DNA of 64,000 nucleotides, taken from positions 1,916-65,915 of the forward strand of contig JAYZEG010000033.1 in assembly GCA_036337435.1 (NCBI GenBank), written 5' to 3'. Shown here in pieces: positions 1 through 64,000 of this stretch (position 1 is its first letter; each line of letters opens with the position of its first letter). The stretch is from Myxococcota bacterium. Its GTDB lineage: Bacteria > Myxococcota_A > Bradymonadia > UBA7976 > UBA1532. Made by a program: the position numbers and the translations under genes. A model generated the notes under the pieces. The model worked only from the letters and a program-made list of their open reading frames with translations. It was not told the DNA's origin and searched no databases.

Positions 1-384
1 TTCTACTTTGACCGCGACTATTTAGTAGACCGAATCATGTTCCGACAAATGTTGGGGGGCGTGAGTAACGCAACGTATTTCAAACCCTATCTGCGATATG
101 ATTTTATCCAGGAAGACGCCGAGGCTTGGGGTTTCCAACTCTCATCCATCTACGGTTATGCCCTCGAAGAAGACGCCACGCCTGGCAAAGCGAACTCACT
201 TGGGCTTGAAATGGACATCGAACTCTTCATTGAAGAATTCGATCGATTTCGTTGGTCCTTTGCATACGCTGTTTTCTTCCCTATGGCTGCCTTCGATGTA
301 CGAGATAGTACATCCGACCGAAATCTACTCGCAGAACCCAGCGCGGCTCAGCTGCTTCAAATGAACTTTGGCTTTCAATTCTAG
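1..384 (+). CDS. Outer-membrane beta-barrel protein, C-terminal fragment (5-prime end upstream of window)
   Basis: Frame 1 is open from nt 1. The product ends ...AAQLLQMNFGFQF, with alternating hydrophobics and a terminal Phe typical of the OMP beta-signal. Stop TAG at 382-384. Confidence 0.5.
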   Translation, partial: FYFDRDYLVDRIMFRQMLGGVSNATYFKPYLRYDFIQEDAEAWGFQLSSIYGYALEEDATPGKANSLGLEMDIELFIEEFDRFRWSFAYAVFFPMAAFDVRDSTSDRNLLAEPSAAQLLQMNFGFQF

Positions 385-400
385 CACTGGGAGACAATCC

Positions 401-1804
401 ATGTCGAAATCACACAGAACTTGGGGTGGGCGATTCACCGAGGCAACCGATGCGTTCGTTGCCCGGCTGAATGCCTCTGTAGATTACGATAAGCGCATGT
501 ACGCCGAGGACATCGATGGGTCTAAAGCCCATGCATCGATGCTCGCAAAGCAAGGCATCATTGCTGAGGATGATCTGCAGGCAATTCATCGTGGTTTAGA
601 ACAAATCAGGCGTGAGATTGAATCCGGTGAGTTCAATTGGCGCACCGAGCTCGAAGATGTTCACATGAACATAGAAAGCAGATTGATTGAACTCATCGGT
701 GATGCTGGCGCAAGGCTTCATACAGCGCGTAGCCGAAACGACCAAGTTGCGACCGACCTAAGATTATGGCTTCTAAGACACATCGACCGTCTCAAGACAT
801 CCATCGATACGCTACAAGGTACCTTGCTGCAATTGGCACGACGAGACGGCGATGCAATCCTACCCGGTTATACGCATCTGCAACGTGCCCAGCCCATCCT
901 CTTGGCCCATCACCTCTTGGCCTACTTCGAGATGTTCGAGCGTGATCTCGGCCGTTTTGAAGATTGTGCAAAGCGATGCAACGAATCACCGCTGGGTTCC
1001 GCCGCGTTGGCCGGAACACCATTCGATCTAGACCGTAACCTGACAGCTGAATTGCTGGGATTTAACAAGCCCATGAAGAACAGTCTTGATGGTGTTGCTG
1101 ACCGAGATTTCGCCGTCGAGTTTACGGCTGCCGCGTCTCTGATGATGATTCACTTGTCGAGATTATCCGAAGAATTGGTCTTGTGGTCGAGCCAAGAGTT
1201 CGCCTTCGTGGAAATCGGTGATGCATTTTCCACTGGCTCGAGCATCATGCCACAAAAGAAAAACCCAGATATCCCAGAACTGGTGCGCGGAAAGTCGGGG
1301 CGTGTGTTGGGCTCATTTGTGTCGCTGTTGACAACGCTCAAATCGCTTCCGCTGGCTTACAATAAAGATATGCAGGAAGACAAAGAAGCCCTCTTTGATG
1401 CCGCAGACACCGTCTTAGACTGTGTCGATGCGACCGCGCGTTTATTGCCGGCAGTTAAGGTCAATTGTGAAGCGATGAGGGCCGCATGTGATGCTGGTTT
1501 TGTGACAGCGACCGACGTCGCCGATTATCTCGCACAAAAATCGGTCCCATTTCGCCAGGCCCACCATATTGTTGGTGGCTTGGTTGGATGGTGTCTCGAG
1601 AACAAGCGCACGCTCACATCCCTGAGCCTAGACGAGTTTCAAAGCTTCAGTGATGCATTCGAAGCTGATATTTTGGAGGCGGTCACTGTGGAGGCCAGTG
1701 TTGCAGCACGGACGAGCCCAGGTGGAACCGCACCGAGCCGGGTTTATGCTGCTCTCGACGACGCAGAACGACGTCTGGCTTCACGGACAAAGCCGAGGCC
1801 GTAA
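401..1804 (+). CDS. argH: Argininosuccinate lyase
   Basis: N-terminal WGGRFTE, the fumarate-lyase signature region GSSIMPQKKNPD, and about 467 aa. ATG at 401 has GGGAGA 8 nt upstream. The ORF-track start at 368 overlaps the upstream gene. Confidence 0.95.
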   Translation: MSKSHRTWGGRFTEATDAFVARLNASVDYDKRMYAEDIDGSKAHASMLAKQGIIAEDDLQAIHRGLEQIRREIESGEFNWRTELEDVHMNIESRLIELIGDAGARLHTARSRNDQVATDLRLWLLRHIDRLKTSIDTLQGTLLQLARRDGDAILPGYTHLQRAQPILLAHHLLAYFEMFERDLGRFEDCAKRCNESPLGSAALAGTPFDLDRNLTAELLGFNKPMKNSLDGVADRDFAVEFTAAASLMMIHLSRLSEELVLWSSQEFAFVEIGDAFSTGSSIMPQKKNPDIPELVRGKSGRVLGSFVSLLTTLKSLPLAYNKDMQEDKEALFDAADTVLDCVDATARLLPAVKVNCEAMRAACDAGFVTATDVADYLAQKSVPFRQAHHIVGGLVGWCLENKRTLTSLSLDEFQSFSDAFEADILEAVTVEASVAARTSPGGTAPSRVYAALDDAERRLASRTKPRP

Positions 1805-1834
1805 ACGAATTGTTCCGGCCACATGGGTGCCAGT

Positions 1835-2521
1835 CTAGGGTGCGGCAAAACCTTCGTCTTCGACCTTTGTGAACAACATGCCACCAACGACGGATGCTTC
1901 GATAAGATAATTCTTGCCGGCTTCTAAGTCGATTGCGCCATTGAACATATTCAATACAGGTCCCATTCGCCCGGCTTTAAGTTTCAGCCCGTATGCGAAG
2001 GAACCAGCGGGTGACTTTACATAGGGCGTAAATGCAACCGATAGACGCTTGAAACGGCCACGTTTTCCAGGGCGGTACTCAACGTTAGCCATCTTCTCAC
2101 CTTTCGCACGGAAAGACCGAAAACGAACCTGCGACTCCGCGTTTGGGGATAAACCAGTGGGTCGGGCTGCCTTACTACGCGTCGCTACACTCGCCCAAGT
2201 TGCGCCGCATGAGTGAACAGAAATTTCATAGGTGCCGCCAGCCTTGAGAACAAGGAAACCGCTGTCACGGTTGGAGCCTTCAAAGTTATAGCGGTAGGCA
2301 TCGTTGTCGGCACTGGCCAGTGTTTTACCCGTCAGTTTAGCGGCGGGTTCAAGCTTAAAAGTCTCAGAACCGATACTCATGGAAACGGCCCGTTTACATT
2401 GGTTCGCAACATCAATCGTGACCGGTCCAGTGGCAGGTTTGCCCTTTGTCTGAGCAGCCAAAGTCCCCATGCTGAGCGTGAAAAATAAACAAACGGTCAT
2501 CAATCCCGATGCTGTCTGCAT
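1835..2521 (-). CDS. Secreted hypothetical protein (signal peptide)
   Basis: ATG at 2521 has AGGAGG 9 nt upstream. The N-terminus MQTASGLMTVCLFFTLSMGTLAAQ looks like a Sec signal peptide. I recognised no family motif. Confidence 0.6.
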   Translation of the reverse strand: MQTASGLMTVCLFFTLSMGTLAAQTKGKPATGPVTIDVANQCKRAVSMSIGSETFKLEPAAKLTGKTLASADNDAYRYNFEGSNRDSGFLVLKAGGTYEISVHSCGATWASVATRSKAARPTGLSPNAESQVRFRSFRAKGEKMANVEYRPGKRGRFKRLSVAFTPYVKSPAGSFAYGLKLKAGRMGPVLNMFNGAIDLEAGKNYLIEASVVGGMLFTKVEDEGFAAP

Positions 2522-2681
2522 AGCGAAATACCTCCTGTGGAATTCAAGCACTGCTCTAGTGTAGATCCAGGTTCCCCTAGATTGGAAGACGGAAAACGAG
2601 CAATCGGCCCATGTGTCTTAAGACTGATCAGCGGCGGCATTATTCAACGAATGCCGTGACCTACTTGGGATGGCTGGTTGA

Positions 2682-4370
2682 CTAGCGGCGGCGTCGTTGC
2701 AACCAAGATGGAACATTGATGGATTCCATCTCAACTGATTCTTCTGTCGATACGCTCCAAAAGGCTTCACCTTTGGGGGCTTCACCAACTTGCCGACTGC
2801 CCAGTTCACGAGAACCGCCTTTTCTCTCAATGGCCGGCTTGTCGATCTCAGTTTGTTCCAATGTCCTGCGACCGCGCAGCCCATGGGCGGGCTGTCGTGG
2901 CGGCAGAGAGACGGCCGGGCCAGACCGTCTTGGGCCTGCTGATACACCGCTATGATGCCGCGGTAGGCCCCCAACGCGTGCTGGCATCGGTGCGTTGCTA
3001 TCGCCCAAATTCTCCAGTGGTGGTGTCTGCATCTCTTGGGTTTTGAGAGCCTGGTTTTCAGGACCAAGACCGGTCTGCACACCGTCAGGATAGGATGGGA
3101 GCCGCTGCTGGGCCGCTTGAGATGGCGCAGATGGTGGCGGGGGCAATAGACCTGCATTGGGTAAACTCTGAAATTCTGGTGTCGAATCTCGAGGAGCGAC
3201 TCGCGGTGGTCGATGACCGCCATGGGCTGCATTGTCCGCAAACGCGGAGGGCTGAGGCGAATGCCCTGTCCAGTTCGAGCCGTGTGCCTGAGGCGCATGC
3301 TGGGGCAGTCCGACTGACTGACTCGGTGCTGACACTGGCGCATCCTGGGCCGGATAGCCCGGCACCGTTTTCCGGGTCGAGGCCACGTTTGGCACACGAC
3401 CGTCTTGCTCCTCAAAGCCCGTTGCAACAACCGTGATTTTGATCTCATCTTTCAGGGTTTCATCGATGACAGCACCAAAGATGAGGTTAACATCTTCGTG
3501 AGCAGCATCCTCGACTAAGCTTGCCGCCTCTTCAATCTCCGAAATTTTTAAATCCAGTCCCCCGGTGAAGTTGATCAGAATACCAGTTGCACCTTCGATG
3601 CTGATGTCATCTAACAGCGGGCTTGAAATCGCCTGCTGAGCAGCGATGAGTGCCCGGCCTTCCCCAGATGCTCGTCCTGTCCCCATCAAAGCCATGCCCT
3701 TCGACATCATAATGGTCCGAACATCCGCAAAGTCGACGTTGATCATGCCATGTTCAGTGATCAGGTCGCTGATGCCTTGAACTGCGTTGTAAAGAACGCG
3801 GTCAGCCACACCAAAGGCGTCCATCATCGTCGTTGTCTCATCACTGATAGCCAAAAGACGCTGGTTCGGTATCACGATGAGAGTATCGACTTCCGCCGCA
3901 AGGGCCTCAATCCCATCCTCAGCACGACGACGGCGTTTGCGCCCTTCGAAATTGAAAGGTTTTGTGACGACTCCGACGGTCAAGGCCCCCGATTCGCGGG
4001 CGGCCCTAGCGAAGACTGGTGCAGCCCCTGTACCTGTTCCACCACCCATTCCAGCCGTGATAAACACCATATCTGCGCCGGAGACAGTCTCATTGATGAG
4101 TGTTAAGTCTTCGAGTGCTGCGTTGCGACCGACGTCAGGGTTTGCACCTGCTCCAAGCCCATTCGTCAATGTCGCACCGATTTGCAAATGAACGGTTGCG
4201 GACGAATGTTTTAGAGCTTGGGCATCCGTATTTGAAACGACAAAATCAACACCCTTGAGCCCAAATTGGACCATCTTGTTGACGGCATTACTGCCGCCTC
4301 CACCGACGCCGATAACTTTAATCGATGCTCCCGAGCCGTCGCTTCCAAAACCAAATGGTTGGTCAAACAC
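2682..4370 (-). CDS. ftsZ: Cell division GTPase FtsZ with long Pro/Gln/Ala-rich C-terminal linker
   Basis: Tubulin/FtsZ core with [11 protein letters not shown] and [15 protein letters not shown] start at 4370 is preceded by GAGGGG. The terminal peptide [12 protein letters not shown] resembles the conserved FtsA-binding tail. Confidence 0.97.
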
Positions 4371-4439
4371 TGCTTACCCCTCTCAAGGCAGACGCAAAAC
4401 AAAAACAATATTTTTTCTAGGATCACAGGGCGTCCATTT

Positions 4440-4485
4440 CTGTAGATCACCCCACATCCACTCACATAAAGGAAATGATCTACAG
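4440..4485 (-). promoter_or_regulatory. Perfect 10-bp inverted repeat (CTGTAGATCA-N26-TGATCTACAG) in the ftsA-ftsZ spacer
   Basis: Read directly: 4440-4449 is the reverse complement of 4476-4485. It lies about 70 nt upstream of the ftsZ GTG, inside a 152-nt spacer. Confidence 0.45.
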
Positions 4486-4522
4486 TCTCAAGGACTTAAT
4501 GCATTTCCTGCATAATTTTTTC

Positions 4523-5749
4523 TTATGCGCGCTGCCAAAATCGAAGCGTTCTACGCGCACCTCGCCGTTTGAGACGAATTTGCCGGTTGCTAAACCATTG
4601 TAAATGCTTAAGTTGGGCACCACAAAGCACCAAACCAGTCGCCGTCGAATAGCGTGGTTTCTTTACAACATCCACCAGACCCTGAATTCCGTTTGGCGTG
4701 CCGACGATTGCATCGTCAATGCCAAGAATTCGCTTTGTTAGTGTGACCAATCCGGGCAAATTGGAACAACCGCCGGTCAGAATAACGCCTCCATTGTAGC
4801 GCGCCGTGCAACCGGCCTGCTCTAATTCGTCAGCAACGAAATGCAGAATCTCTTCTGCGCGTGCTTCGATAATTTCGCACAGATAGCTGCGTTTCACTGT
4901 TTCTTGATTACGTCCACCGATGCCCGGCAGCGTAATTTCTTCGTCTTGCATCACCAGACTGCGTTCTGCGCAGCCATACACACGCTTTAAATGTTCAGCT
5001 TCCACCAGTGGTGTGCCGAGCAAATCTTTAATGTCTTGGGTGATGCTGTCTCCACCGATGGCCAAGGTCGCAGCATGCACGACACAGCCTCCCTCAAAAA
5101 CAGCGATTTCCGTAGTGTCGGCCCCCATATCGACCAAAATTACGCCCATATCTTTGGCATGATTCGTCAGCAGGGTTTCCGCCGATGCTAGGGGCGCGTA
5201 AATGGCGTCAACGACATTCAATTTGGCTTGTCGACAGACCGCTTCAATGGCTTCGATACGAGCCAACTGGCCTGTCACAAGATGACCTTGCACTTCGAGC
5301 CTAACCCCTTTGATACCCAACGGATTTGCAATGCCAGCGCGATGGTCGACGATATAGTCTTGTGGAACCACATGAAACACTGCCGTATCGGGAGCTAACT
5401 TAATGGCCATGGCCATATCGATGACAGCATGGACATCGTCGCTGTTTACAGAGTCACCTAGAATCCGCGCCATACCGTGGGTATTGAAACTTTGCATGTG
5501 ACGAGTGGAAACAGATAAAAACACTTCTTTGATGTCAACATCGGCCATGAGAGACGCTTCCGCAACGGCAGCTTTGACGCTCTTTACGGCCTCAGCTTTA
5601 TTGGATACGACACCATGCTGAAACCCGTTACTGGGATGCGCACCACGACCGATGATGTCGACCTGCCCATCATCATGATGAACACCAATGACACATTTGA
5701 TGCTGTGAGACCCTAAATCCAAACCCGCTATAATCATTTGACCAGCCAT
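4523..5749 (-). CDS. ftsA: Cell division protein FtsA (actin-like ATPase)
   Basis: N-terminal IAGLDLGSHSIKCVIG, GGCSNLPGL near the C-terminus, and a basic amphipathic tail. ATG at 5749 overlaps the ftsQ stop (TAATG). Confidence 0.95.
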   Translation of the reverse strand: MAGQMIIAGLDLGSHSIKCVIGVHHDDGQVDIIGRGAHPSNGFQHGVVSNKAEAVKSVKAAVAEASLMADVDIKEVFLSVSTRHMQSFNTHGMARILGDSVNSDDVHAVIDMAMAIKLAPDTAVFHVVPQDYIVDHRAGIANPLGIKGVRLEVQGHLVTGQLARIEAIEAVCRQAKLNVVDAIYAPLASAETLLTNHAKDMGVILVDMGADTTEIAVFEGGCVVHAATLAIGGDSITQDIKDLLGTPLVEAEHLKRVYGCAERSLVMQDEEITLPGIGGRNQETVKRSYLCEIIEARAEEILHFVADELEQAGCTARYNGGVILTGGCSNLPGLVTLTKRILGIDDAIVGTPNGIQGLVDVVKKPRYSTATGLVLCGAQLKHLQWFSNRQIRLKRRGARRTLRFWQRA

Positions 5750-6636
5750 TACTGTTCAGCTCCCTTAGAGTTGAGAGAGAATGATGAGCCATCGGCCCCC
5801 TTGAGAACCGATTCTTTGACGACGACCCGGCTTGGGTCATCGCCAAATAGAATGTACTCAGCACCGACCTTACGTTCTCTGAGTGAATCGAAGATTTGAT
5901 TCAACCGCCTTAATTTTAATCCAAAAGAATCACTACCCAATCCGACTCTCACCTCGCCCAGCATGAGATTGACTCTGTCGCCAAATTCGAGGGCGATAGA
6001 GCCAAGCTTCCAGGCAGAGGCCATCGGTAGATTTCGGTACTGCGCTGCGACGCCGAGTGCCCGCCGGACCCGGGCCTGTGCAACGGTCTCATCGGTTTCA
6101 AAATCAGCCACGGAAACCCCCGTAATAATGGGATAATCTTCTCGTTCACTCGCATTGGTTTCGATAAAAGGTCGGCCTTCAGCATCGACAAAAAACATGC
6201 GCTTCATCACCAAAATCGCAACGGGTTCACGCGCCCGCAAGGCAACCGATATTCGGTCTGGCAGCTCGACATTAACGAGGGCTTGCGCGACCCAGGGGTG
6301 TGATAGCAGATTCACCTGCGCCTGTGCAGCATCAAATCGAAATATGTTGCTATTTGAACCCACATTGATGGTGGACAGAACAGCCTCATCACTGAGCTGG
6401 GGAATCGATTCGATTTGAACGTTTCGAATCACAAAATAAGGTGAATTCAAAACTGTCTTCCAGGCACCATATCCGAGTCCAGCAACCAGCGTCATAGTCA
6501 ATAGAATACGGACCACGGGTCTCAAAAAACGAAAGACGAGAATTGAGCTGTCGACAAGGGATGCCCAAACATCTGCCCAAGCAAACTTGCGCCGGATTCG
6601 ATATCGATTAGCCATTCGATTCCCCCGTTTTCCCAT
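5749..6636 (-). CDS. ftsQ: Cell division protein FtsQ/DivIB
   Basis: Basic N-terminus, a single TM helix (ILLTMTLVAGLGYGAW), a POTRA-like region, and the canonical position between ddl and ftsA. The start could instead be the internal Met at 6615. Confidence 0.8.
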   Translation of the reverse strand: MGKRGNRMANRYRIRRKFAWADVWASLVDSSILVFRFLRPVVRILLTMTLVAGLGYGAWKTVLNSPYFVIRNVQIESIPQLSDEAVLSTINVGSNSNIFRFDAAQAQVNLLSHPWVAQALVNVELPDRISVALRAREPVAILVMKRMFFVDAEGRPFIETNASEREDYPIITGVSVADFETDETVAQARVRRALGVAAQYRNLPMASAWKLGSIALEFGDRVNLMLGEVRVGLGSDSFGLKLRRLNQIFDSLRERKVGAEYILFGDDPSRVVVKESVLKGADGSSFSLNSKGAEQ

Positions 6637-7549
6637 GGTCTGCTAAGTCGAGGATTTTTTGAATCAAAGTGGGAAAGTCGATACCAGCTGCAGCGGCCAC
6701 TTTCGGGACGAGGCTTTGGCCCGTCATGCCAGGTAGCGTATTGGTCTCCAAGACAATAGGTCCGTTCGATCCCAAAATGACGTCGCTCCTCGTGACAGCC
6801 CTGCAACCGAGGGCGAGGTGTGCGTCCAGTCCGGCCCGCTCTACCGCCTCCAACGCGTCAGCATCGAGACGAGGTGGAATATGATATCGGGTTCCAAATT
6901 CTTCATACTTTGCGTTGTAGTCGTAGAACTCTCGCATAGGTTCAATCTCGACGCTGCCAAGGCAGTCCGTACCGATACAGACTACGGAAAACTCCGGGCC
7001 TTCGATGAACTCCTCGATCAAATAGGCATCAAACTCTCCAGCGCGGAGTACACCTATGAGGCGTTTTTCATCCCTGATGATTTCCACCCCAACGCTCGAC
7101 CCTTCGGCAACAGGTTTCACGACCACGGGCAATGTAAACGGAATGTCCTGTGCGCTGGTTTCTTGCGCTGCAGCCTGTGATACGACAAGGTCTGCCGCAA
7201 CGGGTACCCCGGCTGCGCGATAAAGCTGCTTGGCCAAGACTTTGTCAAAAGCGAGCAAGCTAGACCGAATCCCCTCTCCCGTGTAGGGAATCTGCATCCA
7301 ATCCAAGAGACCCTGAATCCGTCCATCCTCACCAAAAGTACCGTGGAGCGCATTGAAAACGACATCAACCGCCTGGTTGTGTAATTGCGAAGAGACATCT
7401 TGGCTCGGATCAATCTCCACCACCGTATGTCCCAATTGCTGCAATGCAGCGGACACGGCCTGACCGCTTTGCAAGCTGACAGCTCGTTCATTGGACGGCC
7501 CGCCCATCAACACAGCAACCTTGGCTTTCTCGAAGCGGACCATCAGCAT
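6608..7549 (-). CDS. ddl: D-alanine--D-alanine ligase
   Basis: ATP-grasp Ddl motifs (KVAVLMGGPSNEREVS-like, EGSSVGV, ETNTLPGMT). ATG at 7549, or ATG at 7543, which is better spaced from GGAGGG. It overlaps the murG stop. Confidence 0.93.
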   Translation of the reverse strand: MLMVRFEKAKVAVLMGGPSNERAVSLQSGQAVSAALQQLGHTVVEIDPSQDVSSQLHNQAVDVVFNALHGTFGEDGRIQGLLDWMQIPYTGEGIRSSLLAFDKVLAKQLYRAAGVPVAADLVVSQAAAQETSAQDIPFTLPVVVKPVAEGSSVGVEIIRDEKRLIGVLRAGEFDAYLIEEFIEGPEFSVVCIGTDCLGSVEIEPMREFYDYNAKYEEFGTRYHIPPRLDADALEAVERAGLDAHLALGCRAVTRSDVILGSNGPIVLETNTLPGMTGQSLVPKVAAAAGIDFPTLIQKILDLADHGKTGESNG

Positions 7550-8670
7550 CCCTCCAAGCTGCGGCTCTGCAGTGTGCCCAGGCCACTGAGCTGAGCTAAG
7601 TCATCGACCATTGATGAGGCGGCTTTCGGCCTGCCGCGGTCGAGGGCGGCTTGCCCCATATCATCTAGACGACTTCGATCAACCAGTAGGGGAAGCAGAA
7701 GTTCGACCATCCGGTCTGTGGTCATGCCATCTTCGCGCTGCATCAGCGCAGCACCAGCAGAGACCAAAGACGCAGCATTGGCCGCTTGATGATCATCTGC
7801 TGCAAAAGGAAATGGGATGAAGACGGCCGCACGTCCAATGCAGGCCAACTCAGCGACCGTCGTCGCACCAGCCCTCGCGACGACAAGGTCGGCTTTGATC
7901 ATCTCGCCCGCCATGTCGTCGATAAATGCTTGAACTTGGGCGTTGTCGACTTGCAGGTCTCCATAAGCTTTGCGAACAGGCTCATCCCTGTCTCGCCCAG
8001 TTTGGTGCATCACCGTGAGGTGTGGGACGTGGTTTTGAAGCTGAGCTATGACCGCAGGAAGGCCTTCGTTCAACGAGCGCGCCCCTTGGCTTCCACCAAG
8101 AATGAGGATGTGGAGGGTCTCCTTATCGGCTGCTTCAGCCGCTTTTAGAAAGTCCTGCCGAACCGGGTTACCCAACTCCTTAACTTTTCGAGCTGGCAGC
8201 CTTTCAATGGCTTCCGGAAATGCCGTATAGACCCGTTTGACAAACTTAGCGAGAATCCGATTGGTCAACCCGGGCCGTGCGTTTTGCTCAGCGACGGCCG
8301 ACGGACGACCCGACAAGGCGGCCGCTAAAACCACCGGACCTGAAACGTAACCGCCAACCCCCAAAATCACATGGGGACGCTCTCCGCGAATGATTCGATA
8401 CCCGGCCAATATCGCCATCGGCATCCGCAGCAGGCTTTTCAATCTTTCCACAACACCTGCGTTCTTCAGACGGCGGGCTTCAACAGGAATAAATCGGTAT
8501 CCGAGTTCAGGGACAACCCGACCTTCTAACCCATTGGGACTGCCAACAAACACAACCTCCGAACCATCGATGGATGATAGCCAAGCCTCGGCGACGGCAA
8601 TCCCGGGATAGAGATGTCCCCCGGTGCCTCCACCCACAACCATCAATTTTGCGGGGGCATTCGATGTCAT
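7543..8670 (-). CDS. murG: UDP-GlcNAc:lipid I GlcNAc transferase MurG
   Basis: GGTGGHLYPG glycine-rich motif. ATG at 8670 forms an ATGA overlap with the ftsW stop. The ORF-track extension to 8733 is unlikely to be translated. Confidence 0.93.
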   Translation of the reverse strand: MTSNAPAKLMVVGGGTGGHLYPGIAVAEAWLSSIDGSEVVFVGSPNGLEGRVVPELGYRFIPVEARRLKNAGVVERLKSLLRMPMAILAGYRIIRGERPHVILGVGGYVSGPVVLAAALSGRPSAVAEQNARPGLTNRILAKFVKRVYTAFPEAIERLPARKVKELGNPVRQDFLKAAEAADKETLHILILGGSQGARSLNEGLPAVIAQLQNHVPHLTVMHQTGRDRDEPVRKAYGDLQVDNAQVQAFIDDMAGEMIKADLVVARAGATTVAELACIGRAAVFIPFPFAADDHQAANAASLVSAGAALMQREDGMTTDRMVELLLPLLVDRSRLDDMGQAALDRGRPKAASSMVDDLAQLSGLGTLQSRSLEGC

Positions 8671-9896
8671 GCACGGCCTCGCTTGAGTTTTGTTTTTGGC
8701 ATTCTGGCTGAGATTTGTCGATCGATGACCCAATCATTCAACCAGGCCGGCGGCGGTTGCCGTCGAGATATATTGAGCAAAATCCCAAGGCCAACAGATG
8801 TTGTTACAAGGGAACTCCCCCCGTAGCTGATCAAAGGCAAGGTCAATCCCTTCGTCGGCATCAAACCAATTGCGACCAGCATATTAGCGATGGCTTGTCC
8901 GCCGATTGCAGCCGTGATCCCAAATGCCAAAAGAGAACCGAAAGCAGTACTGGCCCGCCGGGCGATGAGAAAGCCTCGCCAGACCAAGACAGCAAACAGG
9001 GAGATAACAATCAGAACACCGACCACACCCAATTCTTCACCCAGAATGCTAAATACGAAATCGGTATGTGCCTCAGGTAGATAACTGAGTTTCTGCTTGC
9101 TAGAGCCAAGCCCGAGTCCTGTCCAGCCACCACTGCCAAAGCTGATCAGAGCCTGAAACAACTGCCATGAATCCCCTTGCTTGTCGGCCTCCGGGTTCAA
9201 AAACGAAATGAACCGTCTCACCCGATAAGGTTCCATCAAAATGAGCAGAACTAATGCGCCAGCACCGACACCAAATGCAGCGAAAAGATGTCGAAGTCGG
9301 GCACCGGCCGCAAAAATCATCAATAAGAGTAAACTTGCACAAATGACTGTGGAGCCTAGGTCCCGTTGCAGTGCCAGTACGACGACAATCGCACCTAAAC
9401 ATAGTGTGGGTGTAAGCCAACTATCCTTCCACCGATGGAGCCTATCCTGACGAGACGCTAAGTAGGCCGCGATGAAAACTACCCAGCTCAGTTTGATGGC
9501 TTCGCTGGGCTGGTAGCGAATGGCTCCAACACCCACCCAACGCGATGCCCCTTTCGCTTCGATTCCAATTCCTGGAAGCAGGACGGCGATGGACAATAAG
9601 AAACTCAGGCCAAACAGGATGTAGGCGAAGCGCTTGTAGACACAGTGATGAATATTGATGGCGGCAATCATTAAGACCAGAGAGAATCCAATGTATGCGA
9701 GCTGACGTGTGAGAAAGAATGCTTCATTTTTCATGTCAGCCTGGGCCGTCACAATGCTTGCGGAATACACCATAACGATGCCAATTCCCATGAGCAGGAA
9801 AATCACCAAAAGTAATAGACGGTCATAGCCGAAGCTCATGACCTCGGTATCCCTTGAATTGTCCGTGCTGTTGTTTTTATCCCAAAATCTAATCAT
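8667..9896 (-). CDS. ftsW: SEDS-family peptidoglycan polymerase FtsW
   Basis: About 10 predicted TM segments and the SEDS signature PEAHTDFVFSILGEELG. It is adjacent to mraY and murG. ATG at 9896 lies 3 nt after the mraY stop. Confidence 0.9.
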   Translation of the reverse strand: MIRFWDKNNSTDNSRDTEVMSFGYDRLLLLVIFLLMGIGIVMVYSASIVTAQADMKNEAFFLTRQLAYIGFSLVLMIAAINIHHCVYKRFAYILFGLSFLLSIAVLLPGIGIEAKGASRWVGVGAIRYQPSEAIKLSWVVFIAAYLASRQDRLHRWKDSWLTPTLCLGAIVVVLALQRDLGSTVICASLLLLMIFAAGARLRHLFAAFGVGAGALVLLILMEPYRVRRFISFLNPEADKQGDSWQLFQALISFGSGGWTGLGLGSSKQKLSYLPEAHTDFVFSILGEELGVVGVLIVISLFAVLVWRGFLIARRASTAFGSLLAFGITAAIGGQAIANMLVAIGLMPTKGLTLPLISYGGSSLVTTSVGLGILLNISRRQPPPAWLNDWVIDRQISARMPKTKLKRGRA

Positions 9897-9899
9897 GCC

Positions 9900-11039
9900 C
9901 TATCTCACCTTTAGACTGGCTAAGGCCACGAGGGCTAACATGACGGATACGATCCAGAATCGAACGACGATCTTGGGTTCCTGCCAACCCAGTTTTTCGA
10001 AATGATGATGAATCGGTGCCATTCGAAAAACACGCTTGCCCGTCAGTTTGTATGACGTCGTTTGGATAATGACGGACAGTGCTTCGACAACGAACAAGCC
10101 ACAGATAATGACACTTAACAGCTCATTCTTGGTGAGAACCGCGAGCATACCGATGGCACCGCCCAGCGCGAGACTTCCAACATCGCCCATAAAGACTTGA
10201 GCGGGAAACGTGTTGAACCACAAGAAACCAACGCCTGCACCGATGATAGCGGCGGCGAAAACGGCCAGTTCATTGATGCCTTTTACGTGAGGTAAATGGA
10301 GATATTCCGCGATATTGAAGGCATGATAGTCAACGATACGGCCATTGTTAAACTCGGGCAAATTCAACACGGTTCCACCGCAGTATGCCAAGATCATGAA
10401 GGTCAGTGTCGCAACCATGACGGGACCGATAGCCAGGCCATCTAGGCCATCGGTCAAATTGACCGCGTTGCTGGTCCCGGCAACAACAATGCATGCGAAG
10501 GGAATATAGACAAATAAGGGCAGAACAACCGAGAATTTCTCGGCACTCAGGAAGGGGAAGTACAGACTTCTATCGAAGCCCGCTTCCTCACGAAACAAGG
10601 CAAAAAGCACCGTCGCGCTCAAAGCAAACTGGAAAAGTAATTTCATTCGTCCGGGCAACCCCTTCGAGTTGCGATATCGAAGTTTGAGGTAGTCATCGAC
10701 AAATCCAATGACCGCAAAGCTGACTGTGACCGTGAGTGCCGCCCAGATATAGAGATTGCTCAGTTCAGCCCATAGGATGGTTGGTATCACAAGCGCAAAA
10801 ACCAAGAGTGACCCACCCATTGTTGGTGTGCCGGCCTTACTAAAATGGCTCTCCGGACCATCTTCACGCACGACCTGACCTATCTGTCGCGACTGAAGTC
10901 GACGAATAAACCAGGGATGGAGAACAAAACTAATGACCAGGGCGGTCAACATGGCCGCGATGACCCGGAACGAGACATATCGGAATACGTTTAAACCCGG
11001 AAACGTACCCAGCAATTCTTCTACAAGCCACAAGACCAT
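9900..11039 (-). CDS. mraY: Phospho-N-acetylmuramoyl-pentapeptide transferase MraY
   Basis: Motifs GTPTMGG, NAVNLTDGLDGLA and GDVGSLALGG in a polytopic membrane protein. Confidence 0.95.
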   Translation of the reverse strand: MVLWLVEELLGTFPGLNVFRYVSFRVIAAMLTALVISFVLHPWFIRRLQSRQIGQVVREDGPESHFSKAGTPTMGGSLLVFALVIPTILWAELSNLYIWAALTVTVSFAVIGFVDDYLKLRYRNSKGLPGRMKLLFQFALSATVLFALFREEAGFDRSLYFPFLSAEKFSVVLPLFVYIPFACIVVAGTSNAVNLTDGLDGLAIGPVMVATLTFMILAYCGGTVLNLPEFNNGRIVDYHAFNIAEYLHLPHVKGINELAVFAAAIIGAGVGFLWFNTFPAQVFMGDVGSLALGGAIGMLAVLTKNELLSVIICGLFVVEALSVIIQTTSYKLTGKRVFRMAPIHHHFEKLGWQEPKIVVRFWIVSVMLALVALASLKVR

Positions 11040-11043
11040 CGAT

Positions 11044-12444
11044 TCAGGCCCTTTCCGATTGGGACAGTCTGTCCCAGATTTGTTCCAGTCTCATCCCGCG
11101 TGAGCCCTTGAGTAAAACCGCTTGTTCACGATCACACTGACCAACGATGAAATCCCCTGCCGCCGCCGCAGAATCGAACCAATGTAATTGCTCGGGCGGC
11201 GCACCGGCTGTGCGAGCTCCATCGACGAGATGTCGTGACAATTCGCCTATACCCACCAGCACAGCCTCGGGCGTATGCTCGAATACATAATGGCCAAGTT
11301 CCGAGTGGGCCTGCGGTGCCGATAAGCCTAGTTCCAGCATATCGCCAAGGGCCAGGATACCCCTTGGATGGCGCACGGAAAATGTGGATATGGCTGCACG
11401 CATGGACTGGGGATTGGCGTTGTAACAATCCAAAGTAATCTCGCTGCCGTTTTGTAAGTAGCGCAGTTCACCCCGCATCGCAGGTGGAGCCAACTGAGAC
11501 AATGCTGCTAGGGCCATGGATATGTCGAGTTCAAGGTGACTCACAACAGCCAGGGCCAAACAGGCATTATCTAGGTTATGCCGACCTCTCATAGGCATGC
11601 GCACCGTGTACTCTACCGAATCGATGACAACCTGAGCATCTACCCCTTTGTCGGTCTCGGTCGTCTTGCTGATTCGAACCAGGTCATTCTGATGCTCGCC
11701 CACCGTGAATTGGGACGCCAAAACCCCTTCGCATAGGATGTCTTTGTGCGCGATATCCGAAGGATAGAAAGCCATACAATCGGCACTGAGGCTTCTCAAT
11801 AATTCGCCTTTTGCCCGTGCAACACCCTCGATGGACCCAACGCCTTCGATATGAGCTTCACCGACCGACGTCACAAGCCCAAATGTTGGCTGAGCAAGTC
11901 CACACAGAAATTCAATTTCTCCGGGCGCATTCATCCCCATTTCGACCACAGCAAAACGATGGTCGGGCCTTATTTTCCAGAGTGTCAGCGGCACCCCGAA
12001 GTGATTATTTAAATTGCCCTCGGTCGCGAGGGTCGGGCCAGCTGTTCGCAGCATGGCGGAGAGCATATCTTTGGTGGTGGTCTTACCGCTGGATCCTGTC
12101 AAACCAATGATTTTTGCCGGATTATCATCAGCCCATGCCCGAGCAGACGCTTGGAGTGCGGCTGCGCTGTTATCGACTGCGACCACAGCAATTTCATCAC
12201 CAAGTGTAGCGGGTAGTTTGCCGGCCGACTCATGCTCGACCACAATCACCGAAGCCCCCTTTTCGATGGCCTCTTCGATAAAATCGTGGGCATCGAAATT
12301 AGGCCCTTTAATGCAGAAGAAGGCCGAATTGACGCACAGGGTGCGCGTGTCGATTGAAACGGCTTCGAAGCACTGGTTCATACCAGTCAGCAAACGACCA
12401 CCGGCAGTCTTGGCAATCATGGATGCATCGCGTCTTAACATCAT
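11044..12444 (-). CDS. murF: UDP-MurNAc-tripeptide--D-Ala-D-Ala ligase MurF
   Basis: Mur ligase P-loop GLTGSSGKTTTKDM. ATGA overlap with the murE stop at 12441-12444. Confidence 0.93.
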   Translation of the reverse strand: MMLRRDASMIAKTAGGRLLTGMNQCFEAVSIDTRTLCVNSAFFCIKGPNFDAHDFIEEAIEKGASVIVVEHESAGKLPATLGDEIAVVAVDNSAAALQASARAWADDNPAKIIGLTGSSGKTTTKDMLSAMLRTAGPTLATEGNLNNHFGVPLTLWKIRPDHRFAVVEMGMNAPGEIEFLCGLAQPTFGLVTSVGEAHIEGVGSIEGVARAKGELLRSLSADCMAFYPSDIAHKDILCEGVLASQFTVGEHQNDLVRISKTTETDKGVDAQVVIDSVEYTVRMPMRGRHNLDNACLALAVVSHLELDISMALAALSQLAPPAMRGELRYLQNGSEITLDCYNANPQSMRAAISTFSVRHPRGILALGDMLELGLSAPQAHSELGHYVFEHTPEAVLVGIGELSRHLVDGARTAGAPPEQLHWFDSAAAAGDFIVGQCDREQAVLLKGSRGMRLEQIWDRLSQSERA

Positions 12445-13940
12445 GGGTCCCCTGCTAAAATGCGACGGGCGACTTCCAGGTCGTCAAAATCAATGCGCGT
12501 GCCATTCTGTTCTTGATAGGTCTCGTGTCCCTTACCAGCGATCAGAACAAAATCTCCTGGCTGAGCGGCATCGATAGCACGCTCGATCGCCAGTGCACGG
12601 TCAAGTTCGACACAGACCGATCCCAAATGAACATGAGAGCTGTACTCCAGACCGGCTTCTATGGCACCGACGACGATCTCATCCGCTATCAGCTGAGGCG
12701 TCTCAGACCGGGGATTGTCATTTGTGATGATCACACCATCAGCGCGGGCAGAAATACGTCCCATGGGTCGTCTCTTCGATGTATCGCGGTCGCCACCGCA
12801 TCCAAAGACCAACCAGAGATGTCCTTTGCACACATCTTTTACGGTCTTAATAACGCGGTCTAGGGCATCCGGCGAATGGGCATAATCTATAAGAACGTCG
12901 AAGTCGCGGTCATGTCGGATACGCTGTAATCGACCTCGAACCTGCGCCAACTCGACGCCCATTTGAATCGATTCGTTGGACAGTCCAGCGCGTTGGCATA
13001 GTCCAATCGCAACCGCTAAGTTCAACGCATTGAAATGACCGAGCATCGGACTGTTGATGTCGAGGCCTCCATCGGGTGTGCTCAGACGACCAGAGAGGCC
13101 AGTATGAGTGATATGGAGGCTCTCAAAATGGATGTCCGCATTACGATTATCCAAGGATACTGTGAGGATTTCGACCGTAGGCCTTGTGCGCCGTAACGCA
13201 AGTTCCAACTCGACGCCGTATGGGTCGTCAATGCATAGAATTGCAGTCCCTGAATCCGACAGCCTTTCCTCGAACAAACGTGCTTTGGCTTTGCCGTAAC
13301 TGTCCATGCTCCCGTGGTAGTCAAGATGATCTACGGTTAAATTTAGGAATGCACACGCGTTGAATGAAATTGCATCGACCCGATGCTCTTCCAAACCAAC
13401 AGAGCTGACTTCCATCGCAACCAATTGAGCATTTTTGTCGACCATCGCGCGCAAAAGACTCTGTAACTGTGGTGCTTCAGGCGTCGTAAATTGTGCTGGC
13501 AAGCTTTCCGAGCCTACGCGGTGGCCGTTGGTCCCGATTTGGCCAGAGATTGTCCCGGCAGCCATACAAATTTCGGTGATGATCGATGAAACGGTTGTTT
13601 TTCCGTTGGTGCCAGTCACTCCGATGACGTAGAGGCGTTCGGCTGGTCTGCCTGAGACTTCAGCAGCCAGAACCGCAAGAGCCTGCCGGGGACGAGGCAA
13701 TTTTAATAGGGGCAAATCGCATTCGAAATGTGCGTTGGCCGCCACGGCGATAGCCGCAGCACCTTTTTCAATCGCGGCGGAGGCAAACTTGAGACCATCA
13801 ACAGTGCGTCCGGGTAAGGCCACAAACAAGGTGCCTGGCTCAACCTGACGACTGTCGTGAGTGACCGCCATAATTTCTGTATCTGGCGCACCGAAGAGGG
13901 CAGACCCAGGAATCTGATTGGCGAGGTGACCGAGCATCAT
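12441..13940 (-). CDS. murE: UDP-MurNAc-L-Ala-D-Glu--2,6-diaminopimelate ligase MurE
   Basis: P-loop GVTGTNGKTT and the DNPRSE motif typical of mDAP-adding MurE. ATGA overlap with the ftsI stop. Confidence 0.93.
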   Translation of the reverse strand: MMLGHLANQIPGSALFGAPDTEIMAVTHDSRQVEPGTLFVALPGRTVDGLKFASAAIEKGAAAIAVAANAHFECDLPLLKLPRPRQALAVLAAEVSGRPAERLYVIGVTGTNGKTTVSSIITEICMAAGTISGQIGTNGHRVGSESLPAQFTTPEAPQLQSLLRAMVDKNAQLVAMEVSSVGLEEHRVDAISFNACAFLNLTVDHLDYHGSMDSYGKAKARLFEERLSDSGTAILCIDDPYGVELELALRRTRPTVEILTVSLDNRNADIHFESLHITHTGLSGRLSTPDGGLDINSPMLGHFNALNLAVAIGLCQRAGLSNESIQMGVELAQVRGRLQRIRHDRDFDVLIDYAHSPDALDRVIKTVKDVCKGHLWLVFGCGGDRDTSKRRPMGRISARADGVIITNDNPRSETPQLIADEIVVGAIEAGLEYSSHVHLGSVCVELDRALAIERAIDAAQPGDFVLIAGKGHETYQEQNGTRIDFDDLEVARRILAGDP

Positions 13941-15985
13941 TTTGCCCTCTTTTTCGGTTTTCGAAAGTCTCCTGGAAACCCAAGAGAAACCGTCAAGTTG
14001 GCACGAGGGGGTATGAGTGCACCTGCTTGAGGATGCTGACGCTGTACGAGTCCTGACCCTGTGACACGAAGCGAGAGGTCGAGCTCATCCAATATCTCGA
14101 GAACCTGCGCAAGTGAGCGGCCCTTCAGGTCGGGGACAACAACGTGACTGGACACGCCGGATACGACGGCCGTCTCCTGCCACCATGGCCGTGATTGTGG
14201 GTCAATTTCTTCTGCGAACGTCTCGAGGTCGAGATCAGCGTCTTGCGCCAATGGTTCAACAGATTTCTCGGTTGCTTTCACCCCCAGATAGGGCAACGAC
14301 TGGGCCGCAATTTGGGAGAAGATAGGTGCTGCAACAAGGCCGCCATATTGCTCTACCGTCGGTTCATCAACGGCCACATAGATGGCAAGTCGTGGCGCGC
14401 GAGCCGGCACAAAACCGACAAAAGAGGCAATGACCTTTTCTCGACTGTAGGCACCGATCAGCGGGTCAACCTTGTGGGCCGTGCCTGTTTTGCCAGCAAC
14501 GACGTAGCCTGGCACACGACCCAGTATCCCCGTACCACCGGCCTGCGTTACTGTGATCATGGCGTCTCGTGTGTAGGCAGCGGCGGTCTGACTCACAATC
14601 CGACGAATCATTGTCGGTGGAAAGTTTTCAACTGTCTGCCCATGGGCATCCAATACCTCTTTGACGAGTCGAGGCTTCATCAGCAATCCGCCGTTAGCAA
14701 TCGCTGAGATGGCGCGAACCATCTGCATTGCTGTCGCATTGAAGCCGTATCCGTACGAAAAGGTTGCCAAGTGTATTTGGCCCCATTTTTTGTAGCTCCG
14801 CAGCGAGCCTTTCTGTTCGCCACGCATACCAACACCGGTTTTTGACCCAAATCCAAACGCCCTTAGATATCGATACCACCCTTCTTTTCCAAGGCGCTGG
14901 CCGATTTGAACCGCGCCGACATTTGAACTCTTTTGAATGATCTCCGAATTGGTTAGTTTTTTCGCCGCATGCACGTCGCGAATGGTCTTTCGGCCGACGC
15001 GAATGCGCCCCTTATACCCCTCCCAGATTGCATCTTTTCGAATTCGACCTGCATCGATAGCAGCGGCCAGGAGAATGGGTTTGATGGTCGAGCCGAGCTC
15101 AGAGACATCTGTAATTGTCCGGTTTCGCCATTGCCGTGGGTGTGCTTTACGAAATTCATTGGGATCGAAGAATGGAGATTGTGCCATTGCGAGGATGTCC
15201 CCATTGCGTGGGTCCATGACAACCGCCGTAGCGGATTTGGCTTTCATCTTCTTGATTTGCTCAAAAAGCGCGCGTTCTGCAACTTCTTGAATTCGAGCAT
15301 CGATGGTGAGTTTCAACGATCGCCCAGCCCATGTGTCCATGGGCGCAGCACCACCACTTAAAGCGCGACGGCCCTTCGCATCTGTTAATGCATCCAACGT
15401 GTGTTGTCGTCCACGGAGAAATTTATCCCAATCTCTCTCCAAGCCTTCGAGACCTTTGCCGTCGATGCCCGCAAACCCGAGAATTGCGCCCAACAGTCCA
15501 CCATTTGGATAAAAACGATGAGGTTCATTCCTAAACCCAAGAGATTTTTCTGCCAGGGCTTTGATGGCCAGTGCTTCCTCTTTCGAGACGTGGCGTTTGA
15601 CCCAAACAAAGGCGCGCTCGCTCGCTAATTTCCGCTGGAGTCTGGTGGGCTCCAGTTGAAGTATTGCAGCCAGTTTGCGGGCTAAGTCAGCGGGCTGCTT
15701 CACCGCGCGCGGGATTGCATAAATGGAGGGAACCATGGCCGTCAAAGCAAGCTCACGTCCATTGGTGTCGAAGATATCTCCTCGACGAGCCGAGACTTTG
15801 ATGGTGGTCTGATGCTGACGTTTTGACTCTCCGATGTAACGTTCGTTATCGTGCACTTGGACGTACCAAGCACGAATCATGATGGCTGCGAACGCCAAGG
15901 CCACCAGAACTGATGTCAAGGCCATACGCCCACGCTGAGGTCCAACCTCCCGTGGTTTTTTCCTGCGAAAGATATTACCGGGCAT
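13937..15985 (-). CDS. ftsI: Class B penicillin-binding protein FtsI (PBP3) with a C-terminal PASTA-like domain
   Basis: N-terminal TM anchor and transpeptidase motifs STIKP (SxxK), SSN and KTGTA. The C-terminal about 55 aa, VVVPDLKGRSLAQVLEILDELDLSLRVTGSGLVQRQHPQAGALIPPRANLTVSLG, match the PASTA pattern. Confidence 0.92.
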   Translation of the reverse strand: MPGNIFRRKKPREVGPQRGRMALTSVLVALAFAAIMIRAWYVQVHDNERYIGESKRQHQTTIKVSARRGDIFDTNGRELALTAMVPSIYAIPRAVKQPADLARKLAAILQLEPTRLQRKLASERAFVWVKRHVSKEEALAIKALAEKSLGFRNEPHRFYPNGGLLGAILGFAGIDGKGLEGLERDWDKFLRGRQHTLDALTDAKGRRALSGGAAPMDTWAGRSLKLTIDARIQEVAERALFEQIKKMKAKSATAVVMDPRNGDILAMAQSPFFDPNEFRKAHPRQWRNRTITDVSELGSTIKPILLAAAIDAGRIRKDAIWEGYKGRIRVGRKTIRDVHAAKKLTNSEIIQKSSNVGAVQIGQRLGKEGWYRYLRAFGFGSKTGVGMRGEQKGSLRSYKKWGQIHLATFSYGYGFNATAMQMVRAISAIANGGLLMKPRLVKEVLDAHGQTVENFPPTMIRRIVSQTAAAYTRDAMITVTQAGGTGILGRVPGYVVAGKTGTAHKVDPLIGAYSREKVIASFVGFVPARAPRLAIYVAVDEPTVEQYGGLVAAPIFSQIAAQSLPYLGVKATEKSVEPLAQDADLDLETFAEEIDPQSRPWWQETAVVSGVSSHVVVPDLKGRSLAQVLEILDELDLSLRVTGSGLVQRQHPQAGALIPPRANLTVSLGFPGDFRKPKKRAK

Positions 15986-16256
15986 CAGTCACCTCGACGG
16001 ACATCGGCACAACTTCGTCAGGTGTCGCTGCTCTCAGGCCAATTTTTGTGGCCTTGGGACGCAGCCGCTTGGGATCCAAGAGCGCGGCTCGCTCAATCCG
16101 AAGCTGGTGAAGAATGTCTTGTTGTTTGCGTAATTCTTTGGAGGATTCTTGAATCGAAAATCCAATATTTACGCCCCGGTTGCGTTCGTGTACGACCCGT
16201 AGAGCAATGGCCACAACCGCTGAAATCGTCAGCGCGGATAGAAGGAAAAACCTCAT
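15975..16256 (-). CDS. ftsL: Cell division protein FtsL
   Basis: Small bitopic protein with TM helix FFLLSALTISAVVAIAL followed by a helical, Leu-rich segment, located between rsmH and ftsI. ATG at 16256 forms ATGA with the rsmH stop. The open frame extends to 16322. Confidence 0.6.
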   Translation of the reverse strand: MRFFLLSALTISAVVAIALRVVHERNRGVNIGFSIQESSKELRKQQDILHQLRIERAALLDPKRLRPKATKIGLRAATPDEVVPMSVEVTDAR

Positions 16257-17206
16257 GCCGCCAACTCCAACTTTCGTACGCCGCGCAATTTTGCCGTCCG
16301 GGCCCTCGGATTGGATTGGCATTCCTCCTGACTGGCCACGATGGGCCGATTCGCCAACAATTCAAAGGTCGGTGTGACCGGGCTCGGAAGCGTTCTGCCC
16401 CTTGGGCCGGGTTTGACGTTTCGGCCGGCCCATTCGTTGAAGCGTTTTTTAACAATCCGGTCTTCGAGGGAATGAAAACTGATAATCAACGCACGACCAC
16501 CAGGTTTTAACATCTCCGGGATCGCATCGAGTAAATCGTCCAAAACTGTCAATTCTTCGTTCACAGCAATGCGGAGAGCCTGGAAACTTCGAGTCGCTGG
16601 GTGATGTTTGAGCTTAGCGCGTACGCGTTTCGGTATCGCGCCGCGAATCGCATCCGCGAGGGTTTGGGTATTGAGCGGACCCCCATCATCTTTCCATTGA
16701 TGGATGGCACCTGCGATTGGGTTTGCGAAGGGTTCTTCTCCGTATTTACGAAGAATACGGGCCAGTTCTTTTTTTGATAAGCGTTCGATGAGTTGTAGGG
16801 CTGTCTCGCCACCGTCGCGGTCCATTCGCATGTCGACGGGGCCTACGCGTCGGAACGAAAAGCCGCGCTCATCTTGGTCGAGTTGATAGGATGAGACACC
16901 AATATCCGCCAAAATACCATCGACACCACTGACGTCGATTTCATTGAGTAGTGTTTTTAAGTACCGAAAATTACCAGCTAAAATCCGAACTCGTTCGGAG
17001 TAAGATGCCAAACGCTTGCTGGCATACCGTCGTGCATCACTGTCTTGGTCGATGCCGATAAGCGTGGCACCATCAGCGAGAATCCGTTGCGCATGCCCGG
17101 CGAATCCGAGTGTGCAATCGACCCAAGTTTCTCCTGGAGTGACACACGCCAGACGAGACACAGCATCGGCCAAGACCGGTGTGTGATGTATCGTCTCCTG
17201 TTGCAC
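16253..17206 (-). CDS. rsmH: 16S rRNA (cytosine1402-N4)-methyltransferase RsmH
   Basis: HTPVLADAV, DCTLGFAGHA and DIGVSSYQLD motifs, with the conserved position after mraZ. Confidence 0.95.
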   Translation of the reverse strand: MQQETIHHTPVLADAVSRLACVTPGETWVDCTLGFAGHAQRILADGATLIGIDQDSDARRYASKRLASYSERVRILAGNFRYLKTLLNEIDVSGVDGILADIGVSSYQLDQDERGFSFRRVGPVDMRMDRDGGETALQLIERLSKKELARILRKYGEEPFANPIAGAIHQWKDDGGPLNTQTLADAIRGAIPKRVRAKLKHHPATRSFQALRIAVNEELTVLDDLLDAIPEMLKPGGRALIISFHSLEDRIVKKRFNEWAGRNVKPGPRGRTLPSPVTPTFELLANRPIVASQEECQSNPRARTAKLRGVRKLELAA

Positions 17207-17320
17207 TGCCCACTCCGTTTAAAATCAAGATTCCCGAAGAATTAACCTGCCTGCGACATCTCGGAAAAACCGAGTGCCCTCCAATCATTTTCAAACACCT
17301 TTGGACCGTGCAACGGCCCC

Positions 17321-17785
17321 CTACAAGTTGAAGGTGCTCAAATCGTAGTCACCGTAAGCATCCGGCCCATGGGTCACATCCCATACGGACATTGACCAAA
17401 TTTCGATGAGTCTACCCTGGCCCATGAGGAAGCACTTGCCTTCAAGTTCAGCGTAGTTACGAAACGTCTGAGGCACTTGAATTCGTCCAAGACGATCCAC
17501 GCGGACACGCCGTGCTGCACCGCAGACAACTCGACGCAACGCAGAACCCACCCGAGGAGGAGCCTGTTCAATCTGTTCCTTCAGGGCATCCCAAGCATCC
17601 GGCCAGTAAATCAACAAGCACCGCTCATTCAGATGGCGGGTGATGATGAGTTCTGAACCGTCATCTAGGCCCAAAGCCGAACGAAACTCAGACGGGATGC
17701 TCACCCGTCCTTTTCCGTCCACAGTGTGTTCATGCTGCCCTTCGACGGCAACACCTGTGGTGTGCTTTGAAACGTCGTTGTTCAT
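17321..17785 (-). CDS. mraZ: Transcriptional regulator MraZ
   Basis: Two MraZ/SpoVT-AbrB half-domains (DGKGRVSIPSEFR and DRLGRIQVPQTFR). ATG at 17785 has AAGGAG 4 nt upstream. The ORF-track extension to 17920 looks non-coding. Confidence 0.9.
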   Translation of the reverse strand: MNNDVSKHTTGVAVEGQHEHTVDGKGRVSIPSEFRSALGLDDGSELIITRHLNERCLLIYWPDAWDALKEQIEQAPPRVGSALRRVVCGAARRVRVDRLGRIQVPQTFRNYAELEGKCFLMGQGRLIEIWSMSVWDVTHGPDAYGDYDLSTFNL

Positions 17786-17800
17786 TTCTCTCCTTGGGAT

Positions 17801-17820
17801 TTGGATCCACTTAACCCCAC
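17801..17820 (-). promoter_or_regulatory. Candidate MraZ operator: GTGGG-N5-GTGGA at 10-bp phasing just upstream of the mraZ RBS
   Basis: The minus strand reads GTGGGGTTAAGTGGATCCAA. E. coli MraZ is known to bind phased TGGGN repeats. Only two repeats are seen here. Confidence 0.3.
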
Positions 17821-17969
17821 CTGATAATCCTAACTGCTCTTTTCTAAGGATCAAGGCAGAAACGGTGATTCCCTCCCAAAAAAATAAAACGAGCGCATCG
17901 ACACAACATATAGTGATCATATTAAATAAATGACCGATATGTAGTTCGAAAAATCCTTGTCTAGATTTA

Positions 17970-17983
17970 TGGGATCCTGTGTT
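17970..17983 (+). repeat. Copy 1 of an exact 14-bp direct repeat TGGGATCCTGTGTT
   Basis: Read directly. It is identical to 18105-18118 and lies in the AT-rich spacer upstream of mraZ. Confidence 0.7.
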
Positions 17984-18104
17984 AAATGGTGTAAATTAGC
18001 TCCATCTATGCGGCACACATGTCCTACATAAACAAGTGTTCAGTTATAAAAATCCCATTTATAAAGTTTGTGCTGACTGTTTGACTCTCATGAGCAAAAT
18101 CCGG

Positions 18105-18118
18105 TGGGATCCTGTGTT
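18105..18118 (+). repeat. Copy 2 of an exact 14-bp direct repeat TGGGATCCTGTGTT
   Basis: Read directly, 135 bp from copy 1. A third TGGATCC core occurs at 17802-17808. Confidence 0.7.
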
Positions 18119-18219
18119 TCGCCCCCATGCCATGGAGTCTGTACCCGGTTTGATTTCTGGTTCAAAACAGCGTCTTATATGGGGCGACTGGAACGGCAGT
18201 ATAAATTCAGGAAAAGACC

Positions 18220-18465
18220 ATGTCAGATTTATCGAGCGAGTGCGCCGAAGTGGATGAAGCAGAGAACACAGCCCCAGCCAACAGTGTCGCAATGACTTTG
18301 TTTGAGCGAGGTGATTACAAAGCAGCGAGGCAAGTGCTTACATCAGCGACTGAAGACGAGTCTGTGTTTCTCACGAGGGCACTTGCATGGGATGGCTATC
18401 TCACTCTGTCGATTGGTGTCTTTCTTGTCATTTGGCTATCCGCGGTTTACGCGACCGCGTCCTGA
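18220..18465 (+). CDS. Small hypothetical membrane protein (81 aa)
   Basis: ATG has AGGAAA 6 nt upstream. Acidic N-terminus and one C-terminal TM helix (LTLSIGVFLVIWLSAVYA). No recognisable family, so it could be spurious. Confidence 0.35.
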   Translation: MSDLSSECAEVDEAENTAPANSVAMTLFERGDYKAARQVLTSATEDESVFLTRALAWDGYLTLSIGVFLVIWLSAVYATAS

Positions 18466-18682
18466 CCGCCTTCTGAGTCCTTTTTACGCCAGCGTATCAA
18501 CTCGGTAGATCCGTCCGTTCCTTTTCTTTCAAGTGCCAAAGGAGCGGGCAACCCCCAGGATGCCACCCACGTCTGACGGGTGTTTAAAAAGCATACGCTG
18601 ACGTCGAATGCGGTCTGTTATCTGAACGGTCTGTCTGGTATGGTGCGCCGCCAAAAGACCTGTAGTGGTAATGGAGTATACG

Positions 18683-20302
18683 ATGATTTCAGTTTCAGAA
18701 GTGTCAATGAATTACGGAGAGCAAAACCTCTTCGAAAATGTAAATGTCGCCTTCAACTCCGGTGACCGGTACGGACTGACCGGTCCTAATGGCTCTGGTA
18801 AGTCCACCTTTATGAAAGTCCTGTCAGGGGACTTAGAAGCAATTACAGGTCACGTCAGTCGACCCAAGAAGCTAGGCGTTCTCAGACAAGATCATTACAT
18901 ATACGACGCAGAACGCGTCATCGACGTCGTCATCATGGGAAACGAACATCTTTGGAAGGCACTCGTTGAGAAGGAGGGTTTGCTTGAGCGCGGCGATGAG
19001 ATGACCGATGCTGAAGGGATGCGGCTCGGTGAGATCGAGATGATCATCGCGGAAGAAGATGGATATATGGCCGAAGCCGAGGCGGGCGAGCTCCTGGAAG
19101 GCTTGGGCATCGAGGAATCATTTCACTACGGCCCCCTTTCTGCTTTGACAGGTGGGGACAAAGTGCGTGTGCTACTGGCGCAGGCACTCTTCGGTAAGCC
19201 CGACGGGTTGCTCTTGGACGAACCGACAAATGCCTTGGACATCGCGTCAATTCGATGGCTAGAAGGCTTTTTAAAAAATTATATCGGTGTTCTCATCGTC
19301 ATTAGCCATGACAGGCATTTTCTCAACGAATGCTGCACTAAGATTGCCGATATCGACTATGAGACCATCATTATCTATCCGGGCAACTACGACGATATGG
19401 TCGAAGCCAAAGCGAAGGCCAGGGGCTCGTTAGAAATGGCCAATGCGGCAAAGGAACGAAAAATCGGACAGCTTCAGGACTTCGTGCAACGATTTCGGGC
19501 GGGGTCTCGCGCAAGTCAAGTCAAGAGCCGCGAAAAGCAATTGGAGAAAGAGCGAGAGGCACTGGGCCTCCTCAAGCGCTCCAACATTGCGAGGCCGTTC
19601 ATCCGCTTCGATTTGGCGCGTGCCAGCGGTAAACAAGTTCTCCAAGTCGAAAATCTATCAAAGCAATTCGAGACAGGCGTGATCTGCGAGGATTTCCATT
19701 TTAACATTTTCCGGGGCGAGAAGGTCGCTATCGTTGGGAAAAATGGCATTGGTAAAACGTCGATGCTTCGGCTCATGCTAGATGAGGTCCGTCCCGATGA
19801 AGGGACGGTCGAATGGGGCTATGAAACGCAAATTGGTTATATGCCGCAAGACCATGCTGAAATGATCGAAAAGTCGGAAGAGACAGCGCATCACTGGTTG
19901 TGGCGCTGGAATGATGAAGCAAGCGAGGAGCAACTGAGAAGCCTGTTCGGCCGACTCTTGTTCTCAAAGGACGAACCATTTAAGAGAACCAGTGTGCTAT
20001 CGGGTGGCGAGACAGTCCGCTTACTCTTGGCCAGACTGATGCTTCTCAAGCCAAATGTCTTATTGCTCGACGAGCCGACGAATCATCTCGATCTCGAATC
20101 GATTCGCTCTTTGACTGAGGCTCTGAGTCAATATGAGGGCACGTGCATCTTTGTCACTCACGACCGCCACATGGTGACGCAGGTAGCAGACCGCATCGTT
20201 GAAATGTCAAGTGACGGGATTCGCGAACTCAGTCCAGAGCAATTCGCAGACGGCGAATTCCTACCAAAAAAAGACAGTTATAAACAGGCAACGGGTTGGT
20301 AG
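18683..20302 (+). CDS. ybiT: ABC-F family ATPase, YbiT-like
   Basis: Two ABC cassettes (GPNGSGKSTF, GKNGIGKTS, LSGGE signatures) and no TM domain. By recall it is collinear with E. coli YbiT from MxxVSxVxMxxG through the C-terminus. Start taken at the Met of MISVSEVSMNYG. Confidence 0.9.
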   Translation: MISVSEVSMNYGEQNLFENVNVAFNSGDRYGLTGPNGSGKSTFMKVLSGDLEAITGHVSRPKKLGVLRQDHYIYDAERVIDVVIMGNEHLWKALVEKEGLLERGDEMTDAEGMRLGEIEMIIAEEDGYMAEAEAGELLEGLGIEESFHYGPLSALTGGDKVRVLLAQALFGKPDGLLLDEPTNALDIASIRWLEGFLKNYIGVLIVISHDRHFLNECCTKIADIDYETIIIYPGNYDDMVEAKAKARGSLEMANAAKERKIGQLQDFVQRFRAGSRASQVKSREKQLEKEREALGLLKRSNIARPFIRFDLARASGKQVLQVENLSKQFETGVICEDFHFNIFRGEKVAIVGKNGIGKTSMLRLMLDEVRPDEGTVEWGYETQIGYMPQDHAEMIEKSEETAHHWLWRWNDEASEEQLRSLFGRLLFSKDEPFKRTSVLSGGETVRLLLARLMLLKPNVLLLDEPTNHLDLESIRSLTEALSQYEGTCIFVTHDRHMVTQVADRIVEMSSDGIRELSPEQFADGEFLPKKDSYKQATGW

Positions 20303-20397
20303 TGTCGTTGAGTACAACGGCATTGACTGACCATTAAACTCGACGGTCCAAGTCGATGTTTCTTGCCTGAAGCATAGAACAAAGCCATGCTTTCGTA

Positions 20398-21144
20398 ATG
20401 AAGAGTGAGCGACTCGCCATATTTTTGTTCTTGGCTGCGACTGCCGCGACGGTGACGTGGTTTGCCATCGAGTTTAATGCCGATGGTCTCATCCGCAAAA
20501 ACGCGACCCGAATGGCCCTGACGGCAGGTATTTTTGTTTTCGCGTGCGCGTGGCTCAAGCTCCCAGCACCGAAAGATCGACGGAGCGTTCGGCGAGCTGT
20601 GATGTCCAACGTGACCCGTAACACGGCCGCACTGGCACTGATCGGATTGATGGGCTGGGGCATTTCTCAGTCTGTCGGTCAAGCAACTCGGGGATACCCA
20701 CCGCTTCAACCGGATACGGTCATCGTCCAACCTGCTGAATTGCCTGCTGAATTCTATACGATCACGGGTCGACCTGTATTGGATTCGACCTATCGCATGA
20801 GCGGCAGCGAAGGCCAACATGTGCTCGTGCCAATCGATCGCTATGAGGGCCGTGTTTTGGCCATGCTCGAGGATCTACCAACACGTCCAAACCAACTCAA
20901 AATCACGGGCTTGCTGAGGACAGACGTTCGCAGTGTACAAAGAAGCCAAAAGGGCCAAATAGATGGCCCTTTTTTGGGGCTGTATCGGGAACGAATGGGG
21001 CTTCCTGCAGGTACTCGAATTTACTTTCTCGACACCAGTAAACGGGCTGGACTGACCTTAGGAGCGATTCTGTGGATCTTGGTTCCCCTGTATTTCGGGT
21101 TGCTTATTTTAAGCCAACCGGTCCGACGTCGGTCATCGTCATAG
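20398..21144 (+). CDS. Hypothetical integral membrane protein
   Basis: Hydrophobic helices at the N-terminus (x3) and C-terminus (LTLGAILWILVPLYFGLLILS). The 180-aa ORF on the opposite strand is Arg/His/Cys-rich and looks spurious. Confidence 0.6.
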   Translation: MKSERLAIFLFLAATAATVTWFAIEFNADGLIRKNATRMALTAGIFVFACAWLKLPAPKDRRSVRRAVMSNVTRNTAALALIGLMGWGISQSVGQATRGYPPLQPDTVIVQPAELPAEFYTITGRPVLDSTYRMSGSEGQHVLVPIDRYEGRVLAMLEDLPTRPNQLKITGLLRTDVRSVQRSQKGQIDGPFLGLYRERMGLPAGTRIYFLDTSKRAGLTLGAILWILVPLYFGLLILSQPVRRRSSS

Positions 21145-21154
21145 GTGACTCGAA

Positions 21155-22345
21155 TCAGGAGTGTCTCGGGGCTCGATATGGGTCTTTTTGATCACTCGTC
21201 TGCTCAACGTCGTCCGCAAGCTGTCTCGGTACGTGCAAACCAATTCGACTAATCACTTCATAATTGATGGTACCCGCCCAATCTCCATGCTGCTCGGCTG
21301 TTACTTCGTCGGTCCCTTGGCGTCCGAGGATAACGACGACGTCTTCAAGCTCAGCATCAGGAATGTCGGTGACGTCAATCATCATCATATTCATGCAGAC
21401 TCGCCCGCGAATCGCCGCTCGTTTACCCCGACACAAAACATGGCCCAAGTTGCTTAACGCCCGATCTAGGCCATCGAAATATCCAATTGGAAGAATGGCA
21501 ATTCGCGAGGCATGACTGGTCATGAATGTGCAGCCATAGCCGATGAATTGGCCGGCTGGGACGTCTTTGATTTGAACGATGCGGGTTTTCCATTGCAAAG
21601 CGGGCCGCAGATTGACTGTCGAACGACCGATCAAAGAGGCAGCGATCTGAGTTTCTTTCGAGGGCCACAGCCCATACCCGGAAATCCCGACGCGAACGAG
21701 GTCAAATTGCTGGTCTGGCCAAAGGAGCGTCGCAGCCGAATTAGACAAATGCTTAATCGGAATCCGATGTCCGGAATCCTCCAGTAAGCGAACAGCACTT
21801 GAGAAAAGGTCAAGTTGCTGTCGAGCGTAACGATGGTCGGTGGTATCCTCAATGTTGGCAAAGTGACTACACAGCCCCTCCAAAAAAATTCCGGCGTGTG
21901 AACGAGAGATCAATTCTGCCAATTCAAGCGCGTCCTCACGAGGCACCCCTTGTCGGTTATTCCCCGTTTCCAATTTGATGTGGAGTCGGACTGAAACACC
22001 AAGTTCGTCAAGGCGGACGACTGTCTCACGATTGTAGACCACCATTCGAAGATCTAGACCATCGAGTCGGGGCAACTGCCTCAAGCCTACTGGCCCCATC
22101 AAATAAATAGGGACGGTGATTCCAGCGTCCCGCAAAACCTCCGCATCTTCAATTGAATGTACGGAGAGCCAATCCGCGCCACCCTTGACGAACGCTCGTG
22201 CACTCTCGACTAAGCCATGTCCGTAGCCGTTCGCCTTCACTGTTAATGCCAAGATTACATCGGGCCCGACCAACGCCCGAAAAAGCCTGACATTGTGCAT
22301 CAAAGCGGATTCATCAATTTCACACCAGACCAGAGACACGCCCAC
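21155..22345 (-). CDS. alr: Alanine racemase
   Basis: PLP-Lys motif VKANGYGHG and the C-terminal beta-domain pattern (GYGxxF, VCMNMMMIDV). GTG at 22345, or GTG at 22339, which is better spaced from GGAG. Confidence 0.9.
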   Translation of the reverse strand: MGVSLVWCEIDESALMHNVRLFRALVGPDVILALTVKANGYGHGLVESARAFVKGGADWLSVHSIEDAEVLRDAGITVPIYLMGPVGLRQLPRLDGLDLRMVVYNRETVVRLDELGVSVRLHIKLETGNNRQGVPREDALELAELISRSHAGIFLEGLCSHFANIEDTTDHRYARQQLDLFSSAVRLLEDSGHRIPIKHLSNSAATLLWPDQQFDLVRVGISGYGLWPSKETQIAASLIGRSTVNLRPALQWKTRIVQIKDVPAGQFIGYGCTFMTSHASRIAILPIGYFDGLDRALSNLGHVLCRGKRAAIRGRVCMNMMMIDVTDIPDAELEDVVVILGRQGTDEVTAEQHGDWAGTINYEVISRIGLHVPRQLADDVEQTSDQKDPYRAPRHS

Positions 22346-22357
22346 TCCGTATTCAGC

Positions 22358-22378
22358 GTCGACTCACCATGAGTCGAC
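22358..22378. promoter_or_regulatory. Perfect palindrome GTCGACTCA-CCA-TGAGTCGAC in the alr / DUF218 divergent spacer
   Basis: Read directly: 9-bp arms with a 3-bp centre, 13-19 nt upstream of the alr start. Confidence 0.35.
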
Positions 22379-22496
22379 CTAGCTTAGCTCACTTTATGTC
22401 AGCGGTGCTATAGATTGCCTCGCATCGGGAATCAAGAACCACGCCACAGCAACGCTGTAGCAACATAATCAATCTGAGTCGTGTATACTTCCCGCA

Positions 22497-23075
22497 ATGA
22501 CTAAAAAAAACCGCCATTTTGAAGAAGGACAGCGTTATCGAACCGCGGCGTTGATCGCGTGTACAGGTGGGTTGAGCGTTGTTGTCGCACTCGGATGGGT
22601 CATCCGCTCAAAGAATCAGATTGAGATTTCATCTTCAAAAGCTGTGTATCCAGCACTTGTATTCGGCTGTCCGCCGGGACCGGCGTTGACTGCTCGAACC
22701 TTGGCAGCGGTTGAGCTGGTTAAAAATGGATTTGCAGACCGAATTATCGTGTCTGGTCGAGGTGAGGCAACCCAGGCCTATGACATGTTGGTCGCTCATG
22801 GCGTCGATGACAAACGAATCGATGTAGAAGCCAAGGCTCGCAACACAATGGAGAACCTTATTTTCTCGGCACCACTTCTGAAGGGACAAACATTCTGGGC
22901 TGTCAGCGACCGATGGCATTTGCCCCGCATAAAGTCCATCGCCCGAACGCTGGACATGGACGCAATTCCTCACCCTGTCGACCGTGTTCAACCGATGATA
23001 AGCTATGCCAAGCAACTCGTACGTGAAGGCCTATCGGTTACTCACAGATGGGCGAATCCGGTTCTCTCATTGTAG
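22497..23075 (+). CDS. DUF218 (YdcF/ElyC/SanA-like) domain protein
   Basis: N-terminal TM helix followed by a DUF218-like core (RIIVSGRGEA ... NTMENL ... VSDRWHLPR). Confidence 0.7.
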   Translation: MTKKNRHFEEGQRYRTAALIACTGGLSVVVALGWVIRSKNQIEISSSKAVYPALVFGCPPGPALTARTLAAVELVKNGFADRIIVSGRGEATQAYDMLVAHGVDDKRIDVEAKARNTMENLIFSAPLLKGQTFWAVSDRWHLPRIKSIARTLDMDAIPHPVDRVQPMISYAKQLVREGLSVTHRWANPVLSL

Positions 23076-23621
23076 TGTGCTGGGGCTGCCCACCAGTTGC
23101 GCTGGGTCGATTCCGAATTGGCGAATGCTCCGTTCCCAGACTTCGTTGGCAGGCCATTCAAAGACCATTTCCGGGCGTACAGCACAATGAAGCCAGGACC
23201 CTTCAGCAATTTCCTGCTCTAGTTGTCCAGGCCCCCAGCCTGCGTATCCGATTATCAGTCGCAGATCGGGTTCATTCGCTTCGAATAACTGCTCCAATGC
23301 AGTTTTGCTTCGGCTGACCCCAAAAGCGTCATCTATGACCTGGGTTTCATCAAATGACCAAGTCGGTGCATGAACCATCCAAAGAGATTGTCGTTCTACC
23401 GGCCCTCCACGCCGCAAATGAATATGATGCCCGACACTCCAATCCAGGTTAAATGTTCGTGCGACCTCACCGCAGAGGTGCTCCGTCTCGTGATTGATGA
23501 CAAGGCCTAACGCACCTTCATCGGTATGTTCGACCATCAAAATCACCGACCTGTGGAAATTGGGGTCAAGTAATTGCGGCATCGCGATCAAGACACCGGG
23601 TGCTGCTTGAAATCTCTCCAT
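23067..23621 (-). CDS. yqgE: YqgE/AlgH family protein (UPF0301)
   Basis: The family-typical N-terminus [33 protein letters not shown] and the segment [15 protein letters not shown] overlaps the upstream stop (TAATG). Confidence 0.9.
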
Positions 23622-25093
23622 TAACGGACACCAAGTTGGGTCATTATGGTCGACGGTCGCCTAAACAAACCACGGACGATGAGGTCATCCCAACCCGTTG
23701 GATCAAGAACGCTGGCAATGGACCACTCACCGAACTCACCATCACCACCTAATTCGACCCGCGCTTGGCGTTCATTGATGACTTTGCCCTCGCTGGTCCG
23801 TAAACGTTCCAGAAAGATCTTGCGAGCTGATGCGATGGGTGCCGGCTGTTGATTATATAAGTTTCGACCCCGAAGATGTTCAATGTCGGAGACAACTGCA
23901 ACATCGCCATTGTGTAATTCGACGAGGGTTCCCACTGGAAGAAGACCTACAACAGCGAGGAAAACCCGTATGATACCAGCATCGAGGGCCGGGGGTGGAT
24001 TCGTTAACAGTTCAAGTCCGACAGCAATGGGAGACCGCGCTTTGCCTTTCTCACCGTGACGGACTTGCTGAAGATTGTAACGACTCAGCCCAAGCAACTG
24101 ACTCCATGGGTGGGCACTCGGACTTTTGGGTGCCTCGTTTAACCCATTCTCGTCCTTGAGGGTCTCACGCCACCCAACGGCCGCTGAGACTCGATTGACT
24201 AACAGATGGTTGTACGCTGCGCCCTCCACGAGCTGACGAAGTGCGAAGGACGCCACAGCTTTGTCCACGGAGATGTTGGCTGGGTCTGGATTTGGATAGG
24301 CATGCCCTGCTGAATGCAGAATCCCAGCGGTCGCTAAGTTTGAACATTCAACAGCTGATAAACCTAAGCCACGACCGAAAGCAGCTGCAAGAATCGCGCA
24401 ATCAACTGCGTTACGCGCACTGCTCCAATTTGCACCTGTCAATGTCATTGCGACCAGTAAATCTTGTTCCGTTGCGCAGGCATCAACCAATTGCTGGGCC
24501 GTACGTCGTGCGATGCGGACCTCGATGGGACGGCGCTGCAACAAGTCGTCGATACCGGCGGTTGCTTTGGCATAATTCCATAAAGTAGAGACGCCACGAA
24601 CCCCTTGACCAACCCCGTCAAGTCGGAGCGGCTGTGGCGCAAGTTTGAGCTGTGATATCCCCAATTCGATAAGACGATACTGTAGTGACTGAAATTGACT
24701 CTCGGTGTCTTCGGGTGGCCGATGACGGGCAAATTCGAAAAAGAAGGTTTTAAGCTGTTCTTCGTTTGGTCGCTCGCCAAAGATGACGCCGCCGGCTTCG
24801 CGACGCGCCAAATAGCGTTCTAATTCTTGAGCTTGTTCAAGTGTCCCTCGGTCTAACCAAAGTGCATGACTATTGATCTGCGCAATTCCTTCATGGACAA
24901 CAAAGCTGATGGAGCGGCGCTCCAAGCGAATCAACGCATCGAGTGCTTCCGTCAGTTTTTCGATGGGGCGGATCCAAGCCTCATTGTTCAAGTCATGAAT
25001 CTCACCCGTTTTTAGAAGTGAGAACACGTAAATGAGTAAGTTTTTGCCCGCGGATTGAACCTTGTCATGGCTATCTCTCGTGGTGATATTCAT
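23621..25093 (-). CDS. Degenerate (probably non-catalytic) HD-GYP-like domain protein
   Basis: NAVDCAILAAAFGRGLGLS...LATAGILHSAGH aligns by eye to the HD-GYP H...LGL...AGLLHDIGK region with the metal ligands replaced. The C-terminal FLAVVGLLPVGTLVELHNGDVAVV matches the HD-GYP tail. ATG at 25093 lies 1 nt after the upstream stop. Confidence 0.7.
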   Translation of the reverse strand: MNITTRDSHDKVQSAGKNLLIYVFSLLKTGEIHDLNNEAWIRPIEKLTEALDALIRLERRSISFVVHEGIAQINSHALWLDRGTLEQAQELERYLARREAGGVIFGERPNEEQLKTFFFEFARHRPPEDTESQFQSLQYRLIELGISQLKLAPQPLRLDGVGQGVRGVSTLWNYAKATAGIDDLLQRRPIEVRIARRTAQQLVDACATEQDLLVAMTLTGANWSSARNAVDCAILAAAFGRGLGLSAVECSNLATAGILHSAGHAYPNPDPANISVDKAVASFALRQLVEGAAYNHLLVNRVSAAVGWRETLKDENGLNEAPKSPSAHPWSQLLGLSRYNLQQVRHGEKGKARSPIAVGLELLTNPPPALDAGIIRVFLAVVGLLPVGTLVELHNGDVAVVSDIEHLRGRNLYNQQPAPIASARKIFLERLRTSEGKVINERQARVELGGDGEFGEWSIASVLDPTGWDDLIVRGLFRRPSTIMTQLGVR

Positions 25094-25094
25094 A

Positions 25095-27704
25095 TCACTT
25101 CTCCGGCTCAGCTTCGACGTAGGCCTTGAGAAGGTCACTCAAAGCGTCTTCGCCACCAGGCTGAGCCGCCTCCCCCGCTCCATTACCCTTGTCGTCCTTG
25201 GGATCGTTGGTTCTATCTGTGTTCTCAACTCGAACCTCTTCGGCAAGAATCTGTGGGGCTGGCGCATCGGGATATCGTGCGTCGTGGCCGACATCGTGGT
25301 CGGCACTCGATGCCTCCTGCGATTCATCTAGATAGTCTTTCAGCAAACTGTTCATGTCGGGTGTTGACTCAGGCGTTGACTCACCAAAGGCAGCGGGCGC
25401 GTCTCCTGATCCACCGAGATAGGCTTGTAATAGGTCGTCGACCTGCTCTGGCGACTGTGGCTCAGCTCGCCGCGGTGACCGCGAGCGTTCGATGATGCGC
25501 GGCGGGGGCAAAGTGGTTTTCGCCCGTTGCCTGACATCCATCGTTTGCTGACTGACTCCAATCAGCCCGAGATCAACGTCCACCACTTGAAACCGCTCAC
25601 CCGATAGGACAGCGGGTGCCGCGACAAGGCGACGCCGATCCCATACGTCTAGAAAATCCTGATGATTCAATAACGGCGATGGACCCAAATCGGCCATCCC
25701 GGTGGCCACCACGGACACGACCGATGGACCCGTCTGAGGCGCATTCGGTGCCGGAGGTGCATCCGCTCGGTGCTCGTTGGCTTGAGTCACAGCTGACTGG
25801 GCAGCTCGACGAGATTTAGCGTGGGCAATCTTGGCCTCGATGTCATGGTAACCGAGGTCATCCAATGTGAATAAGAGGTGCCTGCCCATTCGGTGCTCGC
25901 CGATGGATAAGTCCTCATCAGCTGGCCCTTCGTCTGATAGCTCAAACTGCTCCTGGTCATCGTCGCTTGAAGCGCGCTGAGAGAGACGGATGACGACGTC
26001 GCAATGGGCAGCCAAACTGAGGTCAGCGCGCGTCTTGACCTCACGGATCAGCGCATTGGCCGCTGGGGTATTCATCACGCCGAGCGCTGAGATGACAGCC
26101 CGACGCGTGATGTTGTCGGTGACGCCGCTGGCTCCCCTTTTCAGGAGCTTACTCAATCCGCTCGTTTCCTCGAGCTGCAAACGTTCTTTGAGCAGGTCGA
26201 GGTGTTTTTCTCCGGACAGACGAACAAGAGATTCCATCAGCTCACGTTGCTCATCTTCACCTCGAGAAAAGAATTCTCCCGATTTGATTGAGTGGGCGAA
26301 ATAAGTCACAACGGACTTGTCGTTCACGTCAACGAATCGCTTGAGAACGGCCCGTCTAACCGTGGGTTCCGGATCTTTGAGTAGGGGCAGCAAAGCCTCC
26401 CTAATTTCAAGGTCATACTGTTCCGACAGCCCTTCTATGGCCTTCGTTCGCACAGACCCCTCAGGATGTTTAAAGGCGTCGACAAGCAGAGATTTCGCCT
26501 GGGTTTCGAGGCCACTGCTCATGATCACGTCGATGACTTCAAGAACAATACCTGGGTTCGGATCACGCATACGCTCGGCCCACGGATCGAGGGACGAAGT
26601 GCCCTGACGCCTGAGCTGATCTTTAAGCCAGTCCCGCCCACTCACGTTGCCGCAGCCGTTGACAAGTTCGAGCAATGTTGGCGCGGTCAGTTCTTCAGCA
26701 ACGTGAAAAAACCATCGACTCCATGTTGTAAAATCAGTGTGTTCAGGGTCCAGGTGTTCTGCCACTTGCTCGGCCATATCTCGGCCCATAACAACCTTAC
26801 GCAGTTTCTCTAAGCGCTCCAGTATGAGCGGCGAGAATGCATCTCTGACATCAAAAATGGTCTTCACAGTCCGCATAGCGTCTGCAAAACCTTGCCAATC
26901 TGCATCAGCGAGATAGGAGCTGAGCACGCGAACCCAGATCCCCTGTAGTTCAGCGTTGCTCAGCGCATTTCTCTCGGCGAGTGCCTGGCAAACACAGAGG
27001 TGAACCAAATGATTGGTATGAGCACCCAAGGTTGTTTCGGTGTTAAATAAGCCGCGCCCTTGACTGTCATCGGCCCCAAGTGCTTTTCGAATTTTCCGCT
27101 GTTCGACATCAGCGCGATCAACATCCTCACGGGAATCTAAGCGAACCATTGCTCGGGGTTCGGCATCATCCTCGTCGTCGTCATCCATCTCAACCAAGCC
27201 GGGTGCAATGTCATCTAGCACGGTCCTGAATTGCTGAATAAACTCAGCCTCGGACATAAAGATCTTCTCGGTGAATGTGTCGATGGCAATTATGGTGATA
27301 TGAGGACTCGAGTCCTGCCACATCATGGTGACGAAATCTTCATCGATCTGGTCTGCGCTCCGACACTCGGAGAACCGGCGGACTAAGCCTTCTAACTCGT
27401 CGTAGTCAACACCGGGCCGAAAGGTTAGTCTCCGTAGGCCCTGGCGGAAGAGGTCAAATGCCAAGTTATTGGTGCGGGCTTCAGATTTGTAGACCTCGTC
27501 ATCTTCACCCATCATGATGCGGTTACTCGAGATGTCGAGTTCAAACTCGCCCAATTGACCGACTGCACGCTGCAGGATGTCGAAGATGCTCTTTACCGCA
27601 TTTTCGTAGTCGGAGCGGTTTTCATTTAGCAAGGGGGCTGCGTCACGGATGCGCTTCAATAAGTCGCGTACGAGCTGCCCACCACCGTCATTCGCTACCA
27701 CCAC
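25095..27704 (-). CDS. Large HEAT-repeat protein (869 aa), function unknown
   Basis: GTG start at 27704 has AGGAGG 9 nt upstream. HEAT-like repeats are present (HPEGSVRTKAIEGL, LLPLLKDPEPTVRRAVLKRF), along with an acidic linker (DDDDEDDAE) and a Pro-rich, low-complexity C-terminal tail. Confidence 0.75.
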   Translation of the reverse strand: MVVANDGGGQLVRDLLKRIRDAAPLLNENRSDYENAVKSIFDILQRAVGQLGEFELDISSNRIMMGEDDEVYKSEARTNNLAFDLFRQGLRRLTFRPGVDYDELEGLVRRFSECRSADQIDEDFVTMMWQDSSPHITIIAIDTFTEKIFMSEAEFIQQFRTVLDDIAPGLVEMDDDDEDDAEPRAMVRLDSREDVDRADVEQRKIRKALGADDSQGRGLFNTETTLGAHTNHLVHLCVCQALAERNALSNAELQGIWVRVLSSYLADADWQGFADAMRTVKTIFDVRDAFSPLILERLEKLRKVVMGRDMAEQVAEHLDPEHTDFTTWSRWFFHVAEELTAPTLLELVNGCGNVSGRDWLKDQLRRQGTSSLDPWAERMRDPNPGIVLEVIDVIMSSGLETQAKSLLVDAFKHPEGSVRTKAIEGLSEQYDLEIREALLPLLKDPEPTVRRAVLKRFVDVNDKSVVTYFAHSIKSGEFFSRGEDEQRELMESLVRLSGEKHLDLLKERLQLEETSGLSKLLKRGASGVTDNITRRAVISALGVMNTPAANALIREVKTRADLSLAAHCDVVIRLSQRASSDDDQEQFELSDEGPADEDLSIGEHRMGRHLLFTLDDLGYHDIEAKIAHAKSRRAAQSAVTQANEHRADAPPAPNAPQTGPSVVSVVATGMADLGPSPLLNHQDFLDVWDRRRLVAAPAVLSGERFQVVDVDLGLIGVSQQTMDVRQRAKTTLPPPRIIERSRSPRRAEPQSPEQVDDLLQAYLGGSGDAPAAFGESTPESTPDMNSLLKDYLDESQEASSADHDVGHDARYPDAPAPQILAEEVRVENTDRTNDPKDDKGNGAGEAAQPGGEDALSDLLKAYVEAEPEK

Positions 27705-27826
27705 TAGAAAACGCCTCCTGCATTTGCGTCATCGAGGAGAGCGTAGCCTGGAAAAGGGCTTTCGACAATCTTCGCGATGCCACAATTTTAGATTTATTTA
27801 GTCCCCGTCTCCAAAAGAGCTTATTT

Positions 27827-28975
27827 TTAGCTTGTCCTAATGAGTCGTTTAAAGCTGGTCATAGCCCGGATAATCTCGTCGTCAGTGGTATACGGCGCGG
27901 GTCCAAAGCGAATGATATCAGCACGTGAATCAGCGAATATGCCCAGTTCACGAAGGGACTGGATCAGGCTTGACGCCCTCGGGTGCCGAATGGAGACGAA
28001 GCCGCCACGCGATGAATCCGTTGGGGTCAGAATATGACAATCTGGCAGTTGGTCGATGATCAACTGAGTCTGCTGAAGCGATGTTTCTCTGAGGGCCTCG
28101 ATGGTCATGCCCTGCTGCTTGAAGAACTCGATCACCTCGACAGCGCGATAATGGCTCGCCGGATCATAGGTGCTGCCAGCGAAACGGTCCGCGGGCGTTG
28201 TTCCGTAGCCGATCTGGGTTCCTTGGCTCCCATCGAGCCCCGCGAAATCGCTGAACCAACCCGTGTAAATTGGACGGAGTCGGCACTCAGCGGGGACTCG
28301 CATCCAGCAACAGCCTTCTCCCCATTGCGCGTATTTATAGCCTCCGCCTGTAACAAAGACATTGTCGCTGGGCAGCGGACCTAATTGGTTGGGGACGGCA
28401 GCATAAGCATGATAGGCATCCAGCAAGAGTGGAATCCCTTTCCCGACCGCATACGCCATCAATTGGGGGAGCCTTGGCACCATCTCGGCGGTTTTGAACA
28501 AGACCGTAGACACCATCAGGGCAGCGGTGTTTGCGTTACATGCATCGGCCAATCGCTCGACCAATGTATTGATGGGGGTTGTCTGGACCCAATGAACACG
28601 AAGCCCTGCCTCTTCCGAGCGTATGAGTTGCCGTCGAAGACTATGAAACTCACCGTCAGTTGTCACAACGGTCCGGCCGGCGAGCTCTAGGCCCGATAAA
28701 AAACGAACCGCGAGTTCATGACTGTTCTGCGCAAGCGCGATTTCGTCTGGCTCTGTGTGTAGATAGTCAGCAACTGCAGCACGGACGCAATTGGCCTTTT
28801 CGGTCGCACATCGCCACTTGTCATCAACGTGATTTGCGGCATCAAGATAGGCTTTCTCGAGACCAACTCGGGCCACATTAGGCCACGCCTGATGAGAATG
28901 ACCCGTTAGAAGAATCCTGTCAGGGCGGAGAAAATCTGAATAATGGGACCGCAATTTTTCTCGATTTAGAGCCAT
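27827..28975 (-). CDS. Kynureninase-like class V-fold PLP-dependent enzyme
   Basis: Motifs GHSHQAWP, LLDAYHAYAA, GGGYKYAQWGEG (PLP-Lys context), RFAGSTYDP and IRFGPAPYTT parallel kynureninase-family motifs recalled from memory. Confidence 0.75.
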   Translation of the reverse strand: MALNREKLRSHYSDFLRPDRILLTGHSHQAWPNVARVGLEKAYLDAANHVDDKWRCATEKANCVRAAVADYLHTEPDEIALAQNSHELAVRFLSGLELAGRTVVTTDGEFHSLRRQLIRSEEAGLRVHWVQTTPINTLVERLADACNANTAALMVSTVLFKTAEMVPRLPQLMAYAVGKGIPLLLDAYHAYAAVPNQLGPLPSDNVFVTGGGYKYAQWGEGCCWMRVPAECRLRPIYTGWFSDFAGLDGSQGTQIGYGTTPADRFAGSTYDPASHYRAVEVIEFFKQQGMTIEALRETSLQQTQLIIDQLPDCHILTPTDSSRGGFVSIRHPRASSLIQSLRELGIFADSRADIIRFGPAPYTTDDEIIRAMTSFKRLIRTS

Positions 28976-29069
28976 AACTGGTTCTCCGCTTTGAATTCGT
29001 GCAGACTCAACTTAGGATGCACAAGTTACAGACGAGAGCATACTAGCAATTAGACTTCGGGGGAACTCT

Positions 29070-31898
29070 ATGGTCGAGCAAGTGACAGGCGCAGCCGACT
29101 GGCGCTCAGAAACTGAAAAACGCAAGTCTTTGCTACGGAAGGCGTGCATATCCATGTTCAAGACATGGATACCTGATCATCCTGAAGCATCGATGGCCAA
29201 GGGCGAAGTGTACCCCCAGTTTCGAGATGCGACCCAAGATTTTGCGGACAGCATCTCGTTGGTCAGTCTACTGTCCTTCGGTTCCGAGGACATGTTCTGT
29301 CACGACTTTATCTCGACGCCCCTATCTATGCAGGAACTGCTGGTCCAACGAGAAGGTACGGACGCGTTTCTCGATCCAAAAAATGCGTTGCGGGTGGTCC
29401 GACGAAAGTTTGGCATGATGACACTCATCGCCCGAATGGCCAGCACCTTTGAGCAACGGAATATCGTGGCGATCCGTGTCACTCATGGTGCCGACCAAAA
29501 CGAGCTCGTTGAGTTCGGACGAATCATGAGCACGCGCGTCGAAGGGACAGCAACGGAAGAAGAAGTCGAATTCAAAAAACGGTTGCGCACCGCCAACTGC
29601 CCACACTTTGAGGTTCTCTATCACAGCGATTTAATCGGGCGCCGGGTGCCTGTGCCTTGGCCAGTCAAAGAGCTCTATTCACTGCTGGGTCGAACCTATC
29701 GACAAAAGAGGTCGATTCAACCAGAAGAACTCGTTGATTTTGCCCACAAGCACACCAGCCGCCTTGGTGCAAAGGCGCTGAAACAGCTCAGTCTCTACTC
29801 CGAGGAAATGGCAACGGATTTAGACGCCGGCGAACTAAATCCGTTCGCAGACATTGTCAAAGCGGCTGATGAACGCCTTATGCTGACGGCCACACGAAGC
29901 ATTTTTGACGAATTCAAGGCGTTGAGGACACTGCGCCGACAAGAACGCATTAAGTCCAGTGATGAGCCGATGGACGCCTCCGAGGAGACCGACGATGGCG
30001 AACAACTCGAAGTCGACACCGATGAAGAATTCGTTGCGGAAGCTCAAGCAGAACCAGGCGGTTTAGATGACGACGAGTTTTTTCGACTTGCAAAGGGTCT
30101 CGAACTCATCAGAAAGACCCTTGGAAAGGCGTTCTTTCATCGCATTTCGATGGTCAGCGGAGACGTTAACTTCGTCGATGCTGCACGGGCCGGGATCGAC
30201 GGTCTCGATGAAGGGTCCGGTCACGTAACAGACCCCGGCGAGGCATTGCTCCAGGCGCGAGACGTCACAGAGCCATTCTACAGAGCCCGTTCTCTGTCGG
30301 CCGTGGTCGCCCCTTTGCTCTCGGTGGGCCGAGACGATGATGCGAAGAAGGCGGCACTCGAATCTCTGGCGGCTGCCCGAGCCTGTCACGCTGATGATTC
30401 CGTATCAGCATACGCATGTGCGGTGCCCGCACTGCTGACAGCCGAGGAGTTTCGAGAGGCTGCCGGTGCGCTCGAGGTTGCTCTGCGAAAGGCCCACGAC
30501 AACAAGAACGATGAGCAACGCGCATCGGCACTGATGCGAATGTGCTCAACTCTGATGGAGTCGGGTGCCTTACCAGCGGCAGTGAAGCGATCTCTTTCTC
30601 GTTCAATTCTGGGAGAAGACATCAATTTTTGGGGAAAGTCGGTCATTAAGTCGCCGCTTGTCGAAGTCATTCTATCCCTGCTGTCTGGTGTTGACGACGA
30701 CACGCTTATTTTTCTGCAAAAGGTCGTCGTTCACCCAGACGACAGCATCCGACGCAGTGTATTGCGGACACTGCCCCTAGGCGAAAATGAGCACATTCGA
30801 AATATGCTGGTCTCACACTTAAAAGACGATGTGACAGCTGTCCGGATTGAAGTCCTGGATCGAATTGGCACCAGCGGCGACCAAAGCCTAAGCATCTACC
30901 TGGTCAATCAATTCAAGCAAAAGACCGCAAACAGTGACGCCGAGAAAAGAGCCCTTGCCCTGAATCTGGCGCGACTTGGTGGCGTTCGCCACGTCCCCAT
31001 CTTCAACGCGATGCTCGGTAAGCTCGCGACTAAAGATGCACGGTTCATCAAGCGCTACAAACCCATCAATGACGATGCTGGTTTCCAAATTGCCGGGCTA
31101 GAAGCACTTTACCATCTCAAGAGTCGAGACGCGCGCCGGCTCATCTACAATGCAGCAACCAAGGGTCGCGGTAAGATGAAGCCGATGGCTGCTCGGGTTT
31201 GGAATGCCCTCAAAAACCAGTCCTATTCAGATCCAACCCTTCCGCGTTCGACTCATGACCCTGAATACGATGCCGAACAGGATTTGACTCTTGAGCAGGT
31301 CTTGGTCGCTCATGAGGCACAATACGGCGGACCTGATTCCAAGCTGACGGAAGACCCAGGATTGCTTGGGCGCCTCAAAGCTAAATTTTTAGGGGAACAA
31401 CCGCCGACCATGCCTCCAACGGCGCCACCCGCTGTGGGTCAACACCTGCCGCAGCATGGTTCCGGAGTCGCCGACGACCCGACACCAACAGAGAGTCCGG
31501 AGTTGGATAAAGTGCCAACCGCAGAGCGACTATCCACCGATAGCCAGGTCGATGAGGTATCTCCAGGACAAGAGCCAGTGCCCCCGGCGGAAGACGTTGG
31601 CCCCATCCGAGCGGGTCTCCGCTTTGAAGGGGTATTGAGTTCCGATGGTGAGAAATGGACGGGGACTTTGCCGATGAAGTTCACCCTCTTCGATGAGAAG
31701 AACGGAGGGAAAGCGTTCTGGAAGGAAGATCGGGACCATGTCATGGTCACCGCCGGCCGTTTCGAAGTGCTCTTAGGCGTGGACCAAGCCCGCCTACCCG
31801 GATTGCCTCAAAAAGTCTGGCTCAATGTGGAAGTCGACGGAGACACCCTCGAGCCGAGGACAGAAGTGAGTCGATATCGGTCTGTGATTCAGGGCTGA
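29070..31898 (+). CDS. Large HEAT-repeat protein (942 aa) with a distinct C-terminal beta-domain
   Basis: ATG has GGGGGA upstream. It has an acidic linker (DASEETDDGEQLEVDTDEE), HEAT-like repeats (HPDDSIRRSVLRTL, KDDVTAVRIEVLDRIG) and a Pro-rich spacer. The C-terminal about 100 aa resemble a domain common in surface proteins. Confidence 0.75.
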   Translation: MVEQVTGAADWRSETEKRKSLLRKACISMFKTWIPDHPEASMAKGEVYPQFRDATQDFADSISLVSLLSFGSEDMFCHDFISTPLSMQELLVQREGTDAFLDPKNALRVVRRKFGMMTLIARMASTFEQRNIVAIRVTHGADQNELVEFGRIMSTRVEGTATEEEVEFKKRLRTANCPHFEVLYHSDLIGRRVPVPWPVKELYSLLGRTYRQKRSIQPEELVDFAHKHTSRLGAKALKQLSLYSEEMATDLDAGELNPFADIVKAADERLMLTATRSIFDEFKALRTLRRQERIKSSDEPMDASEETDDGEQLEVDTDEEFVAEAQAEPGGLDDDEFFRLAKGLELIRKTLGKAFFHRISMVSGDVNFVDAARAGIDGLDEGSGHVTDPGEALLQARDVTEPFYRARSLSAVVAPLLSVGRDDDAKKAALESLAAARACHADDSVSAYACAVPALLTAEEFREAAGALEVALRKAHDNKNDEQRASALMRMCSTLMESGALPAAVKRSLSRSILGEDINFWGKSVIKSPLVEVILSLLSGVDDDTLIFLQKVVVHPDDSIRRSVLRTLPLGENEHIRNMLVSHLKDDVTAVRIEVLDRIGTSGDQSLSIYLVNQFKQKTANSDAEKRALALNLARLGGVRHVPIFNAMLGKLATKDARFIKRYKPINDDAGFQIAGLEALYHLKSRDARRLIYNAATKGRGKMKPMAARVWNALKNQSYSDPTLPRSTHDPEYDAEQDLTLEQVLVAHEAQYGGPDSKLTEDPGLLGRLKAKFLGEQPPTMPPTAPPAVGQHLPQHGSGVADDPTPTESPELDKVPTAERLSTDSQVDEVSPGQEPVPPAEDVGPIRAGLRFEGVLSSDGEKWTGTLPMKFTLFDEKNGGKAFWKEDRDHVMVTAGRFEVLLGVDQARLPGLPQKVWLNVEVDGDTLEPRTEVSRYRSVIQG

Positions 31899-31901
31899 TT
31901 C

Positions 31902-32669
31902 TCAGCGGGGCCCTTCGAGCAACTCTTGCATTTCATTCTTTTCGGGAAGCGGACTGAAGGTCTGACCTTCGAAGGGCCCGAGTGAGATCTCAAAGCGGGC
32001 TGGTCCGAAGGGGGGTTCACCGGTTTCTCTGAGCTTGCCACGGTAGTATAAAGTTTGGCCTCGCGTATTGTCGAATCGACCTTGCCGGTCTACATTAAGA
32101 CCCCGTTTCAGAGATTCCCAATGGAGGGGAAAATGATCTGATTGGCCGATGAAGAACTCGGATAGGGCTGTCATATCGGCACTGACCGCTTTGGGTGGGA
32201 AGATGACCGACGCCCCGTAGACCTGCTGACCAACAATGGTAAATGTCATTTCCACACCATTGCTATTGATAAAAGTCGGCCCCGACGTGTCAGGGTCACC
32301 GCTTTTCTCTACCCAATGAGCGCGGTCCATGACCCTCTTCAACCAAGATTTGCTTCGACCCAGCAATCCCGTTCGCTCTACTTCAACAAGCGAGAGCCGA
32401 TCGTTCGTTTTTGGCCTGCTCTTTTTTCCAGACGAAATTAATCCGGGCTCCAGGACGTCAGCAGTCCCTTGACTCAACGCCTTCGTGGGCGGCAACTGTA
32501 AGCGTTTGACCACGGAACTACTGGATTTTTTGGACGTGTTTTCCGGCCGAGGCGGTTTCGTTTCACGTGGTTCTGATGCTGCAACCCAAAGGACGAGAGC
32601 GACCATCGAAACACCGGCCAACACGAGGCCTGCTCGTTGAAGGTTCACCGGCTGGCTCCCAACAAACAA
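31902..32669 (-). CDS. Single-pass membrane-anchored hypothetical protein
   Basis: N-terminal TM helix (LVLAGVSMVALVLWVAA), a Ser/Lys/Pro-rich linker and a globular C-terminal region. It starts 6 nt after the stop of the 957-aa gene. Confidence 0.6.
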   Translation of the reverse strand: MFVGSQPVNLQRAGLVLAGVSMVALVLWVAASEPRETKPPRPENTSKKSSSSVVKRLQLPPTKALSQGTADVLEPGLISSGKKSRPKTNDRLSLVEVERTGLLGRSKSWLKRVMDRAHWVEKSGDPDTSGPTFINSNGVEMTFTIVGQQVYGASVIFPPKAVSADMTALSEFFIGQSDHFPLHWESLKRGLNVDRQGRFDNTRGQTLYYRGKLRETGEPPFGPARFEISLGPFEGQTFSPLPEKNEMQELLEGPR

Positions 32670-32675
32670 GAGTTT

Positions 32676-35549
32676 CTAAGGTGCGACGCACGCATAATCG
32701 ATGCATTGGCCTTCCGCACAATCGACATCGAGGCGACACTCAGCTACGCCCCATCTCAATTGAAAAGACCCGGACTCACCATTGCTACCATCCACGATCA
32801 CGAACACAGGTTCATCTGCAGCCACGTCAAACACCGTAGATTCCGTGAGGGCACCGTCCGAACATGCAACGCGCCGACGCGCTGGGTTCGCGCAATCACT
32901 GACAACGTACAGGGCCAAATCCCAGCCATCCTCAGGAATTGCTTCGACATACATCATTTGGTTTTGCGGACTCGCAAGCGTGTACACCACATCACCACCC
33001 AAAGTGTTGTTTCCTGTGCATAAATTCGCATCAAGGAGCCGGTAGTCATCAATGGCTGCTTGGGTTGATGCAACGAGTTGGCCGCCAGCTGCGTCAAGCG
33101 CAGTCGCTGAATCGCAGACCTCGTTCACTGGAGCTGCACCGATTGATTCCACGTTCATCTGCACCGTCACTCGCCCGCGAGAGTTGGCATCAGCACCATC
33201 GATGACGAGATAGTAAACACCAGGTTCAACCTGGGTCTCAAACCCAAAGCCACACACATTTGCATCTCTCGCTCGACAATCCGGTCCAAGGAATGCGCTG
33301 ACAGCGAATGCATCGCCGGCCGCAGCCGCCTGCAATCTCACGTTAGCTGGTTCTAAGAAAGTCAGCCGGTAGACAACATCTGGTCCAGCGTCGCCAGTAC
33401 AGCCACTTACATCATCATTAGCTCGGTCCAGATTGACCCCAAAAACCGTGACTCCGTCGGGATTGAAAGCCAACTCCTGGGCTTGGTTACACCGGTCGTT
33501 AGCGGGTGCCAATGCCAAAGGTGCAGTGTCAACATCCAATCGATAATTGGGGCGGTCTCCGATGTCGATGCCGTCGACAGCGATAGAGTAAGTGCCGAGC
33601 TCGGTTATCGCGGCACGGGCCGTCGCAGGGCTTCTCTGACTGAAGTTCGGATCGAGTGGGTCACGCTGGCCAGTCGAACAGGCGACTTCACTGGATGCGT
33701 CTCCGCAATTACTGCGAATGCTGACAACAGGGTCGCCTAAGGTGCCGCCGGCCAAACCACTGACCGTGGCCGTCAAAAGGACCGGTAAATCAGCTTCATC
33801 ATCAAAGGAGACCGAATAGATAACCTCACCGCCATTGGCCTCACCGCCCGCACAGATCGGCGAGAATTCATCGTCTTGGGTGAGCTGTGCTTGCACGGAC
33901 GCTTGGCCTCTTTGGAGCTCAAGGGGAGATGCATCTTCGCAAAGCCGTAAGACAGCAGATGGGACGGCCGTCATGCTAACCCGATACGTCCCCGAACCTG
34001 ACCGTGCGCTCAGCTCGAGGCAGTAGGGGCCCGCACCAGCACGAAAATTCACGGCGTCGCCTCCCTGCCGGGACCATTCGCTCTCCGTATTACGGACCGT
34101 TTCTCCATCAACTCGAATGACTCGGCCAGCGACCACAGCATCGCCGGATGTCACCTCAATGTCGATGGAGACTTCTTCTCTCACTTGAGTCGCGAAGCAA
34201 ATGTAGTCTAGGTCATCGGGACAGATACGACCGGCCAAATCACCGCTGAACCCTAACTCACCCGGTGCCCGTACTTGGCGACCGGTCTCGGGTGAATCAT
34301 CACCGGCTCCGCTTTCATTCGCGTCGTCGATACACGCTTCGCCTTCGTCCACCAAGGCGACATCGAGAACAAACGAGCCGATCCCATATGGCTGATTTTG
34401 GTCAACGACCGCAAAGATGGTCTGCTCGCTCGGGAAAGGACCGACCACAACCGCTTCGACGGGTTGGTCGCTCTGCGCGCTGACCAGTTCTACGCCATCG
34501 GCATTGCGAATAGTCAAATTCAGATTCGCGAGGTTGTCCTGTTGACGCAGGCTGACCGTTGCCGCGTTGTTGGCCGGCAAGACAAACTCGAACCAATCAG
34601 CGTCGTCACCGCAGCTCACCAAACAGCGAAGTAAGCCAGCGATGATCGGTGTTGCTGTCTCCGCTGTTTCGTTGTCTTCGTACACGTCATCGGCACATTG
34701 TGGCAAATCACATGCCCCGTTTACGCAGACCCGTGACCCAATGCATTCGTCATCGCTTGAGCAGGTGTCCGGTTCGGCGCACGCGTTGCCATCTGCGCGA
34801 ACTCGGCATTCCATGCCCGTCGGGCAATCGGAATCTTCCTGGCACGGACCGCAAATGTTGCCCGCCCGTGCTTCGAGACAAACGTGTCCGAGCACAGGGC
34901 AATCGGCGTCTGACTCACATGCACCAGACGGGTCTCGCAAACACTGCCCATCCTCCGAGCAAATCTGACCGGGCGGGCAATCCACCTCGTCGTCCCGACA
35001 GTCCGGCGTCGCTTCGCATGTCCCACCGACACAAACACGAGTGCCAAGACATTCGCGGCTGTCGCTGCAAACAGCCGGTTCAACGCACAGGTGCTGCTCG
35101 ACATCACACGTACCGGCCCCAAAACACTGGTCGTCGGTCTCGCATTGACCGCAGCGGCCATCGAAACAGAGGGGCAGAGTCGGATCTGCATCGAGACAGG
35201 CTGCATCGTCAGCACACCCATCGGCGCATGCACCGTCGACACAGATGCGGCCCTCGATGCACTGAGTATCCCGTTCACACGGGGACACTTCGACACACTC
35301 CCCCGCCTCGTCACAGGTGAGTTCACGGGGACAATCGCACTCAGCTGGCCCGACATCACCGAAATCGGAACGAGGTGGGCCTGCATCGGGCCTGCCTTGG
35401 TCAACGCCCTCATCAGGCGTTGTGCCACCGCCCATGCCACCGCCACCGCCGGCGCCGCCATCGGATTCGTCTCCTCCGCAACCCAGTGCGAGCGCCAAGC
35501 CAATGGCCAAAATCCAACGGCTGTGTGGCCGCCTAAGAAAATTTGTCAT
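32676..35549 (-). CDS. Giant secreted lipoprotein: Cys-rich repeats plus multiple PPC-like beta-sandwich domains (957 aa)
   Basis: Lipobox LALGC followed by a Gly-rich linker. About 10 repeats of the CxxDxxCxxGxxCxxGxC type are followed by repeated D/E-x-N-D...D-x-D-W/Y-F cores (DDVYEDNETAETA...GDDADWFEF; CPDDLDYICF). SD GAGGGG. Confidence 0.85.
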   Translation of the reverse strand: MTNFLRRPHSRWILAIGLALALGCGGDESDGGAGGGGGMGGGTTPDEGVDQGRPDAGPPRSDFGDVGPAECDCPRELTCDEAGECVEVSPCERDTQCIEGRICVDGACADGCADDAACLDADPTLPLCFDGRCGQCETDDQCFGAGTCDVEQHLCVEPAVCSDSRECLGTRVCVGGTCEATPDCRDDEVDCPPGQICSEDGQCLRDPSGACESDADCPVLGHVCLEARAGNICGPCQEDSDCPTGMECRVRADGNACAEPDTCSSDDECIGSRVCVNGACDLPQCADDVYEDNETAETATPIIAGLLRCLVSCGDDADWFEFVLPANNAATVSLRQQDNLANLNLTIRNADGVELVSAQSDQPVEAVVVGPFPSEQTIFAVVDQNQPYGIGSFVLDVALVDEGEACIDDANESGAGDDSPETGRQVRAPGELGFSGDLAGRICPDDLDYICFATQVREEVSIDIEVTSGDAVVAGRVIRVDGETVRNTESEWSRQGGDAVNFRAGAGPYCLELSARSGSGTYRVSMTAVPSAVLRLCEDASPLELQRGQASVQAQLTQDDEFSPICAGGEANGGEVIYSVSFDDEADLPVLLTATVSGLAGGTLGDPVVSIRSNCGDASSEVACSTGQRDPLDPNFSQRSPATARAAITELGTYSIAVDGIDIGDRPNYRLDVDTAPLALAPANDRCNQAQELAFNPDGVTVFGVNLDRANDDVSGCTGDAGPDVVYRLTFLEPANVRLQAAAAGDAFAVSAFLGPDCRARDANVCGFGFETQVEPGVYYLVIDGADANSRGRVTVQMNVESIGAAPVNEVCDSATALDAAGGQLVASTQAAIDDYRLLDANLCTGNNTLGGDVVYTLASPQNQMMYVEAIPEDGWDLALYVVSDCANPARRRVACSDGALTESTVFDVAADEPVFVIVDGSNGESGSFQLRWGVAECRLDVDCAEGQCIDYACVAP
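34690..35345 (-). repeat. Coding array of about 10 Myxococcus-type cysteine-rich repeats (within the 957-aa CDS)
   Basis: Recurrent pattern such as CERDTQCIEGRICVDGAC, CETDDQCFGAGTCDVEQHLC, CSDSRECLGTRVCVGGTC and CSSDDECIGSRVCVNGAC. Coordinates are approximate. Confidence 0.75.
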
Positions 35550-35750
35550 CTGTCATTCCCCTCAACCGAAGCCAGTTGGTTTTGATGCTAAGTAATTATG
35601 TGGCCTTGATGCAACCTTACGATGACCCAAAATCAACATCTTGAAAAAAAAGTGAAATAATCAGGGGAAAACAGCAATCAGTACTTGGATCTATCCCAGC
35701 ACTCAATGTACCCTCAATACTGCTAAGATTCGTGGGGAGGTCTGGCATCT

Positions 35751-38700
35751 ATGGTTAGGTACATTATCTTCTTTCTCGTCAGCTTATGGATTGGCCAAAG
35801 TCAGGCGGGTGTTCCAGAACACTGGGTCAATATCGTGTCGCCCAACGCGGGAGAATGCGTGAATAATGGCCCTGAAACGTTCACAGGCGGTATTATCGGA
35901 GGCGAGGCCCAAGCACCCGCCCGAGATGTCCCCTTGGTCTTTCAAGCCTACTCCGTCGATGGAGAACCACTTACGCTCACTTTTCTGACCGAATGGACAG
36001 AAATTGCACCCAACGGCCAAGCGGTCGAGCGAAACGAAATGTATCAAATCGTTTTGAGCGTCCCTGCCGACGAAGTAGTGGAAACCGATGGCTACCCAAT
36101 TCCTGGTTTTTTCGTGAACGATGGAGATAATGTTCGGCTGACCATTCGTGCTGAGCACCCAACATTTGGACCAACTGAAACCGAGGTGGTTTTTGATCTA
36201 GACCGGGAAGCTCCGGTTGTGGTTATGAACCCCGATTCAATTGCCAATGCACAAAGTGAATGTGCGGCCGAACCGGCTGATTTTAATTACCAAGTCTCTG
36301 ATAATCGGACTCCACAAGAGGAGATTGTCAGTGACATTCGTGTCGAGCGTGATGGCTGCGTGGTGAGGCGGATTATCAGTGTACGAGATAACTGCGGCGA
36401 TGGGAACGCGCAGGAGTTGGAACTTCTAAGCGAAGCCCCCGCCGATGCTGATTCCATCGACCTAGAAATTCGAGGTTTTCGATGCACCATCGAAGGCTGT
36501 GTGACCGAAGGCGCGAACGCACAGCAGTTCGAGGATGGCGCGCGTGTGTCGATGCCAACCTTCGTGCCTGTTATCAATGCGCCAAATGGATGTGCATCGA
36601 ACGTGGAAGCTGTGGTCATGCGAGCAGATGAGCAAGTCGCGACCTGTCCTGAGACACCTCCAGTCTTGACGGGGGCGGCCGGCGATGAATGCGCTGGTGA
36701 TGCTGACTGTTCGGGCGCGCAAACGTGTGTGAATGGCTTCTGTGCGGAGCCTGCTGAGTGCCAGAACAACGCCGATTGTCGGGGCGCACGCATCTGTAAA
36801 GAGGACGGCTGTGTAAGCCCATGTTCTCCCCTCGAAGGTGGCCGAGTCTTTGAAGACGCAGGGGATTATATCGCACGATTGAGGGTCAGTAGCTGCGGAG
36901 GAAATCCTGTAGAGACCAATATGACGGTCACCGTGCTCGAGAAGCCCATCGCTGTGGCTGGCGGCAATCTGGAGAACGGCGATTATGAGGTTCGCCAAGG
37001 TGAACCACTCATTTTAGACGGGAGCACAAGCTTCGCTGCGCCCGAAGTTGGGGGCATTGTTGAATATGCCTGGGACTTGAATGGCGACGGGTTTTACAAT
37101 GTTGATAACGAAGTGTTCGGCGGCGACCAACCGACCGTTGAGTTCGACACGTTGATTTCTGGAGAATTCCGAAGACGCCTGAGAGTGACGGCCGGCAACG
37201 GGACGTCCGCCTACGTATGGTTTAATATAACAGTGCTTGATGTCGACCCTGTCTGCGATGCAGGAGGTCCTTACGTGGTCTTCGAGGGTGAGGCCCTGGA
37301 ACTAGATGGAAGCGGGAGTGCCGCTGGACATGAAGCAGACCCGATCCAATCGTACGCTTGGGACTTTGGGGATGGCTTCAGACCACAGACCGGTGCGACG
37401 CTGCGCCGGCCACTCCACATTTACCGAGATGCCAGCGATGAGCCGCTCACGGTGACTTTGACCGTGTCTGACCCTGATTCTCAAAGTCAGTGCACCGCAC
37501 AAGTCATCGTCAACGACGTTCAACCGCAACTAGATGGAGTGAACATTCTCAACCCGCAGTCGGCCATCGAAGGCGAGCTGATGCGATTCGAAGCCAATGC
37601 CCAACCTGGCAGTCAGTCGGATCCACTCACCTATTTCGCGTGGACGTTTGGTCTTCCAGGTGCCGGTGTCGAAGGTGAAGCGCAACGGACCGCCGAATAC
37701 ACCTACATGGATAACGGAAGCTACCAAGTCTGTGTCACCGTCCAGGATGAAGACTCGAACGTCAGTGATTGCGCGGAACTCGAGATCGCTGACCTCGAAC
37801 CCTTCGCATCAATGACTGGACCCGAGCGAGCTGTGCAGGGCGAAGAACTCACGTTCGATGCATCGAATACGCAAGCCGGTGGACTTGCTGATCCATTAAC
37901 CATGTTGGTCTGGAATTGGGGCGACGGAAGCAATCTTGAAACCGTGCAACTCGGCAACAACATTCCAAACCAATTCCTCGGCACGCACACCTATGCTGAA
38001 GACGGCGTTTACACTGTGACCTTACGCGTTGTGGACGAAGATTCTGCAGCCATCGTCACACAGGTCGTCACCGTCGAAGATGCCCAACCCGAGGCTCAAT
38101 TTGAAATCAGTTATCCTGGTCTAGAGCGGACCATTCCAGAGGGCGTCGACCTGCTCTTCAACTCAGCAGGGAGCCGAGCAGGCAGCGCGACCGATCCAAT
38201 CGAAGCATTCGTATGGGATTTTGGGGATGGCACGACACGAACGCTTGAGCCTAACCAAACAGGGGTAACCTACAATTGGGCGGACGAAGGCGCATATGAA
38301 GTCCGTCTCACCGTTCGCGACGATGACGGCAGTGAGTCGTCATTGATGAGAATCGTTGAAGTGACGAACCGCGCACCCATCGTCCAATTACAGGCCGATT
38401 CCAATCAAGTCGCCATCGGTGAGAACATTCTCTTCGTTGCACTCAGCGGGGATGTCCCTGCCGGTGATGGTGCTCGGGTCGTTGCATTGGTCGATGACGT
38501 CGAGGGTGACTTGCCACCAGCCCTTGTGCGTTGGGAAATGGGCGACGGCTCAGTTATCGAATCTGGCTCACATCGCTATGCATTCAACTCGCTCGGTCAG
38601 AAAACTGTGCGGGTCACGGTTGACGATGGTGATGGAGGAACCACAGAGGCTGAGATCGTCCTCAATGTGACACCAGCTGCGCCGTCTATTGAGGCGCTGG

Positions 38701-39914
38701 AGCCACAGAATATCAGAGAGGGGCAACTGTTGACATTTGACGTGCTTGTCAGTGCCCCAGTCATCGGCCCCGGTCAATTCGATGAAATCGATGTCACAAC
38801 CGTCGAAAGTCCGCCCGGTGCTGACGTTGAGTACATTCAAGAAGAGGCTGACATTCGCGTCAGGTTTACTTGGCAACCGACCTATTATGATTCGGGATAC
38901 CATCGCCTATGGCTCCGAGCCAATAGCTCGGAGGCAGAGCGACTTCGCATCATTGACATCAATGTTGACGATGCTGGTGTACCGCGACTTGCCGCGTTAA
39001 GCGGCAGTCCATCCCGCGCTGTCATCACCTTTTATGATTACGAACGGGGTCTGCGGTCAGTGGTTCTGAGGTCCAACGCTGAAATTGAGCTTGGCTTAGG
39101 CGTTGGCAGCTTCTGCGCGTCGCAAGACGGACGCTATGTTTGGGCGACTGTACCGGGTTCAAATAGAGTGGCTGTCGTTTCGACGGCAGACTCGGGTGAA
39201 CTGGTTCGTCGGATTCCCGTCGGCGCTATGCCAAGCGCGGTTGCCTACGGCGATGACCACATTTGGGTGACCAATCGCCTCGACTCAAGCCTTTCAGTCA
39301 TCAATGCCGCCTCGATGAAGGTCGTCACAACATTGGCTCTCGATGGTCTGAGCCAACCCAGCGACTTGGCCTGGTTGCCCGGTGCCGACGGTGTTGCTGC
39401 GCAGCTGCTTGTCGTCTCAGCGTCAGGTCACCTGGCGGTTATCGATCCAGAGCAAGTGCTCATCGGGGGGTTGAATCCGATTCTATCCACGCGACAGGTG
39501 GGTGGCATTCTCGACCGAATCGTTATCGATGCAGACCATGATGCGGTGTTTATATCCGACTCGAAGACCCGACGGGTGTACCGAATCGTGGCATCGAGTG
39601 TGACTGATGAAAATGCAAACGTCGAAGGCATTCCCTTGTCTTTCGCAGCGCGAGATCTCCATGCGAGCGGTGGTCGTCTATGGGCAGCGACCGAGACGAG
39701 TTTAATCGAATGGAGCGATGGGACAACCGAGTCCAATGATTTGATTCGAGCAAGAGCACTGACAGAGGTCGTCGAGCAAGCCGTACCTGGAGGTGCCCTC
39801 GGCGTGGCGACAGGCAATCGTGTCGAGAACTACGATGCCGAAGACATGTCACGTATCACCGATGCAGCCGGCAATAATGTCAGACGGATCTTGACACTGG
39901 TTGCGCCAAGGTAA
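35751..39914 (+). CDS. Giant secreted protein: Cys-rich repeats, six PKD domains, an Ig-like domain and a C-terminal YVTN-type beta-propeller (1387 aa)
   Basis: Signal peptide MVRYIIFFLVSLWIGQSQA. Six W-x-F/W-G-D-G PKD cores. The C-terminal repeats (VWATVPGSNRVAVVS, IWVTNRLDSSLSVINAAS, LLVVSASGHLAVIDPE) resemble YVTN/NHL beta-propeller blades. Confidence 0.85.
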   Translation: MVRYIIFFLVSLWIGQSQAGVPEHWVNIVSPNAGECVNNGPETFTGGIIGGEAQAPARDVPLVFQAYSVDGEPLTLTFLTEWTEIAPNGQAVERNEMYQIVLSVPADEVVETDGYPIPGFFVNDGDNVRLTIRAEHPTFGPTETEVVFDLDREAPVVVMNPDSIANAQSECAAEPADFNYQVSDNRTPQEEIVSDIRVERDGCVVRRIISVRDNCGDGNAQELELLSEAPADADSIDLEIRGFRCTIEGCVTEGANAQQFEDGARVSMPTFVPVINAPNGCASNVEAVVMRADEQVATCPETPPVLTGAAGDECAGDADCSGAQTCVNGFCAEPAECQNNADCRGARICKEDGCVSPCSPLEGGRVFEDAGDYIARLRVSSCGGNPVETNMTVTVLEKPIAVAGGNLENGDYEVRQGEPLILDGSTSFAAPEVGGIVEYAWDLNGDGFYNVDNEVFGGDQPTVEFDTLISGEFRRRLRVTAGNGTSAYVWFNITVLDVDPVCDAGGPYVVFEGEALELDGSGSAAGHEADPIQSYAWDFGDGFRPQTGATLRRPLHIYRDASDEPLTVTLTVSDPDSQSQCTAQVIVNDVQPQLDGVNILNPQSAIEGELMRFEANAQPGSQSDPLTYFAWTFGLPGAGVEGEAQRTAEYTYMDNGSYQVCVTVQDEDSNVSDCAELEIADLEPFASMTGPERAVQGEELTFDASNTQAGGLADPLTMLVWNWGDGSNLETVQLGNNIPNQFLGTHTYAEDGVYTVTLRVVDEDSAAIVTQVVTVEDAQPEAQFEISYPGLERTIPEGVDLLFNSAGSRAGSATDPIEAFVWDFGDGTTRTLEPNQTGVTYNWADEGAYEVRLTVRDDDGSESSLMRIVEVTNRAPIVQLQADSNQVAIGENILFVALSGDVPAGDGARVVALVDDVEGDLPPALVRWEMGDGSVIESGSHRYAFNSLGQKTVRVTVDDGDGGTTEAEIVLNVTPAAPSIEALEPQNIREGQLLTFDVLVSAPVIGPGQFDEIDVTTVESPPGADVEYIQEEADIRVRFTWQPTYYDSGYHRLWLRANSSEAERLRIIDINVDDAGVPRLAALSGSPSRAVITFYDYERGLRSVVLRSNAEIELGLGVGSFCASQDGRYVWATVPGSNRVAVVSTADSGELVRRIPVGAMPSAVAYGDDHIWVTNRLDSSLSVINAASMKVVTTLALDGLSQPSDLAWLPGADGVAAQLLVVSASGHLAVIDPEQVLIGGLNPILSTRQVGGILDRIVIDADHDAVFISDSKTRRVYRIVASSVTDENANVEGIPLSFAARDLHASGGRLWAATETSLIEWSDGTTESNDLIRARALTEVVEQAVPGGALGVATGNRVENYDAEDMSRITDAAGNNVRRILTLVAPR
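36934..38680 (+). repeat. Coding array of six tandem PKD-type domains
   Basis: Cores YAWDLNGDG, YAWDFGDG, FAWTFGLPG, VWNWGDGS, VWDFGDGT and VRWEMGDGS, spaced about 85-95 aa apart. Boundaries are approximate. Confidence 0.8.
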
Positions 39915-39953
39915 TGATTACGCGTGTGGACGCAGAAACTGTAATACAGAGAA

Positions 39954-42900
39954 ATGGGTGAACAAAAAGGGGTTCTCTTGAATACTTTAATTGGTCATAT
40001 CGGAAGATTTTTTCTCGCGATGGCATGCGCCATCGCATTGGGTGCGTGTTCGGACGAAACCCCTGGTCAGCCCGTAACTGGTACTGGCGGTACAGGTGGT
40101 GTTGGCGGCATGGGCGCAAGCGGTGGTACTGGCGGGGATGCCGGCGATGGCGGCGGCGGGGGCGACATGCTCTGCGTAAATAACGGACAATGTCCTGAAG
40201 GTCAGTACTGCGAACTCGACGGCGGTCGGGTTGGTAATTGCTTACCAGGGTGTCGCGATGACGAGGAATGCGGCGATGGTCAGGTCTGTAATCCTGATTC
40301 ACACATGTGTGAGGACGAGCCCTGCGAAATCGATTCAGATTGCCCGGGCAGTGACCAGTACTGTAACGATGGCGCATGCGTAGAGGGCTGCAGAAGCACC
40401 GAAGAATCCTGTAATGAACTCGACGAGGTAGGCCGGAGTAGTATTTGTGACTTGGACACTCGTCTTTGCGTACCCCTCTACGCCTGCTGCACAGGCGTCG
40501 ATATGTGTCAGGTGGAACTGCAGGCGACCTGTGAGGCCAATGGTGGTGTGGCTCTTGAAGGAGCAGCCGACTGTAGTTCCAATCCCTGCGGCGTCGAATG
40601 CGTAGAAGACTCCGATTGCGGGGCGGATGTGACCCGGTTCTGCTCTGTGGCCGACGGTCGCTGCCAAGATGGCTGCCGACTCGATGAACCTGGGAGTTGC
40701 GAAGATGGTCAAGTGTGTGACCCAAATTCTCACCAGTGTATTGATCTGCTTTGCGGCAGTAATAATGACTGCCCAGACGACCGATACTGCGACCTACGAG
40801 ATGGCCGAGGCCTCTGTCTGCCAGGTTGCCGAGATGACGATGGTTGTGATGATGGGCTGAGCTGCAATGACAATCTCTGTGTTCGAGTTTGTGACCCGTC
40901 TGATGCGGACGCATGCGGCGAAGGTCAATTTTGTAATCCGGATACGGAACAATGCGAAGAGGCCTGCCAAGAACACGCAGATTGCGAAGAAGGCCGCTTC
41001 TGCGATGCTCAATCCGGCGCATGCCTACCGGGCTGTCGAGATGACGAAGGAGAAGGCGGTGAGCCAAACGATACGCAAGCGACCGCAACAGTATTGACGC
41101 TCGACCCACCGGATGCCAATGGCCGTCGATACGGATCTGTGGAAGGCCGCGTACTCTGTGACAACAACCAAGATGTCATCCGGATTGATGTACCAGCGGG
41201 TGCACGACTTCGCGTGGATGTAACCTTCGACCAGGGTACACCGAACTTCACTTTGGACGGCAACAGCGGGAACTGTGGCGATGACAGCAACTGCGCAGAA
41301 GCACTCGAGTGGACCTGCGAAGACAGAGTCTGTGTGGGACCAACCCAAGAAGCCCGCGGGCGAGACCAATTTGCTGCAATCGAGTATCCGGCCATCGGTG
41401 AATTGGTTCAAGACGTGGCCAGCTATTACGTCACAATTGCACCAACCAATCAGCGCATTACGTACCGTGTCGACGTTGTTGTCGTCGATGCCGCAACCGG
41501 TTGTATTCCGGACATCCGCGAGCGCGCTGGCGACAATAACGCGGGGAGCGCAACAGAAATTGAATCGGGCTTTGCCGACACCATCCGAGGCGTAATTTGC
41601 CCTGAGGATGAAGATTGGTTCCGAATCTCTCTTGACCCAAATGACGGTCTTTCAATGACTTTGAGAAGTCTCGACGGTACAGCGATCGATGCCTACTTCT
41701 ACCCAGCCGGTGCAAACCGCGCTGACCCAGTTCTGAGAGCGGCTGAAGACAGCAACCGGCAAGATTATCCTCAGGGTGAGAGCAGTTTTGTACCTGGTGG
41801 CGATTGGTTTGTCGTCTTAACGGGCCGTGCACCTGATGAATCCGGCGCCTATGAATTGGATGTCCTCCATTCACCGAGCGTGGTTGATTGCGGCGGTGGT
41901 GACCAAGGCGACTCGGTCGCAACCGGCGAGGCCATTGACGTTGAGGTCGACATGGAAACTGAACTAACAGACCTGGCCATTTGTAACGCAGATGGAGCCG
42001 ACGTGGACATGTTCTGCTTCAATGTCGAGGCTGACGAAATGATTACAGCAGCGGCTGTCATGACAGGACCGGATGCGCAAGCAGGCCGCCTACGAATTCA
42101 AGTCGTTAATGCCCAGGGCGAAATCGTGAGCAATGATGCCGTCAACACAGTCGGGGACGAGCGTTTGTATGCGCGTGTCATTGGCACTGAGCAAGGCCAA
42201 TACTGTGTTCGTGTGGAAGGCATCAATCGAAGCCAAGGCAGTTATGACCTATTCGTCGGTCGTAGCGGCGATATGGGCGGTATGTGTGGACTTGATTTCA
42301 CGGAGAATAATGGCCCACGAAACGACAGAGCCAGCATGGCAACCCTTCTCGAGTCAGACGACGGTCAGTATTCGTTTGATGAAGGCTACTTGTGCGACCC
42401 AGGCGTGCCCGATGAAGATTGGTACCGCTTCGACATCGAGCAGGCAAACTCCTCGGTCTGCGTAACGGTCGGTGGATTCAGTGCCGACCGCGCAGATATC
42501 GATGTTGGCATTTTCCCGGCGACAGGAAACGCCATGGGTCCCAATTGTACTCAAGGTGGCCAAGCATTCTGTGACCGCTCAGGCGGTGGTGCCTGCATCC
42601 CAGGCGCAGGGGGACAGTTTTTCTGCACGCCCGCTCTCGAAAGAGAGGCGACTAATTACGACTCAGAGGTCATCTCGATTCGACGAAATATCTTCAGGGA
42701 CCGCGAAGGAGAGTACCTCGCACGGATTCACCATAACGATATGAACGAAGGTCCATATCAGCTGAACATAACGGTGATTCCGCCTTCTGATATCTGTGAA
42801 GATGATGCCTACGAACCAAACAATGCTGTTGGGGATGAAACCTTCTTGGGCAGCGGTGAAGTCTCGGTCTGCGACGCTTGGATTTGTGAAGACGAGCAGA

Positions 42901-43361
42901 TTAATGGCGACCGCTACACAATCGACGTGCCTGCCGGGCAAGATCGAACTGTCCTTGTCAATTATTCGGACTTGGTCGAAGGCCGCCTGTTCATGGGCGC
43001 AGTCGATAGTGCTTTGGGCGAAGACGCGGCTGTCGCTGGAGTGGAAAGTGGCATTCTGGCTGGCGGTAACCAATGTATCAACATTCGGGGTGGTGCAGAG
43101 AATAAGCGAGTGACTCTATCGGTCGTTCAAGCAGAACGGGCGCCAGCCAACGATCTGGGCCGAACGGATTATCTGCTCCGCGTTGTGCCAACGGACCTGG
43201 CCAATGAGCCCGGAGGCGAGTGCGTGCAATTGGGTGCAGTCGACTTGAGCAGTGCAGAATTTCCAAACGGCGTCTGCCCACCACGGGCCGACTGGCCGGT
43301 CAACGACATTCTCGGCATTGCCATTCAACCCAACGGGTGTTGGCCTGTCCTCGACCTATAG
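39954..43361 (+). CDS. Giant secreted lipoprotein: Cys-rich repeats plus multiple PPC-like domains (1135 aa); same architecture as 32676-35549
   Basis: Lipobox ALGAC followed by a Gly-rich linker. Repeated CLPGCRDD...C...GQxC units are followed by PPC-like cores (GEPNDTQATATVL; CPEDEDWFRISL; VPDEDWYRFDI; DAYEPNNAVGDE...INGDRYTIDV). Confidence 0.85.
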   Translation: MGEQKGVLLNTLIGHIGRFFLAMACAIALGACSDETPGQPVTGTGGTGGVGGMGASGGTGGDAGDGGGGGDMLCVNNGQCPEGQYCELDGGRVGNCLPGCRDDEECGDGQVCNPDSHMCEDEPCEIDSDCPGSDQYCNDGACVEGCRSTEESCNELDEVGRSSICDLDTRLCVPLYACCTGVDMCQVELQATCEANGGVALEGAADCSSNPCGVECVEDSDCGADVTRFCSVADGRCQDGCRLDEPGSCEDGQVCDPNSHQCIDLLCGSNNDCPDDRYCDLRDGRGLCLPGCRDDDGCDDGLSCNDNLCVRVCDPSDADACGEGQFCNPDTEQCEEACQEHADCEEGRFCDAQSGACLPGCRDDEGEGGEPNDTQATATVLTLDPPDANGRRYGSVEGRVLCDNNQDVIRIDVPAGARLRVDVTFDQGTPNFTLDGNSGNCGDDSNCAEALEWTCEDRVCVGPTQEARGRDQFAAIEYPAIGELVQDVASYYVTIAPTNQRITYRVDVVVVDAATGCIPDIRERAGDNNAGSATEIESGFADTIRGVICPEDEDWFRISLDPNDGLSMTLRSLDGTAIDAYFYPAGANRADPVLRAAEDSNRQDYPQGESSFVPGGDWFVVLTGRAPDESGAYELDVLHSPSVVDCGGGDQGDSVATGEAIDVEVDMETELTDLAICNADGADVDMFCFNVEADEMITAAAVMTGPDAQAGRLRIQVVNAQGEIVSNDAVNTVGDERLYARVIGTEQGQYCVRVEGINRSQGSYDLFVGRSGDMGGMCGLDFTENNGPRNDRASMATLLESDDGQYSFDEGYLCDPGVPDEDWYRFDIEQANSSVCVTVGGFSADRADIDVGIFPATGNAMGPNCTQGGQAFCDRSGGGACIPGAGGQFFCTPALEREATNYDSEVISIRRNIFRDREGEYLARIHHNDMNEGPYQLNITVIPPSDICEDDAYEPNNAVGDETFLGSGEVSVCDAWICEDEQINGDRYTIDVPAGQDRTVLVNYSDLVEGRLFMGAVDSALGEDAAVAGVESGILAGGNQCINIRGGAENKRVTLSVVQAERAPANDLGRTDYLLRVVPTDLANEPGGECVQLGAVDLSSAEFPNGVCPPRADWPVNDILGIAIQPNGCWPVLDL
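40167..41045 (+). repeat. Coding array of cysteine-rich repeats (within the 1135-aa CDS)
   Basis: Units such as CVNNGQCPEGQYC, CLPGCRDDEECGDGQVCNPDSHMC, CEIDSDCPGSDQYCNDGAC, CLPGCRDDDGCDDGLSC and CQEHADCEEGRFCDAQSGAC. Coordinates are approximate. Confidence 0.75.
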
Positions 43362-43376
43362 ACGTCACCGCTCAAC

Positions 43377-43416
43377 GCAGTGATTCGAGTGCAACCAGAC
43401 AAACTCGAATCACTGC
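43377..43416 (+). terminator. Perfect 14-bp stem / 12-nt loop hairpin 16 nt after the stop of the 1135-aa gene (no U-tract)
   Basis: GCAGTGATTCGAGT-gcaaccagacaa-ACTCGAATCACTGC, read directly. It is followed by C-rich sequence rather than a T-run. Confidence 0.45.
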
Positions 43417-43575
43417 CCGTCCGCCCCGCAAGAATCCCCCGTAAGACGCAACCATGATTCGGTGTTTATTCTGAATATTTGTTTAAATTGAACGATTGTT
43501 ATCGTCAGCCGGTTGCCGCTGAAGGCCGCCAATAGTAACGTCTGTCTATTGATCGTGATTTACAGGGGGCAGAGA

Positions 43576-44067
43576 GTGACAACCTATGAACGCTCGGCAG
43601 GCATCATTCCGTTTCGGCGACTAGACGATAAAATAGAGTTTCTACTTCTACACAGTCAGATGGTCAGAAATCCCGACGCTGCCTGGGAATTTCCAAAAGG
43701 CGGGATTGAGGACGGCGAAGAAGAGCATGAAACGGCACTGAGAGAAGTCCGTGAAGAAACCTGTATGGTTGATGTTTCCCTGCTGCCCGATTTTCGAGAT
43801 CAAGTAAAATACCAGTACCGCCGTAATGGCCAAAATATCGAGAAAACTGTCATCTTCTTCATGGGTGAAGTTCAAGACTGGGATTCTATTCCGGAGGCAG
43901 CACCGTCAAGAGAGCACAACCACCATCCCGAAGAAGGCATCTGGTTTCGCTGGGGTAGTGAAAAAGAAACCTCGGGCAAATTATTCCACCCGGGCATGCG
44001 CAGCCTCCTAGGACGGGCATCATTTTTCCTACACGAACATGACCGAATTAAAGGTGATGTCGGTTAA
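43576..44067 (+). CDS. Nudix hydrolase, Ap4A-hydrolase (NUDT2)-like
   Basis: Nudix box GGIEDGEEEHETALREVREETC. The context AGIIPFRR...IEFLLL...WEFPKG resembles asymmetric Ap4A hydrolases. Start is probably GTG at 43576; the ORF is open from 43513. Confidence 0.8.
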   Translation: MTTYERSAGIIPFRRLDDKIEFLLLHSQMVRNPDAAWEFPKGGIEDGEEEHETALREVREETCMVDVSLLPDFRDQVKYQYRRNGQNIEKTVIFFMGEVQDWDSIPEAAPSREHNHHPEEGIWFRWGSEKETSGKLFHPGMRSLLGRASFFLHEHDRIKGDVG

Positions 44068-44072
44068 ACGGT

Positions 44073-44327
44073 CTACTCGACAGTGCCCTGGATTAACTCG
44101 TCAGCCGCTGCACTCACTGCATCCATATCCGGCGCTGTCACCAACAGTGGGCCCAAAGCACCTAAGCTGTGGGCTGGGAGCGACGCCAGCTGTGTTTTGA
44201 GACCATTGGGCAATCGCTCGGCAAAGCGGTGTTCCAGAATTTGAATTAACAGGTCTCGCTGGCCCTGCACATACCCTTGTGCGAGCAACATGGCCTGATC
44301 TTTCACGTCAAGTGTTTGCGCCATCAT
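44073..44327 (-). CDS. Small stand-alone DUF4351-like protein (84 aa)
   Basis: QGQRDLLIQILEHRFAERLPNGLKTQLASLPAHSLGALGPLLV resembles, from memory, the C-terminal DUF4351 module of Rpn/PD-(D/E)XK transposase-like proteins. No nuclease domain is present. Confidence 0.45.
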   Translation of the reverse strand: MMAQTLDVKDQAMLLAQGYVQGQRDLLIQILEHRFAERLPNGLKTQLASLPAHSLGALGPLLVTAPDMDAVSAAADELIQGTVE

Positions 44328-44538
44328 GAATGTCTATCCCCCTCAATCGCATGCGTTGTAGCACGCCTCCAACCCCATATTATCGAATTTAAGCTCAATA
44401 ATATTTATCAAAATAAGATGAGGTACCCTCAGATGGTCAAAAAACGCCCAAGCTACCACTTAAACATTTGTAATCATTGACTATAAGTAATTCCTGGGGC
44501 AAGTGAACATAAGTTCAAAGTCTCTGTCACTCGGCGCT

Positions 44539-45381
44539 TTATGACCGTTCCGTCTCGACCCGTGAAAACTCTGCGGCCGACTTGGTTAATCGGGCTTGCT
44601 GACGAACCTCAGGGTGGCTGTCTTGTAAACAAGGCAGCAAAATGGCTCCATCCAATTTGAATGCCCCATCGCGTATGCCGATAAGACCCGCGCACCGGAC
44701 GCCCGGATTTGAATCTTGCAAGGCAAGGAGACAATGTTCTCTTGCCCTCGCTGCACCAATCGCCACAAGCGCCCTGATGGCAAACACTCGAATGTGCGGA
44801 TCGGGGTCGAGTACACACGCGTCGAGGGTCGATTCAATTTCTTTACCCGAGCCATGAGCCAGGCCACGAAGTGCCTGAATGCGTACGGCGGAATCGGGAT
44901 CGTCACACGCCGTCAACAGAAACGCGAGGTCCAACGGTGTATTTAGCCGGATGAGTGCTTGCAAGCTTGCTCCCCTCACCTGACCGCATGAGTCATGGAG
45001 TGCCCAACGGCTCAAATCGTCAACCGACCCTTGGTCGCCTAGCCAGCCCAACGCCCTTGCAATGGACGCTCTTACGACCGGTGAAGATTCGTCGGCCATA
45101 GAAGCTCGGAGCATGGATGCACTCGCCATCTGACCGCAAAGTGCCAAACTCGACGCCGTCCACCTGCGGACAGCCGGTTCTTGATCGTTGAGCATCGGCA
45201 GTAAGAGGGCTGCAACAGTGGGCTTACGTAGCCACCCCAAAGCTCGAACAGCCGCGATGCGCACTTGCACCTGTTCACTTTTAAGCGCCCGCACCAACGT
45301 CGGGATATTGTCGGCGTCGCGCGTGAGTCCAAGGTCTATCAGTTCATCGGCATAAGGTCTGTCGGTGCCGCGCGTTGTCAC
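44539..45381 (-). CDS. HEAT-repeat (PBS-lyase-type) protein, 280 aa
   Basis: Repeated xxVRxxAxxALGxL units (VQVRIAAVRALGWL, PAVRRWTASSLAL, VVRASIARALGWLG, SAVRIQALRGLA, HIRVFAIRALV). The GTG start overlaps the upstream stop by 1 nt. Confidence 0.8.
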   Translation of the reverse strand: MTTRGTDRPYADELIDLGLTRDADNIPTLVRALKSEQVQVRIAAVRALGWLRKPTVAALLLPMLNDQEPAVRRWTASSLALCGQMASASMLRASMADESSPVVRASIARALGWLGDQGSVDDLSRWALHDSCGQVRGASLQALIRLNTPLDLAFLLTACDDPDSAVRIQALRGLAHGSGKEIESTLDACVLDPDPHIRVFAIRALVAIGAARAREHCLLALQDSNPGVRCAGLIGIRDGAFKLDGAILLPCLQDSHPEVRQQARLTKSAAEFSRVETERS

Positions 45382-46226
45382 TAGGTCCCCTCACCTTCAG
45401 AAACCCAATGATCGGCCCTGCGAATAATTCGATTCCGCTGCGTCCCAGACGGGCGATAATCGCGATCGCCCGGCAAAATGAGGTGCAACTCGTCGTCAAC
45501 GAAGAGGGCTTGTGGGGCAATGGCAGTGTGGCAGCCCTGGGCGGGTCTCTGTAGGGCAGACCAATCTCGGTTCACCGTCTCCAAAATGCGTAATGTGGGC
45601 GGAGCCAATTGTATCTTTTTTTGTTGGTATAGGGCCAATGCATCACCTGGCTCTAACCAGACGCCATCACTGGTCTCGAGCTGGTCAGATTCGGGCCATT
45701 GAGTCGGCGGCAACTCGGCGACAAAGAAACGTGCATCAAATCGCCTTTTTTCGATGTCCGGTGTGATCCAGCGACTGAAATAAGACAAGCGGCTTAAATC
45801 GAGGGTGAGTTGGTATCGCTGTACAATGTCTTGAAACCCAATGTCTGAACGGTTGAGCGCATCGCGGCAGGGTCCAAAGATCTCTCGTCCCAGCGGTGTT
45901 TCAGCATCGATTGGATGACCGTCCCGATTCGCAAATAAGATCCCGGCCTCTTCGTAGGTTTCACGCGCTGCCGCAATATAGTGAGATAAAGCGGGCAGCG
46001 TATAGACCTGAGGCACCGCGGCCGGACGGACAATATGCGGCGTCCACGATGGGCTCGTATCACTCTCATCGACCCGGCCTCCGGGAAAAACCATCACATT
46101 GGGCATAAAGGCGGACTTGGTATGGCGACGAACCATAAACAGCTGTCGTCGAGGCTGCTCTCGGAAAATGAGAATGGTTGCGGCTTCTCGGATTGGACTG
46201 CCTTGATTCGAATTCACAGTATCCAC
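45381..46226 (-). CDS. Nudix-family hydrolase with an atypical (interrupted) Nudix box
   Basis: FPGGRVDESD ... AARETYEEAGILFA. The G-x5-E and RE-x2-EE-x-G halves are separated by an insertion. GTG start. Confidence 0.65.
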   Translation of the reverse strand: MDTVNSNQGSPIREAATILIFREQPRRQLFMVRRHTKSAFMPNVMVFPGGRVDESDTSPSWTPHIVRPAAVPQVYTLPALSHYIAAARETYEEAGILFANRDGHPIDAETPLGREIFGPCRDALNRSDIGFQDIVQRYQLTLDLSRLSYFSRWITPDIEKRRFDARFFVAELPPTQWPESDQLETSDGVWLEPGDALALYQQKKIQLAPPTLRILETVNRDWSALQRPAQGCHTAIAPQALFVDDELHLILPGDRDYRPSGTQRNRIIRRADHWVSEGEGT

Positions 46227-46246
46227 GATGGCTTTGTCTATGCCCC

Positions 46247-47179
46247 TTATTGTGTTTTCAAAATTCGCTTTTCGAGTGCACCACCGGCGAGCATCCAGTG
46301 CTCCTGTTCAGCAGAACGATACTTGAGGACAGCCAAGCCAATGGACCCGTCAGCACCGGCACTCTTGCAACTCGTGATGCGGCCAATGACGCGGCTATCG
46401 TGAGATATTTCTTGCCCTATTTTCAATTCGAATTTTGCTTTTACAGGCACCAATTTCATAGACGGCCGGCCAAGGGCGATGGTGCGTTCGATGACTTCTT
46501 GGCCAGGGTAGCAGCCTTTACCATCGGTGATTCCATCAAGTGCACCGATGTCCAGTGGAGTGTAGGTTTCCGCAAATTCATTTGGTGCCGACGGCAGCCC
46601 TTGCAAAACACGTTCATATTCCAGGCGCCTGAGCTCAACGTCAGGCTGACCGACATTTTTTAGTTCGGTTAATATGGGATCGGGCTCGTCAAACAAAGGC
46701 AGGACCATATAGACAGGCAGACCATACCGCCCTGTCTTGACCACTCGGTAAGACCGAGCATCGAATCGACAGGTTTTCGCGGCATAATGCAGGTCGGTCA
46801 TCTCGCCGATATCCAGTGGCGCCAGTGATGGGTGGTCGGCTGCGCCGATGACAAAGTAAGCCTTTTCCAAATCTACAGGTTGAAGATCGAAATCTTCGCC
46901 GAAATGATACATATCGAGTAGGCCGATTAAGGTCTCCGCCTGGGTTGTATGACAGCTGACAATAAAGGCATCTGAATCGAGACGATAACATTCAAAACCA
47001 ACCTGAATCTTGCCCCGTGCCGACAAAATAAATGCTCGCGAGCCGTGTCCGTCATCAAGCGCGTCGACAGCATAGCTGGCCAAACGAGCGAGGAAGCTGC
47101 CCGTGTCGGCCCCGGCTGCATAAAAATAAACCCAATTCGGTCCGCTTTCTAAAAGCATCATCGCACCAACTCCACCCAT
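46247..47179 (-). CDS. ygfZ: Folate-binding YgfZ/GcvT-like protein
   Basis: The YgfZ signature KGCYPGQE within DGITDGKGCYPGQEVIERT, and a GcvT-like fold length of about 310 aa. Confidence 0.8.
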   Translation of the reverse strand: MGGVGAMMLLESGPNWVYFYAAGADTGSFLARLASYAVDALDDGHGSRAFILSARGKIQVGFECYRLDSDAFIVSCHTTQAETLIGLLDMYHFGEDFDLQPVDLEKAYFVIGAADHPSLAPLDIGEMTDLHYAAKTCRFDARSYRVVKTGRYGLPVYMVLPLFDEPDPILTELKNVGQPDVELRRLEYERVLQGLPSAPNEFAETYTPLDIGALDGITDGKGCYPGQEVIERTIALGRPSMKLVPVKAKFELKIGQEISHDSRVIGRITSCKSAGADGSIGLAVLKYRSAEQEHWMLAGGALEKRILKTQ

Positions 47180-47257
47180 CTCACCTTATCGAGACGGCCT
47201 CTACTCCACTTGACCACACCGGCCATGACCCTCAACCTTCCCTGTCTGACGATCATG

Positions 47258-47908
47258 CTATATCAGTAAACCGCCGAGGGTAAGTACATCCGCGAGACGA
47301 CGCCCATGACGATGTTTTTCGGGTACGGTCTCGATCCCAGCCAGGAGCATCTGTCCGTGCTCAGTCAGGCAGCGGGCGGCATGATCGATCCAAACGTATC
47401 GAGCGCTCGAATCATCCTTATTGAGCGCATACTGAACATGTTCGGAGAATGCGCGTAACTCTTGGGCCGCCGCGATTGCAGAGGATCGTTTTTTGAGTAG
47501 CTCATTGCGCTCTTTTTCCAACGATTCAAGACGAGACGCCTCTTCCCACTGCTTCGACTTTGATTTGAGAAGGCGGTTTTTTGAACGTTGCTCGGCTGCG
47601 TGTTTGATTTGAACGCTGAGTGTATTCAAGCGCCGCTCAGTGGATGGTAGGTCAGCTTGCAGCGCACCGAGATTTACTTTTAATTCATTAATCCGGCGGA
47701 TCTGTTTTGTATACTCTGTATTGATGCGGATAAAGCCCAACTCTTCCAAAGATGCAAACAGTATGTCGGCTGCGTCTGAATTCGCCGGGCTTGATTCATC
47801 AACAAGCATTGAATCGAGTGGAGGGCCGTTGACAATGCGCTTCAGTGCATCGAAAATTACAGCACATTCGCTATTTCCAAGCCGTGCATATGGTGCTAGC
47901 TCATTCAT
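47258..47908 (-). CDS. Hypothetical coiled-coil protein (216 aa)
   Basis: Long heptad-like, Lys/Glu/Leu-rich central segment (RRINELKVNLGALQADL...LESLEKERNELLKKR). No recognisable family. Confidence 0.55.
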   Translation of the reverse strand: MNELAPYARLGNSECAVIFDALKRIVNGPPLDSMLVDESSPANSDAADILFASLEELGFIRINTEYTKQIRRINELKVNLGALQADLPSTERRLNTLSVQIKHAAEQRSKNRLLKSKSKQWEEASRLESLEKERNELLKKRSSAIAAAQELRAFSEHVQYALNKDDSSARYVWIDHAARCLTEHGQMLLAGIETVPEKHRHGRRLADVLTLGGLLI

Positions 47909-47914
47909 TATTGT

Positions 47915-48022
47915 CCGAAAGTGAACGTCTCAGATGAAGCCACTGTACCGAAGAGCGTGCCCCGGGTCACTCAAGTAAGTGAATCAGATTGTTCAAAAAT
48001 GGAAAGTTCACTTCACTTTCGG
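47915..48022. repeat. 11-bp inverted repeat pair CCGAAAGTGAA (47915-47925) / TTCACTTTCGG (48012-48022) in a divergent spacer
   Basis: Read directly. Additional AGTGAA half-sites occur at about 47978 and 48006-48011. Confidence 0.4.
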
Positions 48023-48145
48023 GGCAAGACCGAGGCAAGATGCGGCCGCCTGGTTTGATTGAAAGCGAAATCATTGGCCTGGCAATGTTGGATAGTGCCG
48101 GAGCAGGGCGTCTGGCTAGTCAAACCTGGATGTGAAGGAATTGAA

Positions 48146-49423
48146 ATGAACGGATCATTGAGTGACTCAACAGAGTTTGATGTTTGCATCGTCGGAACCG
48201 GCCGGGTGGGTCTGCCACTCGCCTTGTCGATGTTGGAATCGGGTCTACGAGTTACGGGCTTGGATGTTGATCCTAGCATTAGAGAATCGATCAATCGAGG
48301 CATCATGCCTTTTGCTGAGCCAGGCTACGATGAGTTGATTGCACAGCAAACCCTCCAAGTATCAGGTGACCCCTCGATCGTTGAATCGGCTGCATCGATT
48401 ATTATTACTGTAGGAACGCCCCTTCACACTCACATTGAAACGGATCTGGACCAAATACGGAGGGTATTGGACAGCATCGGTCCACACCTTCGGGCGGGCC
48501 AATTAGTTTGCTTGAGAAGCACTGTAGGCCCGGGTACGACGCAATTCGTTGAAAAATGGATCGAACGGAACACGGCACTGAGGGTGGGTGATACCTTGTC
48601 ACTGGCGTTTTGCCCAGAACGAATCGCTGAGGGCAAAGCGTACGAAGAGCTTCGGACTCTAACTCAGATTATCGGCACAGAAGATCGGAGGAGTGCACAG
48701 CGGGCCGAACAACTCTTCAGTGGTCTGGCCCCAGATGTGATGCATACCGATTATGTCAGTGCAGAACTGGTTAAACTGTTCAACAACATCGCACGCTACG
48801 TCCACTTTGCGGTCGCCAATCAATTTGCCCTCGTCGCCGATACGTTTGGGGCCAACATTTACGAAATCCGACGCATGGCAAATCATAATTATCCCCGGAG
48901 TCACATTGCGATGCCGGGACTGACTGCGGGCACCTGTCTTAGAAAAGACTTCGGCATGATCAACGAGTGGAGTCCATACCCAGACATGCTACTCGCAGCA
49001 TGGAAAATGAACGAGTTTATTCCAACATTCTTGGTCACCCACCTGAAGCAGAGGACCGCGATACACGACCAGAAGGTCGCCGTCTTGGGCTATACATTTA
49101 AGATGGATACAGACGATACACGGGACAGTTTGGTGCCCAAACTTGTGCGCTATTTAGAGCGAGAAATGCCATCTGAAATCCGGGTGAGCGATCACCATCT
49201 TGAGGCTGAGATTCAGCTCAGTCCATCTCGCAGACTTGAAAATTGGAGCGCGGCGGACGCATGTCGCGACGCTGATTGTATCTTCGTCGCGACCAATCAC
49301 AGTGGCTATGACACCATTCTAAAGCAGGTCGGTCAGGACAACCCTCAAGCCTGGGTTGTCGATATTTGGAATGTGGGTAAAGCTGATAAAATTTTCTACC
49401 AAGCTGACGTGCTTCGGGATTAG
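48146..49423 (+). CDS. Nucleotide-sugar dehydrogenase (UDP-glucose/GDP-mannose dehydrogenase family)
   Basis: Rossmann motif VCIVGTGRVGLPLA and the catalytic-Cys context GLTAGTCLRKDF. ATG at 48146 has GAAGGA upstream. Confidence 0.88.
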   Translation: MNGSLSDSTEFDVCIVGTGRVGLPLALSMLESGLRVTGLDVDPSIRESINRGIMPFAEPGYDELIAQQTLQVSGDPSIVESAASIIITVGTPLHTHIETDLDQIRRVLDSIGPHLRAGQLVCLRSTVGPGTTQFVEKWIERNTALRVGDTLSLAFCPERIAEGKAYEELRTLTQIIGTEDRRSAQRAEQLFSGLAPDVMHTDYVSAELVKLFNNIARYVHFAVANQFALVADTFGANIYEIRRMANHNYPRSHIAMPGLTAGTCLRKDFGMINEWSPYPDMLLAAWKMNEFIPTFLVTHLKQRTAIHDQKVAVLGYTFKMDTDDTRDSLVPKLVRYLEREMPSEIRVSDHHLEAEIQLSPSRRLENWSAADACRDADCIFVATNHSGYDTILKQVGQDNPQAWVVDIWNVGKADKIFYQADVLRD

Positions 49424-49434
49424 GGAGATAAAGG

Positions 49435-50415
49435 ATGCAGACACATCTAGTAACGGGCGGAAGCGGCTTCATAGGTGCTGGGCTTGTCAAAGAGTTGCTC
49501 GCCGAGAACCATCGGGTTCGCGTCTTCGATGATAATTCACGCGGTCATCTGAGGCGTCTGGCTGATGTGATCGACAAACTCGAATTCATCGAAGGAAACG
49601 TCTGTGATGGAGATGCTGTCCGCCGCGCGACTGAGGGATGCGACGTCGTTTGGCACCTTGCCTATATTAATGGAACACGCCACTTCTATGAACGCCCAGA
49701 TGCGGTCCTCGAAGTGGGGGTTAAAGGCACCCTGAACACGATTGATGCAGCCATTGAAAGTGGGGTCACACGGTATGTTTTTGCCAGCACGAGCGAGACC
49801 TACAATACGCCAACGCATATTCCGACCACGGAGACGGAGCGTTTGATGATCCCGGATATCACGAATCCGAGATTCAGCTACGGTGGTGGAAAAATTACAG
49901 GTGAGTTGCTCACACTGCACTACGCGGGCCGTCGTGGTCTAGAAACGGTCATCGTCAGACCGCATAATATCTATGGTCCGGATATGGGTTTTGCGCACGT
50001 GATACCGGAAGTCATCGAACGAATCATTGATGTCACGGACGGATTGACCAACACACGTGTGGAATTGGATATACAGGGCGATGGGAGTGAGACCCGGGCA
50101 TTCTGCTACATAGATGACGGCGCGCGGGGCTTTCGAATCGCAGGCGTACAGGGTGAGACCGGCCATGTTTATCATTTGGGACAAACCCATGAAGTAAGCA
50201 TTGCCGATTTGATTTTAAGCATTGGGCGCGTCCTTGGCGTTGAACTGAGCCTCAAACCGGGTCCATTGCGTGCAGGTGGGACTCATAGACGTTGTCCGGA
50301 TGTGAGTAAATTGGAAGCTCTGGGTTATCGTGCTCAGGTCGACTTAGACGACGGACTCGGGAAAACAGTCGAATGGTATGCGCGTACTTTTATGGCAAGA
50401 CGAAGCGGTAAATAA
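49435..50415 (+). CDS. NAD-dependent sugar epimerase/dehydratase (extended SDR)
   Basis: VTGGSGFIGAGL Rossmann motif and a YxxxK catalytic pair (SYGGGKITGE). The length and layout resemble UDP-glucuronate decarboxylase or 4,6-dehydratase enzymes. Confidence 0.88.
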   Translation: MQTHLVTGGSGFIGAGLVKELLAENHRVRVFDDNSRGHLRRLADVIDKLEFIEGNVCDGDAVRRATEGCDVVWHLAYINGTRHFYERPDAVLEVGVKGTLNTIDAAIESGVTRYVFASTSETYNTPTHIPTTETERLMIPDITNPRFSYGGGKITGELLTLHYAGRRGLETVIVRPHNIYGPDMGFAHVIPEVIERIIDVTDGLTNTRVELDIQGDGSETRAFCYIDDGARGFRIAGVQGETGHVYHLGQTHEVSIADLILSIGRVLGVELSLKPGPLRAGGTHRRCPDVSKLEALGYRAQVDLDDGLGKTVEWYARTFMARRSGK

Positions 50416-50418
50416 GTT

Positions 50419-51396
50419 GTGGAAACCGACGTTAAAAACGCTCATCCGTTGCCTCAGGATGTCTTACACAAATTAAAGCGGCGCTCTGTGCTCGTGACCG
50501 GAGCCAACGGTTTCCTCGGAGAGTATGTTTGCCGCTCACTCAAAGCAGCCGGCGCATGCCTCTTGGTGCCCGGTCGGTCGGAGCTGGACCTGTCAAACCA
50601 AGCTCAGGTCGAGCAATATTTCTGTGCAAACACACCTGAATTTGTTGTTCACTTAGCTGCCGAATGTGGCGGCATAGGCGCAAATCTTGAGAATCCCGGT
50701 CGATACCTCTATGCCAATGCCCTGATGGGTCTGTTGCTCATTGAAGCATCGCGAAAGTTTGGGGTCGAAAAATTCGTTCTCATCAGTACCACCTGTGCTT
50801 ACCCGAAGGATGCACCAATACCGCTCAAAGAAGACACCATTTGCGACGGACCACCGGTCGGGGCAACTGGGCCCTATGGTCTAGCGAAACGCTTGCTACA
50901 CGACGCCTTGTTCGCCTACAAAGCCCAATATAATTTCAACGGGGTCGTTCTAGTCCCTGCAAATTTATACGGGCCTGGTGATCACTTCGAACCTGATCGC
51001 AGCCATGTTGTGCCTGCGATGATTAGACGCTACGTCGATGCGAAGGCAGCCATGCTGCCCTATGTTGTCAATTGGGGAACGGGTCAACCGTCCCGTGAGT
51101 TTCTTCATGCACGAGATGCAGCTGAAGCGATTACTTTGGCCCTGGTGCGCCATTCAGATCCCGCTCCAGTCAATCTTGGCACCGGGGTTGAAACGCCAAT
51201 AGCCGAATTGGCTCAGTACATCGCACAGCACGCCCAATACGAGGGCGAGCTCAGGTGGGACACAAGCAAACCCGATGGTCAGCCGAGACGATGCCTCGAT
51301 ACAAGTCGTGCAGCCGCCTTTGGCTTTAAAGCACGGACCACACTCTCGAACGGGCTTCAAGAAACCGTCGCTTGGTACAAAAAGCAATGTCGATAA
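50419..51396 (+). CDS. fcl: GDP-L-fucose synthase-like 3,5-epimerase/4-reductase
   Basis: VLVTGANGFLG, and PANLYGPGDHFEPDRSHVVPAMIRR matches the Fcl/WcaG-family segment NLYGPxDNF...SHVxPAxIR. GTG start; the true start could be slightly downstream. Confidence 0.8.
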   Translation: METDVKNAHPLPQDVLHKLKRRSVLVTGANGFLGEYVCRSLKAAGACLLVPGRSELDLSNQAQVEQYFCANTPEFVVHLAAECGGIGANLENPGRYLYANALMGLLLIEASRKFGVEKFVLISTTCAYPKDAPIPLKEDTICDGPPVGATGPYGLAKRLLHDALFAYKAQYNFNGVVLVPANLYGPGDHFEPDRSHVVPAMIRRYVDAKAAMLPYVVNWGTGQPSREFLHARDAAEAITLALVRHSDPAPVNLGTGVETPIAELAQYIAQHAQYEGELRWDTSKPDGQPRRCLDTSRAAAFGFKARTTLSNGLQETVAWYKKQCR

Positions 51397-51492
51397 ACTT
51401 ACTGTTAGATTTCCGAAAGAAAGAGGGATAAACTTTCGCTTAAGAAGAAGCAGGGGGGCTTTTTTTTAGAGGCAGGCCGAAAGGAATCAAGG

Positions 51493-52398
51493 ATGATCGA
51501 GGTGAGACGTTACCAAGCGTCTAACTTTTTGGAAGTCACAACGTTTCTACGTTCAATTCAATCGCTTGATCCCGACTTTGATGCGCCTGAAGAAGCAGCC
51601 TTCGCGAGTTTCGTTAATCAATCAGTCAATCGCGGCGGCAAGGACTTCCGGCTGGCCTACGTCGGAGACCGCTTGGTTGGGGCGTTATTTTCGGGTCGCT
51701 ACCGGGTTCTTGACCGCGCACACTGGGTGCGCGGTTTTAGAATTATTGTGAATCCGCAAGGCCGCGCTTTAGGTGCAGCTGACATACTGCATGACGTCTT
51801 GAATGATCAAGATAAAGACAGCGAACTCATTCATAGAACCGTGCTTGCTGGTGAGCAGTCATGCGATTCCGACTTGCTCAATGACCGAGGTTTTGAGCTC
51901 GTTCAACGAATCATGGTCATGCGTCGTCAAGGCCCTCCGCCTCCGCTGACTGTCTTGCCGCCGGACTTCACGCTTCGCGATGCAGACATCCAGCAAGACG
52001 CTCCGTTCATCACGCAACTCAGTAACGTTGCAAATCGACGGACCTTTGGGTTTGCGCCATTGCTTGAAAGCGAACTGAAGGAAACCGTCGATGCACCTGG
52101 CGGTCGTTTATTGGTGCTGGAGTCGAAGAGAGGCCGCGTGGTGGGGTCCGCCCAAACTCTTCCTTTCTTTGATAACATCGGTGTTCTCCACAGTGTCTAC
52201 GTTGACCCCGAGTTCCAAGGTCGCGGACTGGGTCGATTTCTGGTTTTAGCCGCATTAAATGCACTCGCCCAACATGGGTTTAGACGTATTGAGCTCAGCG
52301 TCGACGAGAAAAATATTACAGCCAACAACTTGTATAGTACTCTGGATTTTGAGGTCTATCGCGTAGACGAAACATTCGAACGTATTCGAGCTAAATGA
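51493..52398 (+). CDS. Two-domain GNAT N-acetyltransferase
   Basis: The C-terminal domain carries the acetyl-CoA motif V..EFQGRGLGRFL. The N-terminal half has a weaker copy (VNPQGRALGAA). SD AAGGAA. Confidence 0.8.
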   Translation: MIEVRRYQASNFLEVTTFLRSIQSLDPDFDAPEEAAFASFVNQSVNRGGKDFRLAYVGDRLVGALFSGRYRVLDRAHWVRGFRIIVNPQGRALGAADILHDVLNDQDKDSELIHRTVLAGEQSCDSDLLNDRGFELVQRIMVMRRQGPPPPLTVLPPDFTLRDADIQQDAPFITQLSNVANRRTFGFAPLLESELKETVDAPGGRLLVLESKRGRVVGSAQTLPFFDNIGVLHSVYVDPEFQGRGLGRFLVLAALNALAQHGFRRIELSVDEKNITANNLYSTLDFEVYRVDETFERIRAK

Positions 52399-53348
52399 AT
52401 TTACTCATCACGGGTATCAGCGGGGCCATCGGCCAAGCGGTCGTCAAATATCTCACTCATCACAACCGATTCGGGCGAATCCTCGCAATCGACAGGCAAC
52501 CGCCGTCACGGCTTGGTCCATGCCACTTTATCAAAGCCAATCTCAATCAAATTGAGCTGGCTGACATTCTCATTACCCACGATATTCAATGCGTCATTCA
52601 TCTCGCAGGAGCAGGCCAGAGTGGCAATCCAAGAATGGAGTCGCAGACTGCACTGAAGGTTCTGAAAGCAGCCGCCGCCGCTGGGTGCGACCGTGTCGTT
52701 ATCCCGAGTCGAGATTGGGTTTATCGGTCCAGCGATGAGCCGAGCACCGAGAGTGCGCCCTTGCGTGTATCACGATTGATGAGCAAGGGCTTGAGTGCGG
52801 CAAAAACTCATTTTGCTGCACGTTTAGGGTGGGCACCGGTGGAAGCAAAGCTGCTGCTGGAGTCTGTTATTTCTAATTTCATCAACAATGGGCCAGCCTG
52901 TGGCGTTGTTGTTCCGCGATTTTGTACAGTCCTCAGTGATTCACAGACGCTCGCGATTCGACAATTATTTGATGCGCCGTTTTTACTGTCATCGCAGAAG
53001 AATGAGCCTCGCTTTCAATTTTTGCACATCGATGACGCCGCACGCTTTCTAATTACATGTGCACATAAGGCTGGTTTGTCCGGAGCCTACAATGTGGCAG
53101 GACACGATCAACTGACTCTGACGGCTGTGGCGGGCATTTTGGAGAAGCGGATTATCCACCTACCAAACTGGATCTTTGGGTTTGTCTTAAACATCTTTGC
53201 CCGCCTTCGCTTATTTGGATTCAGCCAGAGTGCATTGGTCAAGTTGCAACTCGCCACAGCACTCTCTGTTGAACGGGCATCAGAGGTGCTTGGCAAACCA
53301 ACATTGACCAGCAGACAGGCACTTGCGCTGTGGCGAACGACTCAATGA
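52395..53348 (+). CDS. Atypical SDR / NAD-dependent epimerase-family protein
   Basis: N-terminal LITGISGAIGQAV Rossmann-like motif, about 317 aa. ATGA overlap with the GNAT stop. Confidence 0.65.
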   Translation: MNLLITGISGAIGQAVVKYLTHHNRFGRILAIDRQPPSRLGPCHFIKANLNQIELADILITHDIQCVIHLAGAGQSGNPRMESQTALKVLKAAAAAGCDRVVIPSRDWVYRSSDEPSTESAPLRVSRLMSKGLSAAKTHFAARLGWAPVEAKLLLESVISNFINNGPACGVVVPRFCTVLSDSQTLAIRQLFDAPFLLSSQKNEPRFQFLHIDDAARFLITCAHKAGLSGAYNVAGHDQLTLTAVAGILEKRIIHLPNWIFGFVLNIFARLRLFGFSQSALVKLQLATALSVERASEVLGKPTLTSRQALALWRTTQ

Positions 53349-53440
53349 ACGCACGACTGCCCCTGCTGGATGGTCTGCACTAGAAATCAATTCGTGAACG
53401 CGTTAGCGTCCCGGATGACCAATACAAACGAGTCGAGTTT

Positions 53441-53722
53441 ATGAGTGCATCAAAGAAAAAGAAGTCCAAAGGCCGTCAGAAGAGTAAAGCGGCCGTTGAG
53501 CGAGACCGACTGAGAGCTGATAAAGCAGGGTCAAGTCAAGGAGCACACGGCTCCGTCGAGGTGCCCCAATATCGAGGCGGTGTCATGAGTAACCTGCGGG
53601 GGGGCTTTCAGTCGGCAGTCGGCCAAGGCGAGACGAAAGGTAAGGGCAGCACGTTAAACAACATCATTTGGATCGCTCTCATCGGTGCTGCGGTCTTCAT
53701 GTTGGTTAAACAATTTCAGTGA
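53441..53722 (+). CDS. Small basic tail-anchored membrane protein (93 aa)
   Basis: Lys-rich N-terminus (SKKKKSKGRQKSK) and a C-terminal TM helix (IIWIALIGAAVFMLV). It overlaps the next gene by 4 nt. Confidence 0.5.
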   Translation: MSASKKKKSKGRQKSKAAVERDRLRADKAGSSQGAHGSVEVPQYRGGVMSNLRGGFQSAVGQGETKGKGSTLNNIIWIALIGAAVFMLVKQFQ

Positions 53723-54600
53723 AACCGATCCAACTGCAGCAAAAAACCGTACCGGTGAGCGGCCTCAACTATCGACTTAACGTTTGGGACGGAGGCGGCG
53801 ATACGACCGTCTTCTTACTGCATGGATATCTGGACTGTGGGCTCAACTGGTCATTCTTCGTTGATGCTCTTGGTTCATTTGATTGGCATGTGGTCGCGCC
53901 CGATTGGCGCGGTCACGGAGAGTCTGATTGGGTCGGTGTCGGCGGCTACTACCACTTCACCGATTATGTGCGAGATCTACACCAATTGGTCAAACGTATT
54001 GCCCGCCAGCGCATTATCATTGTGGGGCATTCAATGGGTGCCATGGTCGCTGTACATTGGCTGAGTACGCGCCCCGCAAATATCCTTGGATGTATTTTGG
54101 CTGAGGCGGTTGGTCCCCAACCTTTATCGGCCGACGATTACCCAAAGCGACTCGGTCAATGGCTGAAACAAACAGCACCTTTTGACCCGGCTCAAGTCCA
54201 GCGTCCACTGAACGACCTCACCGATGCCGGAAAACGAATTGCGCGCCAATACCGCTCAATGTCACCAGACCGAGTGATGCAAATTGCACGAAACTCGACC
54301 CGAAAGCGGGCCGACGGTCAGCTGGTATGGAAATTTGATCCACTTCATCGAACAATTGCGCCCATGCCCGGTTTTCCCTCGATCACTGACGCATACTTGA
54401 AGGCAATCGAATGTCCGCTATACTGGATTGGTGGAGAAAATAGTTTGTTTTTAAGACCTGAACTGCACAAATGGCTTGACCAGGCGCAGAATATCGCCAA
54501 AGTAACGCTTTCTGATACTGGTCATATGCTTCACACTGAAAATCCGATGGCATTAGGCATTGAAGTGAAGCGTTTCATCCATAGCTTAGACAGAAGCTAA
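53719..54600 (+). CDS. Alpha/beta-fold hydrolase
   Basis: HGYLD oxyanion region, nucleophile elbow GHSMGA, and a C-terminal GHMLH catalytic His context. Confidence 0.85.
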   Translation: MKPIQLQQKTVPVSGLNYRLNVWDGGGDTTVFLLHGYLDCGLNWSFFVDALGSFDWHVVAPDWRGHGESDWVGVGGYYHFTDYVRDLHQLVKRIARQRIIIVGHSMGAMVAVHWLSTRPANILGCILAEAVGPQPLSADDYPKRLGQWLKQTAPFDPAQVQRPLNDLTDAGKRIARQYRSMSPDRVMQIARNSTRKRADGQLVWKFDPLHRTIAPMPGFPSITDAYLKAIECPLYWIGGENSLFLRPELHKWLDQAQNIAKVTLSDTGHMLHTENPMALGIEVKRFIHSLDRS

Positions 54601-54619
54601 GCGGAGATAAGGAGCTGAT

Positions 54620-54952
54620 ATGGCAACGTACATCACTGATGAATGCATCAATTGTGGTGCCTGCGAGCCGGAATGTCCCAATAACGCAATCTCAGAGGGC
54701 GATGAGTATTTCGTGATTGACCCGAACCTCTGTACGGAGTGCGTCGGCTTTCACGGAGATGAAGCCTGCCAAACGGTATGTCCTGTAGAGTGCTGCATCC
54801 CGGACCCAGACCATCGCGAACAGGAAGGCGACCTGCTCGCCAAGGCCATCAAGCTGCACCCTGGTCAGGGTTTCCCAACGGAGGATCAATTGGACGAGAC
54901 AACATCTCGGTTTCGAAATCCCGATTGGATCAACGAAGGCCGAGACGACTGA
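54620..54952 (+). CDS. yfhL: YfhL-type 2x[4Fe-4S] ferredoxin
   Basis: CINCGACEPECP and CTECVGFHGDEACQTVCP cluster motifs. AAGGAG RBS. Confidence 0.9.
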   Translation: MATYITDECINCGACEPECPNNAISEGDEYFVIDPNLCTECVGFHGDEACQTVCPVECCIPDPDHREQEGDLLAKAIKLHPGQGFPTEDQLDETTSRFRNPDWINEGRDD

Positions 54953-54981
54953 CCAAGTTTGAGGGCGGGAGACCGTCAAAT

Positions 54982-56100
54982 TCAGTCCTGCTTCAAAACA
55001 ACCCAATCACCGTACTGTTCGAGCTGCTCGAATAGTGCGTGACGCGTCTCGGTTTTCGGCAAAGCGACGACAACCGGATAGGCGATCACTTGCATCAATC
55101 GACGCCAATCGGCGTGAGGAATGACCTCGCTATTTAAAAAACGCAGCAATTCATCGAGGGATTTCGAGCCGTCTTTAGGGACACATCCGTGCGGCACCAG
55201 CCCGCCGTCTTTGAGTTGGGCCAAGGTATTGAATATGGAGACTTGTTCTCCCTGATAGGTCGTCTCCCCATCCGCGACTCCGTCGATCAGGAATTCGTCG
55301 TTGTACCCACCCATCTCCAAGTCTAAGGGAATTCCTTTGAGGCGCGCACGAGCCGGGCAGAGCCGCCTTGCCCAAAGCACCTCTGCACCGCCGCGTTGAC
55401 TCCGTAAGCGGATTGGAATCAACTCTCCTTCACTCGCGTAATCACCATCGATCTCGGGGATGTCGATCCCCACTTTTTCCCACTGCAAACGTGCATCCTG
55501 AAATCGACCGAGAGCTGTATATGCGATGCCTAAATTCCAGTGACACGCCTGGTCATCAGATCGGAATCTTAGCACCGTTTCAAAGGCTGCGGCCGAGGCA
55601 GCCCACTCATTCTCAAGTTTCTTGATGACGCCCAAATTGAACTGAGCACTCATATCACCCGGTAATGCCTTTGCCGCTGTGGTCACGAGTGGCGTTGCTG
55701 TTTCGATGAATTCCCATTGTAGCAGTAAGTGGCCTAAGTCACTTTGAAAGGCTGGGCCATGCTGTTCGGACATTGCGGAAATATGTTCCGCCACCTCTTG
55801 AGCACCGCGCCGATCACCCAAACCATATAAGACGGTGCCAATCCAATCTTCCGCAACACGCCCCAAACGGTCTGGTGGCAGGTCCGAATTCCATGCCGCT
55901 TCCAGAATATGCAGTGAGAGCGGGTACATCCGGTGCTGTCGCAAATGATCCAAGACTTGGAACAAAACAGTGGCCTCTTGGCCTTCGAGCCAATCGACGA
56001 GCCGAGTCCCCAGCGAAGTCGCATCATCAAACTGTGGATCGTAGCGCTCGATATCCTGCTTTAGTTCATCGGGTAATCCGTCAAGTGATTCTTTTTTCAC
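54982..56100 (-). CDS. TPR-repeat protein
   Basis: TPR-like helices (AQFNLGVIKKLENEWAASAAAFETVLRF, CHWNLGIAYTALGRFQDARLQWEKV). The start overlaps the ettA stop by 4 nt. Confidence 0.7.
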   Translation of the reverse strand: MKKESLDGLPDELKQDIERYDPQFDDATSLGTRLVDWLEGQEATVLFQVLDHLRQHRMYPLSLHILEAAWNSDLPPDRLGRVAEDWIGTVLYGLGDRRGAQEVAEHISAMSEQHGPAFQSDLGHLLLQWEFIETATPLVTTAAKALPGDMSAQFNLGVIKKLENEWAASAAAFETVLRFRSDDQACHWNLGIAYTALGRFQDARLQWEKVGIDIPEIDGDYASEGELIPIRLRSQRGGAEVLWARRLCPARARLKGIPLDLEMGGYNDEFLIDGVADGETTYQGEQVSIFNTLAQLKDGGLVPHGCVPKDGSKSLDELLRFLNSEVIPHADWRRLMQVIAYPVVVALPKTETRHALFEQLEQYGDWVVLKQD

Positions 56101-57776
56101 GAGCGAGCAAACTTCCTATATTTGATCCGCTTCGGGATGATTGTATCGACACCGAGACGGCGTTTTTTGTCTTCTTCATAGTCTTGATAGTTGCCCTCGA
56201 ACCAAACGACATTGGAGTCGCCTTCGAAAGCAATGATATGCGTCGCAATACGGTCGAGAAACCATCTGTCATGGCTGATAATGAGCGCACATCCTGCAAA
56301 TGATAAGAGTGCCTCTTCCAAGGCCCGTAATGTATCGACATCAAGGTCGTTTGTCGGCTCATCGAGCAAGAGAACATTGCCGCCGGACTTGAGGAGTTTG
56401 GCCAGATGAACTCGGTTCCGTTCACCACCGGATAGGTAGCCAACCTTCTTCTGCTGGTCGCCGCCCTTAAATCCGAATGCGCCGACGTAAGCTCGAGAGT
56501 TCATGTCATAGCGACCCATCTCAATGACTTCGGCACCGCCGGTGATCTCCTCCCAAATATTGTGATCGCCAGCCAGTTCAGCCCGACTCTGGTCCACATA
56601 TGCAATGTCGACAGTTTCACCTGTTTTGATCTGACCGGAATCGGGTGTTTGCTCGCCTGTCAGCATCCGAAACAAGGTTGTTTTGCCCGCCCCGTTGGGG
56701 CCGATAATGCCAACGATGGCCCCCGGTGGAAGTAAGAAATCGAGCTCATCGACCAAAAGTCTATCACCAAACCCTTTGGTCACCGATTTGGCCTCGAAAA
56801 CGAGATCACCCAAGCGCGGGCCCGGAGGGATTCTCAATTCAAGTTTAGACCGCTGCTCTTCGTTTTGTTCGTTCAGCAGTGCCTCGAAAGCGCGAACACG
56901 CGCTTTACTCTTTGTCTGGCGCCCCTTCGGCGATTGCCTGATCCAATCTAATTCGTCCTTTAAAGCACGCTGCCGCGCAGACTCTCGTTTATCTTTGCTG
57001 CGGAGGCGATCCTGTTTTTGCTCTAACCAAGTCGAGTAGTTCCCCTTCCACGGGATCCCATGACCATTATCGAGTTCTAAAATCCACTCGGTCACGTTAT
57101 CGAGAAAGTAACGGTCGTGGGTAATTAAGACGATGGTTCCATGGTAGGTTGTGAGGTGACCCTCCAGCCATGCAACAGTCTCCGCATCAAGGTGATTCGT
57201 CGGTTCATCCAAGAGGAGAAGATCAGGCTTCTCGAGAAGCAGGCGGCATAAGGCTACGCGCCTCCGCTCACCACCGCTCAGATGAGTGACGGCATCATCG
57301 CCAGGTGGCAGTCTAAGTGCGTCCATTGCGACTTCAATTTGACTGTCGAGCTCCCAAGCGTTGACAGCATCTATCTTGTCCTGCAAAACACCCATTCGGT
57401 CGTAGAGCTTTGTCATCTCGTCGTCGTCCATGGGCTCGCCCATTTTCCCCGTGATGTCATTGAACTCATCTAGAAGTGCCTGAGTTTGTGCAACACCGAG
57501 TTTGACGTTCTCAAAAACCGATAGCGACTCATCTAATTCCGGTTCTTGGGGGAGATACCCGACGGTATAGCCCTTAGCTAACCAAGCTTCTCCAACAAAG
57601 TCTGTATCTTGTCCGGCCATAATCCGTAGCAGCGTCGACTTCCCTGCCCCGTTTCCACCGATGACGCCAATCTTAGCACCTGGATAAAAAGATAAGTGAA
57701 TTCCTTTCAGGACGTCTTTACCGTTTGTGTATACCTTTTTTAGGTCGCGCATGTGGTAAATAAACTGCTCAGCCAT
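56097..57776 (-). CDS. ettA: Energy-dependent translational throttle protein EttA (ABC-F)
   Basis: By recall it is collinear with E. coli EttA (LSFYPGAKIGVIGGNGAGKSTLLRIMAG, arm and linker regions, about 555 aa). Confidence 0.95.
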   Translation of the reverse strand: MAEQFIYHMRDLKKVYTNGKDVLKGIHLSFYPGAKIGVIGGNGAGKSTLLRIMAGQDTDFVGEAWLAKGYTVGYLPQEPELDESLSVFENVKLGVAQTQALLDEFNDITGKMGEPMDDDEMTKLYDRMGVLQDKIDAVNAWELDSQIEVAMDALRLPPGDDAVTHLSGGERRRVALCRLLLEKPDLLLLDEPTNHLDAETVAWLEGHLTTYHGTIVLITHDRYFLDNVTEWILELDNGHGIPWKGNYSTWLEQKQDRLRSKDKRESARQRALKDELDWIRQSPKGRQTKSKARVRAFEALLNEQNEEQRSKLELRIPPGPRLGDLVFEAKSVTKGFGDRLLVDELDFLLPPGAIVGIIGPNGAGKTTLFRMLTGEQTPDSGQIKTGETVDIAYVDQSRAELAGDHNIWEEITGGAEVIEMGRYDMNSRAYVGAFGFKGGDQQKKVGYLSGGERNRVHLAKLLKSGGNVLLLDEPTNDLDVDTLRALEEALLSFAGCALIISHDRWFLDRIATHIIAFEGDSNVVWFEGNYQDYEEDKKRRLGVDTIIPKRIKYRKFARS

Positions 57777-57934
57777 GTCACCCTCTGTTGCTCGTTCGTT
57801 GTCGTGGTTGGTGCGACCCTGGACGGGTCAGACTGCGGACACACTAGCCCCATCTGGCTCGTTTACACAAGCACAACGGGTTGATGTTAGATTCGGTGGG
57901 GAAAAAGCGCGGTGGTAGCGTTCAGGATAGCGAC

Positions 57935-58066
57935 TCAGGTCGATGACAGACGGCCGTTTCGCTTCTTCTTGAGTGCGCTGGCATTACGCAACCGAGACTT
58001 TCTCAATTTGGCCTTTCGAGCCGCTTTACGACGGGCTGTGTTGCGACGCTTATTGGCTTGTTTCAT
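57935..58066 (-). CDS. Untracked 43-aa hyperbasic microprotein
   Basis: Hand translation gives MKQANKRRNTARRKAARKAKLRKSRLRNASALKKKRNGRLSST, with 19 of 43 residues K/R and no D/E. ATG at 58066 has AAGGAG 7 nt upstream. It is co-oriented with ettA, 158 nt downstream. Confidence 0.45.
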   Translation of the reverse strand: MKQANKRRNTARRKAARKAKLRKSRLRNASALKKKRNGRLSST

Positions 58067-58202
58067 GGCCGACTCCTTCATTTAATCTTCCATCAGTCAG
58101 GCCGCGCATTCTGTCTGTACTTGCTTCAGAGATCAAGTCTATCCGTCAGATTTCGTCTTTTTTCTCTGAAAACATCCGTAGACGCAGGCCTCTGGGCAGA
58201 AA

Positions 58203-60017
58203 TTATGACCCGTTTTTTTCGAAATACAGCCTATCGATGCGGTCCGCATACCGAGCAACCACCCGATCACGACGAATTTTGAGTGATGGTGTGAGCAATG
58301 ATTCTTGTGTTGAGAATGCGTCGGCGATTAATTCAAAGTCACGAACCGTTTCATGTTTTGCCAGCCTCTGGTTGACACGGTTGACCGACTCTTCAATGAC
58401 GCGCCTGATTTTTGGTTCACGGAGAAGCGATTCTGGTTCTCGAAAGAACAACTTCTTTTTTTTGGCCCATGCTTCCAATTCAGTCATTGCAGGTACGATC
58501 AACGCAATACAGTAGGGTCGATTGTCACCGATGAGGCAGGCTTGTTCGATCATCGGCTCGAGACGCAACAAACTCTCAACTCGCTGCGGTGCCACATAGC
58601 GTCCACCAGAATCCTTAAATAGGTCTTTTTTTCGGTCGGTAATCCAGACAAAACCGTCGCGATCAACGCGCCCGATATCACCGGTGGCCAACCAGCCATC
58701 ATCGGATAAAACAGCGCGGGTAATGGAGGGCTGCTTCCAATATCCCTGCATTACGCTCGGTGCCTTGACCATGATTTCACCGTCGGTCGCAATGCGTACC
58801 CGAACATTATCCAACGCCTGCCCAACACTGCCGAATCGATAATTTTCCGGTCGATTTACGCTCACCACAGGCGATGTTTCGGTCAATCCATATCCCTCGA
58901 GAATTAAGACACCTGAGGAGAAGAAGAACTCGGCGATTTCAGGGGCGAGTGCAGCACCGCCTGAAACCAAAATCCGTAAACGACCTCCAAGACGATCATG
59001 CAAATCACGGAAAATTTTATCCCTGAGCCAGCCATACTGCCAGTTGAGGGTCTTACCACCTTGGCGACCGGTTTGTTGCTTCCGACTGAGACGCGCACCA
59101 ACAGACAAAGCCGCGCCCATAGCAAGGCGCTTCGCCGGAGTCGATTCGCGCCGTACAATCTGTGCACGCCGGTAGACTTTCTCATAGAGTCGGGGCACAC
59201 CGGTCATCAAAGTGGGTCGAACTTCTTCCAAATCTTCCAGCAAGCGGTCCATACCACATGAATAGTAGATGGTCGCACCGCCGAAGAAAGACGGCATGTA
59301 ATAGCCGGCCATGCGTTCGAAACTATGGCTTAATGGCAAGAACGACAGCAGAACATCCTCATGGCTTATGGGAATTGCGCGCAGGCATGCCTCACAATTA
59401 CTGGTCATATTTTCGTGGGATATCATGACGCCTTTTGGCTGCCCCGTGGTCCCTGATGTGTAAATTAAGGTCATTAAGTCTGAGGGTTTTATCGCGTCGA
59501 TTCGAGCGGGTATCGAACTTAAGTGCGCCGATGGCCGTCCGAGGTTTTCGAGCTTCAAAAGGCTTAAATGTTCGGCATCGAGTTCATCTAGAACTTTGAC
59601 GGCTGAGTGAAAGGCGACCAGATATTGTGTGTCCGGAAATCGACTGATCTCCCCAGCGACTCGCCTCAGTACATCGGCCTCACCGACGAACACGGCCTTG
59701 ACACCGGAATCCGATAGGATCCAGTCGATATCCTCCATCGATGCCGTTTCAGATATCGCGACGGTCGCTGCACCAATGGACAGGATAGCCAAATCGGCAA
59801 TGACCCATTCTACGCTGCTCTGACCAATAATGGCTACGCGTTCGCCAGCCTCAACGCCAAGTTCGAGGAGCCCCGCTGCCGCGGCATCAACACGCTCATT
59901 GATCTGAAGCCAAGTCAGAGGCCGCCAGTGTCGATCACGGCGGCTGTAAATCATAGGCCTGCTGTGCAGTTTCGCGACCTGCTCTCGAAAAACTGCTGGA
60001 ATGGTCCGTGTCGTCAT
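58203..60017 (-). CDS. Long-chain fatty-acid--CoA ligase (AMP-forming)
   Basis: AMP-binding motifs YTSGTTGQPKGVMISH and GYGLTET, with a FACS-like C-terminus. ATG at 60017 has GAGG upstream. The ORF-track start at 60026 is TTG. Confidence 0.9.
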   Translation of the reverse strand: MTTRTIPAVFREQVAKLHSRPMIYSRRDRHWRPLTWLQINERVDAAAAGLLELGVEAGERVAIIGQSSVEWVIADLAILSIGAATVAISETASMEDIDWILSDSGVKAVFVGEADVLRRVAGEISRFPDTQYLVAFHSAVKVLDELDAEHLSLLKLENLGRPSAHLSSIPARIDAIKPSDLMTLIYTSGTTGQPKGVMISHENMTSNCEACLRAIPISHEDVLLSFLPLSHSFERMAGYYMPSFFGGATIYYSCGMDRLLEDLEEVRPTLMTGVPRLYEKVYRRAQIVRRESTPAKRLAMGAALSVGARLSRKQQTGRQGGKTLNWQYGWLRDKIFRDLHDRLGGRLRILVSGGAALAPEIAEFFFSSGVLILEGYGLTETSPVVSVNRPENYRFGSVGQALDNVRVRIATDGEIMVKAPSVMQGYWKQPSITRAVLSDDGWLATGDIGRVDRDGFVWITDRKKDLFKDSGGRYVAPQRVESLLRLEPMIEQACLIGDNRPYCIALIVPAMTELEAWAKKKKLFFREPESLLREPKIRRVIEESVNRVNQRLAKHETVRDFELIADAFSTQESLLTPSLKIRRDRVVARYADRIDRLYFEKNGS

Positions 60018-60225
60018 GAGCCTCAAATCTATTTCGTCTGCACAGAGACCCGCTGCCCAGGAGGCATTGCCACGCTCCGTTGAAACCGTTCAGAGGCAAA
60101 ACATAGCAAATAAAAGCAAGCCAATGTGGATAAAGATGCGGAGCTTCTTGCCCCGGATCCTCACTCCATGCAAGTCTCCCATATCGGAGAGAATTTTGTC
60201 TAGATCTTGGAGGGTTTGAGACCCG

Positions 60226-63200
60226 ATGCGTCCATCTGATTTTCCAGACGGTTATATTTCCCAAAGAGAACTCGGGGAAGGGTCCATGGGTCAGGTGTGG
60301 CTTGCGCGTACAACCGAGGGCGCCCACTGTGCCGTAAAAATTCTAAATTTACGTCAAGATCGACGAGGGTCTTCGGAGCGTTCGTTTAATCGAGAGGTGC
60401 GGGCGATGGCCCGTCTGTCACACCCTGGCATCATTCAAGTTCATGATTTTGGACGGACACCGAAGGGGGCTCCATTTGTCGTCATGGAATACGCGTCAGG
60501 TTCGCCGCTCAATCCGTACATGCGAGGCAGCTGGACTTGGCGGAGGCTCTGGACCCTACTCGATGGGCTCTTATCGGCTCTCGGCCATGCGCACGCACGC
60601 GAGCTAATTCATCGTGACCTCAAGCCCGGCAACGTCATTGTTATGCCAGACAGAACGGGCCCAGGCGCAGTCAAACTGGCGGATTTCGGAATCGCCTTGG
60701 CCATGTCAGAAACCAAGGTGTCTGAACGTCGGATTGAGGGGACACCTGCTTACATCGCGCCAGAGGCCGCATCGGGCGATGTCGCGTCAGTGGGTCCGTG
60801 GACAGACCTGTACTCTCTTGGCGTCATGCTCTTCGAAATTTTAACTGGAGACCTGCCCTACCATGGTCGTCATTTACTTGCGCATCATCAGCGGAGTCCC
60901 GTGCCACCAATCGAGATTCGACACGATGTCACAGTCTCTCCCGAAATCATCCCCATCGTCAGACGACTCTTAGAGAAAGTGCCTCATCGACGCTACCGCT
61001 CTGTTGCTGCTCTGAGAAGCGCCTTGTCCGAACTCGGTGTTCCTTCACCAGCAGCCCCGTTAGGCACGCCGCCAGCCACTGGTCTGTTCATGGACGATGA
61101 GTTCCCCGACGAGATGGTCACCCTGCAACCTATCTCGGGGCCCAGCGGCCCAGGTCTATTTCACATTCGACAACCACAACTCGTCGGCAGACGAGGGATT
61201 CAAGATGTCTTGACGACCGCTGCTGAGGCAGCCATTGCAGGACGGGGACCTCGCTTAGTTATGTTGGAAGGACATGCAGGCGTTGGAAAAAGCTATCTGG
61301 GTGCCTGGCTTCGAGAGCAATTAGAAGAGAGTGGCCGGATGCGTACTCTGGTCATTCGCAGCGAGCCACAAGCCCAACAAGGTGGCGGTCTTCGTGCCGC
61401 CTTACTGCGACTATTGGGCGCGCCGACAGCGGATCGAGACCAGGCGGAAGACCTCTTTCTAGAGGCGTTCGAAGATCCAAAATTAAGACAGCTGGCGATG
61501 CGGGTTTTGTGGCCAGAGGATGACCAAACGGGTCCCATGAGTGATCTCGCAATCAGAGAGGCAGCTGAACTCATCAAAGCCGTGGTGGGTGACACCCCAT
61601 TTATGCTTTGGAGCGATGACTCACAATGGTCTCCCGAGGGCCGCGTGTTGCAACTCATTCATCGCTTAGCAAGGCCCGATGGCTTGACACACCTTCTGGT
61701 CCTGGTGACCCTTCGACCCAGTGAACGCGCGGCTGTCCAATCAACCTGTCGTGACCTCATGCGTTTGCCCGGCGCAGAAGCCCTTGCACTGGGTCCCGTC
61801 AGTCCCTTGGAACTGGCCCCGGCCCTCGAATCCCTTGCCCCTTTGCCCGACGGCCTTGCCGAGGCTGCGAGCATGGTTGCCGCTGGAAATCCGTTGATCG
61901 CCGTCGAAGCGGTTCGAAGCTTTTTGGAGACTGAAGGCCTGGGCCATGCGCCAACGGATCCAAATTTAGTTTTGCAACAACGAATTGAGCGTGCCACCAG
62001 CGGAGAGCGCGGTGGTGAAATGTTAAGTGCGCTCGCCCGTGCCACCCTTTTGGGACGGTCCTTTACGCTTGGCCCCCTGTGCAAATTATGCAGTGTAGAC
62101 GGGGATCTCAATGCGCCTCAATTAACAGGAGACCAAGAATTCGTTCACAGCCTTCTCGAGGAGGCTGTGAATAGCGGTCTTGCCATCGAGCAAGGCGAAC
62201 GGCGTTGGCGATTTGGCCATGATCTGATTCGGACGCAGCTCCGTAAAACCTGTCGCCAACTCCAAAACTGGCCAAGTTTGAATCGAAAAGCCGCGAGCAT
62301 CCGGATGGATAGGGCGCGTGTTGACCCAACGGGAATCGAACTGGAAGTCGTCGCGCGTCATATGTGGGAGGCTGATGCAACACAGGACGCCCTTCAACTC
62401 GGCTTGGAAGGCCTAGACCGGCTTCATTCATCGGGGCTTATGGGTCATGCGAACTCTTTTGCCCGTCGTCTGATACGCTGGGATGACGAACGCGAGCTCC
62501 TCGATGTCGTCGAAAAAGGCGACCTATTGCTGATGGCAAGCGAAGCGGCCGAGCATGCCGGGCAACCCCATGAAGCAGAGCAATATGCGCGTACTGCAAC
62601 GGACCTCGCAAGAGACGAAAAACTCGCCGCATTGGGCGCGCGAGCGGCGGGCCGTCTCGGTGTACTGAAATTACAGCACGATACACCTGAAGAGGCTGAA
62701 CACTGGCTTTGGGACGCACTTCGTTTCGCACGCACAAGCGGAGATCAGCGCGCATTGGCAGACGTGAACCTATCCCTGGGCTATTTTTATCAACGCCGCG
62801 AGAAACTCGATTTGTCGAGTACGGCCTACCAGGTCTGTCTCGAGCTGGCCGTCGAAAACGAAATGGGCGTCGCCGAACTGTCAGCTCGCGCCGCCTTAGC
62901 TGGTCTCGACCGCGTGATGGGCCATCTTGAGCGCGCTGAAAAAACCTTTGAGGCTGTCGCGACTCGAGCACAGGAAAAAGGCCTCGAAGTCATCGCCCTC
63001 AACGCGCGCCTGCAACTGGGCCTCTGCGCAAAATATCGCAACGATCCGGCAACGGCCTGGGACACCTTTGAAGAAGTGCGAAGTGGCGCTCGGGGCAATC
63101 TATTCAGCATTGATTTTTTCGCCTGCCTCGGCGCGGCGTGGGCGGCAGCTGCACAGGGTCGGTGGCATGAAGCTGAAACGCCGTTGATGCATGCAGAAGA

Positions 63201-63360
63201 CCTCAGATACGACGTCCGGTTACGAGACCCAGAGGCTGAAGAAATGCGGATATCAATTCGAAAACTGGCGACCGATGCGCGGCGTCCAGATATTGTCGAA
63301 CGCATTAAGCGACTCGATATTTTGCGTACCAAGACGGGGTCAACGCAACACTCGCTCTAA
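60226..63360 (+). CDS. Ser/Thr protein kinase fused to a STAND-type P-loop NTPase and TPR-like C-terminal region (1044 aa)
   Basis: Hanks kinase motifs LGEGSMGQVW, AVKIL, HRDLKPGNV, DFG and GTPAYIAPE, then Walker A GHAGVGKSYL and a long helical-repeat C-terminus. Confidence 0.9.
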   Translation: MRPSDFPDGYISQRELGEGSMGQVWLARTTEGAHCAVKILNLRQDRRGSSERSFNREVRAMARLSHPGIIQVHDFGRTPKGAPFVVMEYASGSPLNPYMRGSWTWRRLWTLLDGLLSALGHAHARELIHRDLKPGNVIVMPDRTGPGAVKLADFGIALAMSETKVSERRIEGTPAYIAPEAASGDVASVGPWTDLYSLGVMLFEILTGDLPYHGRHLLAHHQRSPVPPIEIRHDVTVSPEIIPIVRRLLEKVPHRRYRSVAALRSALSELGVPSPAAPLGTPPATGLFMDDEFPDEMVTLQPISGPSGPGLFHIRQPQLVGRRGIQDVLTTAAEAAIAGRGPRLVMLEGHAGVGKSYLGAWLREQLEESGRMRTLVIRSEPQAQQGGGLRAALLRLLGAPTADRDQAEDLFLEAFEDPKLRQLAMRVLWPEDDQTGPMSDLAIREAAELIKAVVGDTPFMLWSDDSQWSPEGRVLQLIHRLARPDGLTHLLVLVTLRPSERAAVQSTCRDLMRLPGAEALALGPVSPLELAPALESLAPLPDGLAEAASMVAAGNPLIAVEAVRSFLETEGLGHAPTDPNLVLQQRIERATSGERGGEMLSALARATLLGRSFTLGPLCKLCSVDGDLNAPQLTGDQEFVHSLLEEAVNSGLAIEQGERRWRFGHDLIRTQLRKTCRQLQNWPSLNRKAASIRMDRARVDPTGIELEVVARHMWEADATQDALQLGLEGLDRLHSSGLMGHANSFARRLIRWDDERELLDVVEKGDLLLMASEAAEHAGQPHEAEQYARTATDLARDEKLAALGARAAGRLGVLKLQHDTPEEAEHWLWDALRFARTSGDQRALADVNLSLGYFYQRREKLDLSSTAYQVCLELAVENEMGVAELSARAALAGLDRVMGHLERAEKTFEAVATRAQEKGLEVIALNARLQLGLCAKYRNDPATAWDTFEEVRSGARGNLFSIDFFACLGAAWAAAAQGRWHEAETPLMHAEDLRYDVRLRDPEAEEMRISIRKLATDARRPDIVERIKRLDILRTKTGSTQHSL

Positions 63361-63383
63361 CGCATGTTCGCTCGATGGACTCG

Positions 63384-64000
63384 TTAGACCACCCGAAAAA
63401 AAGTGTCTAGCAATGGAATAAACGAGTCGAATTCTGTCGTGATCAGACGTCGTATATGTTCACCGCGAGGCTGTCCATTCGCAATGGCAACCACAGACAA
63501 GTGTGCCGACGCTGCAGCCTGAATACCCGCATTGCTATCTTCAAACACCAAGCCGTCTCCTGGCTTCAAAGCCAATCGATCTAACGCCATTCGATAGCAT
63601 TCAGGATCGGGTTTCGCTCGCCTGTACATTCCCGCGGCCACGATGGTATCGACACAATCATGTAATGAGAAATGCTCTAACCATCGGCGAACAACATCAA
63701 CACGGCTGCCCGTGACGATGGCTACGGCACCAAGCTTTGATGCGAAGTTCAAAGCCTCTCGTGCACCGGGAATCGAGCGAGGCTCTTCCAACACTTTCTT
63801 CTGAAAAGCAGTGGCACAGACGTCTGCCAGCAGCGTGGGGTCAACCGCTCGGCTCTCACTGACTAACTCAGCGATTGCCTGCCAAGTCCAGCCACCCACA
63901 TCTTTTTGATGCTCGACTTGGGCGAGACCAAACTGTGTTAAAACCCTCTGAACGATGGGCCAAGTGAAGCATTCGCTGTCTGATAGCACGCCATCAAAGT
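63384..64000 (-). CDS. HAD-superfamily hydrolase (beta-phosphoglucomutase-like), 5-prime end beyond window
   Basis: The frame stays open to nt 64000, where it reads FDGVLSDSE (HAD motif I, DxDGV). Motifs TGS and VFEDSNAGIQAA lie downstream. Confidence 0.8.
   Translation of the reverse strand, partial: FDGVLSDSECFTWPIVQRVLTQFGLAQVEHQKDVGGWTWQAIAELVSESRAVDPTLLADVCATAFQKKVLEEPRSIPGAREALNFASKLGAVAIVTGSRVDVVRRWLEHFSLHDCVDTIVAAGMYRRAKPDPECYRMALDRLALKPGDGLVFEDSNAGIQAAASAHLSVVAIANGQPRGEHIRRLITTEFDSFIPLLDTFFRVV

Follow-up and report, generated by a model that had tools for sequence, protein, structure and literature searches.

The window, a stretch of 64,000 nucleotides, comes from an uncultured marine myxobacterium whose lineage is known from Bradymonadia-like MAGs (uncultured Myxococcota), and the sequence set used for comparison was from uncultured organisms throughout. 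All five genes listed for the locus in the initial annotation, and their junctions, were found at the positions given there. On the minus strand lie genes for a kynureninase-like PLP enzyme (27827-28975), an 869-aa HEAT-repeat protein (HEAT869; 25095-27704), its partner, a 490-aa degenerate HD-GYP protein (HDl490; 23621-25093), and, last in the operon, AlgH/YqgE (DUF179; yqgE/algH, 23067-23621). A 94-bp divergent spacer (28976-29069) separates the PLP gene from the plus-strand gene for a 942-aa HEAT-repeat protein (HEAT942; 29070-31898), the second and more divergent paralogue. All junction sizes agreed with the earlier description: a 122-nt gap between the PLP and HEAT869 genes, stop-1nt-ATG between HEAT869 and HDl490, and TAATG between HDl490 and yqgE/algH, where the algH ATG overlaps the HDl490 stop by 1 nt. 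The 94-bp spacer, however, runs from the PLP gene to HEAT942 and does not border HEAT869. A GTG at 25138 is a possible alternative to the ATG start of HDl490, but orthologues are 487-499 aa long.

HEAT869 and HEAT942 share the overall architecture first described for them, consisting of an N-terminal domain (N-domain), an acidic linker, a helical region, HEAT repeats and a Pro-rich tail. Their HEAT regions (HEAT869 aa 402-591, 25932-26501, minus strand; HEAT942 aa 544-729, 30699-31256, plus strand) aligned with each other by hhalign at a probability of 98% (E 1e-13). Pfam HEAT_2 was matched by HEAT869 at aa 407-472 (E 6e-11) and by HEAT942 at 0.011, and profile matches of the HEAT942 region were to alphaRep HEAT designs (E 1e-9). 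Orthologues numbered 34 for HEAT869 and 51 for HEAT942. The C-terminal domain of HEAT942 (aa 845-942; 31602-31895, plus strand), expected to be beta-rich, had no Pfam or PDB sequence matches and is conserved through the family and in the orthologue from a more distant lineage (L108).

N-terminal domains of the three proteins

A similar segment had been proposed near the N-termini of HEAT869, HDl490 and HEAT942 (27370-27466, 24728-24822 and 29423-29527, respectively), and all three segments were located, 1-3 nt off at most. Direct comparison did not bear out the similarity. BLASTP of the N-termini in pairs gave no match, and hhalign of family profiles gave P = 0.037 and 0.48 for two pairs, both in the proposed register, and nothing in that register for HEAT869 against HEAT942. 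Significant alignment was obtained with a broad profile of 90 diverse N-domains, which matched the N-domain of HDl490 (probability 99.9%, E 6e-32), the N-region of HEAT869 (score 45.4, probability 92.7%, E 4e-7, 126 columns) and aa 110-182 of HEAT942 (score 38.5, probability 75.5%, E 2e-5, 69 columns); the N-terminal half of the HEAT942 N-domain by itself gave no significant profile match. In controls with 30 column shuffles and reversed alignments, the maximum score was 15.8 for HEAT869 and 19.6 for HEAT942. A profile of N-domains from HEAT partners also matched one of N-domains from HD-GYP proteins (probability 97.0%, E 8e-11, 139 columns), and the HEAT869 N-domain matched those of HEAT proteins paired with canonical HD-GYPs at probabilities of 93.7-98.8%. 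The insignificant pairwise comparisons would fit a fortuitous resemblance between simple helix-strand-helix patterns. This explanation is hardly credible, given profile scores 2-3 times the best of the 30 shuffles, the extent of the match between the two partner-type profiles, and a register that was the same in each independent comparison.

The N-domains were delimited at aa 6-189 of HDl490 (24527-25078, minus strand; broad-profile hhalign and AF2 model), aa 8-138 of HEAT869 (27291-27683, minus strand; hhalign to the HD-GYP N-domain profile) and aa 14-184 of HEAT942, with a small insertion at aa 87-100 (29109-29621, plus strand; hhalign and AF2 model). The AF2 models of the HDl490 N-domain (pLDDT 86.4) and the HEAT942 N-region (pLDDT 87.2) have an identical order of elements, H-H-E-E-H-E-H-H-E-H. 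The profile alignments argue strongly for homology of the HDl490 and HEAT869 domains, and the 69 aligned columns and modelled topology argue moderately for placing the HEAT942 domain in the same family. Taken together, the profile alignments, the element order and the conserved neighbourhood described below support the original proposal of a paralogous set built on one N-terminal module, whose segments align significantly and, in the two modelled N-regions, appear to fold alike.

This alpha/beta domain of roughly 150-180 residues stands at the N-terminus of proteins in at least 815 representative clusters (HD-GYP-type proteins in the cases examined), and it matched nothing in Pfam in the proteins scanned. 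HD-GYP proteins have a conserved polar loop between the first two helices, IHDxxNxAF, and HEAT partners have it as IYxxNNP. A Foldseek search of the PDB gave no fold relative with E < 0.3; the top matches, all insignificant, were GAF/PHY sensor modules.

A widespread HEAT/HD-GYP gene pair and its elaboration in one lineage

The genes for HEAT869 and HDl490 belong to a wider pattern: the gene for a HEAT-repeat protein (about 550-700 aa) immediately precedes that for an HD-GYP protein (about 480-525 aa), and the reading frames often overlap or nearly abut. At least 414 loci were found in a metagenome scan. An ORF with an HD-GYP-type N-domain lay directly 3′ of the HEAT gene in 55 of the 56 testable loci, and HDxGK and HH..GYP were kept in nearly all full-length HD-GYP ORFs of the metagenome pairs. 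Where representatives had a readable HEAT-type upstream gene, the two genes overlapped or were within 10 nt of each other in all five cases (the HD-GYP proteins P0070, P0212, P0221 and P0238, which match Pfam HD/HD_5, and the kinase fusion P0199). The pair recurs in unrelated contexts, including xseA/xseB, greA, rtcB and aceK. An N-domain-HEAT gene followed by an N-domain-HD-GYP gene is a widespread, tightly conserved two-gene module, apparently one not described before. The initial view that no described system has the composition of this locus was supported, except that the HEAT/HD-GYP pairing itself is not peculiar to it; the locus of the window is a lineage-specific elaboration of the widespread module. 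PBS-lyase-type HEAT proteins (PF13646 / PF03130; NblB, CpcE/F, YibA) have the same short type of HEAT repeat, but the HEAT genes of the window have no bilin-lyase context and are obligately paired with an HD-GYP gene, and their products additionally carry an N-domain, an acidic linker and long disordered tails in which short motifs are conserved.

The neighbourhood was conserved in other genomes: among 20 MAG loci it was kept in all with enough flank, at 37-58% protein identity, and the order HEAT942, PLP enzyme (where present), HEAT869-HDl490-AlgH was found in the 20 MAG loci and in the locus of P0062. HEAT869 is directly upstream of HDl490 in every related locus with enough upstream sequence, the first possible HDl490 start being within about 4 nt of the HEAT869 stop or overlapping it where start calls were clear. 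Of the 13 related loci with sequence upstream of HEAT869, 12 have HEAT942 as the divergent neighbour of the operon. In the more distant lineage L108 the three proteins form a co-directional tandem (931 + 1024 + 488 aa) with the HEAT942 orthologue as the first gene. The wider region is also syntenic within the lineage of the window (alanine racemase, DUF218, ABC-F, the dcw cluster and a large Cys-rich secreted protein), so that adjacency there is weaker evidence than it appears, and this synteny would suit mere gene-order conservation in a narrow lineage, with no joint function. That reading is very improbable and largely refuted by the recurrence of the HEAT/HD-GYP pair in unrelated contexts with frames that often overlap, by the different arrangement of the triad in L108, and by flanking genes that shift across lineage loci around an unbroken core.

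Members added to the module in this lineage are the divergent HEAT942 paralogue, with the same domain order, a coupled AlgH and sometimes the kynureninase-like gene. The PLP enzyme matched Pfam KYNU_C (E 2.4e-13) and, as its best PDB match, kynureninase 1qz9 (E 2e-11, YKY lysine motif aligned). Its proposed association with the locus holds for the window and some relatives (L001-3, 6, 7, 10, 11 and 15, and the P0062 locus), but the gene is optional: it is missing from 5 of the 12 loci spanning both HEAT genes (L008, 9, 12, 14 and 18), in which HEAT942 is directly divergent from HEAT869. The 87 scanned loci outside the lineage of the window contain neither this gene nor AlgH, and the genes listed for the second triad lineage include neither.

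The degenerate HD-GYP domain

Pfam gave no match to HDl490, HD and HD_5 being absent even at E <= 1, and yet hhalign aligned aa 23-404 with P0070, a bona fide HD_5 protein (probability 98.8%, E 9e-17), and a further profile match was to PDB 9rc0, an 'HD domain/sensory box protein' (E 1e-4). Comparison with P0070 residue by residue across the HD-GYP domain (aa 190-379; 23957-24526, minus strand) showed substitution of 6 of 7 metal ligands and of the GYP motif: the first H by N (R in the family), HD by HS (the H varying in the family), H by Q, HH by WR and D by R, while GYP is gone. The label 'degenerate HD-GYP' is therefore apt. HDl490 has 68 near full-length orthologues (41-95% identity). In the family alignment the columns of the metal ligands and the GYP motif are not conserved and replacements vary among members, whereas mean column identity is 61% and many residues are invariant, which points to strong purifying selection. 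The C-terminal domain (aa 380-490; 23624-23956, minus strand) opens with a 'LPVGTLVELHNGDVAVV' segment, whose start, 'LPVGT..L..G..AVV', matches the corresponding part of P0070 before the hhalign alignment ends at aa 404; G383, P386, N395, D397 and R408 are invariant in the family.

From these replacements HDl490 is predicted to be catalytically dead. It may instead have kept enzymatic activity, on another substrate or through a remodelled active site, a quite improbable reading to which the strong selection and the domain's own invariant residues (D204, E209, D211, R241 and G244) lend some weight, as does Bd1817 of Bdellovibrio, an unconventional HD-GYP said, in 2011 work by Lovering et al., still to bind metals. 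The number and variability of the replaced ligands, the loss of GYP and the lack of any Pfam HD or HD_5 match argue against it. The middle domain of HDl490 is homologous to HD-GYP cyclic-di-GMP phosphodiesterases (HD_5 PF13487 / COG2206; RpfG, PmGH, PA4781); unlike them, HDl490 lacks the metal ligands and GYP motif, has an N-domain that is neither REC nor GAF, and is paired with a HEAT-repeat protein that shares its N-domain. Proteins with degenerate c-di-GMP domains that serve as receptors or scaffolds include FimX, LapD and PelD, and degenerate HD-GYPs include PA2572 of P. aeruginosa and Bd1817. Like these, HDl490 has kept its fold under selection after losing catalytic residues, a pattern suggestive of binding or scaffolding. 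Its partners, in contrast, are HEAT solenoids that share its N-domain, and such partners are not known to have been described for those proteins.

Predicted complex and candidate partners

Where adjacent genes encode proteins with paralogous domains, those domains often pair, and the N-domains may do so here. The HEAT solenoid of the canonical module would be a regulatory or targeting subunit of the HD-GYP phosphodiesterase; in the complex of the window cyclic di-GMP hydrolysis would have been lost, leaving it to act as a scaffold or receptor without catalysis. On sequence grounds, the most likely function is that of a non-catalytic complex joined through its N-domains, and the explanation as a whole, an elaborated HEAT/HD-GYP module that now acts as such a complex, is given slightly better than even chances. 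Alternatively, the N-domain may be a small-molecule sensor, each protein independently binding the same ligand, which the neighbouring kynureninase-like enzyme may produce, with no need for a complex. HD-GYP enzymes commonly carry sensory domains at the N-terminus (for example, REC in RpfG), the polar loop motif is conserved in both partner types, and GAF/PHY modules headed the Foldseek matches, although at no E below 0.3. Since HEAT869 does not conserve the loop motif, the PLP gene is missing from 5/12 loci that span both HEAT genes and from all 87 scanned outside the lineage, and strict adjacency in 55/56 loci, with frames often overlapping, better fits stoichiometric co-assembly, the sensor is considered rather unlikely.

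Within the proposed complex, AlgH would be produced in step with the other subunits and is a candidate partner or output. The gene of the window encodes a clear AlgH/YqgE family member (Pfam PF02622, DUF179; 134.7 bits, E 3.7e-39), but is coupled to a dead HD-GYP gene rather than lying beside ruvX/yqgF as in E. coli. It directly follows the HDl490 gene in 20 of 20 loci, its first possible start being within about 4 nt of the upstream stop or overlapping it in related loci with unambiguous start calls, and is translationally coupled to it. YqgE, whose biochemistry is unknown, promotes dormancy and persistence via Lon in E. coli (PMC11634777), and algH has been implicated in virulence factor regulation in P. 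aeruginosa, as noted in the same paper.

The HEAT solenoids and short tail motifs would recruit further proteins. In the lineage of the window the HD-GYP domain has lost nearly all metal-binding residues, and the HEAT869 tail carries acidic motifs. This tail is long and disordered and contains three acidic 'DDLLxxYL' motifs on the minus strand, VDDLLQAYL (aa 755-763; 25416-25442), MNSLLKDYL (aa 784-792; 25329-25355) and, at the extreme C-terminus and confirmed by translation, LSDLLKAYV (aa 855-863; 25116-25142). Defined as [VILMA]-x-x-[LIMV]-[LIVM]-x-x-[FY]-[LV], mostly with [DE][DE] before LL, the motif is present in 1-4 copies in 29/29 family members, and in 28/29 one copy is no more than about 15 residues from the C-terminus. 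The disordered linker of HEAT942 carries a basic hydrophobic motif, GLLGRLKAKFLG (aa 764-775; 31359-31394, plus strand), of unremarkable hydrophobic moment (0.28); the form G-[LF]-F-x-R-L-K-x-x-L-F-G is conserved in 26 of 30 members of the family.

An N-terminal domain is shared by the HD-GYP relative and both HEAT-repeat proteins

The initial annotation had described four packed genes facing a fifth, and the ORF list reproduced all five genes together with their four junctions. The algH/yqgE gene (23067-23621, minus strand) begins with an ATG that overlaps, by 1 nt (TAATG), the stop codon of the gene for the 490-aa degenerate HD-GYP protein (HDl490; 23621-25093, minus strand), whose own ATG lies 1 nt past the stop codon of the gene for the 869-aa HEAT-repeat protein (HEAT869; 25095-27704, minus strand, GTG start). 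A 122-nt gap separates the HEAT869 gene from that for the PLP enzyme (27827-28975, minus strand), and the gene for the 942-aa HEAT-repeat protein (HEAT942; 29070-31898, plus strand) is divergent from the latter across a 94-bp spacer. An Rfam scan of 22000-33000 found no RNA family, and a promoter and terminator scan of the region gave counts close to shuffle expectation. One σ70-like match (TGGAGA, 17 nt, TAAAAT; 27785-27813, minus strand) falls within the 122-nt gap; as a candidate promoter it would allow HEAT869, HDl490 and algH to be transcribed without the PLP gene.

Three similar peptide segments, located within 1-3 nt of the positions assigned to them, had been taken as evidence of an N-terminal segment common to HDl490, HEAT869 and HEAT942. 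Direct comparison did not support this. BLASTP among the three proteins gave no N-terminal match, only the HEAT regions aligning (E 9e-9). When family alignments, made from three homologue searches, were compared by hhalign, the HEAT regions alone matched in the full profiles (prob 98%, E 1e-13), and the N-regions by themselves were not significant (P = 0.037 for HDl490 against HEAT869, P = 0.48 for HDl490 against HEAT942). The best alignments in both of these N-region comparisons lay in the register set by the three segments; HEAT869 against HEAT942 gave nothing in that register. Since the register recurred in comparisons that were not significant, a broader profile was built, the route to it being given by two distant matches of the HDl490 family, P0069 and P0070.

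The N-region profile (alignment A4) was searched against 1.84 billion representative proteins and matched at least 815 representative protein clusters at E <= 1e-3, 187 of them at E <= 1e-10. Most of the matches listed are of approximately 480-500 aa, and two of these N-domain proteins, P0163 and P0228, have weak Pfam HD/HD_5 matches. Against a broad profile of 90 diverse N-domains from this search, all three proteins aligned in the original register: HDl490 with prob 99.9%, HEAT869 with prob 92.7% (E 4e-7, 126 columns) and HEAT942 with prob 75.5% (E 2e-5, 69 columns, aa 110-182). Reversed or column-shuffled alignments scored at most 15.8 for HEAT869 and at most 19.6 for HEAT942, compared with real scores of 45.4 and 38.5. 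The N-terminal half of the HEAT942 domain alone showed no significant similarity to the profiles. A merely chance resemblance is hardly credible and is largely excluded by the data.

AlphaFold models of the HDl490 N-domain (pLDDT 86.4) and of HEAT942 residues 1-300 (pLDDT 87.2) agreed in the order of their elements, H-H-E-E-H-E-H-H-E-H, with a short helical insertion at aa 87-100 of HEAT942. By profile and, for HDl490 and HEAT942, by predicted structure, the three proteins share an N-terminal module; the assignment is robust for HEAT869 and reasonably supported for HEAT942. Searched against the PDB with Foldseek, neither model returned anything below E 0.3 (TM < 0.2), and the GAF/PHY and succinyl-CoA-synthetase matches seen were not considered meaningful. 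Pfam and NCBIfam models run on HDl490, P0069 and P0070 included no family covering the domain, and the rest of the window holds no further copy of it.

Loss of catalytic residues from the 490-aa protein

HD-GYP proteins are the less understood class of cyclic-di-GMP phosphodiesterases. Pfam and NCBIfam scans found no domain in HDl490, the Pfam HD_5 (PF13487) and HD (PF01966) models giving no match at E <= 1. The connection to HD-GYP proteins was provided by P0070, a bona fide member (Pfam HD_5 at E 1.2e-22), which aligned with the HDl490 family over aa 23-404, including the N-region (hhalign, prob 98.8%, E 9e-17); the family profile also matched the 'HD domain/sensory box protein' of PDB 9rc0 (E 1e-4). 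In this alignment the first metal-binding His of P0070 is replaced by N in HDl490 and by R in most of the family, HD by HS (that His varies in the family), the next His by Q, HH by WR and Asp by R. Six of the seven metal ligands H...HD...H...HH...D are thereby replaced in HDl490, and the positions vary across the family. The GYP motif is lost as well: 'GDERGYP' of P0070 stands opposite 'KDENGLNEAP' in HDl490, where the family consensus is 'GPPYL'. Of the 111 closest representatives with a length of 400 aa or more, only 12 keep both HDxGK and HH..GYP.

The description of HDl490 as a degenerate HD-GYP protein was thus upheld, homology through P0070 being accompanied by replacement of the metal ligands and of GYP. 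Despite its homology to HD-GYP enzymes, HDl490 lacks the catalytic features by which they are defined, and it is therefore not to be classified as a phosphodiesterase. The family nevertheless has a mean column identity of 61% and many invariant residues; since the catalytic residues have been lost yet the protein is strongly conserved, HDl490 is a predicted pseudoenzyme under selection. That HDl490 keeps some enzymatic activity appears quite improbable. In principle HDl490 resembles degenerate c-di-GMP-domain receptors. The best solved relative of its HD-like domain, PDB 9rc0/9rbz, has 'LSQVGK' where the enzymes have 'HDxGK', because of which the 9rc0 protein may also be a degenerate HD-GYP protein.

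A conserved triad and a widespread, tightly linked HEAT/HD-GYP gene pair

A one-genome-per-species scan with the HDl490 family yielded 20 loci, all 20 in uncultured Myxococcota, 'Myxococcales' or Bradymonadia MAGs. In each locus whose flank suffices, HEAT869, HDl490 and AlgH are encoded in that order on the same strand (37-58% identity by tblastn). Of the 13 loci that reach upstream beyond HEAT869, 12 have a divergent HEAT942 gene there, and junctions are of a few nucleotides or overlapping wherever starts could be called. On the 91-kb contig of a 42%-identical member the gene order is unchanged. Conservation of the neighbourhood, a check set by the initial annotation, therefore extends through the 20 MAG loci where flank suffices. 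The PLP gene, proposed as a further member of the cluster, was found between HEAT942 and HEAT869 in L001-3, 6, 7, 11 and 15; in L010 it lies upstream of HEAT869, where the contig ends. It is absent from L008, 9, 12, 14 and 18 and is thus an optional member.

The two enzymes of the window were assigned as follows. AlgH/YqgE matches PF02622 DUF179 over profile positions 1-157 (134.7 bits against a cut-off of 27, E 3.7e-39). The PLP enzyme is kynureninase-like in sequence, as had been stated: it matches KYNU_C (PF22580; 50.3 bits against a cut-off of 27, E 2.4e-13), its best PDB match is kynureninase 1qz9 (E 2e-11, with the alignment confined to aa 139-371), and the YKY lysine of its PLP-lysine motif 'GGGYKYAQ' stands opposite that of 'GCTYKYLN' in 1qz9. 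No NCBIfam kynureninase model matched it, only cysteine desulfurase-type models, weakly.

Alanine racemase, DUF218, ABC-F, the dcw cluster and a Cys-rich secreted protein are also syntenic in the lineage. This wider synteny weakens inference from adjacency within the lineage and favours the alternative that gene order alone has been inherited. A more distant lineage (L108:110-7467; GCA_053991815.1, JBMYEM010000071.1) carries three co-directional tandem genes encoding orthologues of HEAT942 (931 aa, E 1e-191) and of HEAT869 (1024 aa, E 3e-63, tail motifs present) and a degenerate relative of HDl490 (488 aa, E 7e-70), with neither AlgH nor a PLP gene. Since this tandem layout differs from the divergent one of the window, the triad of HDl490, HEAT869 and HEAT942 occurs as a unit in two arrangements.

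Outside these lineages, P0070, P0212, P0221 and P0238, all with Pfam HD and HD_5 matches, each have the gene for a HEAT_2 protein (583-701 aa) immediately upstream, the junction being a 4-26-nt overlap or a 9-nt gap, among unrelated surrounding genes (xseA/xseB-ispA-dxs, greA, gcvH, rtcB). This tight HEAT-upstream arrangement was seen in five of six representative contexts; its counterpart in the window is stop, 1 nt, ATG. The HEAT partners carry the N-domain of HEAT869 (prob 93.7-98.8%, E 2e-7 to 4e-17) and, when compared singly with the HD-GYP N-domain profile, match that too (prob 77-94%); a combined profile of their N-domains aligned with the HD-GYP N-domain profile over 139 columns (prob 97.0%, E 8e-11). 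A metagenome scan with three partner N-domains as query returned at least 414 loci, of which 80 were fetched and 56 were testable, their sequence extending 700 nt or more past the end of the HEAT gene. An ORF with an HD-GYP-type N-domain (86-145 bits) begins at or near the HEAT stop codon in 55 of these 56. HDxGK and HH..GYP are kept in nearly all of the full-length metagenome partners and lost in the family of the window. Inheritance of gene order alone is largely excluded by the data, and we rate it as quite improbable. No HEAT942-type N-region, AlgH or PLP enzyme was found near 87 loci outside the lineage of the window, and tblastn of a HEAT-partner N-domain against plasmids gave no match.

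The mechanism that we propose is that the N-domains pair with one another. In the canonical module, with a catalytically intact HD-GYP protein, the HEAT protein would serve the phosphodiesterase as a regulatory or targeting subunit. In the window the complex would be non-catalytic, a scaffold or receptor whose HEAT solenoids and tail motifs would recruit other proteins; for this lineage, AlgH is a candidate as its partner or output. Alternatively, the N-domain could be a common ligand sensor that forms no complex, which we regard as unlikely. Pairing through the N-domain leads to a fuller and still tentative reading, which we hold at somewhat less than even chances: a large HD-GYP subfamily would function as an obligate HEAT and HD-GYP assembly joined by a structurally new N-domain, turned in some Myxococcota into a non-catalytic triad scaffold that one lineage has wired to AlgH/YqgE. 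If true, cyclic-di-GMP signalling would gain a new architecture and AlgH a first biochemical context.

A literature search found no paper linking HD-GYP proteins with a HEAT-repeat partner, and neither a Pfam model nor a related solved structure was found for the N-domain; the initial annotation, too, could name no described system of this composition. The module, which is widespread and belongs to known HD-GYP signalling, appears to be undescribed. To our knowledge, control of HD-GYP enzymes by N-terminal regions other than REC is largely unknown. The module is of interest because the regulation of a large HD-GYP subfamily becomes directly testable, the hypothesis being that a HEAT regulatory or targeting subunit is joined to the enzyme through a common domain; it would also offer a natural series with the active enzyme at one end and a pseudoenzyme scaffold at the other. 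In E. coli, YqgE acts by way of Lon to promote dormancy and has no known biochemistry (PMC11634777). Coupling to AlgH in one lineage offers a lead on this widespread protein.

Repeats, tail motifs and associated proteins

The repeats of HEAT869 and HEAT942 are ordinary when compared with PBS-lyase-type HEAT proteins, whereas the architecture is unusual. HEAT869 matches HEAT_2 (PF13646) at 42.9 bits against a cut-off of 27.7 (E 6e-11). The Pfam match of HEAT942 to HEAT_2 is weak (16.4 bits, E 0.011); its family profile matches alphaRep HEAT designs (E 1e-9) and its repeats align to those of HEAT869 at prob 98%.

An acidic motif, [VIL][DE][DE]-h-L-x-x-[FY][LV], occurs one to four times in the disordered HEAT869 tail of 29 of 29 family members, one copy almost always being at the extreme C-terminus; in the window the motifs (25116-25442, minus strand) have a net charge of -4 over 18 residues each. 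HEAT942 has a single motif, G[LF]FxRLKxxLFG (26 of 30 members; 31359-31394, plus strand), which is basic and hydrophobic. Since the charges are opposite, the motif sequences invite the idea of putative binding between the two tails. The HEAT942 motif resembles the membrane-targeting helix of E. coli MinD, 'KGFLKRLFGG'; its hydrophobic moment (0.28, ranking approximately 230th of 931 windows in the protein) is unremarkable, and the likeness is one of pattern. The C-terminus of HEAT942 is a conserved domain of approximately 100 aa (31602-31895, plus strand; '...FTLFDEKNGGKAFWKEDRDHVMVTAGRFEVLLG...PRTEVSRYRSVIQG') without a Pfam or PDB sequence match, and it may resemble repeat domains that environmental bacteria have in large secreted or fibre-like proteins. 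The gene preceding that of P0171, a degenerate N-domain protein, encodes a 376-aa Pro-rich protein without an N-domain (L026:615-1745) that carries 'SMLDLLKAYLDP', the acidic motif of HEAT869 tails; from its sequence it looks like a tail-only relative or remnant of a HEAT partner.

Several N-domain proteins of 850-1050 aa end in a C-terminal Ser/Thr kinase (P0175, P0178, P0199, P0204, P0205, P0210, P0228 and P0235, and loci L027 and L110), and P0228 also has a faint HD_5 match. Gene contexts were read for P0199 and for the 905-aa P0166, which is similar but lacks a Pfam match; in both, a HEAT-type N-domain partner lies upstream with a 4-nt overlap.

Tail-to-tail to HEAT942 in the window lie genes for a 255-aa protein (31902-32669, minus strand) and for a 957-aa Cys-rich protein (32676-35549, minus strand), the latter probably secreted and with only weak GBD_T9SS_assoc and Dickkopf_N matches. 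The 957-aa gene adjoins HEAT942 in L001-3, 9, 12, 14, 15 and 18 as well (approximately 40-90% identity), an adjacency that may reflect either functional linkage or conserved gene order. Downstream of it, 35751-43361 (plus strand) encodes two very large and probably secreted proteins, one of 1387 aa with five PKD domains and one of 1135 aa with a weak PPC match.
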